DNA from: an uncultured Chitinophaga sp.
GTDB lineage: Bacteria > Bacteroidota > Bacteroidia > Chitinophagales > Chitinophagaceae
Direction: 5' to 3'
Assembly (NCBI GenBank): GCA_964453625.1
Contig: CAYVSH010000001.1
Coordinates: forward strand, 6,080 to 70,079
DNA: 64,000 nt
Position numbers and translations under genes: made by a program. This document shows, in pieces, positions 1 through 64,000 of the stretch; positions within the stretch are counted from its first letter, which is position 1, and the number at the start of each line of letters is the position of its first letter. The notes under the pieces are model-generated. The model was not told where the DNA came from. It worked only from the letters and a program-made list of their open reading frames with translations, and searched no databases.

Positions 1-1990
1 CTGCCTGTAATACATAACTGCTGTTTGGAGTATGCATTTCCGCATACACAGGATTGATCAGTGTAGTGGTTCCTGAAACAACTGCGCTGGCACAAGGGTC
101 ATCGTTCTTTAAGATTTTTACATCCCCGATTACCGAGATACCACTCATTGGATCTGCATCCAAAGCATCAAACTCAGCTTTTGAAAAATACAACCTCACT
201 CTAACAGATGTTGAAGGCTGAAACTCTGGTGTAATTGTGATATTCCTATCAAGATATTTTGCATTTCCCTGCGACCTTATTGAACCTGAATTTTTATAAA
301 AGCAAGATGTTACTGTACCTAATGTATTACCATTCGCATATATCTCAGCAAGTATATTTCCATCCGGCCCGGTTAGCGGCACCCAATACATATTATTTGT
401 TGAGTTGATTGTTACTGTTGAACCAGTAACAGTTGTATTAACGGGCCCATCAGTCACATCTATCGAAACGGGCAACGTACTTTTATTATTGCCTCCATTA
501 TTCTGGTATCCGAGGAAAGTATATTTTAAAATGGTTCCCGGCCTCGATAGTGCTGAAGTACCTCCCCCGGAAGGACCAGATGTTGACCCAATACTATCAG
601 TAATTGTAAAGATTATATTTCCATTCTTTAATGCAAGGTCACGGTAACGGTCTGTACGAAAAAAGTAAGGCACCGAATCATTTATAATTCCATTCCTGGT
701 TGTATTTAATTTATAACGATACAATGTTCCTCTTCGTAGTGTCGGGACCAACAAAGATTGATGCCATCCGGGAATATTAGTGAAACCATAATGATCAATG
801 CTTGATGGTGCTATAGTTGGATACTGCATCCAGTTGGTTCCTGTAGTCAATGTTACATTACAATTACCTGCACCATTACAGGCAGGATACATGGAAAGTA
901 TTGGATCGGTAAAAGTACCAGCAACAAATGCATTCTCCTGTATTACCGTTGCTCCAGTAGGAATAACAACTTCATTATAAGAAGTGCTGCTACAATTCGC
1001 TCCAGATGCAGAGCTCCAGTTAATGTACCTGTAATTCTCAGCCGGATTATTTCTAAAGCCGGCCCAATAAGGCCATGCATAATTGTTTCCGGATGCGATG
1101 ATATTTATTTCATCATCTGTTCTTATGCCATGTTCGCTGCTATAAAAAAAGCCACCGGCCTTTAATGAACGATAAGTTGTTCCATCATTTGGATTCATTT
1201 CAAATACAAGCCCCTGCGGATTTCTGTGTCCAAGAGTAAATATATGACTACGCACCGCCACCTCAGGCCCACCCCCATCCGGATCAAATAATGGATTGTC
1301 TGAAGGAATAGAGCCATTCAAATTAACTCTTAATATCTTCCCTTGATACTTTGCGTAATTAGATGCCCCCAATTCTGCAACCGTTGGTGTTTCTTGTGAT
1401 ATGATAGGATTACAGCGATTAGCAAACTGGTTTGCACCCTGGTCGCCACAGGAATAGTAGAGTTTATCATCTGCACCAAAAAACAAACGACCAGAGCTGT
1501 GGTCGCCGCCTGCAGGAATGCCATTTACCAATTGCAGTTCACTTTCTAACTGTCCTGATGCAAGATTGTAAGTGAATCTGGATATCCGAAGGCTTGTTGA
1601 GTTATATGAGTAAGCGATATAAATATAATCTTCGCTGGTTCCTTGCTTAAAATTTTTATGTAAGGCAAGTCCCATCATTCCATTTTGACCGATGGATGTA
1701 GCCACACCGAATCCATTTCTTGAAATATTCAAAAATATATTTGCCCTGTAATCAAGAATAATCCTGCTGATACCTGTAACTGAAGAAACAATTCTTACCC
1801 TCCCGATCTTTTCAGTAATGTATAATGAATCATCTGGACCGTAAGTTATCTCGTATGGATGAGCAAGGTAATACCTGCTTCCCGCAGGCGTAAGTGTGCG
1901 GTTGATAGAATCAACAGAAAAGACTTCCTGGCTATTCAGTGATTGTGTTGTTACTGAAATATGGAAAATAAGTATAATACTGTACTTCAT
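1..1990 (-). CDS. PQQ-dependent glucose/sorbosone dehydrogenase family secreted protein, 3'-truncated by the window edge (missing from the ORF track)
   Basis: Manual translation from ATG 1990 is open to base 2: MKYSIILIF... signal peptide, then HPYEITYGPDD, GDHSSGRLFFGADDKLYYSCGDQGANQ, GKILRVNLNGSIPSDNP, IFTLGHRNPQGL, SEHGIRTDDEINII, RYRDL. These are typical GSDH beta-propeller motifs. T9SS sorting is inferred from the neighbours only. Confidence 0.85.
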   Translation of the reverse strand, partial: MKYSIILIFHISVTTQSLNSQEVFSVDSINRTLTPAGSRYYLAHPYEITYGPDDSLYITEKIGRVRIVSSVTGISRIILDYRANIFLNISRNGFGVATSIGQNGMMGLALHKNFKQGTSEDYIYIAYSYNSTSLRISRFTYNLASGQLESELQLVNGIPAGGDHSSGRLFFGADDKLYYSCGDQGANQFANRCNPIISQETPTVAELGASNYAKYQGKILRVNLNGSIPSDNPLFDPDGGGPEVAVRSHIFTLGHRNPQGLVFEMNPNDGTTYRSLKAGGFFYSSEHGIRTDDEINIIASGNNYAWPYWAGFRNNPAENYRYINWSSASGANCSSTSYNEVVIPTGATVIQENAFVAGTFTDPILSMYPACNGAGNCNVTLTTGTNWMQYPTIAPSSIDHYGFTNIPGWHQSLLVPTLRRGTLYRYKLNTTRNGIINDSVPYFFRTDRYRDLALKNGNIIFTITDSIGSTSGPSGGGTSALSRPGTILKYTFLGYQNNGGNNKSTLPVSIDVTDGPVNTTVTGSTVTINSTNNMYWVPLTGPDGNILAEIYANGNTLGTVTSCFYKNSGSIRSQGNAKYLDRNITITPEFQPSTSVRVRLYFSKAEFDALDADPMSGISVIGDVKILKNDDPCASAVVSGTTTLINPVYAEMHTPNSSYVLQA

Positions 1991-2134
1991 AGATACCGGA
2001 TTATACAATAAAATTATATATCCCGTCAGGAAAAGCATAAGTAACTTTGCTTCTAATATTTACAACCCCCAGTAACCATGATAAACAGTAAAGGTTCCTG
2101 TTTTTCCCGTAATTTACCGATAGCATAAATACAA

Positions 2135-2160
2135 AAAACCTTCCTTTGCAGGAAAGTTTT
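2135..2160 (-). terminator. Intrinsic terminator after the 2205..5153 gene
   Basis: Imperfect stem AAAACCTTCCT/AGGAAAGTTTT with an A-run on the left (U-tract on the minus strand). Confidence 0.6.
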
Positions 2161-2204
2161 ACAGGCTTTGCCTGCAACAATAACTAGCTACTTATTTTAA
2201 ATAT

Positions 2205-5153
2205 TTATCGTTTCAATATTTTCTCAGCATATCGTTCACGGTTTATCCATACTTCAAGTATATATATACCCTTAGAAAAAGACTCGACATTATTAATAGT
2301 ATAATTGCCAATGCCTTCACTTATATTTAGATCTTCTTTTCGAACAATACGTCCATTCATATCAGCAATTTGAATCCTCATTTTCCCGGCTTCTGAAGCT
2401 AAATATTTAAATGAAACCTGGTTTGTAAAAGGATTTCCCAATAACTCAATCCCATTCTTACTTTCAGTTTTTAAGACAACTATGTCAGAATAATAGTATT
2501 TTTCATCTATATCAATTGCCTTTAACCTATAGTAATATTTAGAAGCTCTTACTCTTCCAATATTATCCCTATAGCTGTATGTTCTTGGAGAAGGAGTATT
2601 AAATGCGGAAATAGAAACTATTTTTTCAAAAGTATTTCCATCCTGGCTTCTCTGCAATTCATAATGAGAAACGTTGAACTCTTCTTCCACATTCCATCTT
2701 AGATCATTCTTATCATCATTATTTTGACCTGTAAACGAAGTGAATTTTACCGGCAATGTAATTGGTGGTGTAAAAAGATCTGACCGAAAAACACCTTTGC
2801 CATGTGTGGCAGCAATTAATTTATTATTAGCATCCAGTTGAAGGTCCATAATAAGTGTTGCATCGGAAAACCCGGTGTTATAATCATACCAATTTACTCC
2901 TCTATCCGGGCTGACATATACACCAAAGTCACATCCAGCATAAATAATTTTAGGATCAACAGGGTCAATAAGTATCGCATTGAAGGGAACATCCGGCAAC
3001 CCTGATCCCCTACTCAACCAAGTAGTGCCTCCATTGGGTGTAAGATAAACATGTGATGTACCAAAACCACCAAGCACCACATAAACACTATCATCATTGT
3101 ATTTGCTTATTGCCATATCCATTACAAACCGATCTGGCAATGTCCCTTTAATACTCGTAAAAGGAGTGCCGCCAGAAGTAGTTCTTAATAAATTAGGTGA
3201 TCCTGTTACATAGATATTATTTATATCATTGTCATATTGCGCAAAAGGCGATGTTGAGATATACACCTTATTCTCATTTGTATGTGAGACTTCTAAAGCA
3301 ACTCCTGTTTTGTGTCTCTGTTCAATAAAATTATTTGGCATCGTTGCAGGGGCTCCGCTTCCAAGTGAATTATTAGTAAAGCTAGCTCCTGCATCTATAC
3401 TCTTATGTAAATTATCTGAAGCCTGGTATACAATATTTCCATTCGAAGGGGCAAATGCGATAGGAGCTACAAATGCTGTTCTTGAGTCTCCGTCAAATCC
3501 CCAATATGAATTGCTTAGTTCAGAACCAGAGGTTCCTCCGTTTGATGAACGTTTTATCGCCCTCGCATCCCGGCATGCCAACATGATATTATCATTTGTG
3601 GGATGTATTGCACAAGCTGTTCCATCACCACCGCTCCAGGTGGGTTGTACCCAGTTTATACCATTATAAATAACCTGGCCATTATCCTGTAGTCCCCCTA
3701 CCATCCTATTAGCATTTGTTTTTGAAACACCCAGAGATGCATAGAATTGAGTGGCGTTTAGTCCATTATTAATAGCAGTAAAAGTAGCTCCCCCATTTGT
3801 GCTTTTATAAACGCCTCCATCATTGCAAACATAAACTGTCCCTCTTCGTGATGGATCAAATTCTATATCATGATGATCTGCATGCAAACCGGATATACTT
3901 GTTCTCGATGTTGTGGAAACCCTGTACCTGTAAATTCCTACTCCCCCAAACATGATCGAATCTGTTGCAAAAGGATTGATCGCCACTGTATGCGCAAACC
4001 AAAACTGGTATGAGCAATGATTGGTAGTAGTACTAGCTGTTGTCCCCCCCACTACACTCCATGTTGATCCAAAATTTGTTGACCTGTAAATTTCCCTGTT
4101 CGAACTGGCAGTACTGGAACTTATTCCAATGCTGGCAATTAACTCACCTGAACCAACATTATCTAATACTATGTAACCATCGAAAGATCCGGGTAAGCCT
4201 GATGAAATCTGACCCCATGTCGGTGAAGCATTATCACCATTAGTAGTCCTGAATATGCCTTTTACAGGGTTAGTCATATTTCCAACACTAATAACTATTT
4301 GATTTGTATTGGATGGATTGATTGCTATATCCCGGACATTGTTACCCGTGTATATTTTAGTCCATGTACTTCCGCTATTTAAAGATCGATACAGGCCATC
4401 AGTTGCACATGCATAAATTGTAGAATTGTCGCCTGGCTTAAATGCTAGTGTCTGGATTGAGAAGAGATCTGATGATGTTTTCGGCATAACCTGTGTCCAG
4501 GTAACTCCACCATCAATACTTTTAATCACTCCAATTCCGTAAGTCCCTCTTGTTTTCCATACATTAAAGCCCATTACATCTACTTCAGTATGATAAACCT
4601 CGCCTGTTCCAGCATAAATTATATTCGAATTAGACGGGTTTATAATTATTGATGATACGCCTAATACAGGCAGGTTTGTTGTTACATTAGTCCAGTTAGA
4701 GCCGGCATCAGTAGATTTCCACATTCCACCTCCTGCAGAACCAACCCATAGATTATTAGAATTATTAGGATCAATTGCCATACAAACTACTCTTCCACCT
4801 ATTCTTGTACCGCTATTTGTAGTACTATAGCCAAGAGATGACCAGTTACTATTGACAGCTTCGATTCTTGTCTGATGGCCAGTTGACCGTGTATTCTTTT
4901 TTATTTCAAGATACTCTTGCCAGGCTGCCTGGTATTTTGCACTTAAATTCTGGGCATTAGGAAATCCCTTTGCCTGAAACCAGCTGCTCAATTGCTGAGC
5001 CGCTCCGCTTTCTTTTTCTCCCTTTCCAGATTTTTCTTTTCTATGAAAGCTTTCTTCCTGCCTGGTATTACTAGAGTGATTTTTCCATGTAATAAAAAAA
5101 TAGCCTGACAATACTATCGCAGTCATGGCGATAAATAAAATTGGTTTTTTCAT
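2205..5153 (-). CDS. T9SS type-A substrate, BNR/Asp-box (VPS10/sortilin-like) beta-propeller, putative glycosyl hydrolase
   Basis: Many Asp-box repeats (WKSTDAGSNW, IKSIDGGVTW, YRSLNSGSTW, YRSTNFGSTW, YKSTNGGATF, YVSPDRGVNW), HADHH motif, LPVKFTSF Ig-like domain and C-terminal GIYILEV CTD. Confidence 0.85.
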   Translation of the reverse strand: MKKPILFIAMTAIVLSGYFFITWKNHSSNTRQEESFHRKEKSGKGEKESGAAQQLSSWFQAKGFPNAQNLSAKYQAAWQEYLEIKKNTRSTGHQTRIEAVNSNWSSLGYSTTNSGTRIGGRVVCMAIDPNNSNNLWVGSAGGGMWKSTDAGSNWTNVTTNLPVLGVSSIIINPSNSNIIYAGTGEVYHTEVDVMGFNVWKTRGTYGIGVIKSIDGGVTWTQVMPKTSSDLFSIQTLAFKPGDNSTIYACATDGLYRSLNSGSTWTKIYTGNNVRDIAINPSNTNQIVISVGNMTNPVKGIFRTTNGDNASPTWGQISSGLPGSFDGYIVLDNVGSGELIASIGISSSTASSNREIYRSTNFGSTWSVVGGTTASTTTNHCSYQFWFAHTVAINPFATDSIMFGGVGIYRYRVSTTSRTSISGLHADHHDIEFDPSRRGTVYVCNDGGVYKSTNGGATFTAINNGLNATQFYASLGVSKTNANRMVGGLQDNGQVIYNGINWVQPTWSGGDGTACAIHPTNDNIMLACRDARAIKRSSNGGTSGSELSNSYWGFDGDSRTAFVAPIAFAPSNGNIVYQASDNLHKSIDAGASFTNNSLGSGAPATMPNNFIEQRHKTGVALEVSHTNENKVYISTSPFAQYDNDINNIYVTGSPNLLRTTSGGTPFTSIKGTLPDRFVMDMAISKYNDDSVYVVLGGFGTSHVYLTPNGGTTWLSRGSGLPDVPFNAILIDPVDPKIIYAGCDFGVYVSPDRGVNWYDYNTGFSDATLIMDLQLDANNKLIAATHGKGVFRSDLFTPPITLPVKFTSFTGQNNDDKNDLRWNVEEEFNVSHYELQRSQDGNTFEKIVSISAFNTPSPRTYSYRDNIGRVRASKYYYRLKAIDIDEKYYYSDIVVLKTESKNGIELLGNPFTNQVSFKYLASEAGKMRIQIADMNGRIVRKEDLNISEGIGNYTINNVESFSKGIYILEVWINRERYAEKILKR

Positions 5154-5224
5154 GATAGATCGGTTATTAAGAATGGATATTGAAAACAGAGATTATAAAC
5201 AATCACTGGCTTGATTTTAAAAAA

Positions 5225-7873
5225 TTATTTTTTTATAAGTAATTTTTGGCGAAGGATTTCATCTTCAATTTTCAATTCTACAATATACATACCGTTTGCC
5301 AGCCAGGCAGGCAGCTGTATCTCTATCACATTATCACCAATATTGATTTTCCTGGCATTAGTCTGTACAACCATACCCTGCATTGTAAGCACATTAATAT
5401 TTGAAGTTCCGGCAGTTCTTGTGTTCAGTAAAACTCTGATATTCTCTTTTGCAGGATTTGGCGCCAGGTTCATTGTAACTGCAAAGTCATTGAATGTAAT
5501 ATTTCTGATTTCACTAAGATGATTATTTCCAGAACTCTCCAGTACCCTGATTCTATAATAAGATTTTCCTTTTAGTGGGGCTTTGTCAATATTAGTATAG
5601 CTTAATGTACCTGTTACGTTCCTTGCAAAGACAGTGTCAATTTTTTCCCATATACGATTATCCCGGCTTCTTTCAATTTCATAACCAAAAGTCCCCTGAT
5701 CTTCGGCAACTGTCCAATCAAGATTCACTTCCTTATTCCTTAAGGTGGCGGAGAAGTTGATCAGGTGGGTAGCCAATGGAAAATTATCTACCAGCACCCT
5801 GTAATCTTCTACCTCACCATTGCTAAAATATCCTGTAGCATGGGCTGCTGTCATTCCCGCTGACTGTGAAGTGATCCTAACCCTCAGATATGTAAAATCT
5901 CCGTTTGTGAAAGTATTAGGAGTACTTGTCCATGCAAGCCAGAATATTTGAGAAGATGCGGAACTTGGAACTGTTATTGGAGTAATTGCTTCACTTGCAT
6001 CAAAAACACCGTTTCCATTATAATCAAGCCAGGCTATCAAAGTAGCATTTGCCCCACTATTATTATATGTTGTACACCTTACAGCATATGTTCCACCTGT
6101 TGGTGATAAAATTTGAGCATACGCTAATCCGTCATCTATATCATCAGTACTTGATGTGCCTCTTTTAAAATATTCATAATCCCATGTTGCCCCTAACCTG
6201 ATATTATCACTACGTTCATGCACTGCTGGACTTTGTGTGGCAGGATTTGAATATGGATCGTAAGAAGCAGGCGCATCACCAAAATCACATTTAGGCCGAA
6301 ATGGGTCAGATGCATCACCAGCTCCACCTGGCCATGCTGTTCCGGATGCAACAGTGATATTTGTTGTTGCACCACAAACTCCTGCTTCATTATAAGCTCC
6401 AACAACCGAGTTACCACCGCTCGATGCTCTGAAATAATATAGCCCACCTGCCCATGTCATTCCAGCCTGACCATTCCATGCAGTTGTTCCGGGGTTAGTA
6501 TATAAAGCATCCAAATTACCAGTCATCATGTTATAATGATGAAATTTACTTTGAGAATAATTTGAACTATTCCTTGCAGTATTAAAATCATAGATCACTC
6601 CATTTTTTATAATAAAATCCCCCCAGTCATGTATAGATGTAGTAGTTCCATTGATTCCGGCATCAGCTGCAAAAACCTGGTAAGCATTGATGGGATTATT
6701 ACTTCCATCAAAATCAACTCTCCAAATAATAGTCTCTCTTGTTCTTAAACTTGAACCTGATCCTTGAGTACCACCTTCGATTCCAATATATAAAGCACCA
6801 TCGTAAAAGGAACAACCAGCAGATTCAACTCCGGAATTAAATGTGGGGACATTAAATGGGGAAGCACTTAAATCTGCAATTATTACCGAGCTAGTTTCTG
6901 TATTATAATCATATCTTTTTATTTGTTTATTATTTGCATCAACAGAAACATTTTCAGAAATATAATAGAGAAACCGGTTATAAGGATCATAACCAAATGA
7001 GTTAACATATGTTCTGGAAGGATCATTAAATAATTCCCTGGCAACAGCTGTTGCAGGATCTACCATATAAACTGAGTTGTTATCCGGAGTAATCAGGAAA
7101 TAATCAGGTTGACTTTGTGTTGGTCCCCAAAAAGGACGGTTATTTGCTCCCTGGTGCCAGTTTGTTGGAAAAGTTCCTGCCACACAGGCATTGATGTCTG
7201 ATAGCCAAAAAACAGGGTCTGATCCGATAGTATTAACTGTAATGGTAATTGAATTGACGAGCCCAGGTACATTAATTGTAGCTGTTCCTCTGTTTTCATT
7301 ATTTGCCAAAGTAGTACTGTTTGCAGTAATCGTTCTTGTTAATGGTACAATTCCAACAGTTAAAATTGTACTTGCGTAAGTTGTTACATTTACTGCTGTG
7401 GCTATATTCAGGTTGTTTGTAGCTGTAATTGTAAAAGCAGCACTTCGATCTATATCATACAAAGTAAAATTCGGACCTGATACCGGACTTGCAAAAGTAA
7501 TTGTTATTGACTGTCCATTCGATGATGGATTATACTGTACATCTTCACCTGTGTATCCTGCAGCAACGTCTCCAGTATGTAAAGCATTTTCAACGCTATT
7601 TCCTGCCCCAGGAGCAATCATGCTTATACTACTTGCAGCAATTGTAAGATGGGTAGTGCCAATTGCAAATTTTTGATTTTGGGCCTGGCTATTGCTTACA
7701 TAATTACTATAAGGAGTATTTCCTGATCCGCTATTCCAATAATAATCAAGATTGTCCCAGTTAGTTTGGGCCTGGGAATATCCACCTGGACATTGTCCTA
7801 CTGCTTCGCTATATATTGCCGGTGCGGCAACAAAGAGTAAAAAGAGTTGCAGTTTTTTATACTGGTTAAACAT
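5225..7873 (-). CDS. T9SS type-A substrate with GEVED domain
   Basis: Signal peptide; CDFGDAP ... WLDYNGNGVFD ... GEVEDY; LAPNPAK...GMYIVEL CTD. Confidence 0.85.
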   Translation of the reverse strand: MFNQYKKLQLFLLFVAAPAIYSEAVGQCPGGYSQAQTNWDNLDYYWNSGSGNTPYSNYVSNSQAQNQKFAIGTTHLTIAASSISMIAPGAGNSVENALHTGDVAAGYTGEDVQYNPSSNGQSITITFASPVSGPNFTLYDIDRSAAFTITATNNLNIATAVNVTTYASTILTVGIVPLTRTITANSTTLANNENRGTATINVPGLVNSITITVNTIGSDPVFWLSDINACVAGTFPTNWHQGANNRPFWGPTQSQPDYFLITPDNNSVYMVDPATAVARELFNDPSRTYVNSFGYDPYNRFLYYISENVSVDANNKQIKRYDYNTETSSVIIADLSASPFNVPTFNSGVESAGCSFYDGALYIGIEGGTQGSGSSLRTRETIIWRVDFDGSNNPINAYQVFAADAGINGTTTSIHDWGDFIIKNGVIYDFNTARNSSNYSQSKFHHYNMMTGNLDALYTNPGTTAWNGQAGMTWAGGLYYFRASSGGNSVVGAYNEAGVCGATTNITVASGTAWPGGAGDASDPFRPKCDFGDAPASYDPYSNPATQSPAVHERSDNIRLGATWDYEYFKRGTSSTDDIDDGLAYAQILSPTGGTYAVRCTTYNNSGANATLIAWLDYNGNGVFDASEAITPITVPSSASSQIFWLAWTSTPNTFTNGDFTYLRVRITSQSAGMTAAHATGYFSNGEVEDYRVLVDNFPLATHLINFSATLRNKEVNLDWTVAEDQGTFGYEIERSRDNRIWEKIDTVFARNVTGTLSYTNIDKAPLKGKSYYRIRVLESSGNNHLSEIRNITFNDFAVTMNLAPNPAKENIRVLLNTRTAGTSNINVLTMQGMVVQTNARKINIGDNVIEIQLPAWLANGMYIVELKIEDEILRQKLLIKK

Positions 7874-8151
7874 TGGATATATTTTGGACTTTCAACAGAT
7901 ATGGATTTTCATCTCACTAACTAATCAGCCCGATTTTATTGTTTAGCTGATTAGTATTAATATTTATAAGATATTTATTGTTTTCCCTAATACATACTAA
8001 ATAAACTACCTATAATTTCTAAGTGCTAAAGTGAGAGTTTATACTTAGTAATTCAATAAAATAGTAAAGATTCCGGGAAAAAAAGGTACAAATACCCTGT
8101 AAGAGGATGCTTCTATTCGTAAGTTTCCGATTCTTTAAGATCGGTTACATG

Positions 8152-8177
8152 AAAAAACCTCCTTATTGAAGGAGGTT
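8152..8177 (-). terminator. Intrinsic terminator after the 8212..12540 gene
   Basis: AACCTCCTT-ATTG-AAGGAGGTT perfect stem with a 5' A-run. Confidence 0.8.
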
Positions 8178-8211
8178 AGATGAATAGAGAAAAATGTATT
8201 AACTCTTGTGA

Positions 8212-11200
8212 CTAATAAAGTAAATTAAATTTGGTTGTAAGTACCCGGCTTCCACTGTCAATACGTAAATAATAAGTTCCTTTGGGTAGTGAAGATATGC
8301 CGGTCAATGAAAGTGTATTATTGCCTCGTTCTATAATTTCATAAAATTTCATTACCGTCTTTCCATGAGCATCATGAATAAATATACTTGTAACTCCAGA
8401 TTTGTCAGAGAACAATACAACTTGCAAACGGTCTTTTACAGGATTTGGGAAAATATTGAGTTCCTGTTTATTTAATTGACTTTTTCTGACCAGCAATACA
8501 TTACTAATACTGGTACGGCCATTTTTCAGCAAGGTTTTCAGCCTGTAATAAATAATATCACTGCTTATTGCAGAAACATTATCAATTACTGAATAATTTT
8601 CAACTTCATTGATTACAGCTCTGCCTGTTATTATTTGTACATCCGAAAAATTGACACCATCCACACTTCTTTCAATTGTAAATTGTTCTGCTTCCTGGCG
8701 GCAAAGTACAGACCAATGAATATTAACAGATTGGTTAAAAATAGCAGCTTTGAAACTTATTATTTCACAATTAAGAACATAAAAAATACAACGCCAGTCC
8801 CTTTCTGTATTACAACCCATGCCTGAAGCAACTCCTGTTCGTTGAACTGTTGTAATAGAACCTGGTGATGGATCTCCTGATGTGGTTCCTCCATTACCCA
8901 TATAAGCAGACGTTCCTTTTACACTTGCATTATCATTATCAAAACGGTCATCAAGTCCATCACCATCTGTATCCACCCCGGTTAATGTTACATTATCATC
9001 CCTAATACCGTTAAAATTCAGATCATTTCCCTCAATAATATCAATAAGTCCATCGCCATCAGTATCCAGGTCGAGATAGTCTGGCGTAGTATCACCATCA
9101 GTATCTACTGGATGGATACCGTCTCCTCCAAACCCAACAAAATTATCATACCTGTTATCAATACCATCTCCGTCTGTATCAAGTCCGGTTGGTAACAGGT
9201 ATCCTGTAGTTGTTAATCCTTCAACATTATCAGGTATGCCGTCTTCATCAGAATCAATATCGTAAGGATTTGTTCTTCCAACTCCATCAGTATTAGGAAG
9301 CGTAAAAGAACCCAATGCAGCCAGCACTGTATTCCGGCCATTTGTATTAACTGCACCATCTACTCTTCCATCCCAGTTTGCATCTGTAAGTTGTGCTTCT
9401 TTAACATCTGTAATTCCGTCACCATCACTGTCCAGATCATAGGGGCTGGGTTTACTATCATTATCCATATTTTTATACGGCCATGAATCAGCTCTCCCAT
9501 CATTATTGATATCTGCTCCCGAACGTAATAAGGCATTGGCTGCATTCTCTGCGATAGCATCATTACCAACATCACCATCCACCTCATCAGCAATACCGTC
9601 TCCATCCGTATCCACATATCCGCTTATTTTAGCACTATTTCCTGAATCAGTACCATAAATTTCTATTATATCGGGAATCCCATCATTATCACTATCCAGG
9701 TCAAGATAATTTGGAATGCCATCACTATCAGTATCTATAGCACCCAGTCCAAGACCTGAAAACCTTAAAAAGTTTCCTCCGGATGTATTACCATCTACAT
9801 TATCCGACAATCCATCATTATCCGCATCAGAAAAATTATCTATTCTTCCATCACCATCGGCATCAACTCCGAAACTTTCAATCGTATCTGTAATTCCATC
9901 GTTATCGCTATCCCGGTCGAGATAATTAGGAATACCATCAAGGTCTTTATCCATATTATCATTTACTCCATCACCGTTACTGTCTACATAACCAGGAAAA
10001 TCAACATCGTAGAAATTGGGAATACCGTCATTATCAACATCAGCTCCCGGATCAAACCAGTCATTAAAACCATCTGCATTATTATCAACCCAAAGAATTG
10101 GTAACCCGGGACTACTATCCGCCCAGTTAGGAATTCCATCACCATCCTGATCTGCAATTGCTGTGGGATTGACCAACTCCAGGTAATCCGGTATACCATC
10201 CCTGTCATCATCAATATCCGGACACCCGGATATATAAATATTTATCTGAATGGTATCATTACATGATCCTGGCCCATCATAAAATCCATATATAACCCTT
10301 GTAAAAGTGATTGGAACAGCGGGGTTATAAACATTTGCAGATATAAAGGGCATAGAAGAATAGAACCGATAACCACCATACATACTTACTGGTATAGTAA
10401 CTGAGTTAGAAGGACAAGTATTGATAAGTATTGTATCACCTGGAGTAGAACAAGTTCCTGTTAATAAATCATTGACCGATGTTGGATTTGTACATCCTGC
10501 AACAAATACACCACTAGAATCAGCAAGGCTGATATTAGAAAGTTTACCTGCATAAGCAATTCTTGCACGGTTAGCAATTGAAGATGCACAGGAATAGACT
10601 ACACAAGACCGGGCAGTAAATACTTCAAATCTAACCTGTCCTGTTCCATTGGCTGCTACTTCCCCGCCAGTTGAACCATTTGCACCGGTTCCTAACCTGA
10701 AAACAACTCTGTTATTAGCAAAATCATACTCAGCTTCATCATCGCCCGGAGAATCCGTTTTGGAGACACCGTTTATCATCAGACTACCGGGTTTATAGGA
10801 TGTATTAAATGGAATATTATCCAGAATAGTAGTAGAAGTGCTGGCGTCATTACCTGTATTATGATAATCTAATTGATACCTGATTACATCACCAGGCGCC
10901 AATGAACCACCATTAATATCTGTTGAGCTTTTCCGCAGATCAAAAGTTGGTGTATACTGGGATATGGAAGTTGTAGCAACCTGTATCATATAATTTTCTG
11001 ACGGAGAACTGAAGCGGATACTTGCAGAAGTTTGGTTATTCCCTAATACAGCGTTTGATGTATTCGGTACAATTAAAATATCAGCGTCATATCCTAAAGT
11101 ATTATTATGTGCCGGATTCCTTGTTGTCACTACAGTTCCATACCTCGAAATGGTACTGTTCCACATGTCATTATTATTCGCTGTTGAGTTCGGAGTTAAG

Positions 11201-12540
11201 TTTGTATAACTACCAACAAGTGGATTTGAATCTTGCTTAAATGAATACTCATCTGTTGACACTCTATCACCATCAAACACTACAGCTCCCAATTCACAAC
11301 TAACCGGACCAGATGGAGGTGTTAAAAAACCTGATATGGGCACATGTAAAGCCGGATCTCCACCATTCATAATTACTGAACCATCGTATACGGTAAGGTT
11401 ACGTACTATTGTAGCCGGATCAGCATAAGCAATTACAATTGTCCATCCGCCTGCACCATTTACAATACCAGCAGGGCTGCAAACATTAGCAATAGTATAT
11501 GTTCCGTTAGGACTTGTCGGATTAATTAGAGAAGTAATATCAACAAAACACCTATAACCGGTATGTGGCAAACCAGGTACTAAAGTATTATTATGATAAT
11601 CAGTTTGTGCTGAAGTAAGATCTAGGAAGGTGCCAGACCCGGGTAATCTCAATTTCACTGCGTTCTCACCGGTTATCCAACTCGTATTTGTTCCATTTGT
11701 ACCTTGAGTTGCTCCCCAATATAATCCTGCAAATAACACCTGGCTGCAACTCGGTAAACTAAGATCTGCACTGGATGAATTAAATATTGTTGGATCGACC
11801 CCTTTTAATTCAAGATTAAACGACATATCAGAACTTGTGGCATTTGCCTGATGAACTTCAACAGCAATATCATTATTTCCATTAACAAATGTGGAAGTTG
11901 GCACTGTAATAGTAATGACAGCATCCTCAACAGCTGATGATGCAGCAGTTGTATTGATAATTGCACCAGCCGGCATATTATTACGGCTAACTTCTACACC
12001 ATTTACATATAAAACAAACCCATCATCCCGTTCAACATTAAAAGTAAATGCAGAATATAAAGAAGTGTTTGGGATGCTTATCGTTTTTCTGAAATAGGTT
12101 GTAATCCATTTTGAGCAGCCATTTGTTGGAAAACATATATTACCATTACAACCATAAGGTACACAGGTTGCCTCGTCGCCATCACCATAGCCTAATTCAC
12201 CAACACCACTTGGCCATGCTGCATCATTATAGCCAAGACTCGTCCATGAACCAGATGGTGCAGAGCCGGTAGCAAAATATTTCCAACTTGATCCAAATGG
12301 TATGATTGTAGTTCCGTTAATATCTATATTAACTGCAGTATTTCCATTATTAACTGCTGAACCACCCGGAGGTGCTTCTGTTGTAATTACTCCTGCCGAA
12401 GAGACAATGTTATTTGCTACAAAAACAATATTCCCTTTTACTGATGAATTACTATAACGCACAGTCATGGGCCTTAAGACCTGTGCAGAAATAGAGTGGC
12501 CCGAAAGAATCAGTAGAAGTATAAGTTTAAATGTTTTCAT
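8212..12540 (-). CDS. Large T9SS substrate: DUF3344-like domain with inserted jelly-roll module, DUF11 domain, thrombospondin type-3-like Ca-binding repeats, CTD
   Basis: [17 protein letters not shown] and GGWTIVIAY (DUF3344-like); [27 protein letters not shown] (DUF11); many DxDxDGxxD/N repeats; IFPNPVKD...GTYYLRI CTD. Confidence 0.8.
   Translation of the reverse strand: [1442 protein letters not shown]
8900..10215 (-). repeat. Coding Asp-rich DxDxDG(I/V)P(D/N) repeat tract (TSP3-like)
   Basis: Many imperfect repeats in translation, e.g. [54 protein letters not shown]. Confidence 0.85.
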
Positions 12541-12572
12541 AGATAATCTTTACACATCACAGTATTTTTAGC

Positions 12573-15224
12573 TTAGTTTATTAATATTTTCTGCGACATC
12601 TTTTCTCCTTCGTTATTCATGATTTCAATTATATGCATTCCCGGTCCTATCAAAATATTCTTATAAGACAATCCTGATGCACAGCTAATCAGTTCATTTT
12701 TTAATTCACGGCCTTGCAAGTCAAATATTTTTAGCTGGTATAAGTTTTGTAATGTTGAATTTATCTGAATAGTTACAATACCATTACCTGTAGCCATCGC
12801 CTTAATATCAAAGTCTTTTCCGGTATTATTGACTATTTTTTTTACTTGTAAATACTCTTTATGATCATTTAAATCAGTTTGAGCCAGTCTGTAGTAACTG
12901 ATACCAGCTAAAGGACTAAAATCTGTGAATGCATACTGTCGGACATCAGTTGAATTTCCGGCTCCTTCTACTTTACCAATTGAAATAAACCCGATGCCAT
13001 TTGCTGATCTCTCAATTGAAAAATGTTTATTGTTTGTTTCACTGTTAGTACTCCAGGTTATATCAACTTTATTATTGTTCAATCGTACATTATAGTTTAA
13101 TAACGAAACCGGTAATGTACCGTTAGCAGTTACATTAAATTGATCGGCAATACATCCAAATGCATCGGTAACTGTATATACGGTGGTGGTGCTGTTGGGT
13201 GGAGTAACATTTACTGTTCGGGTTGTACCGCTTGTGTTTGTCCATGTATAATTACCTGATTGTGGCCATGAAGCGGTAAGGTTAATAGAGGAGCCATTTA
13301 CTACATTATAATTGTTTGAAGTATTTACATCTTTCATAATAGTAAATCGGTCAAAAATAGAACCATCCCTACGAAGTAGCTGGGCATCTAATCTGTTATC
13401 TTCAACTTCGAAATAAAAAATACCAGCATCATTAACAGCAAATGGCATTGCATAGGCGCCAAAGTTGGTGTTTGTTGATCCGCTAGCTCCTACAGAACCC
13501 GCAACGACATATACTGTTCCATGGTTCGCAGGCGATGTATTATATACATAAGGACATGTGGTATTGCTGTTATAAGTAGCACTAGATGTACTAACAGCAT
13601 GTGTAGGTGCATTAAAGGTTGTCCATGCACCGGTGAAATTTCTTAAGAGATATCCTCTTTCGTATGCATGTGAGTGGCCACAAATTATTAAATCAACTCC
13701 TCTTGCTTCAAGAAAGGTGATAAAATTCTGACGTATGTTTACTAGATCACTCTCAGTGTCAGAATTATGACTGGATTTTGTATATGGTGGGTGATGCCAG
13801 TAAGCTATTGTCCATTTTTTTGTATTAGCTGCCATATCTGCTGCAATCCAGCTTTTCATTGCACTTGTACCTGATGTTTGCATATCAGTACCGTCACTTT
13901 CTACACCATATGAGTCCAATGAAAGAAAATGAACGTTTCCTACATCGTATGAATAATAATTCTGCTTATTAGATGCCACACCGCCAGCTTCCCCATTTTG
14001 AGGAACACTGAAAATTGTATGATATGGCATTGATCTTGATGTTTTGTTTCCTGAATTATTTCCATAGTCATGATTTCCAGGAGCCGGGTATAGCTTATGA
14101 TTTCTTAAAATATTATTTCCATAGATATTAAAAAAGTTGTTAGAATACTCAGTTTCTGTTCCCGACGAATAAGCATTATCGCCCATTAGTATCCAGGCAT
14201 CGGGTGCATCTATATTATTTACAGAAAGATAATTTAAATAGTTAGCCAGATTGTTATCCTGGTATGTTGGATTATTTCTGCCGCAATCTCCAAAAGCTGT
14301 TATCCTTATTTTTCTGGTTGTATTGGGAGGAGGATTTGTAGTAAAGAACTGCTTGTTGTTGGCAAGCTGCATATTTACAGAATTTCCGATACGATAAAAA
14401 TATTTGGTATCTGGTGTAAGTCCGGTTACGGTTACAATATGATCAGTTACATTAGCAGCATCATTTACTATTATTGGATATGTTCCATATACTGTTCCCA
14501 GTTCAACCCTTGAATTCTGAGCTGTTGTTGTCCGCCATCTAAGGGTAATAGATGTTTGTGTACCAACTTGCAGATATGGCCCACGAGTCAAGGTAGCAGA
14601 AAATGCATCATTTCCCAGTAACTCTAGATTAAAAGAAATATCAGAGCTGGTAGAGGAAGGCGGCGAGCCCGAAACTGTAGCCTGGTGTATTTCGACAGCA
14701 ATAGTATTATTTCCTGATACAAAAGCTGAACTAGCCACAGTAAAAGAAATAACAGCATCTTCAATAGCTGAATTTGCAGACGTACCATATGAAATTACAG
14801 CCGGAAATGCTGGCATGTTGTCTCTGCCTACTTCAACTCCATTTACATAAACAACATACCCATCATCCCTTTCTACATTAAAAGTGAAATTTGAATAAAC
14901 AGAAGGATCTGGAATATTGATTACTTTACGAAAATAATATGCAGGCCATTTATTACCGGAAGGTGTACATAAGGTTCCGCCACCGCCAGATGGTATACAA
15001 GTAGCTTCGTCACTGTCTCCATATCCTAATTCACCATTTCCGGATGGCCAAGCCGCATCATCAAATGAGGTTCCCGTCCATCCTGTTGGAAAATTTGCTT
15101 GTGTATTGGCCCAATACTTCCAACTACTACCATAACTAATGATAGATACTTGTGAGGTGGAAACAACAGAACATGCTGTGAGAAGTGAAAGTATAATTAC
15201 TTTTAAGGATAAAGGCTGATTCAT
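12573..15224 (-). CDS. T9SS-secreted purple acid phosphatase / metallophosphoesterase with N-terminal jelly-roll and Fn3-like domains
   Basis: All five PAP blocks present: FGDCG, [30 protein letters not shown] Ig-like domain and C-terminal CTD. Confidence 0.9.
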   Translation of the reverse strand: [883 protein letters not shown]

Positions 15225-15401
15225 GGTACTGGATTTTATCTAGTGGCTTTCCTAGAGCAGATAAAGATTATACGAAAGATTAAGAAATCATAATTAATTA
15301 AAATAAAAAAAACCATTAGGCTGTAAAGCAAGAACATTTACGTAGCACAAATTCGATGAACTAAATAAAAACTCTTATTTTAGATTAAATATTTTTATCC
15401 G

Positions 15402-17252
15402 TTGAAAAATGCAAAAACCACACTTCGTAGTTTATCAAAAGTTACCAGTATTACAATTTTATTAATCTCTATTCAGTTTTCTTTCACACATCACTCCACT
15501 TCTGTTTCACAAAATATTGACCATTATTTTCTGGTAGAACTACAAAAACTAAAAACTGAAATCAATAAACTCAAAAAGGCAGCACAATTAAAATACCCTC
15601 AAAATAAAATTCAAAATGATTTTCTAAACTGCCGGCTTGTGTTTAAGAAAATAGCGGTACTAACAGACTATTTTAATCAGCTTGAAACCCGATACCTTAA
15701 TAGTCCCGCAATTAACAGAATTGAATCAGAAGTATCAGACCTTATCATTGAACCCACCGGTTTTCAGGCGATAGAACAAATTTTGTTTTCCAAAATGGAG
15801 AATAATTTCTATCCAACGCTTACAACTCTTGCAGATGGAATGCTTAATATCATTTCTAAAATGGAGAATGAACCTGGAAGAGAATTTAAATTTAAAGAAG
15901 AACTTGTATGGGATGCGATAAGGTCATCAATAGTTCAAATCACAACTACAGGTATCACAGGATTTGATTCACCAGTAGCATTTTATTCATTACCTGAAGC
16001 TATTGCCAGCCTGGATGGTATAGAAGCATTACTTAACTTTTATAAGCCATTAATAGAAATAAAAACAAAAGAGGATTTCGAAGAATTAATAACTCATATC
16101 CATCAATCAAAATCTATTCTGAAAAATACCGGAGCTTTCGAGAAACTAAACAGACTAAACTTTATTACAGAATACCTTGACCCTTTATATAAAAAATTTG
16201 TAACACTTCGTATCAAATCCGGAATTAGTGTCCCGGATGGGAAAAGTGCCATAAATTACTATTCAACTTCGATTTTTGATCAAGATGCATTGAATATAAA
16301 CTTTTATTCACCTCCTGAAGATTACTGGATAACGGACGATCGGATAAAACTGGGAAGGATACTTTTTTCTGACCCGATACTATCAGGCACAAAATCCCGC
16401 AGTTGCGCCTCTTGTCATCAACCTGGTAAAGCATTTACCGATGGCATTGCAAAACCATATGCTTTAGACGGTAAAATACTATTATCCCGCAATACACCCA
16501 CTCTCTGGAATTCAGGATTCCAAACAAAACAATTTTATGATAGCAGAGCCGATATTCTGGAAAATCAATTAGGTGAAGTAGTACACAATACTGAGGAAAT
16601 GCAAGGTTCATTAAAAATAAGCGTACACGAATTGTCGAAGAATTCTTTTTATGTTGAAATGTTTAAAAAAGCGTATTCAAAAGAAAATGACCCTATCAAT
16701 ACATTCACTATTGCAAATGCGATTTCCTCTTATGTTCGTTCTCTCCGATCATTGAATTCACGATTCGATAAATATATGCGTGGTGATAAAAAGCAATTGA
16801 CAGAGGCAGAAAAAAAAGGTTTTAATCTTTTTACCGGCAAGGCAAAATGTGCTACTTGCCATTTTATACCATTATTTAATGGAGTTGTTCCACCATTTTT
16901 TGCAGATACTGAATCGGAAGTATTAGGGGTACCAGCTTCGAATAATAAAAGAAATGCAAGACTTGACCACGATGAAGGCAAATTTAATTTCACACAGTCT
17001 ATAATTCATAAATTCTCATTTAAAACACCGACATTGAGGAATGTTGAATTAACTGCACCTTACATGCATAATGGTGTATTCAATACCCTTGAAGAAGTGA
17101 TGAAATTTTATAATAACGGAGGCGGTAAGGGCTTAAATATTGACCCGCCAAATCAAACCCTTCCTTTTGAAAAATTACATCTAAGTAAGCTTGAGATAAA
17201 TAATATCATTCTTTTTATGAAAACGCTAACCGATACAACTTATAGTTTTTAG
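15402..17252 (+). CDS. Di-heme cytochrome c peroxidase superfamily protein, MauG-like, with N-terminal helical (imelysin-like) domain
   Basis: CASCH (16404) and CATCH (16848), RNTPTLWN, FKTPTLRNVELTAPYMHNG, EEVMKFYN; TTG start and signal-peptide-like N-terminus. Confidence 0.85.
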   Translation: MKNAKTTLRSLSKVTSITILLISIQFSFTHHSTSVSQNIDHYFLVELQKLKTEINKLKKAAQLKYPQNKIQNDFLNCRLVFKKIAVLTDYFNQLETRYLNSPAINRIESEVSDLIIEPTGFQAIEQILFSKMENNFYPTLTTLADGMLNIISKMENEPGREFKFKEELVWDAIRSSIVQITTTGITGFDSPVAFYSLPEAIASLDGIEALLNFYKPLIEIKTKEDFEELITHIHQSKSILKNTGAFEKLNRLNFITEYLDPLYKKFVTLRIKSGISVPDGKSAINYYSTSIFDQDALNINFYSPPEDYWITDDRIKLGRILFSDPILSGTKSRSCASCHQPGKAFTDGIAKPYALDGKILLSRNTPTLWNSGFQTKQFYDSRADILENQLGEVVHNTEEMQGSLKISVHELSKNSFYVEMFKKAYSKENDPINTFTIANAISSYVRSLRSLNSRFDKYMRGDKKQLTEAEKKGFNLFTGKAKCATCHFIPLFNGVVPPFFADTESEVLGVPASNNKRNARLDHDEGKFNFTQSIIHKFSFKTPTLRNVELTAPYMHNGVFNTLEEVMKFYNNGGGKGLNIDPPNQTLPFEKLHLSKLEINNIILFMKTLTDTTYSF

Positions 17253-17317
17253 TAACTCTTATATTTACAATAATTTGTATCCCGTATATAATGTATTTTT
17301 ACAACTGAATAATTGAT

Positions 17318-18400
17318 ATGCAAATAAACAAACCTGTTATCGGCATTAGTTGCGGCGATTTAAACGGTATCGGTATTGAACTCATTATCAAAACCTTTTC
17401 TGATAATCGTATTCTTGAACATTGCACCCCTGTTATATTTGCATCGAATAAGGCCGTCAACTTTTACAGGAAATCTATTCCGGAATATAATTTCAATTAC
17501 CAGATCATCAAAGAATTTGAACGAATCAATCACCGCCAGGTGAACCTGTTCAATTGCTGGGAAGAAGAAACTTCTATCAATCCGGGCCAATTAAGTGATA
17601 CAGGCGGGAAATATGCGGTTCTTTCTTTACAAACTGCTGTGGCCGCTTTAAAACAAAAACAAATTGATGGACTTGTTACTGCTCCCATTCATAAAAAAAA
17701 TATTCAATCGGGAGATTTTTCGTTTACGGGTCACACTCCTTTCCTCAAAAATATTTTTGATGCCAACGATGTGGTGATGATGCTTTGTGCTGATAATTTC
17801 AGGGTGGCACTGGTTACTGAACATGTTCCGGTAAACGAAATTGCTAAACATATCAGCAAGGAAAAAATCATCAGTAAACTGAATATTATCCATCAGAGCC
17901 TGCAAAAGGATTTTGGCATTGATAAACCAAGGATCGCTGTTCTTGGTTTAAATCCACATGCCGGTGATGAAGGGCTGATAGGAAATGAAGAAGAAAACAT
18001 TATCAAACCAGCCATCAAAGAAGCAAAGAATAATAATATGCTGGTGGTCGGTCCTTATAGTGCTGACGCATTTTTTGCACGGCGTAGTTTTGAAAAGTTT
18101 GATGCAGTACTCGCCATGTACCACGACCAGGGTTTGATTCCGTTCAAAGCTTTAGCCATTGGTGAAGGCATAAATTTCACTGCTGGACTCCCTGCAGTAC
18201 GTACGTCGCCAGATCATGGTGTGGCATTTGACATAGCAGGAAAAAATAAAGCCGATCAATCATCATTTCTTGCATCTGTGTTTGGGTGTATTGATATCAT
18301 CAATCGCAGGAATGGTTTTGCAGAGAACAGAAAAAATCCTTTGCGGAAAATGACAGCTACCATGTTTGCAAATGCTAAAGATGAGGCTATTGAAGAATAA
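17318..18400 (+). CDS. pdxA: 4-hydroxythreonine-4-phosphate dehydrogenase
   Basis: GDLNGIG, VTAPIHK, GHT, LNPHAG, AMYHDQG, RTSPDHG motifs. Confidence 0.95.
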   Translation: MQINKPVIGISCGDLNGIGIELIIKTFSDNRILEHCTPVIFASNKAVNFYRKSIPEYNFNYQIIKEFERINHRQVNLFNCWEEETSINPGQLSDTGGKYAVLSLQTAVAALKQKQIDGLVTAPIHKKNIQSGDFSFTGHTPFLKNIFDANDVVMMLCADNFRVALVTEHVPVNEIAKHISKEKIISKLNIIHQSLQKDFGIDKPRIAVLGLNPHAGDEGLIGNEEENIIKPAIKEAKNNNMLVVGPYSADAFFARRSFEKFDAVLAMYHDQGLIPFKALAIGEGINFTAGLPAVRTSPDHGVAFDIAGKNKADQSSFLASVFGCIDIINRRNGFAENRKNPLRKMTATMFANAKDEAIEE

Positions 18401-19087
18401 TTAATCGAAAACAGTATCGGGTACTCCTTTATTAATAATATAAGAGGAATAAGTGATCTCCACTTCTCCTTTTTTATTCTTCAATTTTTCAGGATTTGAT
18501 TCCTTCTTGCTTCCATCGTCATAATCAAATGTAATTCCCTTCGGTAATTTGTAATCTTTTGTATTGAAGCGGAAAGTAATTTTATCTGCCAGGCCATATG
18601 CTGCATATTTCCCATATACCATTTCTAACTCATAGGTTCCGTTTTCCTTAGTGGTGGTGTTTGCTTTTTTTATCAATAATTGTACTTCATCTATGTAAAC
18701 TGTAGAAAGTACCACATCTGAACCTTCATCTTTTGGTAACAACTTTAATATTCTCAGGTTTGTTTTCGCCTCTTTTCCCATATCAATAATATCAAAACCG
18801 GCATTGCTTACAAATATTGTATTGAGGTCGATATTAACTGACCCTTTGGGGATAAATGAAATACCACTTTCATTGTTAATACGGAGTTTATTAGGTTTTT
18901 TATAATATACTTTCACACTGGCAATCGGTGCTTTGATGAAAACCACATTTGTCTTCATCTTTCCTTTGGCTTCGTAGTCATTAACTTTTGCAAGCTTAGC
19001 TCTGACTTTTGCAACCAACTCTTCAGATGATTGAGCCTGCAACAAATTACAAGCTGCTAATAATAAAATTAATAAACCTATTTTCAT
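18401..19087 (-). CDS. LolA-like outer-membrane lipoprotein carrier/sorting family protein
   Basis: Signal peptide; YYKKPNKLRI, LKLLP, VYID, Y..YIINKGVPDTVF pattern typical of the LolA/LppX fold. Confidence 0.6.
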   Translation of the reverse strand: MKIGLLILLLAACNLLQAQSSEELVAKVRAKLAKVNDYEAKGKMKTNVVFIKAPIASVKVYYKKPNKLRINNESGISFIPKGSVNIDLNTIFVSNAGFDIIDMGKEAKTNLRILKLLPKDEGSDVVLSTVYIDEVQLLIKKANTTTKENGTYELEMVYGKYAAYGLADKITFRFNTKDYKLPKGITFDYDDGSKKESNPEKLKNKKGEVEITYSSYIINKGVPDTVFD

Positions 19088-19098
19088 TCTATAATTCT

Positions 19099-19989
19099 TT
19101 ATGTAAGTATATCTTTCTTTCTAAAAATCCAAACAGCTGCTCCGAAAAAGACGACTATATAAACCATAAGGATGCCAAGGCTTCGTAAAATGGCCGGAAG
19201 GTTTTCTATACTTCCATTGATGGTTGTACCTTCTGCATTCGCTTTTACATAGAAAAAACCTTTCCATGCCACCATATGCGATGTAAAAAGATATGGTTTT
19301 ACAGTTTCATCATAAATAGGTATGTTCATTTCTGATAAGATAGTAAATACGATTACAATGCTCATAGTGGCAATGATAGGTCCGATAGAGTTCTCTGCAA
19401 ACACACTTAATAAGAAAGCCAGGGCAGAAACTGTAGTTAAAGCTACAGCAGCATAACCAAACGCTGCAAAATATCTCCAGAGCACATCCATTCTTTTTAT
19501 CTGCTCTATTCCTTCGGATCTTAAAACCACCATATCATTGGTGCCAAAGATTAACATGCTACCAAACAAAGCCAGTAAAGCCATAACTAGTAACAATGCT
19601 ATAGTATAGATAACTGAAGCGGCGAATTTAACCAGCATATATTGTGTACGGCTGATAGGTTTGGTAAGTGATAGCCGTAACGTTCCCATGTTGGCTTCAC
19701 CGGCGATAGCATCCCCCGATATTAACGCCACCAATAATGGCATCTGAATAAGTAATGTATTCAGTATAACAAAACATATCAGGTAACCATTCAGCAGTTT
19801 AAGCTTAAAACTATCGGTAAAATCAAATGAGCCTGATAGATTACTTAGTAACAGATCAATGTATGATTTGCCATCAAACTTTAATGCTACCTGTATTAAA
19901 AAAACAATTGCAGCTATGGCACCAAAAGCAATGTAAGTTCTTGGTCGCTTAAATATTTTGAATAACTCAATTTTTAGAAGTTTCCACAT
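19099..19989 (-). CDS. ABC-2 type transporter permease
   Basis: IAGEANMGTLRLSLTKPISR motif and about six TM segments; overlaps the ATPase gene. Confidence 0.9.
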   Translation of the reverse strand: MWKLLKIELFKIFKRPRTYIAFGAIAAIVFLIQVALKFDGKSYIDLLLSNLSGSFDFTDSFKLKLLNGYLICFVILNTLLIQMPLLVALISGDAIAGEANMGTLRLSLTKPISRTQYMLVKFAASVIYTIALLLVMALLALFGSMLIFGTNDMVVLRSEGIEQIKRMDVLWRYFAAFGYAAVALTTVSALAFLLSVFAENSIGPIIATMSIVIVFTILSEMNIPIYDETVKPYLFTSHMVAWKGFFYVKANAEGTTINGSIENLPAILRSLGILMVYIVVFFGAAVWIFRKKDILT

Positions 19990-20905
19990 GCTGTCGGCCT
20001 GTTGTAAGTGATAAAAAATAATCCTCTAATGAATGTTTGGAATGGAAAGAGAGTACTGGTATCCCTTCATTCACCATTTCTTTCATAACTGACGGTATAT
20101 CATTCCTGTGCAGTTTTAATAAAATGCAGTCATTCCGCCTCCCTTTTAACCATTTTTCCAAACTTGAATGTTGTAATTTTTTATAAGATGCATCATCATC
20201 CGTTGTTCTTAATTCCACAATAGTTTCTGCTGGATCAAAAAGTTCTTTTACTTTTCCTTCTACAACTTTCTCCCCTTTATCAATAATAATCATCGAGTCA
20301 GCGATCAACTCTATTTCGCTTAATAAGTGAGATGAAATAAGCAACGTCTTATTTCTTTCCTTGCTTAATTGAATGATAAGATTTCTTATGTCAGCAATTC
20401 CCTGAGGATCGAGTCCGTTTGTTGGTTCATCCAAAATGATCAGGCGGGGATCATGCACCAAAGCCGTGGCAATGCCCAGCCTTTGTTTCATTCCCTGCGA
20501 ATATGTTTTTACTTTGCTATGTGCCCTTGCCTGCAAACCAACCATTTCCAGTTGCTCCATTAACTTCTTTTCTGAAACCTTTACACCGCTCATTGCAGCC
20601 ATTATACGTAGGTTTTCCAATGCAGTAAGATATTTGTATAGATCGGGTTTTTCAATAATGGCCCCAACCTGCCTAAGAATTTCTTTCCGATGATGCTTTA
20701 AATTCAATCCAAATATTTCTATTTCACCCGCATCTGGCCGTATCAAAGTAAGTAGCATCCGGATGGTTGTTGATTTACCGGCTCCGTTCTGCCCAAGAAA
20801 TCCATAAACCTGGCCTTCTTCCACCGAAAAAGAAAGATTTCTGACAGCATCAATATCCCTAAAAGATTTTTGCAGGTGTTTAACTTCGATAAGCTTGTTC
20901 ATCAT
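19967..20905 (-). CDS. ABC transporter ATP-binding protein (BcrA-like)
   Basis: Walker A GQNGAGKST, signature YSQGMKQR, Walker B IILDEPTNGLD. Confidence 0.95.
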   Translation of the reverse strand: MMNKLIEVKHLQKSFRDIDAVRNLSFSVEEGQVYGFLGQNGAGKSTTIRMLLTLIRPDAGEIEIFGLNLKHHRKEILRQVGAIIEKPDLYKYLTALENLRIMAAMSGVKVSEKKLMEQLEMVGLQARAHSKVKTYSQGMKQRLGIATALVHDPRLIILDEPTNGLDPQGIADIRNLIIQLSKERNKTLLISSHLLSEIELIADSMIIIDKGEKVVEGKVKELFDPAETIVELRTTDDDASYKKLQHSSLEKWLKGRRNDCILLKLHRNDIPSVMKEMVNEGIPVLSFHSKHSLEDYFLSLTTGRQHVETSKN

Positions 20906-20979
20906 TTAATTTATAACCGTTAAATGTATCAAAGGTTTTCTCATTTATATTCTTTATTAAAATAAATTAAGTATAAAAC

Positions 20980-21010
20980 TTGCATTTATAGATTGTAGAT
21001 AGTACGTTTG
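20980..21010 (+). promoter_or_regulatory. Bacteroidota primary-sigma promoter (-33 TTG / -7 TAnnTTTG)
   Basis: ACTTGCA (TTG at 20980) and TACGTTTG at 21003-21010; same 23-nt offset as the promoters at 29331 and 30933. Confidence 0.65.
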
Positions 21011-21217
21011 TGAAGGTTCAGAAAACCACATACATCCCTCGTAAAACTACGATAAACGACCGTACCTGATCAACTTCACTTTTGAATAGTGTACGTCTAT
21101 TTAAAGTTTTTTACAAACTGATGCCGGTGGTTGCCGATGCCAAAAACTAACATCCAATATTTCTGTGGGTAGACTAAAAGATCCTTCTGGCTTATTGTCA
21201 GGACTAAACCCTAAGAA

Positions 21218-21631
21218 ATGACAAAAATAATTGCACTAGTTTCCATTATTGTCCTACGGATATTTAATCAAACTCCGCAAACGCAGGCAGCATTGCCGGC
21301 ATTTGGCCTCCCATTACAATCCTTTTCAAATTACATTACAAGTCCTTCTAAATTTATCAGTGCCACTGGCAAAATCGTAAAAGATAAAATCATTATCGCC
21401 TGGGAGATAAACGGGAATGAAACTGCAGATCTGTTTGAAATTGAAAAAAGTAAAGACGGGAAAATATTTTTGCTGGCAGCCCTTGTTTTTGGAACTGATA
21501 ATGCAAAAACAGATAGTTACCAATTCTATGAAAAGCTGGCTACTGAAAAAATGTTTTATCGAATTAAACTGATCAATAAAAACAAACAAACGGAGTATTC
21601 AAGAATCATTTCGATCACTCCTGCTGTATAA
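21218..21631 (+). CDS. Small exported protein made only of the Ig-like domain that normally precedes a T9SS CTD
   Basis: IIIAWEINGNETADLFEIEKSKDG...FYRIKLINKNKQTEYS parallels LKWITATEENVSHFVVEKSFDG...YYRIRTVDNDGKFEFS in 27048..29159; no CTD follows. Confidence 0.7.
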   Translation: MTKIIALVSIIVLRIFNQTPQTQAALPAFGLPLQSFSNYITSPSKFISATGKIVKDKIIIAWEINGNETADLFEIEKSKDGKIFLLAALVFGTDNAKTDSYQFYEKLATEKMFYRIKLINKNKQTEYSRIISITPAV

Positions 21632-21643
21632 ACAATTGCAACT

Positions 21644-21781
21644 ATGGCAAAATCAGTAAAAAAAGTGATCCGTGAGGAATACAACCGCCTGAAAAGGGCA
21701 ATGGAAAAAATGATGAAACCAAAAAAGCAAGGTGCTATGCCATCATTGATACTACAACCGGTAAGAACAAAAAATAATTGA
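21644..21781 (+). CDS. 45-aa basic hypothetical protein (below the ORF-track cutoff)
   Basis: MAKSVKKVIREEYNRLKRAMEKMMKPKKQGAMPSLILQPVRTKNN*; ATG 12 nt after the upstream stop, preceded by an A-rich context. Confidence 0.55.
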   Translation: MAKSVKKVIREEYNRLKRAMEKMMKPKKQGAMPSLILQPVRTKNN

Positions 21782-21864
21782 GGGGTACGATCTAATAACT
21801 ATTTTTCATACACTTAGAGTACCAACAGAGTACAAAGCCCTTTTTCTAAAGGGCTTACTCTTTT

Positions 21865-22152
21865 TTATCTCTTACCAAAATAAGATTGCAGATTTGCCAC
21901 ATATTCCTCAAATGCTTTGATGCCGGTTTTTGTAATCTTACAAATAGTTTGTGGGTAATTATCCTTGAACTGTTTGGTTATTTCAATGTAATCAGCTTCT
22001 TTTAATTTTTGGATCTGCACACTTAAATTACCAGCAGTAGCATTAGTTTTTTCCCGGATGAATGTAAACTCTGCCTCCTTCACACTAATAAGAAGTGACA
22101 TAACTGCTAACCGAAGCTGTGAATGTAATATTGGATCAAGTTCTTTAAACAT
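21865..22152 (-). CDS. Winged-helix transcriptional regulator (HTH_34 / MarR-ArsR-like)
   Basis: LDPILHSQLRLAVMSLL...TAGNLSVQIQKLKEADYI...T..G..AF. Confidence 0.9.
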   Translation of the reverse strand: MFKELDPILHSQLRLAVMSLLISVKEAEFTFIREKTNATAGNLSVQIQKLKEADYIEITKQFKDNYPQTICKITKTGIKAFEEYVANLQSYFGKR

Positions 22153-22846
22153 TAGCTTCTTTTAGTTCCCTTTTGGCATTTTGATAATCTTTCTCCATAA
22201 TAATACCTGGAATTAACCAGGCGAATATTGCCGAAAGTGCTACCAATAACAGATCAATTTTTATTGAAGTATAAATTGTTACTATACAACAAATCCAGCA
22301 GAATAACCCACCCAATAACATGGGTTTAAACTTCATGCTGACACCAGTAACAAAGGTTGGCAAGCCATATAACAAGAGAAATAAAGATGACTGATATTCA
22401 TAAAAACGAAATGCAGGTGAATGCCCTGCCAGATTTCTGTACTCCTCGGCAACTGGGCGATACGCATCCATCATAGAGCCAGTAATGTAAACCAACAGAA
22501 AGATACAAATACCAAAGCCCAGCCATAGGTAATCCATAAACGCATCACCATAAGCTTTTACTTTTCGTTCCTTTTTTTCACGAATGGTAAAATATATTTG
22601 AGGTATTACTGCTGCAAAAGTTAGCCAGTATATGTTGAAATGCAGTTTAAAATCAAAATGAATCTCTGCCAATTTAACTAATGAACAAACTGCAATAACA
22701 GTTCCCCACAATATTGCAGCAATACCAGTATCATGACAGGCATCTTTAGCTTTATTGATCATCTGAGTAATGAGATCAAGACTTTCTTTTTCTGATAATA
22801 TTTTCTCGGTTGCCATTACTATGGTTTGATTAATGATTGATTGCAT
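22145..22846 (-). CDS. Multi-pass membrane protein (paralog of 22830..23417); start may be ATG 22819
   Basis: ESLDLITQMI...LWG...LYGLPTFVTG...FKPMLLGG; about six hydrophobic segments. Confidence 0.8.
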   Translation of the reverse strand: MQSIINQTIVMATEKILSEKESLDLITQMINKAKDACHDTGIAAILWGTVIAVCSLVKLAEIHFDFKLHFNIYWLTFAAVIPQIYFTIREKKERKVKAYGDAFMDYLWLGFGICIFLLVYITGSMMDAYRPVAEEYRNLAGHSPAFRFYEYQSSLFLLLYGLPTFVTGVSMKFKPMLLGGLFCWICCIVTIYTSIKIDLLLVALSAIFAWLIPGIIMEKDYQNAKRELKEANV

Positions 22847-23417
22847 TATTCCTTACCCGAAGCATATAAGCTGGGATAATATAACTGAACAGGATAGCGG
22901 CAGCACCGAAAAGCATCTGGTAATCATAGCTCACATATACTGAGCCAATGGCAAGTCCCCAGGCAATGATGCCGCCAATTATCAATGGTCTGAAACGTAG
23001 TATACAGCCAGAAACAAATGTGCCAAGGCCATATAAAAGAATGAAAAAAGGAAAAACAGAAAATGCCCAACCTATTTTTGACAAGATCATACTTAATACA
23101 AAAAAACTGATACCCATTCCTGTCCACAGGTATTTCATACTTTCACCTATGTATGTTTTTACCTTGCTTTTTCTGTCCTCCTTTGAACCCTGGTAAACTG
23201 AGAATATGACACCAATGACAATAACACTCCATACGAGATAATGCTTTTCATATTCGTAAACATGCTTCAGAATAAATTGAGCTGTACAGGCAAAAAATGT
23301 AAGCCAGCCCCAAACAAGGAAATAAATTCCATTATCCGACATATCCTGTTTTGTTTTACTTATCATGGACTGAATAAGCTGAAGGCTTTGTTCAGGAGAA
23401 AATTTTACGTCTGACAT
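22830..23417 (-). CDS. Multi-pass membrane protein (paralog of 22145..22846)
   Basis: QSLQLIQSMI...VWG...LYGLGTFVSG...FRPLIIGG. Confidence 0.8.
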   Translation of the reverse strand: MSDVKFSPEQSLQLIQSMISKTKQDMSDNGIYFLVWGWLTFFACTAQFILKHVYEYEKHYLVWSVIVIGVIFSVYQGSKEDRKSKVKTYIGESMKYLWTGMGISFFVLSMILSKIGWAFSVFPFFILLYGLGTFVSGCILRFRPLIIGGIIAWGLAIGSVYVSYDYQMLFGAAAILFSYIIPAYMLRVRNNAINH

Positions 23418-23467
23418 GATCCGGTTATTGATTGATAAAAAAGGTTTTCTTCTTTAATAAAAGACAT

Positions 23468-24130
23468 CTACTTATACTGTGACAAAAAATAACTAATTGT
23501 CCCTCTGCCCCATTGCACGTCAATGCTACTGCCAGGTTTACTTACCATAAAAATTTCATTGGCTTTTTCAAATAACTTTTTTGCTTCTTCTTTGCTTCCG
23601 CCAAATTGTTCGGGTGTATAAAACTTATCCTGCCCTTCCAGAATATAAACCCTTGGATTATTTTCGTTCAGTGATTTTGCTTTTGCCAAAGCTGTGGCAG
23701 CTTTTGTTCCATCGGTCATATACCGGGCCATCGGGTTGCCCATCATTCTGAGAGAGTGAACCATTTTATACAAGCAATAAATTTCTGAGTTATCAGGGTT
23801 AATGGCATCTGCTTTATTTGCCAGTTGTTCTGCTTTATCTGCCAACGGGTCTGTTATAGAAGAGTTATCACCAAAGCTACCATCTTGTGGCATTGACAGG
23901 TTTCCTGCCATTACAGTACAGTATGCAGCATAATAGTAAGGTTCCCATTTTGTTTTTTCAGCATCTGCAATCCTTTCAAATGAGTTAGCAAGATCTTTGT
24001 ATGCCTGTGCTGTATTGTTGGAATCCAGCATAGCAACTTTAGACTCCATTGCTTTAATATACTTATCTGTTTGCGCAAATGTAGCAGTCATCAATATTGA
24101 AGCTGCAATAAGAAATAATCCTTTTTTCAT
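23468..24130 (-). CDS. Exported TPR-like hypothetical protein
   Basis: Signal peptide; FERIA..E...W.PYYY, NENNPRVYIL, TPEQFGGSKEEA; all-helical. Confidence 0.7.
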   Translation of the reverse strand: MKKGLFLIAASILMTATFAQTDKYIKAMESKVAMLDSNNTAQAYKDLANSFERIADAEKTKWEPYYYAAYCTVMAGNLSMPQDGSFGDNSSITDPLADKAEQLANKADAINPDNSEIYCLYKMVHSLRMMGNPMARYMTDGTKAATALAKAKSLNENNPRVYILEGQDKFYTPEQFGGSKEEAKKLFEKANEIFMVSKPGSSIDVQWGRGTISYFLSQYK

Positions 24131-24166
24131 TGTAGTGGTTTTTATTGTTAAAATTTTTTGTTCGAA

Positions 24167-24661
24167 TTAATCTACCAATGGACTTAACAAGGGCCATTTT
24201 AAGATCATCATAAAAAAAGCAAGAATTGGTGTAAGCAAAGCCATGATTCCCCAAAGCTCCCATTGCTTTAACAAACCCGTGAATTGCTTATCGTTATAAT
24301 CTCCATTGGCAACACTTGTATCCAGGTACTTTTTCATTTTGGATTGCAGTGGTGCCACTTTCCAGCCAAATAGTATTCCGGATAATGAAAACAAAACAAT
24401 CGGCCAGAAAATCCAACCAGTTCTTAATAACGGAATTCCTGCATAAATGGCTGCAAGTAAGCCCCCTGCAGTAATAATAATAACGCCAGGAATAGTAAAC
24501 AACCTGTCCGACCTGATAATACCTTTAGCAGTGTGATGAATGATAGCGAAGTTGTTAGTTCTCATCGCAAACCTCATCCAGAAAAGTCCTGTTATGATTT
24601 TTCCCAGAAAAGCTACAACTGCCAATAAGTGTATTGCTTTTAAAAGAAGATAGTAATTCAT
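24167..24661 (-). CDS. DUF2269 family membrane protein
   Basis: LKAIHLLAV..G, DRLFTIPG, W...S..LF.LSG..F...VAPLQ, FMMILK. Confidence 0.75.
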   Translation of the reverse strand: MNYYLLLKAIHLLAVVAFLGKIITGLFWMRFAMRTNNFAIIHHTAKGIIRSDRLFTIPGVIIITAGGLLAAIYAGIPLLRTGWIFWPIVLFSLSGILFGWKVAPLQSKMKKYLDTSVANGDYNDKQFTGLLKQWELWGIMALLTPILAFFMMILKWPLLSPLVD

Positions 24662-24672
24662 GTATAATCTTT

Positions 24673-26928
24673 TTACAACCCGTTATTGATCACTTCATCA
24701 CTCCTGTCTACTCCAAAACTTATAAATGCACCGATAAATACAAACATCCTTGAAGTGGGCACTATTGCTTCTTTCCTAAATCCGTTATAGGAGTATTGAT
24801 ATCCATAAGTTTGCCTGATATTGAAAATATTACTTATCTGCAGTACATACACAGCAAATGATTTTGGATTTTCTTTTCCAATAAAAGGAAGATAGTTAAC
24901 CGATAAACTTACGTTGTGATAGTCAGGAATTGTTCCCCTGTCGTTGAACTTATAATTGCTTCCATCAAAACCGATATTATAATACGGTCGTCCGCTTGCA
25001 TAGTTATATGCTATGTTCAGGTTTGATTTTAGTTTCTGAATAAATTTCTTTGTTACCACGGAAGCTGTATGCTTTGCTGCAAAATTGGGAGTAATGGCAA
25101 ACGGAAAGTTTAAGAAGTCTCTTTCAGTATCCAGGTACGAATAAGAAATCCAATAATCGAAATTCTTAATTGTCTTTTTGTCTCTCCAGAAAAATTCAAT
25201 TCCTTTGGCATCCCCAAAGCCATTATTATTAATAGCGGATTCAGCAAAATTCACATTCCTGGTTTTAACCAGGTTGTCATATTTTTTGTAAAAAACTTCA
25301 GCACGGAATGATTGTTGGTTTACTACTTTTTGAAACTGGGCAATATAATGAGTTGCCTTCATAAAATCCAAAGCATTGGGCGATGGCAGGTAACGGCGTT
25401 CTGGGTTTTGATAAAAAATCCCATATGCAAGAGAAGCCTGTGTTCCTTTTCCAAGTTTATACGCCAATGAAAGACGGGGTGCAATATTAGCTTTATCAAG
25501 AATTGAAGAATGCTCCATTCGCAAGCCTCCTTTTATAGCCAGGTCATTGGTAGCATATACATCCCCTTCGGCAAAAAATGCCTTAATATGCTCTTTTACG
25601 TTATTGGGATATTGCTGGTTATCATAAGCAGTATATGTGAGATGATCATTGCTATAATTATACTCGCCTCCAAAACGAACAGCACTAAGACCTTTCAGTT
25701 TTTTTTCTAACATTACTCTTGAATTAAAGTAATTCCCCTTTGTTTTTATAGCAAACTTTTTAAACTCAAGCCCTGTCAGTTGCACATCGTTCTTATTCTG
25801 GTCCTGCATAACGCTGTTAATATCATCCCTGTTATTTGTAAAGGATGTACCGATATTTATTTTCCAGCGTTTAGGTAAGTTTTCTTTCCATGAAAGATTG
25901 TGGTAGAGATTACTGTTCTTTATTGAGAACTTGTCAAGATAACCCAATGAGTCGAGACTGTTAGTAGTAAAGCCAAGTCTGTTGCTGCTGAAATAACCAT
26001 AATATTTTAACATGCCTGTCTTTGAAGTCTTGATCCTGAAATTAGCATCCAGGTTATGATAAGCAGGAACTTTTGAATAATCCTGCCTTTGTTTTATCAC
26101 AGCAAATGCAAGACTAAGATCGGTATAGCCATAACTAGCCCCCCATGATGACTTTTTATTTTTTGCGAGGTGCTGGTAACCAGCACTACCGCTTAAAACA
26201 GTGAGACCAATGTTTGCAGAAGTTTGTTCAGGCAAATCAATTGATTCCAGGATCAACGCAGATGAAAGTGCCTGGCCATATAATGCAGAATAACCACCAG
26301 TACTGAAAACAGTTCCTTTAAAAATAAAAGGAGAAAATCGGCCGAACTGTGCAATGTTGGGAACACTGCTGTAAAAGAAATTATTAACTAAAGTTCCATC
26401 TATAAATGTTTTTGTTTCTGCAGCCGTACCACCTCGAACAAAAAGACCTTCGCTTTCGCCAACCTGTTGTGCACCAGGTAATGTTTTTAAAGCCCCTGTA
26501 ATATCACCATTGGCACTTGCAGTTGTTACAATATCTATTGGGTCTAAAACTGCAGATGCTCTTTTCCTGTCACTGGCTTCAAATGTTCCGGCAGTAAGGA
26601 CCACTGCGGTAAGTTCTGTAATCTCTTGTTTCAGTGATGCATCTATGGTTAATACACCACTCTCTAATTTTACCGTTTGCTCAAACGGCTTGTAACCAAG
26701 GTTAGTGATTACAAGAATTTGCTGGCCTTTTTCAGTTGTTTTAAATGAATAATTTCCGGCTGAATCTGAAGTGGCGCCATCATATGTATCCTTTAATGTA
26801 ATGCTGGCCCCGCCAACAGGATTGTTCTTGTTATCTCTTACTGTCCCTTTAATAGTTACTTGTGAAAAAACCGTTTGAAAGGTTCCGGTAAAAAGAATAA
26901 TCAGTATGAAATTTTTAAACCAGTTCAT
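24673..26928 (-). CDS. TonB-dependent receptor (carboxypeptidase-regulatory-like N domain, plug, barrel)
   Basis: VTIKGTVRD N domain, LKTLPG...LFVRGG...DG plug, SALYGQALS; beta-barrel C-terminal region. Confidence 0.85.
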   Translation of the reverse strand: MNWFKNFILIILFTGTFQTVFSQVTIKGTVRDNKNNPVGGASITLKDTYDGATSDSAGNYSFKTTEKGQQILVITNLGYKPFEQTVKLESGVLTIDASLKQEITELTAVVLTAGTFEASDRKRASAVLDPIDIVTTASANGDITGALKTLPGAQQVGESEGLFVRGGTAAETKTFIDGTLVNNFFYSSVPNIAQFGRFSPFIFKGTVFSTGGYSALYGQALSSALILESIDLPEQTSANIGLTVLSGSAGYQHLAKNKKSSWGASYGYTDLSLAFAVIKQRQDYSKVPAYHNLDANFRIKTSKTGMLKYYGYFSSNRLGFTTNSLDSLGYLDKFSIKNSNLYHNLSWKENLPKRWKINIGTSFTNNRDDINSVMQDQNKNDVQLTGLEFKKFAIKTKGNYFNSRVMLEKKLKGLSAVRFGGEYNYSNDHLTYTAYDNQQYPNNVKEHIKAFFAEGDVYATNDLAIKGGLRMEHSSILDKANIAPRLSLAYKLGKGTQASLAYGIFYQNPERRYLPSPNALDFMKATHYIAQFQKVVNQQSFRAEVFYKKYDNLVKTRNVNFAESAINNNGFGDAKGIEFFWRDKKTIKNFDYWISYSYLDTERDFLNFPFAITPNFAAKHTASVVTKKFIQKLKSNLNIAYNYASGRPYYNIGFDGSNYKFNDRGTIPDYHNVSLSVNYLPFIGKENPKSFAVYVLQISNIFNIRQTYGYQYSYNGFRKEAIVPTSRMFVFIGAFISFGVDRSDEVINNGL

Positions 26929-26994
26929 ATAATAAATCAGATTTGGAGCACAAACATAAAGTAGTTTATAATATAAACCAAATTGTTTTTACAA

Positions 26995-27025
26995 AAAGAA
27001 ACCCATCCTGGGACCAGGACGGGTT
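26995..27025 (-). terminator. Intrinsic terminator of the 27048 gene (identical copy at 29437..29467)
   Basis: Minus strand AACCCGTCCTGG-TC-CCAGGATGGGTT followed by TCTTT. Confidence 0.85.
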
Positions 27026-27083
27026 ATACCCTTAATACTAATGAAAATTATTGTTTTACGATTTTTTGTTGTGCTGTTGCGCC
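26995..27083. repeat. 89-bp direct repeat, copy 1 (last 11 codons + 3'UTR + terminator of the T9SS paralog)
   Basis: Identical by eye to 29437..29525. Confidence 0.95.
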
Positions 27084-29159
27084 ATCACAGATTGCCCGTA
27101 CAATATAAAAGCCAGGTTGCAAATTGCCTATATTGATTGTTTCAGTCTGGCTACTGCTGAAATTTTCAATTCTTTTGGCCACCTGTCCGTTAGCATTAAA
27201 AAGCTCAATCATCACTTTCTTATTTTGCCAGCCAGAAGGCAACGTAATATTTAGTTGCGTACTAGCAGGATTTGGATAAGTAACAATATTGATTGCATTT
27301 TCTGCCTGCTTTGAAATCCTGATAACCCGAACTGAAGAAAATTCAAACTTACCATCATTATCAACCGTACGAATACGATAATAAATTACACCAGATTGAA
27401 CTGTACTTACATCATCTTTCAAAGTATAGCTCTTATTAGTAGTTGTATTTCCGAAAGCAAACACAAGACCAGCGTCACTATAATTCACTCCATCAAAACT
27501 TTTTTCTACTACAAAATGACTAACATTCTCTTCTGTGGCTGTTATCCATTTTAGATCCACTTTTTTTACTGTATTATTTAATGTGGCAGTAAAGGATTCC
27601 ATTTTTACAGGCAATGTCGTCATTTGAGGATAAACAAAACCTCTGGTTACCATACTATATTTACGGGTTTCTGTTGTATTGCTTGATATGATCATTCCTA
27701 CTTTCACTGTATATGATGATAGATTAGTATTAGAAACCGTAAACATGTATTGTTTTGCACTTGTATCAATTCCATTAACTGTTTTATTATCTATATTAGT
27801 TCCTCTGAAACTACCAGCTGTTGGCTGTGTAATCTGAATGCCTGGGTTATTATTTACGTAAGCAGCAGTGGCGCCTGTACCCATTCCAATTTCATTGAAC
27901 TCCCTTAAACTGGAATTACCATCTATATCAAGTGCTGTTAAAGTAAATGAACTTAATGATAATGGGATATTAGTTCCGGTAATCATATTACGAAGAGTAA
28001 ATACTGCATAAAAAGTACCTATCCCGCCACCAGGAGTTATATGAGGTTGAAAACCTTCAATAAAACCAACGCCAGCTCCATTATCATCCACAATAGCCAC
28101 TTTTGCTCCATTTACTAAACTATCAATCTGAACATGAACATCCATCCCCGGTGCTACACTTTCATATTTATATACAGCACCTGTCTGCTTATCTGTCCCT
28201 GAAATCAAAACGGGATTAGCAGTAAAATCGAAAATATTTTGTGTCAGAGATGCCATTAAAGGTGCTGGAAAATTTAAAATAGAGCAGCTAGACGTTTGTG
28301 ATCCTGAAACTTTACCATTTGGGATATAGTTGACTGGGGTAGCAACACAATACGAATTCAAAAACAGGCCACCTGCTGTGTTTGCTGAGTTCATCACAGA
28401 AATGGTGCCACCACCTGTAATATTTGTTTTATGATTTTTTAAAGTAATATTTTCAATGGTTCCATTGGCATTAACTCCACTTAGTTTAAAAACTCCAAGT
28501 GCACTTGCAACTTGAACTTTTACATCTTGAAAATGAATATTGCTACCCGTGATCATAAAATCACCTGTATTATGCCAGCCTACCGAAACTGAGCTATATA
28601 ATAATGTATCAATTGAATTTGAATTTTGATTGTAGTCTTTACCTAAAGTGACAGATGTATTATATAATTTTCTTGATCCCCAATTCTTATTTTCAAAATT
28701 TTCTGCTACCTCTACATAACTGTTCCTTATTTCCACATAACCACCTGCATTTATAAAAGAGCCGGTTTGAGGTGTGCCCGATTCACCAGCACCAATAAAT
28801 CGGTATTGACGATACTCTGCATTATTAATATAAACTTTACCCGTTGAAGCATTTGTAAACGTTAATCCTGATGCCACAATCAATCTTGGAGATAAACCTC
28901 CGGGATTGGCTATATTAATAGTACCATTATTTAAAATATTTGAACCCGTAATTGTAACTACATGTTTAATATTTATAACAGCTGTTGTTGGAATATTGCC
29001 AGCATTAGGAACAACTCCGCCTTGCCAAGTTGCTGCACTGGTCCATGAACCATTAGCAATGGTAGTATAAGTTTGTGCAAATACTCCTGTTGAATAAATA
29101 ACTGCAATAACTACTACCAGGTAGTTTACAATTTTTTGTAATGGTACAATCTTTTTCAT
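27048..29159 (-). CDS. T9SS type-A substrate, paralog A (extra N-terminal domain); start ATG 29159 or GTG 29168
   Basis: Signal peptide, TIANGSWTSAATWQGG N domain, GAVYKY..V..G.D domain, LPVKMESF Ig-like domain, TYPNPA...GFYIV CTD. Confidence 0.85.
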   Translation of the reverse strand: MKKIVPLQKIVNYLVVVIAVIYSTGVFAQTYTTIANGSWTSAATWQGGVVPNAGNIPTTAVINIKHVVTITGSNILNNGTINIANPGGLSPRLIVASGLTFTNASTGKVYINNAEYRQYRFIGAGESGTPQTGSFINAGGYVEIRNSYVEVAENFENKNWGSRKLYNTSVTLGKDYNQNSNSIDTLLYSSVSVGWHNTGDFMITGSNIHFQDVKVQVASALGVFKLSGVNANGTIENITLKNHKTNITGGGTISVMNSANTAGGLFLNSYCVATPVNYIPNGKVSGSQTSSCSILNFPAPLMASLTQNIFDFTANPVLISGTDKQTGAVYKYESVAPGMDVHVQIDSLVNGAKVAIVDDNGAGVGFIEGFQPHITPGGGIGTFYAVFTLRNMITGTNIPLSLSSFTLTALDIDGNSSLREFNEIGMGTGATAAYVNNNPGIQITQPTAGSFRGTNIDNKTVNGIDTSAKQYMFTVSNTNLSSYTVKVGMIISSNTTETRKYSMVTRGFVYPQMTTLPVKMESFTATLNNTVKKVDLKWITATEENVSHFVVEKSFDGVNYSDAGLVFAFGNTTTNKSYTLKDDVSTVQSGVIYYRIRTVDNDGKFEFSSVRVIRISKQAENAINIVTYPNPASTQLNITLPSGWQNKKVMIELFNANGQVAKRIENFSSSQTETINIGNLQPGFYIVRAICDGATAQQKIVKQ

Positions 29160-29185
29160 CGTTTTCACTTTAGGGTGTAGGGTAT
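29153..29185. repeat. 33-bp direct repeat around the start codon, copy 1
   Basis: Identical to 30752..30784. Confidence 0.9.
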
Positions 29186-29238
29186 GATCGAAGCTTTTTA
29201 GCTTCCCTTAAGTCAACTATGAAAACCGATTTGTAAGA

Positions 29239-29418
29239 TTGAAACAGACAGGAGGTAAATCTCCTATTGAGAGTAGTTTGTTTCAGGGGTCGGATTTCGT
29301 CGTTTTCTAAGGGATTGTTCGATTCTAACACAAACATAATACGCAGTTTTTTTACTTGCAAGTTTTTTGCGTACTATTTCTCAAATAAAACCGTAAATAC
29401 TGTAGTGTTTTTACGATT
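29239..29418. repeat. 180-bp direct repeat (promoter + 5' leader), copy 1
   Basis: Matches 30841..31020 with one mismatch (29396 A vs 30998 T). Confidence 0.95.
29331..29361 (-). promoter_or_regulatory. Primary-sigma promoter of T9SS paralog A (same sequence at 30933..30963 for paralog B)
   Basis: Minus strand ACTTGCA ... TATGTTTG, fitting TTG/TAnnTTTG. Confidence 0.7.
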
Positions 29419-29436
29419 ACACTTTAGAATTGATTT

Positions 29437-29525
29437 AAAGAAACCCATCCTGGGACCAGGACGGGTTATACCCTTAATACTAATGAAAATTATTGTTTTA
29501 CGATTTTTTGTTGTGCTGTTGCGCC
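29437..29525. repeat. 89-bp direct repeat, copy 2
   Basis: Identical to 26995..27083. Confidence 0.95.
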
Positions 29526-30758
29526 GTTACATTTTACTAGTACGAAGTACGTACCTGAGCTCAAATTATTAACGCTGAAAGATTCTGTCTGGCTGCTGTT
29601 TGCTTTTTCCATCCTGTTTACCATTATTCCGTTTGAGGAATATAATTCATAAACTACTTTTTTATTTTGCCAGTTTGCAGGAATTGTAACTCGTAGCTCA
29701 TTTTGAACCGGGTTAGGGAATGCCGTAATGGAGATTGTTTTATCTGACTTAGAGCTTAGTCTTACCATTCGGGTTTGAGAAAGCTCACTCTTCTCGTCAA
29801 TATCTACAGATCGTATCCTGTAATAAAATATACCTGACTGAACATTTCCTAAATGATCTGTGAAATTGTAGTTTGTAATGCTTGATGCAGTTCCGTAGGC
29901 AAACACTACTCCTACTTCGTTGAAGTTAATACCATCAGTACTTTTTTCAACCACAAAGTGACTAACGTTAATTTCACTTGAGGTGGTCCATTTCAATTCA
30001 GTATTTTTATTATTCAATGTGGCTGTAAAAGAAACAAGCTTTACTGGCAATATCTTCATATTGGGATATTGAAAATCACCAAAAAATGCAGAAAAGTTCC
30101 TAGCACCAGATCCAGATGTATAAATAGTACCAAAATCGATAGTTAATGATGAAACATTACTATTTCTCACAGTAAACATTACTTCCTTTTTGGTGCTGTC
30201 AATACCTGAAACATTGTTCCCTGCAATGTTTGTACTTGTGAATAAGCTGCCATTTTGAATAACAGAAATTTCAGGTGTTGTGCTTTGGTATGCAACAGTG
30301 CCTCCATTCATATTAATTCTACAATATTCTAATACGCTTAAGGTTGTTCCATCAATGTCTAACCCTGTGGTTGCAAGATTAGGGAAGGTATAAACTGATC
30401 CATCTGTGTTTTTAAACTCAATAAGAAATCTTGCATATGAATTTGGGCTTCCAGTAGTTACAGAACTAACAATAGGTTGAAAACCACCATCATATCCCAC
30501 TCCGCCGAATTGATCAATATTAGTAACCATTGCCCCATTCATTAGACTTTGAATTGTTACAAATGCATCTACACCGGTTTTAATATTTGTGAATTTATAA
30601 ACTGCACCTTGCTGCAAAGGTGTTCCACTTTGCAATGTAGCATTTGTAAAGCTTAGGTAGGGGAATGTTTGGCTATTTACAGATTTATGAAATAAGTTAA
30701 ATGACAATAGTATCAGAAGCTTAAAAATTTTTACTTTACTGTTTAGAAGTGTTTTCAT
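29490..30758 (-). CDS. T9SS type-A substrate, paralog B; start ATG 30758 or GTG 30767
   Basis: GAVYKFTNIKTGVDAFV domain homologous to the C-terminal part of paralog A; LPVKLVSF; AFPNPV...GTYFV CTD; same GATAQQKIVKQ end. Confidence 0.85.
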   Translation of the reverse strand: MKTLLNSKVKIFKLLILLSFNLFHKSVNSQTFPYLSFTNATLQSGTPLQQGAVYKFTNIKTGVDAFVTIQSLMNGAMVTNIDQFGGVGYDGGFQPIVSSVTTGSPNSYARFLIEFKNTDGSVYTFPNLATTGLDIDGTTLSVLEYCRINMNGGTVAYQSTTPEISVIQNGSLFTSTNIAGNNVSGIDSTKKEVMFTVRNSNVSSLTIDFGTIYTSGSGARNFSAFFGDFQYPNMKILPVKLVSFTATLNNKNTELKWTTSSEINVSHFVVEKSTDGINFNEVGVVFAYGTASSITNYNFTDHLGNVQSGIFYYRIRSVDIDEKSELSQTRMVRLSSKSDKTISITAFPNPVQNELRVTIPANWQNKKVVYELYSSNGIMVNRMEKANSSQTESFSVNNLSSGTYFVLVKCNGATAQQKIVKQ

Positions 30759-30840
30759 CGTTTTCACTTTAGGGTGTAGGGTATATTCGAAGGCTCATTT
30801 AAGCCGTCCTTAAGTTCACGTTGAAAACCGATTTAAGTTA

Positions 30841-31020
30841 TTGAAACAGACAGGAGGTAAATCTCCTATTGAGAGTAGTTTGTTTCAGGGGTCGGATTTC
30901 GTCGTTTTCTAAGGGATTGTTCGATTCTAACACAAACATAATACGCAGTTTTTTTACTTGCAAGTTTTTTGCGTACTATTTCTCAAATAAAACCGTATAT
31001 ACTGTAGTGTTTTTACGATT
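30841..31020. repeat. 180-bp direct repeat (promoter + 5' leader), copy 2
   Basis: Matches 29239..29418 with one mismatch. Confidence 0.95.
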
Positions 31021-31076
31021 TCTACTAGCCTTCAATCATTTGTATCTCGATATTTGCAGAATTATATTCAACAAAT

Positions 31077-31109
31077 AAAAAAGGCGAACCCGATTTAAAA
31101 GGTTCGCCT
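31077..31109 (-). terminator. Intrinsic terminator directly after atpA
   Basis: AGGCGAACC / GGTTCGCCT stem with an A-run on the left. Confidence 0.8.
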
Positions 31110-31134
31110 GATCTTATTTAGGTATAAACTTTAC

Positions 31135-32715
31135 TTATGACTTGTATTGAGGTATCAGGCTATTAGCCAATTCTACCATCTTCTTTAAACCGTCTTCAGG
31201 TAAATTCCCTTTCTTAAACTCTGCCATCACTTCAGGTAGTTTGTTATCCATTTCCATCAGGAAGTGTTCTTCAAACTCTTTCACTCTTTTTACCGGCACA
31301 TCTTTGATCAAACCATTTGTACCCAGGTAAATAATTGCTACTTGCTTTTCTACAGGGAAAGGAGAATATTGAGGTTGCTTTAATATCTCAACGTTTCTGG
31401 CACCTTTATCAATTACATTTTTGGTAGCAGCATCCAGGTCACCACCAAACTTAGAGAAGGCTTCCAGCTCACGGTAAAGGGCCTGGTCCAATTTCAATGT
31501 ACCGGCTACTTTCTTCATTGATTTGATCTGTGCATTACCACCCACACGGCTTACTGAGATACCTACGTTGATAGCCGGACGAATACCGGATAAGAACAGG
31601 TTTGTTTCCAGGAATATCTGACCATCAGTAATTGAGATTACGTTGGTTGGGATATAAGCTGATACGTCACCTGCCTGTGTTTCGATAATTGGTAAAGCAG
31701 TCAATGAACCTCCACCTTTTACCAAATGCTTAATACTATCTGGCACATCGTTCATGTTCTTTGCCACAGCATCATCATTAATAACTTTTGCAGCTCTTTC
31801 CAATAAACGGCTATGCAGATAGAATACATCTCCCGGATATGCTTCACGACCCGGAGGACGACGCAACAACAATGAAACCTCACGGTATGCCACGGCTTGT
31901 TTTGATAAATCATCATAAATGATCAAAGCGGGGCGACCGGTATCACGGAAAAACTCACCAATTGCAGCACCGGCAAATGGTGCATAGAACTGTAATGGCG
32001 CAGGATCTGATGCAGACGCCGCAACGATTGTTGTGTACTGCATTGCACCGGCATCTTGCAGTGTTTGCATTACACCGGCAATGGTAGATGCTTTCTGACC
32101 GATTGCCACATATATACAATACACAGGTTTACCTGCTTCAAAAAATTCTTTCTGGTTGATGATAGTGTCAACACAAATAGCGGTTTTACCAGTCTGACGG
32201 TCACCGATAACCAATTCCCGTTGTCCACGACCAATCGGGATCATCGCATCAATTGCTTTAATACCAGTTTGCAATGGTTCTTTAACAGGCTCACGGAAAA
32301 TAACACCCGGTGCTTTTCTTTCCAGTGGCATTTCATACAACTCACCAGTGATAGGACCTTTACCATCAATAGGGTTACCAAGTGTATTTACAACTCGGCC
32401 TACCATTCCTTCTCCTACTTTAATAGAAGCGATCTGGCCAGTACGCTTTACTTTAGCCCCTTCTTTAATATTTCCGCTTTCACCCATCAATACCACACCC
32501 ACATTATCTTCCTCAAGGTTCAATGCAATAGCTTTTACACCGTTCTCAAACTCTACCAGTTCACCGTAGCGAACATTACCCAATCCATACACACGGGCAA
32601 TACCATCACCAACCTGCAATACAGATCCTACTTCTTCCAGGTCTGCAGAAGCATTGAAGTTGCTCAACTGCTGGCGCAGTATCGCTGATATTTCATCTGG
32701 TTTAATCTCTGCCAT
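31135..32715 (-). CDS. atpA: F0F1 ATP synthase subunit alpha
   Basis: [50 protein letters not shown]. Confidence 0.99.
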
Positions 32716-32744
32716 ATTATTTTATTTTCTGTTTTTTATTTTTT

Positions 32745-32806
32745 GTTACCCGGCACCTGTGCTACTATGATCTTTCGTTGCGTCGCACTCTTCATCGTCC
32801 GGTAAT
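32745..32806. repeat. ~60-bp GC-richer intergenic element with short inverted ends (REP/MITE-like candidate)
   Basis: TTACCCGG ... CCGGTAA ends around GTTGCGTCGCACTC; lies between atpH and atpA in otherwise T-rich DNA; single copy in the window. Confidence 0.4.
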
Positions 32807-32818
32807 TCTATTCAACTT

Positions 32819-33382
32819 TTATCTTACCTTATAAACAAAGTCATTGTTCTCAAACTGCTTTGCTATTGCTTTCAGATCGTAGGCAATACTTGCATCAATC
32901 AGCTTATCTCCAATCTGCAAAACAAAACCACCAATCAGGTCTTCATTCACTTTTTCTTCTAATTCTATCTTCTCAAATCCTGCTGATTTTTTTACCTGGT
33001 TTACAATGGCAATCTTTGTTGCATCCGTCAAAGGTGCAGCAGTTGTTAATTTAATAGTATGAATATTTTTTTCTGCTTTGTACGCATCAATAAAAGCACC
33101 ACTTATTTCAGGTAAATTACTCTCCCTGCCCTTTGTAGTCAATAATCTCATAAAAGCAATCGTCATTTCATTCAGTTTACCGGCAGTAACTGCATCAATG
33201 ATCTTTTTCTTTACATCTGCAGTAATAATAGGGCTACGAAGCAGGTTCACAAAGTCACGGTTGCTTTTGCATACCGCCTGTATCCATTGCATATCAGCAT
33301 ATACCTGTTCCAGCTGTCCTTTTTCTACAGCCAGGCCAAGTAAGGCTTTTGCGTATCTTGTTGCTAAACGTGGGTTTGGCAT
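32819..33382 (-). CDS. atpH: ATP synthase F1 subunit delta
   Basis: RYAKAL ... LIGGFVLQIGDKLIDAS. Confidence 0.97.
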   Translation of the reverse strand: MPNPRLATRYAKALLGLAVEKGQLEQVYADMQWIQAVCKSNRDFVNLLRSPIITADVKKKIIDAVTAGKLNEMTIAFMRLLTTKGRESNLPEISGAFIDAYKAEKNIHTIKLTTAAPLTDATKIAIVNQVKKSAGFEKIELEEKVNEDLIGGFVLQIGDKLIDASIAYDLKAIAKQFENNDFVYKVR

Positions 33383-33395
33383 TTCAATTCTTTAA

Positions 33396-33890
33396 TTAGT
33401 TCAATTTTACTCCGTCAACCAGCCCTTTAATATGAGCTTCCTGTGCTTCTTTGTTTCCTAATTCTTTTCTCAGCACTTTTTCACTTACTTCTATCACCAA
33501 CTTACCTACCTGGTTCTTCACATCAATCATTGCTCTCATCTTTTGAGTTTCAATAGCTGCCTGTGCTTCTAAGATGATCTTATTAGCCTCCGTCTTGGCA
33601 AGCTCTTTCGCATCGTTGATCATTTTCTCTTTGGTCTCTCTTGCTTCTTTCAGCATAATGGCTCTTTCTTCACGGGCAGAGGCCAGCAATGCTTCGTTCT
33701 CACTTTTCATCTGCGCCATTTCCTCTTTTACTTTCTGTGCAGTGGCTAGCGATTCAGAGATTGAATTTTCCCTGTCACGAAGACCTTTTATAATTGCCGG
33801 CCAAGCCATTTTCTTTAAAATAAAGAATACTACTAGGAAGGCCACTAAGGTCCATATAAGCAAACCAAATTCGGGAGTAAGAAGTTTCAT
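33396..33890 (-). CDS. atpF: ATP synthase F0 subunit b
   Basis: N-terminal TM ending in AWP.I...L..RE, then coiled coil; operon position. Confidence 0.97.
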   Translation of the reverse strand: MKLLTPEFGLLIWTLVAFLVVFFILKKMAWPAIIKGLRDRENSISESLATAQKVKEEMAQMKSENEALLASAREERAIMLKEARETKEKMINDAKELAKTEANKIILEAQAAIETQKMRAMIDVKNQVGKLVIEVSEKVLRKELGNKEAQEAHIKGLVDGVKLN

Positions 33891-33973
33891 TGTTTATATC
33901 AATTTCTTGTTTCAGATTAAATACTGCACCCTCCGCCCTGTGCTTTGGATGCAGTAATTTTTTGTGGCAATGA

Positions 33974-34237
<264 letters not shown>

Positions 34238-34265
34238 TTAAAAAAACAATACAACCTTAAATCGT

Positions 34266-35408
34266 TTATGCATGTGCATGAGCTTCGTCGTGATGTTCTC
34301 CTTCTAATGCCTGCCCTATAAACACAGCTGTAAGCATGGTGAAGATGAATGCCTGTAAAAAAGCAACCAACACTTCAATAAAGTAAATGAAGATGGTAAA
34401 CCCAACTGACAATGGTGATGCAGCCCAACCTGCAACAGAACTAAGTTTTCCAAAAATGAAAATCAACGATATTAAACAAATAATAATAATGTGACCCGCC
34501 ACCATATTGGCAAACAAACGAATAATTAATGCAAACGGCTTAATGAATACACTCAGAAATTCCACCGGTACCAGAATGAACTTTACACCTAAGGGTACTC
34601 CCGGCGGATTGAAAATATGACCCCAATAATGCTTGTTTGTACTAAAAAGTATAACTATAAATGAAATTACACCTAGTACCAGGGTAAAAGCTATGTTTCC
34701 GGTTACGTTTGCAGAACCCGGTATCAATCCGAAAATATTATTAATAAGAATAAAGAAGAACATCGTTAACAGAAATGGCAGGTACTTCTCATACTTATGA
34801 CCAAGATTTGGCTTTGCCACTTCATCTCTAACGAAAGTTATGACCGGCTCCAATAAACTTTGTGAACCCTTTGGAGCAGTAGTAACACCTACCCCGCTTT
34901 TATATCTTTTAGCGATACGAAGCATGATCCATACGAAGATGATCAATGCCAGAAGCATTTGTACTACATTACGGGTAAGCGATATGTCGTAAATTTTTAC
35001 AGTTGCATCTAGTTTACCCTCGGCAGTTACGGCTACAATATCTCCTTCAGCAAACTTTTTCGGATCAAGACCCATTTCATGAATAGAGTGCTCAGTGAGC
35101 ATTCTGTACCCCTGATAATCATGGTGTCCATGTTCAAATTTTGATGACATGAAACTGGTAAATCCTTTCTGCGGAGAATATAATATTATAGGTAGGGGAA
35201 TTCCGACAGGCTTGCCATTGATATCCATAAAGTGAAACTCATGGCCGTTTAAAACGTGGCCGAAAATCACTTTGGCAGCATCAAACCCTTCTTTTTTTTC
35301 GCCATCCTTTTCACCTTCACCCCCACCAGCAAACGCCGACATAGAATTGAACAAGAAAAATAAGCTGAAAACCGCTACAGTAAAGGATTTGAAACGTTGT
35401 ACTACCAT
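34266..35408 (-). CDS. atpB: ATP synthase F0 subunit a with Bacteroidota-type N-terminal extension
   Basis: IRLFANMVAGH, FLQAFIFTML; signal-peptide-like and soluble N-terminal extension. Confidence 0.97.
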   Translation of the reverse strand: MVVQRFKSFTVAVFSLFFLFNSMSAFAGGGEGEKDGEKKEGFDAAKVIFGHVLNGHEFHFMDINGKPVGIPLPIILYSPQKGFTSFMSSKFEHGHHDYQGYRMLTEHSIHEMGLDPKKFAEGDIVAVTAEGKLDATVKIYDISLTRNVVQMLLALIIFVWIMLRIAKRYKSGVGVTTAPKGSQSLLEPVITFVRDEVAKPNLGHKYEKYLPFLLTMFFFILINNIFGLIPGSANVTGNIAFTLVLGVISFIVILFSTNKHYWGHIFNPPGVPLGVKFILVPVEFLSVFIKPFALIIRLFANMVAGHIIIICLISLIFIFGKLSSVAGWAASPLSVGFTIFIYFIEVLVAFLQAFIFTMLTAVFIGQALEGEHHDEAHAHA

Positions 35409-35428
35409 ACCTATCCCGAAATTTGGCG

Positions 35429-35436
35429 CAAAGATA
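35429..35436 (-). promoter_or_regulatory. -7 box (TATCTTTG) of the atp operon promoter
   Basis: TAnnTTTG match about 20 nt upstream of the atpB ATG; no clear -33 box. Confidence 0.5.
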
Positions 35437-35573
35437 AGGATGCAAGAGTGAAATCGAACCCCGAATGAAAGGAATTTATTGAATTACTCTTCAAAATGAA
35501 TGTATATGAAATCAGGCTTCATTAGCTGATCACATATTAATGGAAATCAGTGTCATATAATTAGCCGGGCTGG

Positions 35574-37325
35574 TTAAAGTTTATTTCCCTTTTCAAATTG
35601 CAGATCATGCAAACGACTGTAAAAGCCGCCTTTTTGCAACAACTCATCATGAGTACCCATTTCTTTGATCTCACCCTTATCCAGTACAATTATTTTGCTG
35701 GCTTTGCGAATGGTGGAAAGCCGGTGAGCAATAACGATGGATGTCCTGCCTTCTATTAATGTATCTATAGCATGCTGTATCAGCCGTTCACTTTCTGTAT
35801 CTACCGATGAAGTGGCTTCATCCAGTATGAGTATAGATGGTTTGTATAACATTGCCCTGATAAAAGATAGCAACTGCCGCTGACCCAATGAAAGTGTAGC
35901 ACCCCTTTCCATTACATTATAATCATATCCTCCCGGCAGCCGCATTATGAAATCATGCATGCCGATCATTTTTGCTGCTTCTATTACTTTTTCTTTTGAA
36001 ATATCCGGGTTTCTCAATGTAATATTATCTATTACTGAACCGGAGAAAAGAAAAACATCCTGCAGCACCACTCCTACATTTTTACGCAATGCATCTAGTT
36101 TATAGTCTTCTATATTAACATCATCAATCTTAATTGAACCCTTTTGAATATGATAAAGCCTGTTTAATAAACTTACAATCGTACTCTTGCCACTACCTGT
36201 ATGGCCAACAATTGCTATAGTTTCTCCCGGGTTTGCTGAAAAGGAAATATCCTTAAGCACATAATTATTCTCTATGTAAGCAAAACTTACTTTGTCAAAC
36301 TCAATCTTGCCTTTTACAGCATTGGGGGTATACGTTCCGTTATCGTCTGCCACATCTTTTATATCCATTACTTTAAAAACCCTTTCGCTGGCAATGATAC
36401 CCATCTGCAATACATTGAATTTATCTGCCAATACCCGTAGCGGACGGAAAAGCAAGTTGAGGCAAAGAATAAAGGAGATGATGGTACCAGCTTCTGTACG
36501 TTGGCCTGCCCCATACCAAACAATAAGACCAATAGAAATTGCAAGAATGATTTCCACCACCGGGAAGAATACAGAGTAAGCGAAGATGGCTTTAATATTT
36601 GCATTACGATGTTCCTTATTGATCTTTTTAAACTTCTCAAACTCCCTATCTTCTGCAGCAAATGCCTGTACTACGAACATACCAGTAAGATGCTCCTGAA
36701 CAAATGCATTTAAATTAGCTACAGCATTCCTTACTTTTAAAAATGATTTATTGATGCTTTCTTTGAAATAATAGGTAGCAATAATGATAACAGGAAATGG
36801 TATCAAAGCCATTAATGTAAGTTGCCAGTCTGTCCAAAACATAAAACCAAGTACACAAAATATAGAAAGCAGGTCTGCAATAATAGGAACGAGGCCATCA
36901 GAGAAAATATCATTGATGGATTCTATATCATTAATGGTCCTTGTAGTTAATGTGCCGATGGGTGTCCGGTCAAATTGTGTAAGGTTCAGGTTCAATATCT
37001 TTTTATAAGCATTCACCCTAAGGTCTCGAACAACAGATTGCCCCAATAAAGCAGTGGTGAATGTGAAAAGAAATCGCAAAGCAGTTTCTACCAGTATCAG
37101 GCCAATCTGTATCAGAGTGATTCGAACCACCATATCTGCCATATTATTGGTGATGTATTTATTAACTGTAAGCTGAATCAGTAATGGCCTGACTGGTGTA
37201 AAAACAGCTAATAAAATTGCCAGTACCACCGACAGGTAGAATTTATTTTTATACGGTGCCGCATACTGAAACACCCTTCTTAATAAACCGAAGTCGAAAA
37301 AAGTTTTACTGGTTGCTGAAGACAA
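35574..37325 (-). CDS. ABC exporter, fused TMD-NBD (MsbA/Sav1866-like)
   Basis: GHTGSGKST, LSLGQRQLL, ILDEATSSVD; six-TM N-terminal half. Confidence 0.95.
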   Translation of the reverse strand: MSSATSKTFFDFGLLRRVFQYAAPYKNKFYLSVVLAILLAVFTPVRPLLIQLTVNKYITNNMADMVVRITLIQIGLILVETALRFLFTFTTALLGQSVVRDLRVNAYKKILNLNLTQFDRTPIGTLTTRTINDIESINDIFSDGLVPIIADLLSIFCVLGFMFWTDWQLTLMALIPFPVIIIATYYFKESINKSFLKVRNAVANLNAFVQEHLTGMFVVQAFAAEDREFEKFKKINKEHRNANIKAIFAYSVFFPVVEIILAISIGLIVWYGAGQRTEAGTIISFILCLNLLFRPLRVLADKFNVLQMGIIASERVFKVMDIKDVADDNGTYTPNAVKGKIEFDKVSFAYIENNYVLKDISFSANPGETIAIVGHTGSGKSTIVSLLNRLYHIQKGSIKIDDVNIEDYKLDALRKNVGVVLQDVFLFSGSVIDNITLRNPDISKEKVIEAAKMIGMHDFIMRLPGGYDYNVMERGATLSLGQRQLLSFIRAMLYKPSILILDEATSSVDTESERLIQHAIDTLIEGRTSIVIAHRLSTIRKASKIIVLDKGEIKEMGTHDELLQKGGFYSRLHDLQFEKGNKL

Positions 37326-37387
37326 GTTGTGTAGTTAAATAATTGTACGAATGAAAGACATCAGCAAATGTAGAAATAAGGAAGCGA

Positions 37388-39655
37388 TTAAAATGCCCGT
37401 TTATCATCTTCATCTTCCATAGCAATTTTATACGCCTTGATGAATAAAGCACCCAGGTTTTTATAAGGGGGAATGTAATCTTCAAATTCTTTTGCAACGA
37501 TCATTTTATCTAACTCCTTCCAGAAAGGTATCCAATCAATGTTATTGCCGTTCCTTACTTTATCTGTCAATAACTGAAAGAAAGGACGGTTCACTTCTGT
37601 AGCACCGATCTGTTTGGATGCAATGATGTGTGCATCTTCTGCCTTTGCCAGTACATCATGCACAAGGTGATAACCACCGCAGGAACCCAGGAATACGATC
37701 TTGGATGTTGGGAACATCTGGCTAATTGTGGCATCTGCATAATAACTATGACCACGATGTATTGTTACTGTAGGATAGAACTTATTCTTCTCCATGTATT
37801 CCTGCAATGCCTTCTGAGCTTTTTCGTCTTCGCCTCCTTCTTCGGGCAAAGCTCTGTTGGCAAAAATGGTAACCGGTTTTCCTTTTGCAGAAGAAATCTT
37901 TACCCACTGGCTATTACTTCCATCTATTTTCCAGTTGCTGTTGCTGAACATTCCCACGAAGCCCCGGAATATTCCCTGCCCGTCCTTATCACCATAGAAA
38001 AATACCTGCATGATGACATTGCCGCTATCATTCACCAACGATTTATACGGCACTTCATACACCGGCGGAATTCCTAACTCCTTAGTAAGATCAATATTGT
38101 TAACTGAATCAGCTGAAAGGAATAGTTTGTTCAGGATATTGTAAATGGCCATTCCGCTTTTATTTCCTGCTTTCTTATTGCGTTCATAATTCAGTTGTAC
38201 ATTCTTCAGCATTTCATTGGCCAACGGCTTTATAGTTTCTACGATGCTTGCATAAGAATCTGCCACATCTACTCCATCTTCCAGGCCATTACCCTGTTCC
38301 AGTTTTCCTACAAAGGCCTTCATCAGTTTCTCTGCATCACTTTCTTCATCCGGGTTCTTCTTTGCAGGGAAAGAACTTAAGAAAGTGCTGAGTGTATTAA
38401 AGCCTGCTGACATTTTGATGAACTTCCTGTATTTATCAAAGTGAAGGCTCATTAATAAAGAATCGCCACGGTTATTTGCTTTCTTCATCATCAAAGGAAA
38501 AACCCCTTTTACAAAACTGGAAGTATAAATAGACCCATCTGATGATACAGCTAGATAATATAATTCCTCAGCCGTTAATGGTTGAATACTTCTGAACCTT
38601 ACTTCCGCACTTTCATTATGCAGCCCATTGATGATGTTGACAAAACCTTCTTTAGCTTTCTTCACCAACCTTTCCTGTAATGCTTTAAATTCAAAAGCTG
38701 TGTCTTTGTTGATTGCTCTTTGCACATAATCCATCTGCGTTTTTACCAGCAGGCGGTAATACTGCAATGAATCATCTTTCACTTTATCAATATCAGCAAT
38801 GGTCATTTTACCATTTACAATATTATCCAGGAAGGGGAAGTATTGCTGTCCGCTTTTGCTGCGGGCCATGCTTACTACTGTTTTAATGAACATGTCATCG
38901 GTGATATTCCTGATAAGGTAGCCAAGATGGTTATTCGCCTGTGAAAAATCATACAACTGTCTTGCATATTTTCTTTTATCCATTGCTCTGATAAGGCTGT
39001 CGGCAAAAGGCATTTTAGGATTATCCAGTAATGTAGCCAGCATTTTATGCGGGTGCTGAATACAATACTTCAGTACCAGTTGATTCTTAGAGAGTGTAAA
39101 ACCTGGATTTTTATCAAATATGTTAGCCCCCAATACAGCATTACCTTCTTCATAAGAAAGTTTACTGATGATACTTTCGATTGATTGACCATTCCTGTCT
39201 TTCTTCATACACTCTTCATATGAAGCAATGATCTTTGGCAGACTTGCAGGACTGACCCGTTTATCTGAGTTCTGTTTCCAGGTTATTTTAAAGTACTTTA
39301 GCACATTTTCAAGCCCGTAGAGATAATTCACTTTCAAGCGGTGGTCAAAGATGGTATCGCTTTCTACGAGGTATTGCAGATTGTCCACTTTCTTTACCAA
39401 TGCCTGGGTAACGAGGAAATTTATGTGGTCATCACCAGAGGGAGTGAACATTTTATCTGTCTTGCCATCTGAAGCTAGAATGGCTTTCTGTTCTGCATCA
39501 ATCTTATCATGATTGATCTGCCGCTTGAATTCAGGCTTATAACCTGTAGGGATCTTTAAAGTATCTGCTGTGCTAACACCCTGGGCGGTTGCCATTGTGG
39601 TTACGGATAACACAAAACTCAGGATAAGGCTATATTTCACACTCATTCTATACAT
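37388..39655 (-). CDS. Exported 755-aa hypothetical protein with a possible C-terminal clan-CD cysteine peptidase domain
   Basis: Signal peptide (start ATG 39646 or 39655; TAACTTTG box at 39664-39671); long helical region; VTIHRGHSY ... IVFLGSCGG. Confidence 0.75.
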   Translation of the reverse strand: MYRMSVKYSLILSFVLSVTTMATAQGVSTADTLKIPTGYKPEFKRQINHDKIDAEQKAILASDGKTDKMFTPSGDDHINFLVTQALVKKVDNLQYLVESDTIFDHRLKVNYLYGLENVLKYFKITWKQNSDKRVSPASLPKIIASYEECMKKDRNGQSIESIISKLSYEEGNAVLGANIFDKNPGFTLSKNQLVLKYCIQHPHKMLATLLDNPKMPFADSLIRAMDKRKYARQLYDFSQANNHLGYLIRNITDDMFIKTVVSMARSKSGQQYFPFLDNIVNGKMTIADIDKVKDDSLQYYRLLVKTQMDYVQRAINKDTAFEFKALQERLVKKAKEGFVNIINGLHNESAEVRFRSIQPLTAEELYYLAVSSDGSIYTSSFVKGVFPLMMKKANNRGDSLLMSLHFDKYRKFIKMSAGFNTLSTFLSSFPAKKNPDEESDAEKLMKAFVGKLEQGNGLEDGVDVADSYASIVETIKPLANEMLKNVQLNYERNKKAGNKSGMAIYNILNKLFLSADSVNNIDLTKELGIPPVYEVPYKSLVNDSGNVIMQVFFYGDKDGQGIFRGFVGMFSNSNWKIDGSNSQWVKISSAKGKPVTIFANRALPEEGGEDEKAQKALQEYMEKNKFYPTVTIHRGHSYYADATISQMFPTSKIVFLGSCGGYHLVHDVLAKAEDAHIIASKQIGATEVNRPFFQLLTDKVRNGNNIDWIPFWKELDKMIVAKEFEDYIPPYKNLGALFIKAYKIAMEDEDDKRAF

Positions 39656-39855
39656 TCAGATGTCAAAGTTACAAAGGCATAATTAAACGGACTTCCGGGT
39701 AGTTTAACATTGATATTGACGGCTTTATACTTCATATAGCTGCCTTGCTGTTATAATTTATTATTGCACAGACCATGCCTTCTTCTCCATATTATCTAAT
39801 TATTAAGTATAGGTAAACAGGTGCGGCAGGATTTCATTGCCCAATAATTTCCCTT

Positions 39856-39863
39856 TAGGTTTG
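39856..39863 (+). promoter_or_regulatory. -7 box (TAGGTTTG) upstream of the response regulator
   Basis: TAnnTTTG match 16 nt before the ATG, with TTG at 39837. Confidence 0.55.
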
Positions 39864-39879
39864 CAAAAATTAAACCTGC

Positions 39880-40557
39880 ATGGAAACCAAAGCCCGGAAA
39901 GTACTGATAGCTGATGACGAACCGGACATTCTTGAGATACTGAAGTTCAACCTTGACAAAGAGGGATATGATGTGATAACGGCGAAGGACGGTGATGAAG
40001 CCCTCGAAAAAGCCAAGCGGAACCAACCCGATCTGATCGTATTGGATGTGATGATGCCGAACAAGAATGGTGTAGAAGTGTGCAGATTGCTGAGAGCACA
40101 ACCTGTTTTTAAAGACACTCTTATTATTTTCCTTACAGCCGTAAATGATGAAGCCACACATATAAAGGGATTGGAAACCGGTGCCGATGATTATGTAAGC
40201 AAACCTGTTAGTCCTAAAGTATTCCTGAGCAGGGTAAATGCCCTCTTCCGCCGGGTGGATAAACCAGATAACAGGATCCTCACTATTGAAAATCTTACCA
40301 TTGACCCCGAAAGATTCGTTGTAAAGATCGGAGATGAAGAGATCATCCTGGCGAAGAAGGAATTTGAACTCCTTTATCTATTAGCATTGAAACCCGGCCG
40401 TGTATTTCTGAGGCATGAGATATTGAATGCTGTATGGGGCAAAGAAGTAATTGTAGGCGACCGCACCATTGATGTACATATCCGTAAGATAAGACAGAAG
40501 ATGGGTATTGATTGTATAACAACGGTGAAAGGTGTGGGGTATAAGTTTGAACTTTAA
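39880..40557 (+). CDS. OmpR/PhoB-family response regulator (PhoB/PhoP-like)
   Basis: ADDEPD, LDVMMP phosphoacceptor, GADDYVSKP, RTIDVHIRKIR, TVKGVGYKF. Confidence 0.95.
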   Translation: METKARKVLIADDEPDILEILKFNLDKEGYDVITAKDGDEALEKAKRNQPDLIVLDVMMPNKNGVEVCRLLRAQPVFKDTLIIFLTAVNDEATHIKGLETGADDYVSKPVSPKVFLSRVNALFRRVDKPDNRILTIENLTIDPERFVVKIGDEEIILAKKEFELLYLLALKPGRVFLRHEILNAVWGKEVIVGDRTIDVHIRKIRQKMGIDCITTVKGVGYKFEL

Positions 40558-40558
40558 A

Positions 40559-40681
40559 GTAAGGCACAAGGTTCAAGGCTCAGGGTACAAGTCGTAATAT
40601 TTTATAAACACCTTACTATTTCAAAGCTGTCTCTTGTCCCTTGTTTTTCTTGTCCCATGTTTCTTGTTCCTTGTACCTTCG
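40559..40681. repeat. Inverted heptamer-repeat arrays with no ORF between them
   Basis: Left GTAAGGC ACAAGGT TCAAGGC TCAGGGT ACAAGTC (40559-40593); right CTCTTGT CCCTTGT .. TTCTTGT CCCATGT TTCTTGT TCCTTGT ACCTTCG (40631-40681), the reverse complement of ACAAGNN; 37-nt AT-rich spacer. Confidence 0.75.
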
Positions 40682-40686
40682 TAATC

Positions 40687-41736
40687 ATGTTCTCCACTAA
40701 AAATATTTCTCCCCGGCAACTGGCTGCGTTCACTGCTTTTATTCTTGCATTTCCTGTAAGTGTGCTGGTTTATTTTGTAGAAAAAAGCTGGCTTTGGGCT
40801 GCCGGTGCACTTATCATATTGTTTAGCGGAGCTTATATACTTATCTCTTTTATACTGGAACGGTTCATCTACCGCAAGATCAAACTCATTTACAAATTCA
40901 TTTACCAGACCAAGGCCAGCCGCAAGGAAGAAACCTATTATAAATATGTACTGCCGCAAAAAAGTATAGATGAAGTGCGGGAAGATGTGGAAGCATGGGC
41001 CGAAGAGAACAAGAAAGAAATAGAAGTGCTGCGACGCAATGAACAATTTCGCCGGGAGTTTTTGCAAAACCTGTCGCATGAATTCAAGACACCGGTTTTT
41101 GCCATACAGGGTTATGTTGATACTTTATTATCCGGTGCCATGGCCAACCCCGAAGTATATAAGAAATTCCTAGAGAAGACATCGAAAAATGTGGACCGCC
41201 TTACCAACCTGCTGAACGACCTTGATGAAATATCAAGCCTTGAAAGAGGCGAACTGGTTTTATACAAACAGAACTTTGTAATACAGGACCTGGTAAAGGA
41301 TGTATACGAAAGTCTTTCAATAAAAGCAGATGAGAAAAAGATACGTTGCTCCATTAAAAAGGGATGCGAATCACCCCTCACCGTATTTGCAGATGAAGAA
41401 AAGATACGGCAGGTTATCATTAACCTGGTAGAGAACTCTATTAAATATGGACGGCAAGGGGGCAACCTTACCGCCAGTATGTACCTCACGGATGGTAAAC
41501 ATATTCTAGTAGAAATATCTGATGATGGTATTGGTATACAGGAAAAACACTTGCCCCGCCTCTTTGAACGTTTTTACCGAACGGATGAAGGCCGCAGTAT
41601 GGATGCAACTGGCAGCGGTCTTGGCCTTGCCATCTGCAAACATATTATTGAAGCACATGGGCAAACCATACATGTACGCAGCAAGGAGAATGTTGGCACT
41701 ACGGTTGGTTTTACACTGGACCGGAAAAAAGATTAA
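40687..41736 (+). CDS. Sensor histidine kinase (PhoR-like)
   Basis: Two N-terminal TMs, H-box NLSHEFKTP, N-box LVENSIKY, DDGIGI, GSGLGLAI; ATG 40687 preferred over 40657. Confidence 0.93.
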   Translation: MFSTKNISPRQLAAFTAFILAFPVSVLVYFVEKSWLWAAGALIILFSGAYILISFILERFIYRKIKLIYKFIYQTKASRKEETYYKYVLPQKSIDEVREDVEAWAEENKKEIEVLRRNEQFRREFLQNLSHEFKTPVFAIQGYVDTLLSGAMANPEVYKKFLEKTSKNVDRLTNLLNDLDEISSLERGELVLYKQNFVIQDLVKDVYESLSIKADEKKIRCSIKKGCESPLTVFADEEKIRQVIINLVENSIKYGRQGGNLTASMYLTDGKHILVEISDDGIGIQEKHLPRLFERFYRTDEGRSMDATGSGLGLAICKHIIEAHGQTIHVRSKENVGTTVGFTLDRKKD

Positions 41737-42137
41737 TACCAGTCCTTCCCTTCCGCCAGGCTCTTTAAAAAATCTGCTGCTTCATTACCCATGACAGTAC
41801 TGGTCAATGTACCGTTCAGCATCAGTATAAAATGACGGCAGCCCTCACCTGAATAATTAAAAGAAACATCAGCTTGCAACCGGCCATCCTTATAAAACAT
41901 AAGGTTGCCATCGTATCCGCATTTATAAGATCCTGCCTCTTTCTCGTCAACAAAACGGGCCAGCTTATCAATGGCTTTGCTTTCCGTCGTATTCACTGTC
42001 TTTGCAATATTGATAGTACCGGGTTCATTGAAGTTAATAACAAGGCTGTCGCTGCCAGAAAGTTGGTTACCTATGGCAGACCTTTCTTTACAGGAAACAA
42101 ACATCAATAACAGTACTACGAAGACAAAATAACGCAT
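41733..42137 (-). CDS. Small lipoprotein (paralog of 45980..46426)
   Basis: Lipobox FVSC-KE; SDSLV; two internal Cys. Confidence 0.75.
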   Translation of the reverse strand: MRYFVFVVLLLMFVSCKERSAIGNQLSGSDSLVINFNEPGTINIAKTVNTTESKAIDKLARFVDEKEAGSYKCGYDGNLMFYKDGRLQADVSFNYSGEGCRHFILMLNGTLTSTVMGNEAADFLKSLAEGKDWY

Positions 42138-42193
42138 AGCTTATTTTTTATAGCGGCAAGCTACCCACAAAAAGCAGCATGAAATGGAATTGC

Positions 42194-44434
42194 CTATTTC
42201 TTTTTTACATATTTCCGGTACATCTTTAATATGCGGAGCAGTACGGCGAGTATATCCCTGCTTTGCAGCAGTATGTTGGTTTCCAGAATGGCTTGCTTGG
42301 TTCCGGGTTTTTCCTGCTGTATCAGCTTTACCTGTCGATCCAGTTGCTGGTTAATGAATTCCCGAACATCATCCCTTGCTATGCGGATGTCTTCCATCTT
42401 TTCAAAATTATCATTCCGTAATGCACCGATAGCAAGTGTAAAGAAAGCATTCATCTTATGTTTCAATTCTTCAGTAACCCGCAGAAAATCCTTTCCCGGT
42501 TCCCGGTGCAGGTTCTGTATATAGTGCAGGCATTCCTCACTCATGGCTGTAGCCGAATAAGTGATGTCCTGTAAAAAGTCGGTGCTGTATAATAGCAATT
42601 GTGAAGGTTCGGGTCCTGTTGTTTCCAGGTTCTTTATAAAGCGGATACTCTGTGCCCTCATCCTGAAACCATAGGCTTCCATTTCTTTCAGGTTCTTATA
42701 CTCCTTATCCAGTACAGCCGCATCATATTCCTTCAATCCATTTAGTACGTTGGTATAGGATTGCAACAAGGCTTCCATATTTTCCAACATCACCTTTTTA
42801 TTACTGGTATAAATGTCCTGGTCAGTTTCAGGCAGCATATTAAATTTTGCTGCATCAGTCTTATTCTTCTTTTCTTTTCTTGCAAACAACATATGAGAGA
42901 AGACCATATACATACTTACCAACAGTAACAAGATCACTACGGCAATAAATTCTCCTTTGATCAAAATGAATACAAACAAACCAGATACCGCAAAGGCAAT
43001 GATAGCGGTGATGAACCAGCCACCGATGACACTGAGTACACCAGCTACCCGATAAACAGCCGACTCCCTTCCCCATGCTTTATCTGCCAGTGATGTACCC
43101 ATAGCCACCATAAAAGAAACATAAGTAGTAGAGAGCGGCAACTTCATAGAAGTAGCCAATGCAATGATGGCACTTGCCAGCACAAGATTAATAGAGGCAC
43201 GGACCATATCAAATGCAGGTTTATCATGCACCACAGTGGCCTGCCGTATTTTACTTTTTGCAAAACTGAGATCATAATAACTTCTAACAGACTTTGGAAC
43301 GATGACGGAAAATATATTTCCCAGCAGCATGGATGATTTTACAATTCGTCTTGATATAGCATTGGGCTGAAACCGTTCTTCGCCTTCATTCTGGCTGCCG
43401 AGGTTCACTTCTGTTTCGGTCACCTTTCTTGCTTTGGAGCTGAACCAAAGTGTAAGGGCCATGATGATGCCAGCCATCAGCAGCATATAGTTAGGTACTA
43501 TCACCTCGCTGCTGGCAAGGTAGGATTGGTATTGTTCATCTGCAGGTATACCTGAAGATTGCCAGTTCTTAAATGCTAAAAACCCGGTAATAGGTATACC
43601 AATAAAATTGACAAGGTCATTACCTGCAAATGCCATTGCCAGTGAAAAAGTACCCATCAGCACTACGATCTTTAATGGATTGATGCGGGCAAGTTTTTGC
43701 AATGCCAAAATGATCAATGTGCCGCCGGCAAACAATACTCCCAAAATCAGTGTTGTATTGGATTGTATCCATTGTGTTGCCGAAGGACTAAGTAAAGTAG
43801 TACCCTTCAATCCTTTAATAAGCAGAAAATAAAAAATAACTGTTGTTCCAATTCCAGCAAAAACGGCACCGTAGCGGCTCAATTTTTCTTCGTAATTAAA
43901 TGTAAAGATGAGCCTGCAGAGATACTGCACCAATATACCGAGTGTAAATGCGATAAGTATAGAAAGAAAAATTCCTGTAATGATAGACAACACACTGCCT
44001 GCATTGATGTACTTCATCATTTCCGAAACAGGTTCCTGCTTTTGAATGGAAAATAACATTCCTGCTACCATGGCAGCACCCAGTAATTCGAAGATGATAG
44101 ACACCGTAGTAGACGTAGGAAGACCGAGTGTATTAAAAATATCAAGCAATACAATATCTGTAAGCATTACGGCGAGGAATATCCACATGATCTTGTCGAG
44201 TGTAAAAAATTCAGGATGGAAGACACCTTTTCTTGCTATCTCCATAATACCACTCGAAAAAACAGAACCAAGAATAACACCGGCTGCTGCAATGAGAATG
44301 ACAGTACGGAAAGAAGCGACCTTACTGCCAATAGCTGAGTTTAGGAAGTTTACAGCATCATTGCTGACACCTACTACCAGGTCGGCAATGGCAAGCAAAA
44401 AAAGAACTACTACCAGGAAAATGATCAATGTCAT
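42194..44434 (-). CDS. Inorganic phosphate transporter (PiT/PHO4 family) with soluble C-terminal helical (PhoU-like) domain
   Basis: GVSNDAVN, GLPTSTT, AGNDLVN, LPLSTTY PiT signatures; ~230-aa hydrophilic tail; ATG 44434 preferred over 44533. Confidence 0.9.
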   Translation of the reverse strand: MTLIIFLVVVLFLLAIADLVVGVSNDAVNFLNSAIGSKVASFRTVILIAAAGVILGSVFSSGIMEIARKGVFHPEFFTLDKIMWIFLAVMLTDIVLLDIFNTLGLPTSTTVSIIFELLGAAMVAGMLFSIQKQEPVSEMMKYINAGSVLSIITGIFLSILIAFTLGILVQYLCRLIFTFNYEEKLSRYGAVFAGIGTTVIFYFLLIKGLKGTTLLSPSATQWIQSNTTLILGVLFAGGTLIILALQKLARINPLKIVVLMGTFSLAMAFAGNDLVNFIGIPITGFLAFKNWQSSGIPADEQYQSYLASSEVIVPNYMLLMAGIIMALTLWFSSKARKVTETEVNLGSQNEGEERFQPNAISRRIVKSSMLLGNIFSVIVPKSVRSYYDLSFAKSKIRQATVVHDKPAFDMVRASINLVLASAIIALATSMKLPLSTTYVSFMVAMGTSLADKAWGRESAVYRVAGVLSVIGGWFITAIIAFAVSGLFVFILIKGEFIAVVILLLLVSMYMVFSHMLFARKEKKNKTDAAKFNMLPETDQDIYTSNKKVMLENMEALLQSYTNVLNGLKEYDAAVLDKEYKNLKEMEAYGFRMRAQSIRFIKNLETTGPEPSQLLLYSTDFLQDITYSATAMSEECLHYIQNLHREPGKDFLRVTEELKHKMNAFFTLAIGALRNDNFEKMEDIRIARDDVREFINQQLDRQVKLIQQEKPGTKQAILETNILLQSRDILAVLLRILKMYRKYVKKK

Positions 44435-44488
44435 AAGACCAAGGGTTGGTTGCTTAAAGAAAAGAAAGATTATCCTTACTGCTATATT

Positions 44489-44525
44489 AAGAAAATAAAA
44501 CCACCCCAGAAAATACAGGGGTGGT
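44489..44525 (-). terminator. Terminator-like hairpin about 55 nt upstream of the PiT start
   Basis: Minus strand ACCACCCC...GGGGTGGT followed by TTTATTTTCTT. Confidence 0.7.
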
Positions 44526-44713
44526 AACTGCATGAGAAATTATGCTCTGCCCGTAGTAAATACTAACCTGCCAGTAGCAATAATGGAAGGATGATAATAA
44601 GAACTGGTGTAAAGATGGCTGCTGTTTGTTATCCTGCTGTTACCAACGGATTAATTAATGATTAAGCCAGCAAAACGGGGTACACGGATAAATACTGATC
44701 CCCGAAAACTTAA

Positions 44714-44751
44714 TATTACTTTATTGTTAAGTTTTTGTAGCTTTAATGTTA
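44714..44751 (-). promoter_or_regulatory. Pho-box-like array (4 units, 11-bp period)
   Basis: Minus strand TAACA-N6-CTACA-N6-TAACA-N6-TAATA. Confidence 0.65.
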
Positions 44752-44767
44752 CCAGTTTGCCTGTACT

Positions 44768-45976
44768 TTGAAAACAAGGCTGATCATATTATCCCTTTTG
44801 TTTGTGCTTGGCTCTCAGAACAATGCAAGTATTGCCCAAGACAAATCTTTACCGGTTCAGTTTGACTTTTTCGGTGAGCCAGTGAACCTGCAAGTTGACA
44901 GGTCTGTACTGGTTCCTTTTGATTCTACACTGACCGGGGAAGCCATTCAATCATTTTATTCAGCTATCAGTACTTCTTATCATCTAAAATTAGTGGAGGA
45001 GCTACTCCTCATCAAGAAACAAAACAACCTGGATGACTGGCTGTATTACCAGCTGATCCGAAAAACAGCTCAGCAGATAAGCCCCAAAGGGGATAATTAT
45101 TACCGCTACACTTTATATAAATGGTTTTTGCTTTCAAGCTCAGGCTATGATGCTACCCTGAAGATAAATGGCGAGAAGCTATTGTTTTATGTGCATACCA
45201 AAGAGAATATCTACAATATTCCCTATTACCTTAAAAACAATAAACAATATGTTTGCCTTAATTATCATGACTATGGCAGCTATATAGATTTTGAAAAAGA
45301 AAAGTTTGCTGAGGTCTCTTTCCCTGCAAAGGAGTCTGCCGTTTCTTTCTCGTATAAAATAACCCAATTGCCAGTTTTTAATGCTGCTGATTATGAAGAT
45401 AAAGATCTGCAGTTTCAATACCGGGAAACTGATTATCGATTCAAGGTAAAGCTAACGCCGCAGATAAAGACCATTTTTGCCAACTACCCGGTAGTGGATT
45501 ATGAATCATATTTCAATATACCGCTTAGCAAGGTCACTTACAGTTCACTTATTCCCCTACTCAGGAAAAATGTAAAAGGCCTTACTGTAAAGAATGGCGT
45601 TGATTACCTGATGCGGTTTACCCGGTATGCTTTTATGTTTGAACAGGATACGAAAGTATTTGGCAACGAGAAAAGATTATCACCCGAACAAACGCTACTG
45701 TACGACCAAAGTGATTGTGAAGACCGGGCAGCTCTGTTCTTTTATCTTATCAAAGAAATTTATGATCTGCCGATGATCGTACTTGCTTATCCAGAGCATG
45801 TAACAATTGCCGTAAAGTTTGCGAAGCCGGTGGGCAGGCCTATTATTTACAACGGATCAAAATATACTGTTTGCGAACCTACACCTCAAAAAGAAGACCT
45901 GGCTGTTGGACAATTAATGTCAAACCTGCATAAACAATCTTACGAAATAGTTTATGCTTACCATCCTGTGCGTTGA
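44768..45976 (+). CDS. Exported protein with a transglutaminase-like Cys-His motif
   Basis: TTG start, signal peptide; SDCEDRAALF ... YPEHVTIAV ... VCEPT. Confidence 0.75.
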   Translation: MKTRLIILSLLFVLGSQNNASIAQDKSLPVQFDFFGEPVNLQVDRSVLVPFDSTLTGEAIQSFYSAISTSYHLKLVEELLLIKKQNNLDDWLYYQLIRKTAQQISPKGDNYYRYTLYKWFLLSSSGYDATLKINGEKLLFYVHTKENIYNIPYYLKNNKQYVCLNYHDYGSYIDFEKEKFAEVSFPAKESAVSFSYKITQLPVFNAADYEDKDLQFQYRETDYRFKVKLTPQIKTIFANYPVVDYESYFNIPLSKVTYSSLIPLLRKNVKGLTVKNGVDYLMRFTRYAFMFEQDTKVFGNEKRLSPEQTLLYDQSDCEDRAALFFYLIKEIYDLPMIVLAYPEHVTIAVKFAKPVGRPIIYNGSKYTVCEPTPQKEDLAVGQLMSNLHKQSYEIVYAYHPVR

Positions 45977-45979
45977 TAT

Positions 45980-46426
45980 CTATTCCTGTCTGCCGGGCAA
46001 TATTGTAACATTTTTCTCTAAACTATCCAGCAACTCCCGAGTCTGTTTACTCATGTTTGTAAAATACTTTTCACCGGTTCTTATAAAGGATAAAGTCATG
46101 CACTCCCTGTTCCGTGAAAAGTAAACCGTTTCAACAGCACCTGCCTTACCATAAAAATATATTTTACCCTGTGTAGTGCATGTATCCTTTGCGGTAATCA
46201 CCTCGTCATTTGCATCTTCAATAACACTGCTTAGCACCATTCTGTCCCTCACCTTTATCATATTAAAGAATCTTGGGTTTCCGGGAGTGTGGTAATACAT
46301 CACTACAGCACTATCACTCTGCTGCAGGGCCGGCAGCATATTTATCTTCACTGTTTTTTCTTTACAGGCTGTAAACAAAAAGGCAACACAAATAATCACT
46401 AAATAGTTCAATTTCATTTTTTGCAC
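45980..46426 (-). CDS. Small lipoprotein (paralog of 41733..42137)
   Basis: Lipobox FTAC-KE; SDSAV; two internal Cys. Confidence 0.75.
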   Translation of the reverse strand: MQKMKLNYLVIICVAFLFTACKEKTVKINMLPALQQSDSAVVMYYHTPGNPRFFNMIKVRDRMVLSSVIEDANDEVITAKDTCTTQGKIYFYGKAGAVETVYFSRNRECMTLSFIRTGEKYFTNMSKQTRELLDSLEKNVTILPGRQE

Positions 46427-46445
46427 CAGGTTAATCTTATTAATT

Positions 46446-46476
46446 AAAAAACGTCCTGAGACTAATCAGGACGTTT
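46446..46476 (-). terminator. Intrinsic terminator after the beta-helix lipoprotein gene
   Basis: AAACGTCCTGA / TCAGGACGTTT stem with an A-run. Confidence 0.8.
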
Positions 46477-46498
46477 AAATATAATGCATCAATCAAAA

Positions 46499-47851
46499 TC
46501 AGTATGCAGCGTTTTGTGGATCCCAATTACACCATCCGCTTGTCCAGTTGGTAGTACCAAATGCACCGCGGTAAGTAGTACTGGTAAAGAAAGCATTCAT
46601 ACCTGTGAAACTTGTTCCGGTCAAAGCCGGTGAACCAGTTGCCGGTAAAAAGTTAGGGCTGGTAGAATAGAACGGACTGGTTAACATGGCTGCTGCTGAG
46701 TTAGCTAGTGTTATACAACCTTCAGCTTCTGCTTTGGCCTGTATTTGTGCATTGGTTGCAATAGCAGCATTTGCTGTTTTATAAGGAAGTGTGCTTGCAT
46801 GAACAAGGTTGTTCTTAAACTCAGAGACATTATTTACATAATAGTCATTAAGTGTAGCATCTGATTCAGTGGAGAATCCGGCATCTGGATGTCCTATTAA
46901 AATTGAATTTCTTAGTATAAACTGAGTTGATCTTCTCCAGCGATTTGAAAAATTGTGATTTCCTGCTGTATTGGGAGCATCGTTGGGCCCTATTAAAGTA
47001 AAGTTGCTTAATTGTGGTTTAGTTCTTGGAGAAGCCAATGAAGATGCTGCATCATTATCACACTCAATACCATTGCCTGCATCACCTGCATCTACAAAAT
47101 CCGGCTTACGACAAGAGACAGCAAACTGTATCTTACCGGTATACCCGAAGTCGAAATCGAAATCATCATCAGCCGTTGCAAAGGCAACCAGGTTCTTTGC
47201 ATTTACGGTTCCACCAAAAAATTCATATGCATCATCATTACCAAATGACACCTGTACATTTTCGATAATTGTACCTGAACCTACACCACCGCAAGTCAAT
47301 CCATTGATCTCAGAGCCTGGTTCAGCAGCTATACCTGCATATTCAATACGAACGAAACGAAGGATCCCACTTTCATCCAATGGATCTGTACCACCATACT
47401 GGCGGCCAACACCGCCTTCAATAGTTGGGGCCGGATCCAACGGACGATTGGTTGGTGCTTTACCCAATAAAATGATACCACCCCAATCACCCGGAGCTCT
47501 TGAACCAACCGGCTTACCACTGGTGAATACGATTGGCATAGCGGCAGTACCTGATGCAATTAATTTAGCTCCTCTTTCAATGATCAAAGCTCCTTTTTCA
47601 GTAACATCACTTTGTATTACACAACCAGCTTCAAAAGTTATGGTAGCTCCTTCCGTTACATACACATATCCTTTCAGTATCCATTTACCCTTAGCATAAA
47701 ACTTACTGGAAGAGATAACTCCACTAATTATATTCGTTTCCCCGGTGGGAGGAGTTACTACAGTTCCACCATCATCAAAATTTACCTTTACACATGAGGT
47801 AACGCTGAAGAGACCTGCTAACATCAGTGTACCAAAAAGGATCTTTTTCAT
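46499..47851 (-). CDS. Surface lipoprotein with Asp-rich parallel beta-helix (pectin-lyase-like) fold, TonB receptor partner
   Basis: Lipobox VTSC followed by K..FDD; GDWGGIILLG, SGILRFVRIEYAG, EINGLT..GVGSGT, DDAYEFFGGTV, DDDFDFDFG, GIECDND. Confidence 0.8.
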   Translation of the reverse strand: MKKILFGTLMLAGLFSVTSCVKVNFDDGGTVVTPPTGETNIISGVISSSKFYAKGKWILKGYVYVTEGATITFEAGCVIQSDVTEKGALIIERGAKLIASGTAAMPIVFTSGKPVGSRAPGDWGGIILLGKAPTNRPLDPAPTIEGGVGRQYGGTDPLDESGILRFVRIEYAGIAAEPGSEINGLTCGGVGSGTIIENVQVSFGNDDAYEFFGGTVNAKNLVAFATADDDFDFDFGYTGKIQFAVSCRKPDFVDAGDAGNGIECDNDAASSLASPRTKPQLSNFTLIGPNDAPNTAGNHNFSNRWRRSTQFILRNSILIGHPDAGFSTESDATLNDYYVNNVSEFKNNLVHASTLPYKTANAAIATNAQIQAKAEAEGCITLANSAAAMLTSPFYSTSPNFLPATGSPALTGTSFTGMNAFFTSTTYRGAFGTTNWTSGWCNWDPQNAAY

Positions 47852-47902
47852 ATCAATTTTTGTTTTTTGTTTTTTTAAATTTTATAGTCAGTTTGGTTGC
47901 AA

Positions 47903-50698
47903 TTATTTCTTGCCGATATTAAAGTCGTATGTAAATCCAACTGTTATTGTGGAACCCGGAGTGTAGGAGCTGAATAACCTGTCGCTTCCGGAGCTGAATG
48001 CTTTTTTGCTGTCTACATTCTCATATAAATAATATGGATTATTCAGTATATCAGACCATGTCAATTTTATCTCGGCCCTGTCTTTCATTATCTTTTTTGC
48101 CAATTGAAGATCAAGTTGGTTGCGGGGTCTTTCATAGATGTCAACAAAATCCAGGTTACCTACCAATGAAAGACGCTGACCTACCCGGTTGTATAAAAGA
48201 GAACCATTCCATCCGGCTTGCTTACTGGTATACTGTAATCCAACATTAGCGAGGTAAGGAGACTGCCCCTGCAATGGGCGGCTAACAGAAGAAGTTTGTC
48301 CTCCTGCAGAAGTGGTAGCCAACTGTACTTTTGAAAAACTGTAGGTAAGGTTAGCAAATACACTGAAGTTTTCCAGGTCCTTATCAACAAAATCAAGATT
48401 CTTTCTTACTTCAAACTCGGCTCCTAATGTGTAAGCATTTTCAACATTGCTGTAACCATAATTCCTTCTGTCTAACACACTGGAAGGATCAAGCCGTAAT
48501 TCAATCGGGTCATCAAAATACTTATAAAAGACACCAACTGTAATGGCTTCTCCCCCTTTTGGATAAAATTCATAACGAATATCACCGTTCAGAATAGATG
48601 TTCTTTTCAAATCTGTATTACCATTTACACCATAGTTTGCCTCATAATCGAAGAAAGAGAATGGTGCGATTTCCCTGAACTCAGGTCTTGCAACCGTACG
48701 GCTGGCTGCTACCCGGATGCTGTTTTTGAAATTTGGTGACAGTGTAAAATTGAAAGAAGGCAGTACGTCCCATTTTTCAGTATGTACAATAATTCTTTTT
48801 GATGTTACATCTTTCGTAGTAAGGAATTGCTGAAAATTCTCCACTCTTATACCCCATACCAATCGAATCTTTTCACTAAACTTGTTGTCAAACATTCCAT
48901 ACATACCGTTTAGTATAGATACACCAAAATATTTATCCTGGTTATTTGTAAAATCATTCAGCACAAATCCATCATTGGAAATATTTTCCTGAGCAAAGAT
49001 CTGGTCGAAAGGTAATTGAGCTTTGCTGGCATCAAACTGTGTTGGCGAAGCCGGCTGATACTGGAAAATGCGGCTGCGGAAATCCCTTATACGGATCAAC
49101 GTAGAGCCACCAGCCTTGAACGATTGTTTATTCTTACTCATGGTAAACGGAATTGTGATATTCCCATTTGCACCATAACTAAAGTCTTTTAAGTCGCTGA
49201 AAAAACGACGGGTGTCATCATCATTATATTCAAAAGGGGTGTTAGTTCCTTTGGGACGATTATAGGAAACCGTACGAAGGTCAGGCTGTGTTTTCCAGTT
49301 GTAAGCAAAGTTTCCGTTCCATCTTAATTTGATACCACCTGTTGTAAGCTGGTGATCACCTTCTAATTGTCCGCTGTACAGCAAACGCTGATTCAAAACG
49401 GATGAACGAAAACTAATATCCTGGATACGGTCGTTATTAAAACCCCCTCTGGCATAGTAATTATCTTCAAACAACTGATTGAATAAATTCTTGAAAGACA
49501 CTTTATGCTTTCCTTTTACAAAGGAAATATTTGCCAGTGCTCCTGTGTTTACATTGTATTTGTTCTGATTATCTGTTAATGCCACTACCTCTTCACCTGT
49601 TTGTTCATGCAATTTTCTTTGCACATCGTATTTCAGCATGCTGTTACGATACTGAACTGAAAGGATTGTGCCCAGCACACCTCCATTCTTAAATCTTGAG
49701 CTTTTGCCCCAGGTAATGCTATAAGTCTGTGTTGGCAATGCAGTATTGTTCACCTGCCTGTACACATCGCTGTTCAACAACCTGCTCCAGGCAATTCTTT
49801 GTTCAGTTGTACCACTACGGTATTCCTGCTGTGTTTTAGGAAATCCGACAGGAAGTTTTCTTGTTTTATCATCAAAACCCAGCCAATCTGTACCATTTCG
49901 TTCATTGCTGATGAAATCCTGAAAGACAGACTGTGTGTTAAAACCAAAGCCAACACTTACTGACAACAGGTCTCTTGTTGGAACATCTTTTGTGTTGATC
50001 TGTATTAAACCACCGGCAAATTCTCCGGGCAAATCCGGAGTTGCTGTTTTATTAATGATAATATTATCAACGAGAGAAGATGGAATGACATCAAAAGAAA
50101 AAGCTTTCTTGTCAGGTTCAGTACTTGGTAACTGTGCATTATTTATTACAGCAGCATTATAACGATCGCTTAATCCACGAACTATCACAAACTTTCCGTC
50201 CTGAATGCTGGCTCCGCTTACTCTTTTCAATACTTCACCAGTGTTCTTATCCGGAGTGCGGCGAATAAAATCGGCTGCCAATCCACTTGATAATGCTGTG
50301 TTATTCTTTTGAAATGAAAGCAGTGCTGAAGTATTCTCCTGCCTCCTTGAAGTTGTTCTGATCACAACATTCTCAAGGCTTGATTTATCCGTTAATACGA
50401 TCTCAATATAATTTTCCTGGTTAACACCAACCTCTACTTCTGAAACATTCTTTGTTTCATAACCAGTATTCGAAACGGTGATAGTATATTTTTTTCCAAC
50501 CTCAAGTTCCAGGTAAAATTTCCCTTCAATATCTGCCTGAGTTTGTTTAGCAGCGCCTTTTACAATTATTGTAGCACCGGGAAGTACTTCGTTTTTAGAA
50601 TTCAATACTTTACCAGAAAGTTTTACAGTTTGGGCTTGCGCAACAGCAAAAAAAGCTACAAAAAGCACTGACAACATTAGCCGCATCCGGAGGTACAT
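47903..50698 (-). CDS. TonB-dependent receptor; start ATG 50698 or 50686
   Basis: LKRVSG....DGKFVIVRGLSDRYN plug, ATPDLPGEFAGG, RPEFREIAPF, terminal YDF. Confidence 0.92.
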   Translation of the reverse strand: MYLRMRLMLSVLFVAFFAVAQAQTVKLSGKVLNSKNEVLPGATIIVKGAAKQTQADIEGKFYLELEVGKKYTITVSNTGYETKNVSEVEVGVNQENYIEIVLTDKSSLENVVIRTTSRRQENTSALLSFQKNNTALSSGLAADFIRRTPDKNTGEVLKRVSGASIQDGKFVIVRGLSDRYNAAVINNAQLPSTEPDKKAFSFDVIPSSLVDNIIINKTATPDLPGEFAGGLIQINTKDVPTRDLLSVSVGFGFNTQSVFQDFISNERNGTDWLGFDDKTRKLPVGFPKTQQEYRSGTTEQRIAWSRLLNSDVYRQVNNTALPTQTYSITWGKSSRFKNGGVLGTILSVQYRNSMLKYDVQRKLHEQTGEEVVALTDNQNKYNVNTGALANISFVKGKHKVSFKNLFNQLFEDNYYARGGFNNDRIQDISFRSSVLNQRLLYSGQLEGDHQLTTGGIKLRWNGNFAYNWKTQPDLRTVSYNRPKGTNTPFEYNDDDTRRFFSDLKDFSYGANGNITIPFTMSKNKQSFKAGGSTLIRIRDFRSRIFQYQPASPTQFDASKAQLPFDQIFAQENISNDGFVLNDFTNNQDKYFGVSILNGMYGMFDNKFSEKIRLVWGIRVENFQQFLTTKDVTSKRIIVHTEKWDVLPSFNFTLSPNFKNSIRVAASRTVARPEFREIAPFSFFDYEANYGVNGNTDLKRTSILNGDIRYEFYPKGGEAITVGVFYKYFDDPIELRLDPSSVLDRRNYGYSNVENAYTLGAEFEVRKNLDFVDKDLENFSVFANLTYSFSKVQLATTSAGGQTSSVSRPLQGQSPYLANVGLQYTSKQAGWNGSLLYNRVGQRLSLVGNLDFVDIYERPRNQLDLQLAKKIMKDRAEIKLTWSDILNNPYYLYENVDSKKAFSSGSDRLFSSYTPGSTITVGFTYDFNIGKK

Positions 50699-50734
50699 AA
50701 GCAATATTATTTGCCCGCAAAGGTGTGCCCCGGA

Positions 50735-50761
50735 AGTTAACAGCATGTTACATACATGTTA
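50735..50761 (-). promoter_or_regulatory. Pho-box-like array facing the TonB receptor (3 units)
   Basis: Minus strand TAACA-N6-TAACA-N6-TAACT, then CACCTTTG (-7-like) 9 nt downstream. Confidence 0.65.
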
Positions 50762-50798
50762 AGCAATTATGACCATTGCCTGTTATTCTTTGATTTGT

Positions 50799-50847
50799 TT
50801 ACACAAGGGTAACAATGTCTTAATATGAATTTGACATTTTGATAATA
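50799..50847 (+). promoter_or_regulatory. Pho-box-like array (5 units, 11-bp period)
   Basis: TTACA-N6-TAACA-N6-TAATA-N6-TGACA-N6-TAATA, then AATATTTG (-7-like) 9 nt downstream. Confidence 0.7.
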
Positions 50848-50926
50848 CAATCCATCAATATTTGTATCCGTAATAATAATTACGAAAAAAAGGCCCCAGA
50901 TAAGGCATATATTATCTTTTAATTGC

Positions 50927-50956
50927 AAAGCCCTGGTAATCTTACCGGGGCTTTTT
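50927..50956 (+). terminator. Intrinsic terminator upstream of the porin gene
   Basis: AAAGCCCTGGTAA-TC-TTACCGGGGCTTTTT. Confidence 0.75.
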
Positions 50957-50962
50957 GTGAGT

Positions 50963-50978
50963 TAACAATTTGGTAATA
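50963..50978 (+). promoter_or_regulatory. Pho-box-like pair upstream of the porin
   Basis: TAACA-N6-TAATA. Confidence 0.5.
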
Positions 50979-51043
50979 CAGATAAATCCTACCTCCTTTT
51001 AAATTACCCCACATTTGCAACGCAATTAAAAGATTCCCTGACA

Positions 51044-52267
51044 ATGCGTATTATATGCCTGACCCTTATTGGGGTCTTTCTATCATTTATTGAAATTAAA
51101 GCCCAGGATACTCTCAAAAATGAAGTGATAAGCACCGCCCAAAAAGGCGAGAAAAAGAAATGGTATGAGAACTTTTCAATAAGAGGGTATATGCAGGTAC
51201 GGTATAACAGGTTGCTTGAAACTAATGAGAACTTACAATGTGAACAATGCGACAGATCTATTGGTAAAGGGGGCGGCATTTTCATTCGCAGGGGCCGTAT
51301 CATTATTAGCGGTTATATACACAACAGAGTATTTTTTTACATTCAGCCAGATTTTGGTAGTAGTGCTGGAAACACCTTGAATATTTTTCAGCTAAGAGAT
51401 GCATATGTAGACCTTTCATTGGACAAAAAAAATGAATTCAGGATACGAATTGGCCAAAGTAAAGTACCCTTTGGATTTGAAAATTTGCAAAGTAGTCAGA
51501 ATCGATTACCGCTTGATCGGAATGACGGACTTAATAGTGCATTATCAAATGAAAGAGACTTAGGTGCTTTTTTTTACTGGGCACCGGCAAAAACAAGAGA
51601 GCTTTTTAGCACATTCGTAAGAGACAACCTGAAAGGCTCCGGAGATTATGGTGTTTTTGCTTTCGGTGTTTTTAATGGTCAAACGGCTAATCGTCCAGAG
51701 CAGAATAAAAATATGCATGTGGTTTCAAGGCTAAGCTATCCAATAGAAATAGGAAACCAAATCATTGAGCCGGGTATTCAGGCTTATTCGGGTAAATATG
51801 TGGTAGCAGCAGAACAAAGAAGCCCAACTGTAAAAGGTCCGGCAAATTTTGAATTTAAAGATGAAAGGGTCGCTGCCAGTTTTGTTTTGTATCCAAAACC
51901 TTTTGGTATTCTCACGGAGTATAACTGGGGCAAAGGCCCGGAATATAATCCAGCTACCGATTCAATAGAAACAAAAAAACTACATGGTGGCTTCGTCACA
52001 GCCACGATGCGCATCGAAGGGAAAAAAGAATGGATATTCTTTCCCTACATCCGTTTACAACAATACAATGGGGGCAAAAAGCATGAACTGGATGCCCGCA
52101 GATATATTGTCAAAGAGGCTGAAGGAGGCGTTGAGTGGCAATTAAATAAATATTTTGAATTAACGGCGTCTTACGTAATTTCAAACAGGAGATTTGAAGA
52201 CCTCAGAAAAAAGAATAATCAACAAAAAGGAAACTTTCTTCGTTTACAGGCACAATTAAATTTTTAA
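51044..52267 (+). CDS. Phosphate-selective porin O/P family protein
   Basis: Signal peptide; IRGYMQVRY, FIRRGR, LRDAY, RIGQSKVPFGFENLQSS, terminal QLNF; pho-gene context. Confidence 0.85.
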   Translation: MRIICLTLIGVFLSFIEIKAQDTLKNEVISTAQKGEKKKWYENFSIRGYMQVRYNRLLETNENLQCEQCDRSIGKGGGIFIRRGRIIISGYIHNRVFFYIQPDFGSSAGNTLNIFQLRDAYVDLSLDKKNEFRIRIGQSKVPFGFENLQSSQNRLPLDRNDGLNSALSNERDLGAFFYWAPAKTRELFSTFVRDNLKGSGDYGVFAFGVFNGQTANRPEQNKNMHVVSRLSYPIEIGNQIIEPGIQAYSGKYVVAAEQRSPTVKGPANFEFKDERVAASFVLYPKPFGILTEYNWGKGPEYNPATDSIETKKLHGGFVTATMRIEGKKEWIFFPYIRLQQYNGGKKHELDARRYIVKEAEGGVEWQLNKYFELTASYVISNRRFEDLRKKNNQQKGNFLRLQAQLNF

Positions 52268-52286
52268 CCAAATCAATTAATCAATC

Positions 52287-52934
52287 ATGGCACTTCAATC
52301 CTTTCTCAAAATCTTCATGCCGAAGAATAAAGTATTTTATGAGCTTTTTGAAAAAGTAGCCAACAATGTTGCTAAGATGGGTACTATTTTGAAAGCAGTT
52401 ATCGAAGAGCCGGAATTTGACAAACGAGCTGCGCTTATAAATAAACTGGAAGACCTTGAACATGCAAATGATGAGCTAACACATAATCTGTTTACTGAAT
52501 TAGGCAGAAACTTTATTACTCCGTTTGACAGAGAAGATATACATTATCTTGCCACTTCATTAGATGATATTGCTGACTACATCTATGCAGCCGGTAAAAA
52601 AATAAACTTCTATCATGTAAATCCGAATGATACCGGTATGCAAAAATTTGCAGAGCTGATAGAACAGGGAGCTGAGCAGGTAAGAATTGCTGTTACGGAA
52701 CTGAGGGATATGAAAAATATGCGGAACATTACTGAAGCCCTTGTAAAGATCAACAGTATCGAAAACCAGGCAGATGATGTATTTGATTTTAGTATTGAAA
52801 GTCTGTTTGCGAATGAGCCTGATGCCAAAGAAGTGATCAAGAAAAGAGAAATATACCAGGTAATGGAAATCATTACGGATAAATGTGAAGATGCCAGCAA
52901 TGTGATCGAGTCTATCATAATTAAATACGCATAA
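52287..52934 (+). CDS. DUF47 (PhoU-like) PiT accessory protein
   Basis: LEHAND, FITPFDREDI..LA.SLDDIAD, IENQAD, DKCEDASN. Confidence 0.93.
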   Translation: MALQSFLKIFMPKNKVFYELFEKVANNVAKMGTILKAVIEEPEFDKRAALINKLEDLEHANDELTHNLFTELGRNFITPFDREDIHYLATSLDDIADYIYAAGKKINFYHVNPNDTGMQKFAELIEQGAEQVRIAVTELRDMKNMRNITEALVKINSIENQADDVFDFSIESLFANEPDAKEVIKKREIYQVMEIITDKCEDASNVIESIIIKYA

Positions 52935-53005
52935 CCCCATTTTGTAATTAGCCATTTGGATGAAGTGATCTTGTCATCGCATCCAATAGCATATTTGCTC
53001 ATTTT

Positions 53006-54217
53006 ATGACACCTTTTCTCATTACCATTATAGTACTGGCTCTCATCTTTGACTATATCAATGGGTTTCATGATGCGGCCAACTCTATTGCAACTGTAGT
53101 ATCTACAAAAGTGCTCACACCTTTTCAGGCTGTATTATGGGCAGCTGTTTTTAACTCTGTTGCATACTTCATATTTAAAGATCATGGCGTAGCCGATACA
53201 GTAGCAAAAACAGTTCATCCCAACGAAATTGACGGGGGCAAAATGATGGTCGTTATTTTCTCTGGTTTAATTGCAGCCATCATTTGGAACCTGCTTACCT
53301 GGTGGCTGGGTATACCTTCATCGTCATCTCATACGCTGATAGGTGGATTTGCCGGTGCTGCAATTGCCAGTGGTGGTTTTGCAGCAGTAAACTCTACTGT
53401 TGTTATCAAGACAGCTAGTTTTATCTTTTTAGCCCCATTGGTAGGTATGCTGATGGCCTTTATCATGTCGCTGTGGTTCCTTAGTTCTTTTAAAAAAGGC
53501 TTTAGTTCTAAAATATTTTCAATTTGTATTCTTGTCATCGTTGCACTGTTCCTTACCTTCAAATTAGAATTTAATCAGGAAATTCTTGCCAAGAAAACGG
53601 ATTACGAGAGCTACATCAACCAGGTGATCTTTTATTCAAAGAATTTTAAATGGTTATTACTTGCCTTAATACTTGTTGTGATGGCCGTTTTTGCATTATA
53701 TCTCAGCACACTGAATACTCATAAATCAAATCAATGGTTTAAGCGTTTGCAATTAATATCTTCTGCGGCATTCAGTATTGGTCATGGTGGAAACGATGCA
53801 CAAAAAGTGATGGGTATTATTACTGCTGCGCTAATCGCAGGAGGAACAATTACTGAGTTTTCACAAATGCCGGATTGGGTGCCAGTTACTTGTTATGTTG
53901 CCATAGGATTGGGAACTATGAGTGGTGGCTGGAAAATTGTAAAGACAATGGGAACCAAGATCACAAAAGTTACACCATTTGAAGGAGTTGCAGCCGAAAC
54001 TGCCGGTGCTATTACATTATTCATGACTGAAGCATTAAAAATTCCAGTTAGTACTACCCATACCATCACAGGAGCTATAATGGGTGTAGGTGCCACAAAA
54101 AGGTTATCTGCAGTAAGATGGGGGGTTACCATCAATCTTATATGGGCCTGGATACTTACAATTCCTGTGAGTGCATTATTAGCAGCAGGTGTATATTACA
54201 TTGCCATTCTTTTTTAA
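53006..54217 (+). CDS. Inorganic phosphate transporter (PiT family)
   Basis: NGFHDAANSIAT, GIPSSSSH, HGGNDAQK, PVSTTH, AVRWGV. Confidence 0.95.
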   Translation: MTPFLITIIVLALIFDYINGFHDAANSIATVVSTKVLTPFQAVLWAAVFNSVAYFIFKDHGVADTVAKTVHPNEIDGGKMMVVIFSGLIAAIIWNLLTWWLGIPSSSSHTLIGGFAGAAIASGGFAAVNSTVVIKTASFIFLAPLVGMLMAFIMSLWFLSSFKKGFSSKIFSICILVIVALFLTFKLEFNQEILAKKTDYESYINQVIFYSKNFKWLLLALILVVMAVFALYLSTLNTHKSNQWFKRLQLISSAAFSIGHGGNDAQKVMGIITAALIAGGTITEFSQMPDWVPVTCYVAIGLGTMSGGWKIVKTMGTKITKVTPFEGVAAETAGAITLFMTEALKIPVSTTHTITGAIMGVGATKRLSAVRWGVTINLIWAWILTIPVSALLAAGVYYIAILF

Positions 54218-54237
54218 ATAATATTAATCGTTAGCAT

Positions 54238-54268
54238 AAAAATCCTGACTTTTGTCGGGATTTTTTTT
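54238..54268 (+). terminator. Intrinsic terminator after the porin-DUF47-PiT operon
   Basis: AAAAATCCTGAC-TTTT-GTCGGGATTTTTTTT. Confidence 0.8.
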
Positions 54269-55324
54269 ATGCATAAAATATTAGTAACTGGCGGCTGTGG
54301 TTATATAGGTTCTCACACTATTGTGGATCTGATCGAAAACGGGTATGAAGTAATTTCTGTTGATAACAATTCCCGTTCGAACCCGGTTATCCTGAATGGT
54401 ATTGAACAGATAACAGGCAAGAAGATCAAAAACTACAAAGTTGATCTTTGTAACTATGATGACACTTTTGCTATATTCCTTGAGAATACAGACATAACCG
54501 GTGTAATCCATTTTGCAGCTTATAAATCGGTAGAAGAATCTGTTCAAAATCCATTATTATATTTTGAAAATAATCTCAACTCGCTGATCAATCTTTTAAA
54601 ATGTGTACAGGAATTCAAGGTGCCTCATTTTGTTTTTTCATCATCCTGTACTGTATATGGCAACCCTGATGAAATTCCGGTAACAGAAAAAACACCTTTG
54701 AAAACAGCAGAGTCGCCATATGGGCTTACCAAACAAATGTGTGAGCAGATAGTACATGAATTTGTAAAAAGTAGCGGTATCAGTTCAGTATTGCTCCGCT
54801 ACTTTAATCCTGCCGGTGCACATCCATCCATACGAATCGGAGAAATGCCCATTGGTAAACCTGCCAACCTTGTACCCGTAATTACTCAAACAGCAATAGG
54901 TCGAATACAAAAAATGAATGTACACGGAACTGATTATCCTACAAGAGATGGCTCCTGTGTAAGAGATTATATCCATGTAAGCGATTTGGCACATGCCCAC
55001 ACTTTAGCTTTAGCATTTCTTGCAGATGGGAATAATAAAAGTGTATGTGATATTTTCAATCTAGGAACAGGAACTGGTGTCACTGTTCTTGAAGCCATCC
55101 AGGCATTTGAAAAAGTAAGCGGTGTAAAACTAAACTACGAAACAGGGCCGAGAAGACCAGGTGATGTTATAGCCATTTATGCCAATAATAACCTCGCTAA
55201 AGAACAACTTGGATGGACTTTGCAATATTCATTAGATGATATGATGAGAACAGCCTGGAAATGGGAATTGCTGCTAAAAGCTGACGAGACCGTTTTTACC
55301 AGTCAACCGGGAGAGTTGAATTAG
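54269..55324 (+). CDS. galE: UDP-glucose 4-epimerase
   Basis: TGGCGYIGSH, HFAAYKSV, FSSSCTVYG, PYGLTK, LRYFNP, RDYIHV. Confidence 0.97.
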   Translation: MHKILVTGGCGYIGSHTIVDLIENGYEVISVDNNSRSNPVILNGIEQITGKKIKNYKVDLCNYDDTFAIFLENTDITGVIHFAAYKSVEESVQNPLLYFENNLNSLINLLKCVQEFKVPHFVFSSSCTVYGNPDEIPVTEKTPLKTAESPYGLTKQMCEQIVHEFVKSSGISSVLLRYFNPAGAHPSIRIGEMPIGKPANLVPVITQTAIGRIQKMNVHGTDYPTRDGSCVRDYIHVSDLAHAHTLALAFLADGNNKSVCDIFNLGTGTGVTVLEAIQAFEKVSGVKLNYETGPRRPGDVIAIYANNNLAKEQLGWTLQYSLDDMMRTAWKWELLLKADETVFTSQPGELN

Positions 55325-55334
55325 GTAGAGACTA

Positions 55335-55362
55335 ATTGGCAAGAGACAACTGGCAAGAGGGA
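55335..55362. repeat. Left heptamer array flanking the four-helix-bundle gene
   Basis: ATTGGCA AGAGACA ACTGGCA AGAGGGA. Confidence 0.65.
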
Positions 55363-55394
55363 ACCGATAAATTGATAAATCAATACAAAGTTTT

Positions 55395-55760
55395 ATGGCT
55401 GCTATTAATGTAAAACAAACAAAAGTTTACAAGCTGGCTTTTGAATTGGCAATGGAGATATTCGAACTCACTAAAAAGTTTCCCAAAGAAGAAACTTATT
55501 CCCTTACAGATCAAATCAGAAGGTCTTCAAGAAGTGTTTGCATAAATCTCATTGAAGCTTACAGAAAGAAACGCTCCCCGGCACATTTTGTATCGAAAGT
55601 TACTGATAGCGATATGGAAAACTCAGAAACCTCCGGTTGGTTGGACTTTTCCTTGTCTTGCAAGTACATCGAAATCAATCAACACTCAAATCTGACACTC
55701 AAAAACGAAGAGATTGGAAGGTTGTTAAATCACATGATAAACAACCCCGATAAATATTAA
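55395..55760 (+). CDS. Four helix bundle protein (23S rRNA IVP-like / TIGR02436-type)
   Basis: VYKLAF.LAMEIF...FPKEETYSLTDQIRRSSRSV..NL.EAY.K, SDMENSET..W. Confidence 0.93.
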   Translation: MAAINVKQTKVYKLAFELAMEIFELTKKFPKEETYSLTDQIRRSSRSVCINLIEAYRKKRSPAHFVSKVTDSDMENSETSGWLDFSLSCKYIEINQHSNLTLKNEEIGRLLNHMINNPDKY

Positions 55761-55771
55761 TTATAAAATTT

Positions 55772-55820
55772 TACCCATTGCAAATTGACTGTTGTCTATT
55801 GCTTATTGCCTATTGAACCT
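55772..55820. repeat. Right heptamer array (inverted relative to the left)
   Basis: TACCCAT TGCAAAT TGACTGT TGTCTAT TGCTTAT TGCCTAT TGAACCT; reverse complement gives ATAGGCA, ATAGACA etc., matching the left consensus ANNGRCA. Confidence 0.7.
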
Positions 55821-55828
55821 TACTTTTG
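55821..55828 (+). promoter_or_regulatory. -7 box (TACTTTTG) for the transketolase gene
   Basis: TAnnTTTG match 19 nt before the ATG. Confidence 0.55.
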
Positions 55829-55847
55829 CCCCACTTAAAACAACAGC

Positions 55848-56813
55848 ATGTTATTAAAGGAAATTCAATCAACAGGAAATAAAGATACCCGCAGCGGATT
55901 TGGTGATGGAATAGTAGCAGCAGCAAGAAAAAACTCAAATATAGTTGCATTAACTGCTGACCTGGCCGGTTCATTGAAACTGAACCAGTTCATGAAAGAA
56001 TTCCCGGAACGTTATATACAAGTTGGTATTGCTGAAGCCAATATGATGGGTATTGCTGCTGGTTTAACAATTGGAGGAAAGATCCCATACACTACAACAT
56101 TTGCTAACTTTTCTACCGGCAGGGTTTATGACCAGATAAGACAATCTATTGCATACAGTGGTAAGAATGTAAAAATATGTGCTTCACATGCAGGCCTTAC
56201 ATTAGGAGAAGATGGAGCCACACACCAGATATTAGAAGATATTGGTTTGATGAAAATGTTGCCGGGCATGACAGTGATCGTTCCCTGTGATTACGCACAA
56301 ACAAAAGCAGCAACAGAAGCAATAGCGGATTACCAAGGTCCTGTTTATTTACGTTTCGGAAGACCCGTATGGCCCATATTTACCAAAGAAGAAGATTTCA
56401 AAATTGGTAAAGCACAACATTTCTCTGAGGGATCAGATGTTACCATTTTTGCCTGTGGTCATTTGGTCTGGAATGCGATTCAGGCCGGTGCCATTTTACA
56501 GGAAAAAGGTGTTAGTGTAGAAGTGATAAACATTCATACCATCAAACCTTTGGATGAAGAAGCTGTGCTGGCATCTATCAAAAAAACAAAATGTGCCGTA
56601 ACTGCTGAAGAACATAATATCATTGGCGGTTTAGGTGATGCCATAGCTCAATGCTCATCTAAGAATTTCCCGATACCAATCGAATATGTCGGCACGAAAG
56701 ACACTTTTGGTGAAAGTGGCAAACCAGTTGAGTTGCTGAAAAAGTATGGATTAGATGTATCTGATATTGTAACAGCAGCGGAAAAGGCAATAAACCGTAA
56801 GAAAAACAGTTAA
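55848..56813 (+). CDS. Transketolase, C-terminal (pyrimidine-binding) subunit
   Basis: GIAEANM, HAG..GEDG.THQ, EEHNIIGGLG, DTFGESG. Confidence 0.95.
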   Translation: MLLKEIQSTGNKDTRSGFGDGIVAAARKNSNIVALTADLAGSLKLNQFMKEFPERYIQVGIAEANMMGIAAGLTIGGKIPYTTTFANFSTGRVYDQIRQSIAYSGKNVKICASHAGLTLGEDGATHQILEDIGLMKMLPGMTVIVPCDYAQTKAATEAIADYQGPVYLRFGRPVWPIFTKEEDFKIGKAQHFSEGSDVTIFACGHLVWNAIQAGAILQEKGVSVEVINIHTIKPLDEEAVLASIKKTKCAVTAEEHNIIGGLGDAIAQCSSKNFPIPIEYVGTKDTFGESGKPVELLKKYGLDVSDIVTAAEKAINRKKNS

Positions 56814-56835
56814 TAGAATGTTTTAAAGTAATAGG

Positions 56836-56867
56836 GCAGGTTCTTTTAATATTGGACCTGCTTTTTT
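56836..56867 (+). terminator. Intrinsic terminator
   Basis: GCAGGTT / GACCTGC stem then TTTTTT. Confidence 0.6.
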
Positions 56868-56938
56868 ATTTTTATTGCTGAAAGAAGTTTAACTAAACAG
56901 GTATCCACTATTCTAAACGAACCAACGACCTTTAATTA

Positions 56939-57493
56939 ATGTCCCTGACAACTACAAGTGATAGTGAACTACTGGCCCAATTCCGTAATCCAATTACGAA
57001 AGAAAAAGCCTACACCGCACTTATCAAAAAATACCAGGAGAAACTTTACTGGCATATCCGCCGGATGGTGGTAGAGCATGAAGATGCCAATGATGTGTTG
57101 CAAAATGTGCTGATCCGTGTATGGAACGGTCTTGAAAAATTCAGGGAAGATAGCCAGCTATACACCTGGCTTTACCGGATAGCCACAAATGAAAGCCTGA
57201 CCTACCTGGAGCAACAAAAGAAAAAATCGGCAGTAAGTCTAAGTGATGTGGAAAGCGGCCTGAGCAACAAAATAAAGGCTGACCGACACTTTGATGCCAA
57301 TAAACTCGAATGGAAACTACAATTAGCTATTCAACAACTTCCTGAAAAACAGCGGGTTGTTTTCAGTCTCCGATATTATGACGAAATGCCATACGAAGAA
57401 ATGAGCCGGGTGCTGGAAACCAGTGAGGGTGCTTTAAAAGCCAGTTATCACCATGCTGTCAAAAAAATAGAGGATTATATGCTAAATCATTAA
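56939..57493 (+). CDS. ECF RNA polymerase sigma-70 factor
   Basis: DANDVLQ, LYTWLYRIATNE, LPEKQR.VF.LRY, SEGALKASYHHA. Confidence 0.95.
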   Translation: MSLTTTSDSELLAQFRNPITKEKAYTALIKKYQEKLYWHIRRMVVEHEDANDVLQNVLIRVWNGLEKFREDSQLYTWLYRIATNESLTYLEQQKKKSAVSLSDVESGLSNKIKADRHFDANKLEWKLQLAIQQLPEKQRVVFSLRYYDEMPYEEMSRVLETSEGALKASYHHAVKKIEDYMLNH

Positions 57494-57528
57494 ACTTTGA
57501 GGGGCAATCCCTATCTTATAACCGTTAA

Positions 57529-58290
57529 ATGACCCAGAAAGACAACATATTAGAGGAATTAAAGGAGCTAAACAGCAATCTTATTAACCTGCAGCAGAAT
57601 GTTTATGCTGTTCCGGCAGGTTATTTTGATGGATTGGCTGAACAGGTTTTAGGCCGCATCAAAGCACTTGAAGCCGCAGAAAATGTTCATTCAACTTATC
57701 TGGACAGTTTTTCTAAAGAGATCCCTTACAGTGTTCCTGCAGGTTATTTTGAGAATCTTGCAGAAAATATGTTGCAAAAAATCCGTGAAGGCAATGATCA
57801 TCAAACGGCCCAGGAAGAAATAGCAACGCTATCACCTCTTTTAAGCGGTTTGAAGAAACAAATGCCATACACTGTTCCCGCAGGATATTTTGAAAACCTT
57901 AGTGAAAAGATTATTGCTGACGAAAATAGACCTGCTGCAAAAGTTATTTCATTCAACAGCCGGATATGGATTCGCTATGCAGCGGCTGCAGTTGTTACCG
58001 GCATTATTGTTCTTGCAGGTTTCTTGTTCTTTGGAAATAATGGTACTGATGAACCAGGCAGTAAGATCATGGCAAAGATCAGTCGTGATGTTAAAAAAAT
58101 GAATGCTGAAGAACAGGATGATCTGATTGATTTTATTGATGCTGGCATGAATGGTAAAGAAACCGCACAAGAAAAAAACACAAATAAATCTGCTGAGATA
58201 CAAGACCTGTTAAAAGGAGTTTCTGATGAAGAGTTACTGGACTTTCAGCAACAATCTGAAGACATACAAGCAGTTTTATTGGTTAACTAA
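57529..58290 (+). CDS. Single-TM putative anti-sigma factor with three Y.VPAGYF(D/E).L repeats
   Basis: Directly after the sigma gene; YAVPAGYFDGL, YSVPAGYFENL, YTVPAGYFENL; TM YAAAAVVTGIIVLAGFLFF. Confidence 0.7.
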   Translation: MTQKDNILEELKELNSNLINLQQNVYAVPAGYFDGLAEQVLGRIKALEAAENVHSTYLDSFSKEIPYSVPAGYFENLAENMLQKIREGNDHQTAQEEIATLSPLLSGLKKQMPYTVPAGYFENLSEKIIADENRPAAKVISFNSRIWIRYAAAAVVTGIIVLAGFLFFGNNGTDEPGSKIMAKISRDVKKMNAEEQDDLIDFIDAGMNGKETAQEKNTNKSAEIQDLLKGVSDEELLDFQQQSEDIQAVLLVN

Positions 58291-58296
58291 ATTGAC

Positions 58297-58722
58297 ATGA
58301 AAAAGTGGATATACATATTATTTTTATTCCTGTTGCCATCGTTCGCAGCAATTTCCCAGGATGAAGATCCCGGGGAAGAGAATGGAAAGATCGCAGTGCG
58401 GATGACGGAGTATATCCAAAAGAACCTTGGATTATCTAAAAGTGAAGCACAACGCTTCAGCCCTGTATTTCTCCGTTACTTCCGTGATTTTGCACAAACA
58501 CACCGTCAGAATAAAGGCGACAGGCTTGTATTGCAGCAAAAGATTATAGAATTGCGTTTACGGTATCGTGGAGAATTCAAACAGATCATGGATGAACAAA
58601 GAGCCAATAAAGTATTTCAATACGAAGATAAATTCAGGCAGGAAGTGATAAGGATCATTAAAGAAAACCGAAGAGACAGAGTTCCTCCAAGAAGAACAAG
58701 AGCTATACTGATCAGGGACTAA
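58297..58722 (+). CDS. Exported helical protein (Spy/CpxP-like), third gene of the ECF operon
   Basis: Signal peptide; LGLSKSEAQRF.P.F..Y; basic helical body. Confidence 0.65.
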   Translation: MKKWIYILFLFLLPSFAAISQDEDPGEENGKIAVRMTEYIQKNLGLSKSEAQRFSPVFLRYFRDFAQTHRQNKGDRLVLQQKIIELRLRYRGEFKQIMDEQRANKVFQYEDKFRQEVIRIIKENRRDRVPPRRTRAILIRD

Positions 58723-58745
58723 AAACCTCATATAAATAAATCAGG

Positions 58746-58774
58746 GCGGTTTTGCTTTTAGCAAAACCGCTTTT
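58746..58774 (+). terminator. Intrinsic terminator
   Basis: GCGGTTTTGCT-TTT-AGCAAAACCGC-TTTT. Confidence 0.85.
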
Positions 58775-58819
58775 ATATTTTACAACTTTAGGTGTAACTT
58801 GTTCGTAAGAAATTATTGA

Positions 58820-60364
58820 ATGAGATTATTGCTTGTTTTTTTGCTTGTCTCTGTTTGTTCATTTTCCCAGCAACGCCCAAATATCATTTACATAATGAGT
58901 GATGACCATGATGCAGATGCCATCAGTGCTTACAGCAAGCATTTAATTTCTACTCCGAATATTGACCGCATTGCCAAAGATGGAATAAAATTTACTAAAG
59001 CTTTTGTAGGAAACTCTATCTGTTCACCGTCAAGAGCAACGCTGCTGACAGGACAACATTCACACAAAAGTGGTGTGAAGGATAACAGGAATCGTTTTGA
59101 TTCATCAAGAATATCTATGCCAACACTTTTGCAGCAGGCCGGGTATCAAACAGCAGTTATTGGCAAATGGCATCTTCACTCCTATCCTGCTGGTTTTGAT
59201 TACTGGAAAATACTACCGGGACAAGGATTGTATGTGAACCCTAGACTTATTGAAATGACCGGTGATACCATCACACAACAAGGATATGCCACTGATATTA
59301 TTACTGACGAAACTATAAAGTGGCTGGAACAAAGAGACAGGTCAAAGCCATTTGTATTATTGCTTCATCACAAAGCACCACACCGCTACTTTTTCCCCAA
59401 ACTGAAATACCTGGAAGAATATCACACCAAAACATTTCCTGAACCTGCTACCTTATATGCTGATACGATGAATAAAGGTAGTGCATGGAACATACAAACA
59501 ATGAGCATATTGAGGGATATGGAGCTTTGCAGTGACTTAAAAGTTGATCCGGCTTTTCTTATTGACATTCCAGAATACAAACCGGATTCTATACAGATAG
59601 TTTATTACAATGCTATTCTGAACAGGGTTCCGGCAGATCAAAGAAACCGATATAAAGAAATTTATGCGCAAAGAGGAAAGCTGGTACAACAATTAAGACC
59701 TAAAGGGAATGACCTCTTGAAATACAAATACCAATGGTACATGCAGGATTACCTGGCATGTGTTGCTTCTATTGATGAAAATGTGGGGCGAATACTTGAT
59801 CATCTTGAACAACAAAAAATTTCGGATAATACTGCTGTTATGTACACCAGCGACCAGGGATTTTATCTTGGTGAAAATGGCTGGTTTGATAAACGATTTG
59901 CTTATGATGTTTCAATGCAAACTCCTCTATTGATAAAATGGCCGGGAAAGATAAAAGCAGGTTCTGTAAGTACTATATTGACTCAAAATATTGACAATGC
60001 GCCAACCATGCTTGAGATTGCCGGACTTCAGGTTCCCGAATGGATGCATGGATTAAGTTTAAAACCTGTGCTTACGGGCAAACAAAAACAATTGAACCGG
60101 AAATATCTTTACTATCATTATTATGAATTTGTAAGAGACCATACAGTTATTCCGCACCTTGCTATTCGTGGGGAAAGGTATAAACTGATCTATTTTTATA
60201 CTGTAAATGAATGGGAGCTTTATGATCTGAAAACCGATGCCGGTGAACAGCGGAACTTAATATTGAATCCTGCCTATGACAAGTTAATAGCTGATCTGAA
60301 AAAAGAATTATTAAAACTCCGTGACCAGTATGATGATCATGAGCCTGCCGGAGAATTTCATTGA
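58820..60364 (+). CDS. Formylglycine-dependent sulfatase (S1), with DUF4976-like C-terminus
   Basis: PNIIYIMSDDH, CSPSRATLLTG (CxPxR), GKWHL, TSDQG, ELYDL. Confidence 0.95.
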   Translation: MRLLLVFLLVSVCSFSQQRPNIIYIMSDDHDADAISAYSKHLISTPNIDRIAKDGIKFTKAFVGNSICSPSRATLLTGQHSHKSGVKDNRNRFDSSRISMPTLLQQAGYQTAVIGKWHLHSYPAGFDYWKILPGQGLYVNPRLIEMTGDTITQQGYATDIITDETIKWLEQRDRSKPFVLLLHHKAPHRYFFPKLKYLEEYHTKTFPEPATLYADTMNKGSAWNIQTMSILRDMELCSDLKVDPAFLIDIPEYKPDSIQIVYYNAILNRVPADQRNRYKEIYAQRGKLVQQLRPKGNDLLKYKYQWYMQDYLACVASIDENVGRILDHLEQQKISDNTAVMYTSDQGFYLGENGWFDKRFAYDVSMQTPLLIKWPGKIKAGSVSTILTQNIDNAPTMLEIAGLQVPEWMHGLSLKPVLTGKQKQLNRKYLYYHYYEFVRDHTVIPHLAIRGERYKLIYFYTVNEWELYDLKTDAGEQRNLILNPAYDKLIADLKKELLKLRDQYDDHEPAGEFH

Positions 60365-61176
60365 TATTTTTTACTTAACTGGTAAAGCACTTTCTTTTGT
60401 TCTATATTCAACCCTTTTGTTGTATCCTGCAACCAATGTCTTTTAAATCCAACTATAGCAGCCGTGGTGTCTTTTATATCAAACCCAATAATGCGCAACG
60501 CCTGCAAGTGATTAAAATTTGCCGGCAATGTAACATTTTCAGGATCATCATACCAATACCCAAAACCTTTTTCAGCTAAAGTTTTCCATGGAAACCGCCA
60601 GTTGGGATCATTCTTTCTGGTTGGGGCAATATCTCCATGACCTATAAAATTAGAAGAAGGAATGCTATAGGCTTTCTTAAGGCGATCCAGTAATTTAAGT
60701 AAGCTGTTCATTTGAGCTTCTGCAAATGGTTCAAAGCCGTTATTGTCCAGTTCAATACCGATACTTGATGAATTGAGATCAGTAGTATTGCCCCATTTAC
60801 TTACGCCGGCATGATGAGCCCTCAATAAATCGTTCAGCATATGATGCACCGTTCCATCCTTGCAAATAACATAATGAGCACTTACCTGAGTCCTGGGAAG
60901 GGTAAATGTCTGCAATGTTTGCTCGCAACTGTTTTGTGCTGTATGATGGATAATGACAAAATTGGCCCGACGCATTGAAAGATTGGTGGTACCCACCCAA
61001 TCAGCTGCATATGGCAACCCCGCAGAATCCTTCACGGGATATTCCATTAATATTTTAGCATAAGCTTTTACCTGCTGTTTATAAGATTTATTGGTTACAG
61101 CATATTTTGATTGAGAACAGCTATAAATAATGAACAGGAAGAATGAAATAAGAAAAAAAGTATAGCTACGTTTCAT
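60358..61176 (-). CDS. N-acetylmuramoyl-L-alanine amidase (Amidase_2, AmiD-like lipoprotein)
   Basis: Lipobox YSC, IIHHT, SAHYVI, AHHAG, SIGIEL, GHGDIAPTRK.DP. Confidence 0.93.
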   Translation of the reverse strand: MKRSYTFFLISFFLFIIYSCSQSKYAVTNKSYKQQVKAYAKILMEYPVKDSAGLPYAADWVGTTNLSMRRANFVIIHHTAQNSCEQTLQTFTLPRTQVSAHYVICKDGTVHHMLNDLLRAHHAGVSKWGNTTDLNSSSIGIELDNNGFEPFAEAQMNSLLKLLDRLKKAYSIPSSNFIGHGDIAPTRKNDPNWRFPWKTLAEKGFGYWYDDPENVTLPANFNHLQALRIIGFDIKDTTAAIVGFKRHWLQDTTKGLNIEQKKVLYQLSKKYQ

Positions 61177-61214
61177 GCAATGAAATTATAGTACTAAAGT
61201 ATAGAAGAATCGTG

Positions 61215-62435
61215 TCACTTTCTCTTTGGAGCTCCCCTGTAAAATCTCTTTTGTGGTCTTCGGTTTCCTGATCCAGATCTTACCCTTGGATGATAAGAGG
61301 GTGCTGCTCCAAGCTCTTTTGGCACTTCAACTTTTTCCACTTCTTTACCAAGTAATTGTTCAATAGCTGCAAAACGGTTGTGTTCTTTCTCGCCAATCAA
61401 CGTAAATGCTGCTCCATCAGCCTCTGCTCTTGCCGTTCTTCCAATTCGATGTACATAATCTTCACCATCGCCTGGCACATCATAGTTTATCACAACATCT
61501 ATTGTATCAATATCAATGCCCCGGCTAAGAATATCTGTTGCAACCATCACCGGTATTCTGCCAGCAGTAAATGCACCTAATACTTTTTCTCTTTCTGCCT
61601 GTTCCAGATCACTGTGTATTTCAGCAACATTAACTCCGCCATGTTTTAACTCCCTAGTCAATTGTTTTACCGTTTGTTTGCGGCTGCAAAAGATCAAGGC
61701 ATTTTTATATGGCGTTTCCTTTAATATTTTTTTTATCAGTGGCAATTTTTGTGGCTCATATACAACGTATGCCTTTTGAATTATCTTCTCCGGTGGTTTT
61801 GAGATAGCGATGTTTATTTCTACCGGCTCATGCAATATCTTTCTTGCCAGTTCCCTGATCTTTGCCGGCATGGTTGCAGAGAATAGAAGATTCTGCCGTT
61901 TAGGTGGCAGTGCTTTTATGATCTTATTGATATCATCCTGAAAACCCATATCCAGCATCCTGTCTGCCTCATCCAATACCAGGAACTGTAATCCTTTCAT
62001 GTTCACATATCCCATATTAAGGTGTGCAATCATGCGGCCGGGTGTACACACAATAATATCGGCACCCATCTGCAAAGCTTTTTTCTCTGCGACAAAATTC
62101 TGTGCATCGTTACCACCGTATATTGCTATAGAACTCAGATGGGTAAAATAAGAAAGTCCTTCAATATGTTGTGCTATCTGGATGGCCAGTTCCCTTGTTG
62201 GCACTACGATCAATGCCCCTACCTGTCCGTCTACATGATTTGATAAAATACGATTCATTACCGGTAATAAAAAAGCAGCAGTCTTACCTGTACCGGTTTG
62301 CGCTGAAGCAATAATATCTTTTCCTGCCAGTATGGATGGAATGACCTGTTCCTGTACAGGAGTGGCATTCTCATAATTAGACGCCTCTATTCCTTCGAGA
62401 AGATTGGGATGAAAATCAAATTCTGTAAAACGCAA
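61215..62435 (-). CDS. DEAD-box RNA helicase (RhlE-like)
   Basis: AQTGTGKT, PTRELA, TPGR, DEAD, SAT, HRIGRT. Confidence 0.97.
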   Translation of the reverse strand: MRFTEFDFHPNLLEGIEASNYENATPVQEQVIPSILAGKDIIASAQTGTGKTAAFLLPVMNRILSNHVDGQVGALIVVPTRELAIQIAQHIEGLSYFTHLSSIAIYGGNDAQNFVAEKKALQMGADIIVCTPGRMIAHLNMGYVNMKGLQFLVLDEADRMLDMGFQDDINKIIKALPPKRQNLLFSATMPAKIRELARKILHEPVEINIAISKPPEKIIQKAYVVYEPQKLPLIKKILKETPYKNALIFCSRKQTVKQLTRELKHGGVNVAEIHSDLEQAEREKVLGAFTAGRIPVMVATDILSRGIDIDTIDVVINYDVPGDGEDYVHRIGRTARAEADGAAFTLIGEKEHNRFAAIEQLLGKEVEKVEVPKELGAAPSYHPRVRSGSGNRRPQKRFYRGAPKRK

Positions 62436-62562
62436 AACGAATGTTTTTTAAAAGAAGCGAAGATAATTGAAATAAGATGGAGTAATGTAAACAGTTTAAA
62501 GCTAAAATGAACAATCAGTCTCCTGAAAAGATGCAGTTTCTTCATTTCACAATAAATATCTG

Positions 62563-64000
62563 TTACTCCATTATTTGCTCAATCCTGGTAAGTTGTCCAT
62601 CCAATGTCATTCCTTCAATAATAACCCTGAAGGCCTTTGTAATATCATTATTATAAAAAGTAAGTTTTACTTTATTCTTTTCCGGAGTTGTTATCACCTG
62701 TGGATTCCAGTATAGTGTAGTCCGCAGATCAGCTTTTTCATTTGCAGCAACAAAGCTGCTGTAGTTGGGTGAATAAAACTGTCGTATAAATGAATAGCCA
62801 CTCACCGTATTATTATCAAGACCTTGTCCGGGTTCAAACTTTATATCGTTGCCCTTTCTTGTATAAATGGCTATGGCACCACCGCTGCCGCCACCAGGAG
62901 CACCAAAGAATGGCGGCCTGAATACTTTTACATAAGCAATATTGTTTACACTTATTGAAGAAATAAAATCTGCATCAATCTGTACTTCATCTAAGAAAAG
63001 TGCAACATTGCTTCCCCGCCAGGTAATGGAAGGAGATTGTGAAGGATTAGAAATTACCAGCCCTGCTACTTTCCCTTGCAGATAAGAAAAAATATTAGGT
63101 GCAGTAGCTGCAAATTTATCATTCACAAGATCAAACTGCTGTCCGTCTCCAATAAACAATCCGGAAGTATATTTCTCATCCAATAATTGCACCGGGGATT
63201 TTGTTTTTGCTTTTATCAATACATTCTCCAGCAGTTTTCCTTCTGTTTCCTGCAATATTCTTTTTACTTCGTCTGAAAAATAAAAATGCCTTGCCAATCC
63301 TGACGTATCGCCTGATTGATTATAGAAAAAACCATTTGCTGTTAATCTGTGCCGGTAAGGCGGAAGTAAGTTTTCCATAAATCTTACTGACGCACCTTTA
63401 ACTCCTTTCGAAAGCTGGTAATATATTTTAGCTGTATCAAATACAATAGCATCAGGCTCAACAAATGTGCCATCTGGATTTATAGGTATAGTAAGTACCT
63501 GGTTTCCTTCTTTAGATTTTTGACTTATTAATAAGATGATAAATGGATTTGCCCTCAACTCTGTAGGTGATGCACCATATAATTTACCAGATAAACTAAG
63601 GTAGCTTGTGTCTTTTGGAAAACTGATCTTAGGCAAAGTCCCTTTCACTACATCATCCCATTTAAAACGCCGCCATCCATGAGTGAGCATCACCAGGTCA
63701 AGATGCTGGGCGATAGTATTATTATTTGCCGAAAAATAATAAGACGGATTAAACACTTGTCCTTTCAGGTCGCTTGTCAAAAGCAGGTTGGAAATTATAT
63801 TATTACTACTATCCGTATCAATAGCGAAATCCGTTACAGCAACAGAGAAGTTGGCATACAAGCTATCTGGAACTGCAATTTCAATTTCATTCCGGGCCCT
63901 TTTATTTAATCCCCAATGCAATACGTTCATTTCAGCAGTAAATCTATATTCATCATTATTTACATAAGTGATCCTTTCTGCAATGGGTTTCCAGTTATTA
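62563..64000 (-). CDS. Large hypothetical protein, 5'-truncated by the window edge; MG2-like region and TonB-plug-like C-terminal region
   Basis: Frame stays open upstream of ATG 63930 to base 64000 (NNWKPIAERITYVN...); LLTSDLKG....PSYYF, LDLVMLTHGWRRF, GGAIAIYTRKG, RTTLYWNP. Confidence 0.75.
   Translation of the reverse strand, partial: NNWKPIAERITYVNNDEYRFTAEMNVLHWGLNKRARNEIEIAVPDSLYANFSVAVTDFAIDTDSSNNIISNLLLTSDLKGQVFNPSYYFSANNNTIAQHLDLVMLTHGWRRFKWDDVVKGTLPKISFPKDTSYLSLSGKLYGASPTELRANPFIILLISQKSKEGNQVLTIPINPDGTFVEPDAIVFDTAKIYYQLSKGVKGASVRFMENLLPPYRHRLTANGFFYNQSGDTSGLARHFYFSDEVKRILQETEGKLLENVLIKAKTKSPVQLLDEKYTSGLFIGDGQQFDLVNDKFAATAPNIFSYLQGKVAGLVISNPSQSPSITWRGSNVALFLDEVQIDADFISSISVNNIAYVKVFRPPFFGAPGGGSGGAIAIYTRKGNDIKFEPGQGLDNNTVSGYSFIRQFYSPNYSSFVAANEKADLRTTLYWNPQVITTPEKNKVKLTFYNNDITKAFRVIIEGMTLDGQLTRIEQIME

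What the first reader, a model, noticed from the sequence alone, without database searches (positions are those of the whole stretch)
26995..31020. Tandem transcription units with near-identical regulatory frames around diverged cargo
The two T9SS paralogs are only about half identical by eye even in their best-conserved C-terminal region, and A has ~290 extra N-terminal residues. Yet three flanking blocks are essentially identical in DNA: 89 bp covering the last 11 codons (including synonymous sites), 3'UTR and terminator; 33 bp around the start; and 180 bp of promoter/leader (one mismatch). Old coding divergence with pristine flanks implies gene conversion, or cassette-like swapping of passenger domains between fixed frames. 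That would be a recombinase-free diversification system for secreted proteins.
Basis: partly seen in the sequence, partly recalled or inferred. Interest (0 to 1): 0.7.

Follow-up and report, generated by a model that had tools for sequence, protein, structure and literature searches.

The report
Converted regulatory frames, conserved leader RNA
Two old, diverged genes for secreted surface proteins sit side by side and share nearly identical control regions, because those regions are strongly conserved across the bacterial family, include a folded leader RNA absent from Rfam, and were recently copied from one gene to the other.

Summary
Genes A (27048-29159, minus strand) and B (29490-30758, minus strand) are T9SS cargo paralogs. 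They are 45% identical, with saturated synonymous sites. Three flanking blocks are 89/89, 33/33 and 181/182 identical.

The flanks are not private to this genome. The promoter and leader block lies upstream of 85 family genes in 67 of 80 Chitinophagaceae loci. All sit in one slot between atpA and a TonB-dependent receptor. Identity between genomes is about 71%, while the proteins are 40-50% identical.

The block holds a Bacteroidota-type promoter and the 5' half of a leader RNA of about 130-140 nt. The leader folds as a long irregular hairpin supported by covariation and has no Rfam match.

Constraint does not explain 99-100% identity. This genome's blocks are at most 72-88% identical to those of any other genome. 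A and B are each closer to their own type in other genomes than to each other. One substitution that differs between strains is present in both copies.

The best reading is strong constraint plus recent short-tract gene conversion. Cargo does differ between fixed frames across genomes. There is no evidence for a programmed swapping system.

The parts
31082..31109 (-). Intrinsic terminator hairpin after atpA. It marks the upstream limit of the slot.
   Evidence: Terminator scan. atpA is the ORF at 31135-32715 and is 93-98% identical to homologues in the related loci.
30839..31020 (-). Copy B of the 182-bp block. It holds a conserved far-upstream box (30999-31017), a -33-like TTG (in 30957-30963), a -7 box TATGTTTG (30933-30940) and the 5' strand plus apical hairpin of the leader RNA.
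   Evidence: 181/182 identical to 29237-29418. Conserved upstream of 85 family genes. Motif coordinates.
30785..30927 (-). Structured 5' leader RNA of gene B. It is a long irregular hairpin. The 3' strand and a variable hairpin (about 30785-30838) differ from copy A.
   Evidence: CM R2 hit at 30798-30927, 104.8 bits. The MFE fold has the same architecture as copy A. Covariation counts.
30752..30784 (-). Copy B of the 33-bp start block: 24 nt of leader plus ATGAAAA.
   Evidence: 33/33 identical to 29153-29185. Between-genome identity of this segment has a median of 70%.
29490..30758 (-). Gene B, 422 aa from the ATG. It encodes a signal peptide, beta-sandwich domains and a T9SS type-A sorting domain.
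   Evidence: AlphaFold2 model and Foldseek search.
29438..29526 (-). Copy B of the 89-bp 3' block: the last 11 codons, the stop codon and a terminator hairpin (29442-29467) with a weak T tail.
   Evidence: 89/89 identical to 26996-27084. Hairpin coordinates. This copy did not pass the T-tail rule of the terminator scan.
29237..29418 (-). Copy A of the 182-bp block. It holds the far-upstream box (29397-29415), TTG (in 29355-29361), the -7 box TATGTTTG (29331-29338) and the 5' strand plus apical hairpin of the leader.
29186..29325 (-). Structured 5' leader RNA of gene A.
   Evidence: MFE -35.7 kcal/mol, z = -3.6 against shuffles. CM R1 hit at 29240-29325, 94 bits. CM R2 hit at 29196-29325, 103 bits.
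29153..29185 (-). Copy A of the 33-bp start block.
27048..29159 (-). Gene A, 703 aa from the ATG. It has the same architecture as B plus an N-terminal extension of about 280 aa.
26996..27084 (-). Copy A of the 89-bp 3' block, including the terminator hairpin at 27000-27025.
24673..26928 (-). TonB-dependent receptor gene. It marks the conserved downstream limit of the slot.
   Evidence: Pfam CarboxypepD_reg and Plug domains. 70-83% identical homologues follow the family genes in most loci.

Best explanation
A and B are old tandem paralogs of a Chitinophagaceae family of T9SS-secreted, beta-sandwich, adhesin-like proteins. The family occupies a conserved but hypervariable slot between atpA and a TonB-dependent receptor gene. 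Every member has its own regulatory frame. The frame consists of an upstream box, a Bacteroidota -33/-7 promoter, a structured 5' leader of about 130-140 nt that begins at or near the transcript's 5' end, a conserved MKT start context, the conserved end of the sorting domain (..AQQKI[IV]K[QHN]) and an intrinsic terminator. Purifying selection on this frame keeps it 66-75% identical between genomes. That is enough homology for RecA-type recombination between neighbouring copies. In this lineage, short non-reciprocal exchanges (gene conversion, probably from B to A) have recently made three conserved segments identical. The fast-evolving cargo and the variable 3' part of the leader were left untouched. 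Shown here: the blocks, their family-wide conservation, the RNA covariation, the old age of the A/B split, identity within this genome above the background, and a concerted change between strains. Inferred: the transcription start site, the recombination pathway, the direction of conversion and the function of the leader. My best guess is that the leader controls the stability or translation of the mRNA of an abundant surface protein.
For: Blocks are 89/89, 33/33 and 181/182 identical, against 45% protein identity with saturated synonymous sites. nhmmer finds the 182-bp block upstream of 85 family genes in 67 of 80 loci. For the promoter and leader block, between-genome identity has a median of 71%. 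This genome's block against other genomes has a median of 75% and a maximum of 83%. Paralog pairs within a genome range from background (59-77% in L010, L011, L030 and L004) to 90-97% (L013, L042, L035 and L003) and 99% here. The 3' block has a median of 66% (maximum 72% for this genome) and the start block 70-73% (maximum 88%), against 99-100% here. Other genomes show the same mosaic, for example L003 with 183 bp at 97% upstream and 559 bp at 96% at the 3' end. A is 53-57% identical to A-type proteins elsewhere but 46% to B. B is 57-64% identical to B-types elsewhere. In strains X1-X3 the single shared double-depth unitig carries T>C at 29326/30928, so both copies have it, while the window and X4 have T in both. 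The 3' blocks are identical in the window and X4 but differ at 2 internal sites in X1 and X2. The slot is syntenic across genomes. Leader structure: apical hairpin 91% paired against 81.5% in shuffles, with 77 double-change cells against 20.7. Whole leader: 83.6% paired against 36-54% when the partners are slid, and 26 of 41 pairs show compensatory changes. Independent MFE folds of about 35 leaders give the same architecture.
Against: The boundaries of the identical blocks coincide with the family-conserved segments. Part of the pattern is therefore constraint, and the exact tract limits are uncertain. Three separate tracts separated by a diverged 54-nt stretch need several events or patchy repair. 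The concerted substitution rests on unitig depth and the absence of an alternative unitig, not on raw reads. The RNA alignments were fitted to the model, which favours the structure. RNAalifold on the raw MAFFT alignment predicted nothing. No transcription start site data exist, so '5' leader' is inferred from a promoter motif. The direction B to A rests only on similarity ranks.
Confidence: 0.78

Rival explanations
1. Recent duplication plus cargo swap. One whole unit (promoter to terminator) was duplicated recently. The core of one copy was then replaced by a diverged cargo through recombination, with crossovers inside the conserved frames.
For: Across genomes the same frames hold 1-4 genes with cargo of 417-981 aa. 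In metagenome X7 the flanks (about 98% identical) have depth 24-26, while the A and B cores have depth 3-6. A dominant sister strain therefore carries a cargo region too different to be laid between the same flanks.
Against: Tandem pairs of A-type and B-type genes occupy the same slot in several other genomes (L010, L011, L013, L030 and L057), so the pair is ancestral. A two-crossover replacement would not leave a diverged 54-nt stretch between two identical upstream blocks. A and B each match their own type elsewhere.
Confidence: 0.12
2. Pure purifying selection. The blocks are identical only because every base is functionally constrained, with no exchange between copies.
For: The blocks coincide with segments conserved across the family. 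The leader region is about as conserved in DNA (78-86%) as atpA (79-86%) in metagenome loci L082-L085.
Against: No other genome comes closer than 83%, 72% and 88% to this genome's three blocks. Many block positions vary freely among genomes yet are identical here. The 11 terminal codons are identical at synonymous sites. Paralog pairs in other genomes sit at background identity.
Confidence: 0.03
3. Programmed variation system. This would be an antigenic or phase-variation device that actively shuffles or switches passenger cassettes between an expression frame and donor copies.
For: The anatomy of conserved ends and a variable middle resembles surface-protein variation loci. The cargo evolves fast (40-50% identity, against 93-98% for the neighbouring AtpA).
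Against: Both copies are complete genes, each with its own promoter, leader and terminator. There are no silent cassettes and only two copies of each block. No inverted repeats flank the promoters. No alternative junctions appear in the contigs of the metagenomes examined, and strains X1-X4 keep the same arrangement.
Confidence: 0.03
4. Assembly artefact. The identical flanks would come from a collapsed repeat or a repeat duplicated by the assembler.
For: Repeats of 89-182 bp are the kind that short-read assemblers mishandle. Only contigs, not raw reads, could be examined.
Against: Four independent metagenomes give unitigs that break at the same blocks, with about twofold depth on the shared unitig and unique unitigs on all four sides. 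In X1 and X2, variants within the 3' block resolve the order. The same mosaic recurs in unrelated assemblies.
Confidence: 0.02

Closest known systems
Concerted evolution by gene conversion between duplicated bacterial genes (for example tufA/tufB in Salmonella, or rRNA operons; from general knowledge)
   Same: Non-reciprocal homologous recombination keeps parts of paralogs identical within a genome while orthologues diverge. No dedicated recombinase is involved.
   Different: Here only the regulatory frame and the last 11 codons are made alike. The coding cores remain 45% identical. In the classic cases the whole coding sequence is kept alike.
Porphyromonas gingivalis gingipain and HagA adhesin loci (T9SS cargo): domain rearrangement and allelic exchange (PMC5266723, read)
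   Same: T9SS-secreted surface proteins with a conserved C-terminal sorting domain. Their passenger or adhesin modules vary among strains through recombination and allelic exchange.
   Different: In P. gingivalis the exchanged units are coding adhesin modules shared between dispersed genes. Here the shared units are non-coding regulatory segments of tandem genes, and no modular reshuffling of coding domains was seen.
Mycoplasma variable surface lipoprotein families (vlp, vsp, vsa), which have a highly conserved 5' region and signal peptide and a variable body (from general knowledge)
   Same: A family of surface-protein genes shares a nearly identical 5' non-coding region and start, placed in front of diverged coding bodies in a cluster.
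   Different: Those systems switch expression by promoter slippage or site-specific inversion. No such switch element was found here.
Structured 5' leaders such as the E. coli ompA 5' UTR stabiliser, or riboswitch leaders (from general knowledge)
   Same: A long conserved structure that starts at or near the 5' end of the mRNA of an abundant exported protein. Stems covary, and loops and junctions are conserved.
   Different: There is no sequence or model match to any Rfam family. Ligand, protein partner and effect are unknown. The shape is a single long rod and not a multi-branch aptamer.

Membership tests
T9SS type-A cargo (Por_Secre_tail, PF18962 / TIGR04183) | A C-terminal sorting domain at the extreme C terminus. 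| tested here: met
   A residues 631-704 match at E = 4e-13 and B residues 350-423 at E = 2.4e-12. TIGR04183 matches both. PDB sequence hits fall only on sorting domains of T9SS cargo.
T9SS type-A cargo (Por_Secre_tail, PF18962 / TIGR04183) | An N-terminal Sec signal peptide, and T9SS machinery encoded in the genome. | not tested
   A hydrophobic N terminus ending in an ..AQ/SQ motif is visible in the alignment. No signal-peptide predictor was run, and the machinery genes were not searched for.
Intragenomic gene conversion (concerted evolution) | Segments of paralogs are more alike within a genome than the same segments are between genomes, while the rest of the genes show old divergence. | tested here: met
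   Blocks are 99-100% identical within this genome, against maxima of 83%, 72% and 88% to any other genome. The cores are 46% identical to each other but 53-64% to their own type elsewhere.
Intragenomic gene conversion (concerted evolution) | Substitutions that differ between strains are shared by both copies within a strain. | tested here: met
   T>C at 29326/30928 lies on the single shared double-depth unitig in X1-X3, while both copies have T in the window and X4. This is based on contigs, not raw reads.
Programmed cassette variation (expression site plus silent donors) | Promoterless silent cassettes and one expression site, with rearranged junctions inside a population. | tested here: not met
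   Both copies have a promoter, leader, start codon and terminator. Only two copies exist. No joints other than those the repeat itself produces were seen.
Invertible-promoter phase variation (Bacteroidota fimbria or capsule type) | Inverted repeats flanking the promoter segment. | tested here: not met
   No inverted-repeat pair brackets 29237-29418 or 30839-31020.
Structured cis-regulatory leader RNA / riboswitch | A conserved secondary structure supported by compensatory changes. | tested here: met
   0 of 500 shuffles reach the observed values, slid controls give 29-58% paired, and 26 of 41 pairs show compensatory change. Caveat: the alignments were fitted to the model.
Structured cis-regulatory leader RNA / riboswitch | The element lies inside the transcribed 5' UTR. 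| tested here: inconclusive
   A TAnnTTTG -7 box ends 5 nt upstream of the element, and frequent G-U pairs favour the sense strand. There is no transcription start site mapping. The one RNA-like run gives only fragments of the genes.
Structured cis-regulatory leader RNA / riboswitch | Specific ligand or protein binding that changes expression. | not testable with these tools
   This needs in-line probing, binding assays or reporter assays.
Any described Rfam family | A match to a curated covariance model. | tested here: not met
   No match at E <= 1 in window 26500-31500. No match at the gathering threshold in 10 related loci.

The most novel reading that the evidence does not exclude
The leader of about 130-140 nt is a new class of regulatory RNA, responsive to a ligand or a protein, that governs a hypervariable T9SS surface-protein slot across Chitinophagaceae. 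Under this reading its extreme conservation also turns the regulatory frames into fixed recombination anchors. Through these anchors cargo genes are exchanged, duplicated and lost between strains. An alternative pairing is possible: UCGGUUU with either GAAAUCCGA or the 5' GAAUCGA. This would be the switch.
Probability: 0.2. Interest if true: 0.75.

Novelty: new member of a known kind. Interest (0 to 1): 0.5.

Why it matters
Gene conversion between tandem paralogs is ordinary. What is worth keeping from this finding is threefold.

1. There is a conserved genomic slot (atpA - cargo - TonB-dependent receptor) in which T9SS-secreted, adhesin-like proteins evolve very fast and vary in number.
2. 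The promoter and leader module is about as conserved in DNA as atpA, while the proteins it drives are only 40-50% identical.
3. The leader RNA is structured, supported by covariation and absent from Rfam.

This gives a concrete handle on how environmental Bacteroidota regulate T9SS cargo. It is also a clean natural example of homogenisation confined to regulatory DNA. The conserved frames could also serve as markers or primer sites for surveying cargo diversity in drinking-water and biofilter communities.

Tried and rejected
- Exact-protein look-ups of A and B, with GTG and with ATG starts, found nothing on record.
- The source genome is not among the top 80 loci from genome contigs; the best is 50% identical.
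- RNAalifold on the raw MAFFT alignment of 84 leaders predicted no pairs, because indels misalign the hairpin. I replaced it with two hand-seeded covariance models.
- A pseudoknot between the apical loop (AUUAC) and the leader's GUAAU was considered by eye and dropped, because the two sites do not covary.
- An upstream small ORF (ATGAAAC...) was rejected because the window has CTG at that position.
- Weak minus-strand HMM hits 6-7 kb downstream in many loci cover only the promoter part of the model. I took them to be generic promoter similarity and did not pursue them.
- The sigma-70 promoter scan is uninformative for Bacteroidota, with 16 hits against 17.4 expected.
- The sequence search of solved structures hit only the sorting domain. 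Foldseek on the AlphaFold2 model gave only generic beta-sandwich, Fn3 and adhesin matches with low TM scores, so the cargo's function stays open.
- The RNA-like run X15 gave fragments only, with no 5' end information.
- Two literature searches found no description of this leader or slot.
Full report
**1. The observation**

Two genes lie head to tail on the minus strand. B is the ORF at 29490-30767, with a likely ATG at 30758. A is the ORF at 27048-29168, with a likely ATG at 29159. Both end in a T9SS type-A sorting domain. The proteins are 45% identical over 391 residues, and A has an N-terminal extension of about 280 residues.

In a codon alignment, only about half of the identical amino acids use the same codon, so synonymous sites are saturated. 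The last 11 codons are identical at every base.

Three DNA blocks are essentially identical:
- 26996-27084 = 29438-29526, 89/89.
- 29153-29185 = 30752-30784, 33/33.
- 29237-29418 = 30839-31020, 181/182.

Each block occurs exactly twice in the window. Between the 182-bp and 33-bp blocks lies a stretch of about 54 nt with 16 substitutions and 3 indels.

**2. Not an assembly artefact**

Near-identical sequence is present in drinking-water, biofilter and bioreactor metagenomes. In four of them the Logan unitigs break exactly at the blocks. A shared 158-nt unitig (29238-29395) has roughly the summed depth of the two cores, and unique unitigs enter it from all four sides. The depth also indicates only two near-identical copies in the genome. 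In X1 and X2, variants inside the 3' block tie B's 3' end to the junction with A's promoter and A's 3' end to the receptor gene. The order atpA-B-A-receptor is therefore right.

**3. The family and its slot**

B has 746 relatives at E <= 1e-5. They are mostly from Chitinophagaceae MAGs and come in forms of about 425 aa and about 704 aa. A scan of one genome per species returned 80 loci.

In 48-66 of these loci the family gene or genes lie in the same place: atpH-atpA-[1-4 family genes]-TonB-dependent receptor-orf220. AtpA is 93-98% identical and the receptor mostly 70-83%, but the family proteins are only 40-50% identical. The genes behind the conserved upstream element range from 417 to 981 aa. 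Nearly all complete ones start MKT.. and end ..AQQKI[IV]K[QHN].

A is closer to A-type proteins of other sources (53-57% in the shared part, 48-64% in the extension) than to B (46%). B is closer to other B-types (57-64%). The A/B split is therefore old.

An AlphaFold2 model of B (mean pLDDT 77) is all-beta. It matches adhesin N-domains, Fn3/Ig arrays and phage tail-tip proteins, with low TM scores. The cargo looks like a beta-sandwich adhesin, but its function is unknown.

**4. The flanks are conserved across the family**

nhmmer with the 182-bp block finds it on the coding strand, about 85-270 nt before the ATG, for 85 family genes in 67 of the 80 loci (E from 1e-32 to 1e-5).

The alignment shows the following conserved pieces:
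- An upstream box, CGTAAAAA.ACTACAG.AAATACGG.
- AAAAACTTGCAAGTAAAAAAACTGCGTATTATGTTTG. By established knowledge of Bacteroidota promoters this reads as a -33 TTG and a -7 TAnnTTTG, 20 nt apart.
- A highly conserved transcribed segment.
- The start context CCCTAAA.TGAAAACGATGAAAAC.

In five metagenome loci that share an exact 53-nt leader word, the leader region is 78-86% identical, atpA DNA 79-86% and the cargo 65-70%.

**5. A structured leader RNA**

The transcribed part folds as one long irregular hairpin:
- P1: AUCGAAC with GUUCGAU.
- P2: UCCYUWAG with CUNARGG.
- A short helix around ACAAC with CAUUG.
- P3: GAAAUCCGA with UCGGNUUUC.
- An apical hairpin: UGAAAC[A/U]...[U/A]GUUUCA, enclosing GGGA/UCCC with a loop of ..AUUAC.

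Evidence for the fold:
- The window's A leader has an MFE of -35.7 kcal/mol, z = -3.6 against shuffles.
- Independent MFE folds of about 35 diverse leaders give the same architecture.
- A covariance model of the 5' part and apical hairpin (R1) finds 86 hits, all upstream of family genes. On that alignment 91% of cells pair against 81.5% in shuffles. There are 77 double-change cells against 20.7, and slid controls give 29-58%.
- A model of the whole leader (R2, 41 pairs) finds 79 leaders at E < 1e-8, including both window copies at 103-105 bits. Of the cells, 83.6% pair, against 36-54% when the partners are slid. Compensatory changes occur in 26 of 41 pairs. Examples are CG 25 / UA 20 / UG 16 at one P2 pair and GC 23 / AU 16 at another pair.
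- Many G-U pairs favour the sense-strand RNA.

Caveats: the alignments are fitted to the models, and RNAalifold on the raw MAFFT alignment predicted nothing. No Rfam family matches.

The 182-bp identical block is therefore the upstream box, the promoter, and the 5' strand plus apical hairpin of the leader. The diverged 54 nt are the 3' strand plus a variable hairpin. A and B keep the same fold with different sequence.

**6. Constraint is not enough**

| Segment | Between genomes (median) | This genome vs others | A vs B in this genome |
|---|---|---|---|
| Promoter and leader block | 71% | median 75%, max 83% | 99% |
| 3' block | 66% | max 72% | 99-100% |
| Start block | 70% | median 73%, max 88% | 100% |

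Paralog pairs in other genomes span the whole range. L011, L010, L030 and L004 are at background (59-77%). L013 is at 90%, L042 at 94%, L035 at 96% and L003 at 97%. Long near-identical 3' tracts also occur elsewhere, for example L003 with 559 bp at 96% and L043 with 385 bp at 97%. Homogenisation thus recurs in some lineages on top of a common constrained background.

Strain data show that it is recent. X1-X3 carry T>C at 29326/30928 on the single shared unitig, so in both copies, while the window and X4 have T in both. The 3' blocks are identical in the window and X4 but differ at two internal sites in X1 and X2.

The shared block resembles first-gene, B-type leaders of other genomes (80-83%) more than unconverted A-type leaders (67-74%). 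This suggests conversion from B to A (weak inference).

**7. Cassette swapping**

At the level of genomes the fixed frames do hold different cargo. In metagenome X7 the flanks (about 98% identical) have depth 24-26, while the A and B cores have depth 3-6. A dominant sister strain therefore carries a cargo region too different to be laid. Copy number varies from 1 to 4, as expected from unequal crossing-over between the frames.

Nothing indicates a programmed system, however. Both genes are complete and carry their own promoters. There are no silent cassettes, no inverted repeats around the promoters and no alternative junctions in any metagenome examined.

**8. Comparison with known systems**

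The closest mechanistic parallel is concerted evolution of duplicated bacterial genes. The closest biological parallel is recombination and allelic exchange in T9SS cargo of Porphyromonas gingivalis (PMC5266723). The closest anatomical parallel is Mycoplasma surface-protein families with conserved 5' regions. The leader is most like a stabilising or regulatory 5' UTR, but it belongs to no described RNA family.

**9. Verdict**

The gene conversion is ordinary. The conserved slot and its unannotated structured leader are the parts worth following up.

Noticed in passing
window 31135-35408 (atpA, atpH, atpF, atpE, atpB on the minus strand) and 14000-31000: The ATP synthase genes run atpB-E-F-H-A. 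They are then followed by the T9SS cargo genes and a TonB-dependent receptor. No atpG-like ORF follows atpA among the ORFs checked down to about 18400 (the next ORFs are DUF2269, unknowns and an ABC transporter). The same order is seen in most related loci.
   Followed up: partly
L046, L069, L024, L025, L028, L050, L058, L059, L075 (about 7300-9700 in locus coordinates): The receptor gene downstream of the slot comes in two types among relatives. One is 70-83% identical to the window's protein and the other only about 38-56%. L046 and L069, the two genomes with the most similar AtpA and AtpH, carry the divergent type. This hints at recombination in the flank as well.
   Followed up: no
window 26979-31144, run X7: In one biofilter metagenome the flanking receptor and atpA contigs have depth 24-26 and are about 98% identical, but the A and B cores have depth 3-6. 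A dominant sister strain seems to carry different cargo between the same flanks. Its contig could not be retrieved.
   Followed up: partly
window 29220-29230 / 29317-29325 (and 30822-30832 / 30919-30927): The conserved UCGGUUU(UC) can pair either with GAAAUCCGA (helix P3) or, using G-U pairs, with the 5'-terminal GAAUCGA. In 28 of 45 distinct leaders the longest complement to the 5' end was 7 nt (most often this pairing), with a mean run of 6.4 against 4.8 in shuffles. This is a possible conformational switch but it was not tested further.
   Followed up: partly
window 29326 / 30928: The one site that differs between strains in both copies (T>C) lies in the 5 nt between the -7 box and the first base of the leader, that is, at or next to the presumed transcription start.
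   Followed up: no
window 29442-29467 versus 27000-27025: The two terminator hairpins are identical, but block identity ends inside the T tail. B's copy is followed by TCTTTAAATC (a weak tail) and A's by TCTTTTTGTA. Read-through from B into A's promoter region is therefore plausible.
   Followed up: no
L069 5881-7170: In one of the two closest relatives by AtpA, the family gene reads as a 147-aa ORF, with the rest of the homology in another frame. This is either a frameshifted pseudogene or an error in a long-read assembly.
   Followed up: no
L041, L060, L059, L012, L035, L029, L008, L001 (about 11700-13300, minus strand): There are weak matches (E from 5e-7 to 7e-3) to the promoter part of the upstream HMM, at a similar distance (about 6-7 kb) downstream of the family gene and on the opposite strand. 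This could be another gene with a related promoter, or generic promoter similarity.
   Followed up: no
window 26751-27074, 27554-27752, 30543-30690, run X15: A run labelled as probable RNA holds fragments of genes A and B. One contig spans A's 3' end, the terminator and the start of the receptor gene. This could be read-through or DNA carry-over.
   Followed up: no
window 29160-29168 and 30759-30767: The mechanical ORFs start at a GTG 9 nt upstream (VKTMK..). All homologues start at the ATG (MKT..), so the 33-bp start block is mostly 5' UTR plus 7 coding bases.
   Followed up: yes

Follow-up and report, generated by a model that had tools for sequence, protein, structure and literature searches.

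A structured 5' leader, probably a new regulatory RNA element, upstream of T9SS surface-protein genes in Chitinophagaceae

Stabilising hairpins in 5' untranslated regions have been described for the ompA leader of E. coli and the aprE leader of B. subtilis, where any stable 5' hairpin serves and there is little constraint on its sequence. The leader described here shares with them its length, its position in front of a gene for an abundant exported protein, a 5' end paired close to the transcription start and a start region which is, here by prediction, open; it departs from them in having a hairpin of 109 nt whose sequence is conserved across genera, and most strongly on one strand. A further likeness is found with translational riboswitches such as the add adenine riboswitch, structured leaders where a strand may choose between two partners, of which one lies at the start codon, but the junction-type aptamer, the covariation of the alternative state, the metabolic gene context and the Shine-Dalgarno pairing are all absent here. 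The hag leader of B. subtilis, with CsrA and FliW, provides a conceptual analogy, in that the synthesis of a secreted structural protein could be coupled to a trans-acting binder, although no CsrA-type GGA sites were identified in the present leader. As regards T9SS cargo, control has been described at the level of transcription (PorXY) in the portions of the literature available, and no leader RNA for T9SS cargo genes was found in the literature searched.

Within the Bacteroidota, the structured 5' regions of Flavobacterium psychrophilum, together with Flavo-1 (PMC9723704), resemble the present leader in following TAnnTTTG promoters, in being conserved beyond the species and in not being found in Rfam, whereas the available portion of that source reports none for T9SS cargo or for Chitinophagaceae. 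The same source gives a median 5' UTR of 24 nt for F. psychrophilum, against which a leader of some 167 nt stands out (PMC9723704).

The window, that is, the whole stretch of 64,000 nt of an uncultured Chitinophaga sp. that was analysed, carries two adjoining paralogous genes on its minus strand. Gene A (27048..29159) encodes a protein of 703 aa with a signal peptide and a PF18962 T9SS C-terminal sorting domain (CTD; E 4e-13), and gene B (29490..30758) a protein of 422 aa, also with PF18962 (E 2.4e-12); the two proteins are 45% identical over 391 aa. From the sequence they look like separate transcription units. A hairpin formed by ACCCGUCCUGG and CCAGGAUGGGU and followed by UUCUUU (29437..29466, minus strand), found by eye 24 nt past the gene B stop and absent from the output of the terminator scan, is likely to be the terminator that parts them, while the scan itself lists a terminator-like hairpin at 31082..31109 (minus strand), after atpA and upstream of the copy B promoter.

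Several other features of this genome may be recorded alongside. The genes atpB, atpE, atpF, atpH and atpA lie in a row at 31135-35408 (minus strand), and past the atpA terminator the two T9SS genes are found instead of atpG; no gene for the ATP-synthase gamma subunit was seen among the next ORFs scanned beyond atpA. The window holds a further T9SS-CTD protein (1442 aa, 8212-12540, minus strand) without such a leader. The N-terminal domain of A and B has a third paralog, with 37% identity, on another contig of the same genome (C122, ~3949-5520, minus strand); its promoter block is recognisably related, and its leader of ~115 nt is unrelated and lacks the hairpin motif. Finally, a domain of ~110 aa preceding the CTD (..SFTA..LKW....SHF.VE.S.DG..) is shared, at 25-37% identity, by ~25 genes of this genome, and is not named by Pfam at E<=0.001.

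The leader of gene A (copy A) occupies 29160..29326 on the minus strand, 167 nt from the predicted transcription start to the base before the ATG, and that of gene B (copy B) 30759..30928, also on the minus strand, with 170 nt and the same architecture. The earlier note had proposed a structured leader of about 165 nt on both paralogs, and the two near-identical copies agree with it: the element is conserved and structured, and is probably transcribed. A covariance model of the hairpin matches copy A at 29203-29325 with 123.7 bits and copy B at 30805-30927 with 120.6 bits. The window contains exactly two occurrences of a 25-nt core of the leader (0 expected), and a blastn search with 271 nt of upstream sequence as query found only these two copies in the whole 3.17-Mb assembly. 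Nucleotides 1-89 of the leader are identical between the copies, as are the last 26, and all of the 17 differing alignment columns fall within nt 90-144. The minimum free energy (MFE) is -36.6 kcal/mol for copy A (z -2.70, 1 of 200 shuffles as good) and -38.0 kcal/mol for copy B (z -3.92, 0 of 200 shuffles as good).

Both copies are predicted to adopt one fold, made up of a 5'-closing helix P0, a long irregular hairpin P1-P5, a small hairpin P6 and a largely unpaired, A-rich tail. In copy A the long hairpin comprises five helices over 109 nt of the minus strand (29205..29313, MFE fold). P1, formed in the MFE folds of both copies, pairs CCCUUAG with CUUAAGGG. P3 joins GAAA.CCGA (29298-29290) to UCGG.UUUC (29229-29221), and P4 joins UGAAACA (29285-29279) to UGUUUCA (29246-29240); within P4, P5 joins AUAGGAG (29267-29261) to CUCCUGU (29254-29248) around the loop AUUUAC. 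P0 is formed by AUCGAA (29323-29318) and UUCGAU (29192-29187), its 3' strand being overlapped by P6, which in the copy A fold is GAAGCU-AAAA-AGCUUC (29205-29190) and in copy B GGCUU-AAAU-GAGCC. The stems that had been named beforehand were thus all found on the minus strand and in their place, and the claim that a hairpin is kept in the segment that differs between the copies holds as well.

Upstream of each leader lies a promoter block, at 29331..29418 for copy A and at 30933..31020 for copy B, both on the minus strand. In copy A the -33 element TTGCA is at 29361-29357 and the -7 box TATGTTTG at 29338-29331; in copy B the same elements are at 30963-30959 and 30940-30933. In both, TTG and TA are spaced by 20 nt (TTG-N20-TAnnTTTG) ahead of the leader of a T9SS-CTD gene, and from AATCGTAAAA onward 91 of 92 upstream bases agree between the copies. 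The published consensus for Bacteroidota, as given in the available portions of the sources, is TTTG at -33 and TAnnTTTG at -7, separated by ~19-21 bp (PMC6847099, PMC9723704). The -33 element of the window reads CTTG, compared with the TTTG of the consensus, and, as far as their sequence goes, the window promoters are of the Bacteroidota sigma-A type. Since the -7 box of F. psychrophilum is placed at -12 to -5 in the available part of its description (PMC9723704), copy A is predicted to start with the A at 29326 and copy B at 30928, in each case one base ahead of the conserved GAAUCGAAC. No TAnnTTTG was seen near the ATG in the window, where a second promoter might have been found.

The strict promoter TTG-N20-TAnnTTTG is kept in 43 of 56 distinct homologs, and in these the gap between the -7 box and GAATCG is 5 nt in 40 and 4 nt in the remaining 3. 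The conservation of the promoter block includes the spacer bases. Further upstream, a dyad, read from the sequence as CGTAAA-N12-TTTACG, lies at ~29415-29392 in copy A and at window positions 30994-31017 in copy B (both minus strand), and its core CGTA-N16-TACG precedes the -33 element in 30 of 56 copies. Many relatives also carry a palindrome, ATTGAT-A-ATCAAT, ~100 bp before the start (columns 28-70 of alignment A2), which is absent in the window. Both the dyad and the palindrome look like transcription-factor sites.

The element is not restricted to this genome. With the 271-nt query, blastn matched 28 of the 200 other family genomes searched (E<=0.01, 70-82% identity) and, at E<=1e-5, 30 of 400 other Chitinophagaceae genomes, representing 18 of 151 genera, that of the window included. 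The covariance model of the hairpin (R1; 124 positions, 28 pairs) matched 15 of 150 other genomes of the family, each from a different genus; when genomes were sampled from the order as a whole, it matched 3 of 11 Chitinophagaceae genomes and none of 139 genomes from 25 other families. Moreover, an exact 23-letter pattern occurred at 40 places in species-representative genomes, 39 of which were the element, in records titled Chitinophagaceae, Chitinophagales, 'Sphingobacteriales' or Bacteroidota MAGs; the match in a MAG labelled Lachnospiraceae (L088) was discarded as a chance occurrence of the pattern inside a coding region. In all, 64 distinct copies, from Chitinophagaceae, were aligned. Three loci (L011, L012 and L017) were left out of the pair counts, as blastn had matched their promoter part and the model reached an E of only 0.09-0.8 with filters off. 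Two loci of one genome (L014 and L101; G072:C1, ~264300-265900), belonging to small genes of 140 and 145 aa in which Pfam finds no CTD, retain the promoter and the opening bases of the leader but not the hairpin; the hairpin is therefore dispensable for some genes, and these loci may be regarded as natural deletion variants.

When Rfam 15 was searched with window positions 28900-31300 at E<=10, the 10 matches obtained were all far below the gathering threshold, and the sole one overlapping a leader was CRISPR-DR2, with 17.8 bits against a threshold of 37. Sixteen homolog loci searched at E<=1 gave 8 matches, all below gathering and none recurrent on the leader. The initial impression that no recognised riboswitch was involved is thus upheld by Rfam, in which no family, Flavo-1 included, reaches its gathering threshold, and the element may be treated as a structured 5' leader motif that is a new candidate absent from Rfam.

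The comparison of homologs, which the earlier note had proposed as a check, supports the fold. In a model-based alignment of 56 distinct sequences, 88.2% of cells were paired, compared with 36-58% in controls with slid pairing, and 17 of 28 pairs had changed on both sides, compared with 7-11. With 64 distinct sequences the paired cells remained at 88.2% (35-59% in slid controls), the pairs changed on both sides rose to 19 of 28 (9-11), the cells with a both-side change numbered 71 (19-29) and the covariation score was 0.158 (at most 0.066); all of these figures lean towards the structure, as the alignments were fitted to it. None of 500 column shuffles of the 64 sequences reached any of the five measures, a control that overstates the signal because the aligned sequences are related. 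RNAalifold found 19 pairs in five helices, 6 of them with compensatory changes, in an 11-sequence hairpin alignment, and no pairs either in a 15-sequence MAFFT alignment of the whole leader (A3) or in a 67-row model-based alignment (A5).

Two checks are independent of the structure of the model. Folded singly, the 56 sequences had a median z of -2.04, with 30 below -2, and their own MFE structures recovered P3b in 49, P5 in 39, P1b in 37, P2 and P4 in 36 each and P3a in 32. On a tree, switches between GC and AU were counted at least 6 times at one P5 pair, 9 times at a pair of the P4 extension and 2-3 times at several others; these counts may be inflated, since the tree was a quick maximum-likelihood one built from the promoter and the leader without the tested columns (~280 short columns). 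Most pairs vary little, and of the P3 cells 86% are paired and only 6 show a both-side change. In most rows the model places P1 off register by one base, and P4 is weak in a subgroup of six loci (L006, L068, L084, L058, L086 and L007).

P0 and P6 flank the long hairpin. For P0, complementarity beats shuffles (p<=0.05) in 15 of 54 homologs, with a mean z of -1.33; the partner of GAAUCGAAC lies just 3' of the hairpin in varied registers (GUUC, GUUCGA, UUCGAUU or GAUUC), and in one homolog (L020) both strands have changed, to GCUAAG/CUUAGC. The helix begins 2-4 nt from the predicted transcription start. P6 follows P1 in most copies and is not column-consistent in the MAFFT alignment A6; a stem of at least 5 bp is present at this place in 25 of 52 homologs, compared with 11.1 expected, under many unrelated stem sequences. 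From some of the counts for P6, for the opening energy and for start-region pairing, L014 and L050 (G072 coding region), L043, L048, L051 and L010 (contig end) were dropped. Taken by its compensatory changes, the leader is a conserved structured cis-RNA motif.

Pairing does not seem to account for all of the conservation. Mean identity reaches 87% in the 5' half of the hairpin and 69% in the 3' half, a difference which speaks for some constraint in addition to pairing; the first 50 nt would then be read by something else, either as DNA or as RNA. Several unpaired bases are at least 90% conserved. On this ground it could be argued that what is conserved is DNA, whether promoter, operator sites past the start or the product of gene conversion between tandem paralogs, and that the RNA fold is incidental. 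The promoter block, spacer included, is indeed as conserved as the leader, the leader is most conserved in its promoter-proximal 50 nt, and copies A and B are identical over ~180 bp while their coding regions have diverged. However, compensatory changes recur in P4, P5 and P0, more than 100 bp separate the promoter from the 3' strand and from P6, the pairing of P6 is kept under many sequences, and the pattern of divergence between A and B mirrors that seen across genera, all of which makes an explanation at the DNA level unlikely, even if it is the best placed of the alternatives.

In Bacteroidota, as reported in the available portion of one study, initiation relies on adenines upstream of the start and on little structure, not on Shine-Dalgarno pairing (PMC6847099). 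In copy A the open, A-rich start region CCCUACACCCUAAAGUGAAAACG together with the ATG (29159-29157) spans 29157..29183 on the minus strand, with A at -3, -6 and -12. The predicted energy for opening the region from -18 to +12 has a median of 2.9 kcal/mol, compared with 4.35 when the leader is shuffled, and is below the shuffled-leader value in 43 of 51 homologs, these rows being related to one another; the lower energy implies that the fold leaves the start region free. The tail of the leader contains the conserved motif CCCUAAA..GAAAACGAUG. CCCUAA was rejected as a signal of start regions in general, since among the 2607 ORFs of at least 120 aa in this genome only 17 have it in the 60 nt ahead of them.

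The reading that we favour, somewhat above even chances, is that of a cis-acting structured leader that governs stability and translation and is recognised by a trans-acting factor. Each copy would be the 5' untranslated leader of its own mRNA, transcribed from a sigma-A-type Bacteroidota promoter. Its first bases would pair with the segment past the main hairpin to form P0, followed by P1-P5, P6 and a single-stranded, A-rich tail of ~25 nt, and the whole would be a post-transcriptional element, acting in cis on one subfamily of genes for T9SS surface proteins. Protection of the mRNA may come from the compact fold and from the pairing of its 5' end, and by keeping the start region, which lacks a Shine-Dalgarno sequence, open, the fold may ensure a high default output. 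The highly conserved 5' strand could then offer a binding site to a protein or RNA acting in trans to tune this output.

A different use of the same parts is conceivable, in which a ligand, a protein or an RNA occupies or releases the 5' strand and so frees the 3' strand, which then pairs with GAAAACGAUG at the start codon and turns translation off. The complementarity is present, as AUCGGUUUUC and GAAAACGAU could form a helix spanning the AUG, with -9.9 kcal/mol in copy A and -8.3 kcal/mol in copy B, and this complementarity beats shuffles (p<=0.05) in 13 of 51 homologs, with a mean z of -1.0; the higher conservation of the 5' strand relative to its partner and the conserved unpaired bases would also suit a switch. 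A second partner is provided by GAAAAC near the 5' end, and with it the earlier note had proposed alternative folds. Such folds are conceivable but unsupported: GAAAAC(GA) and (UC)GGUUUUC are complementary in 88.3% of cells among 56 homologs, but no pair of the alternative pairing has changed on both sides, and shuffles do equally well. Furthermore, at equilibrium the fold prediction gives a more open start region than shuffled leaders do, there is no multi-helix junction, and the genes encode surface proteins and not metabolic or transport functions. We regard such a switch as unlikely, a little more so than an explanation at the DNA level.

A more specific version carries the same low probability. 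Here the leader would be a translational switch suited to a phylum without Shine-Dalgarno pairing, in which the start region is mimicked by the conserved 5' strand of the hairpin; this strand would hold the anti-start-region strand until an envelope or T9SS-load factor binds it and releases the anti-strand onto GAAAACGAUG; if this were true, a load-sensing switch would tie the synthesis of one class of surface cargo to the secretion capacity of the cell. A direct repeat between the 5' start of the leader and the tail before the ATG was looked for and rejected, the likeness of the 5' strand to the start region being weak (9 of 51 homologs at p<=0.05, mean z 0.97), which likewise counts against the general switch.

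A further possibility is that transcription ends within the leader, the element then being an attenuator of transcription or a small RNA in its own right, terminated at the U-rich 3' strand of P3 (UCGGUUUUCAUU). In the window and in most homologs a hairpin base CCGA/UCGG is indeed followed by UUUUCAUU. Nevertheless, the terminator scan lists no intrinsic terminator in copy A or copy B, the stem is long, interrupted and AU-rich, and in L006-L009 AUUC, AGUC, AAUC or CUUC stands in place of the U run that follows P3, and the pairing partner has changed with it; termination within the leader is accordingly held to be improbable.

The genes that follow the element bear on both its function and its spread. 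In every case with enough flank it lies at a constant distance upstream of an ORF with a signal peptide. PF18962 was found in 15 of 20 complete downstream ORFs, two more ORFs running off their loci; the five complete ORFs without it comprise four of 140-167 aa and one of 812 aa. The downstream proteins show at least four N-terminal architectures and have in common the pre-CTD domain and a CTD ending in ..TAQQKI(V/I)K(Q/N). In this genome there are 37 matches to PF18962, 35 of them over the cut-off, and the leader stands before only two. The suggestion of a cis-regulatory RNA for T9SS substrates was therefore right as to the kind of gene, since the element precedes T9SS-CTD genes, but too broad in its scope, with 2 of 37 PF18962 matches carrying the leader, and the distribution suggests that the leader is characteristic of a single subfamily of cargo genes, and this in only some of the Chitinophagaceae.

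That the same promoter and leader precede at least four N-terminal architectures joined to a common C-terminal module, and that several genomes hold 2-3 copies, often in tandem, would be expected of a portable cassette conserved for recombination among surface-protein genes and not for any function of its RNA. The identity of 70-82% across genera, in contrast, needs purifying selection, no flanking repeats or mobility genes were seen, and covariation is present, so that a mere cassette is very improbable.

Least credible of all is a uORF or leader peptide starting at an NUG inside P4, for although this codon is ATG in 21 of 56 homologs, and in one G072 gene that ATG begins the protein, it is CTG in 22 (both window copies among them), TTG in 4, GTG in 4 and no start codon in 5, and the frames that it opens run from 2 to 57 codons and shift between close relatives through indels of 1-2 nt, so that neither start codon, frame nor length is conserved. 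The ORF of that G072 gene, one of the two natural variants without the hairpin, thus starts at the ATG that elsewhere sits inside P4. In three relatives (L009a, L009b and L004) the frame from the P4 NUG runs stop-free and in frame into the main ORF, the loci listed for this being L093 (G129:C115) and L092 (G115:C26); this is probably due to chance, and such a frame, if used, would extend the protein by ~45 residues ahead of its signal peptide.

A structured leader acting in cis thus remains the reading that we prefer, and the element is probably a new regulatory RNA that recurs in dozens of related genomes. Its 64 distinct copies make it a concrete new motif candidate for curation of the Rfam type, and the promoter together with the leader is a ready-made expression cassette for these organisms. 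The Chitinophagaceae are common in soil, groundwater and activated sludge, as the titles of the MAG records indicate, and have been little studied; in this family, the leader is a potential test case for the control of initiation by mRNA structure in bacteria that do without Shine-Dalgarno pairing.
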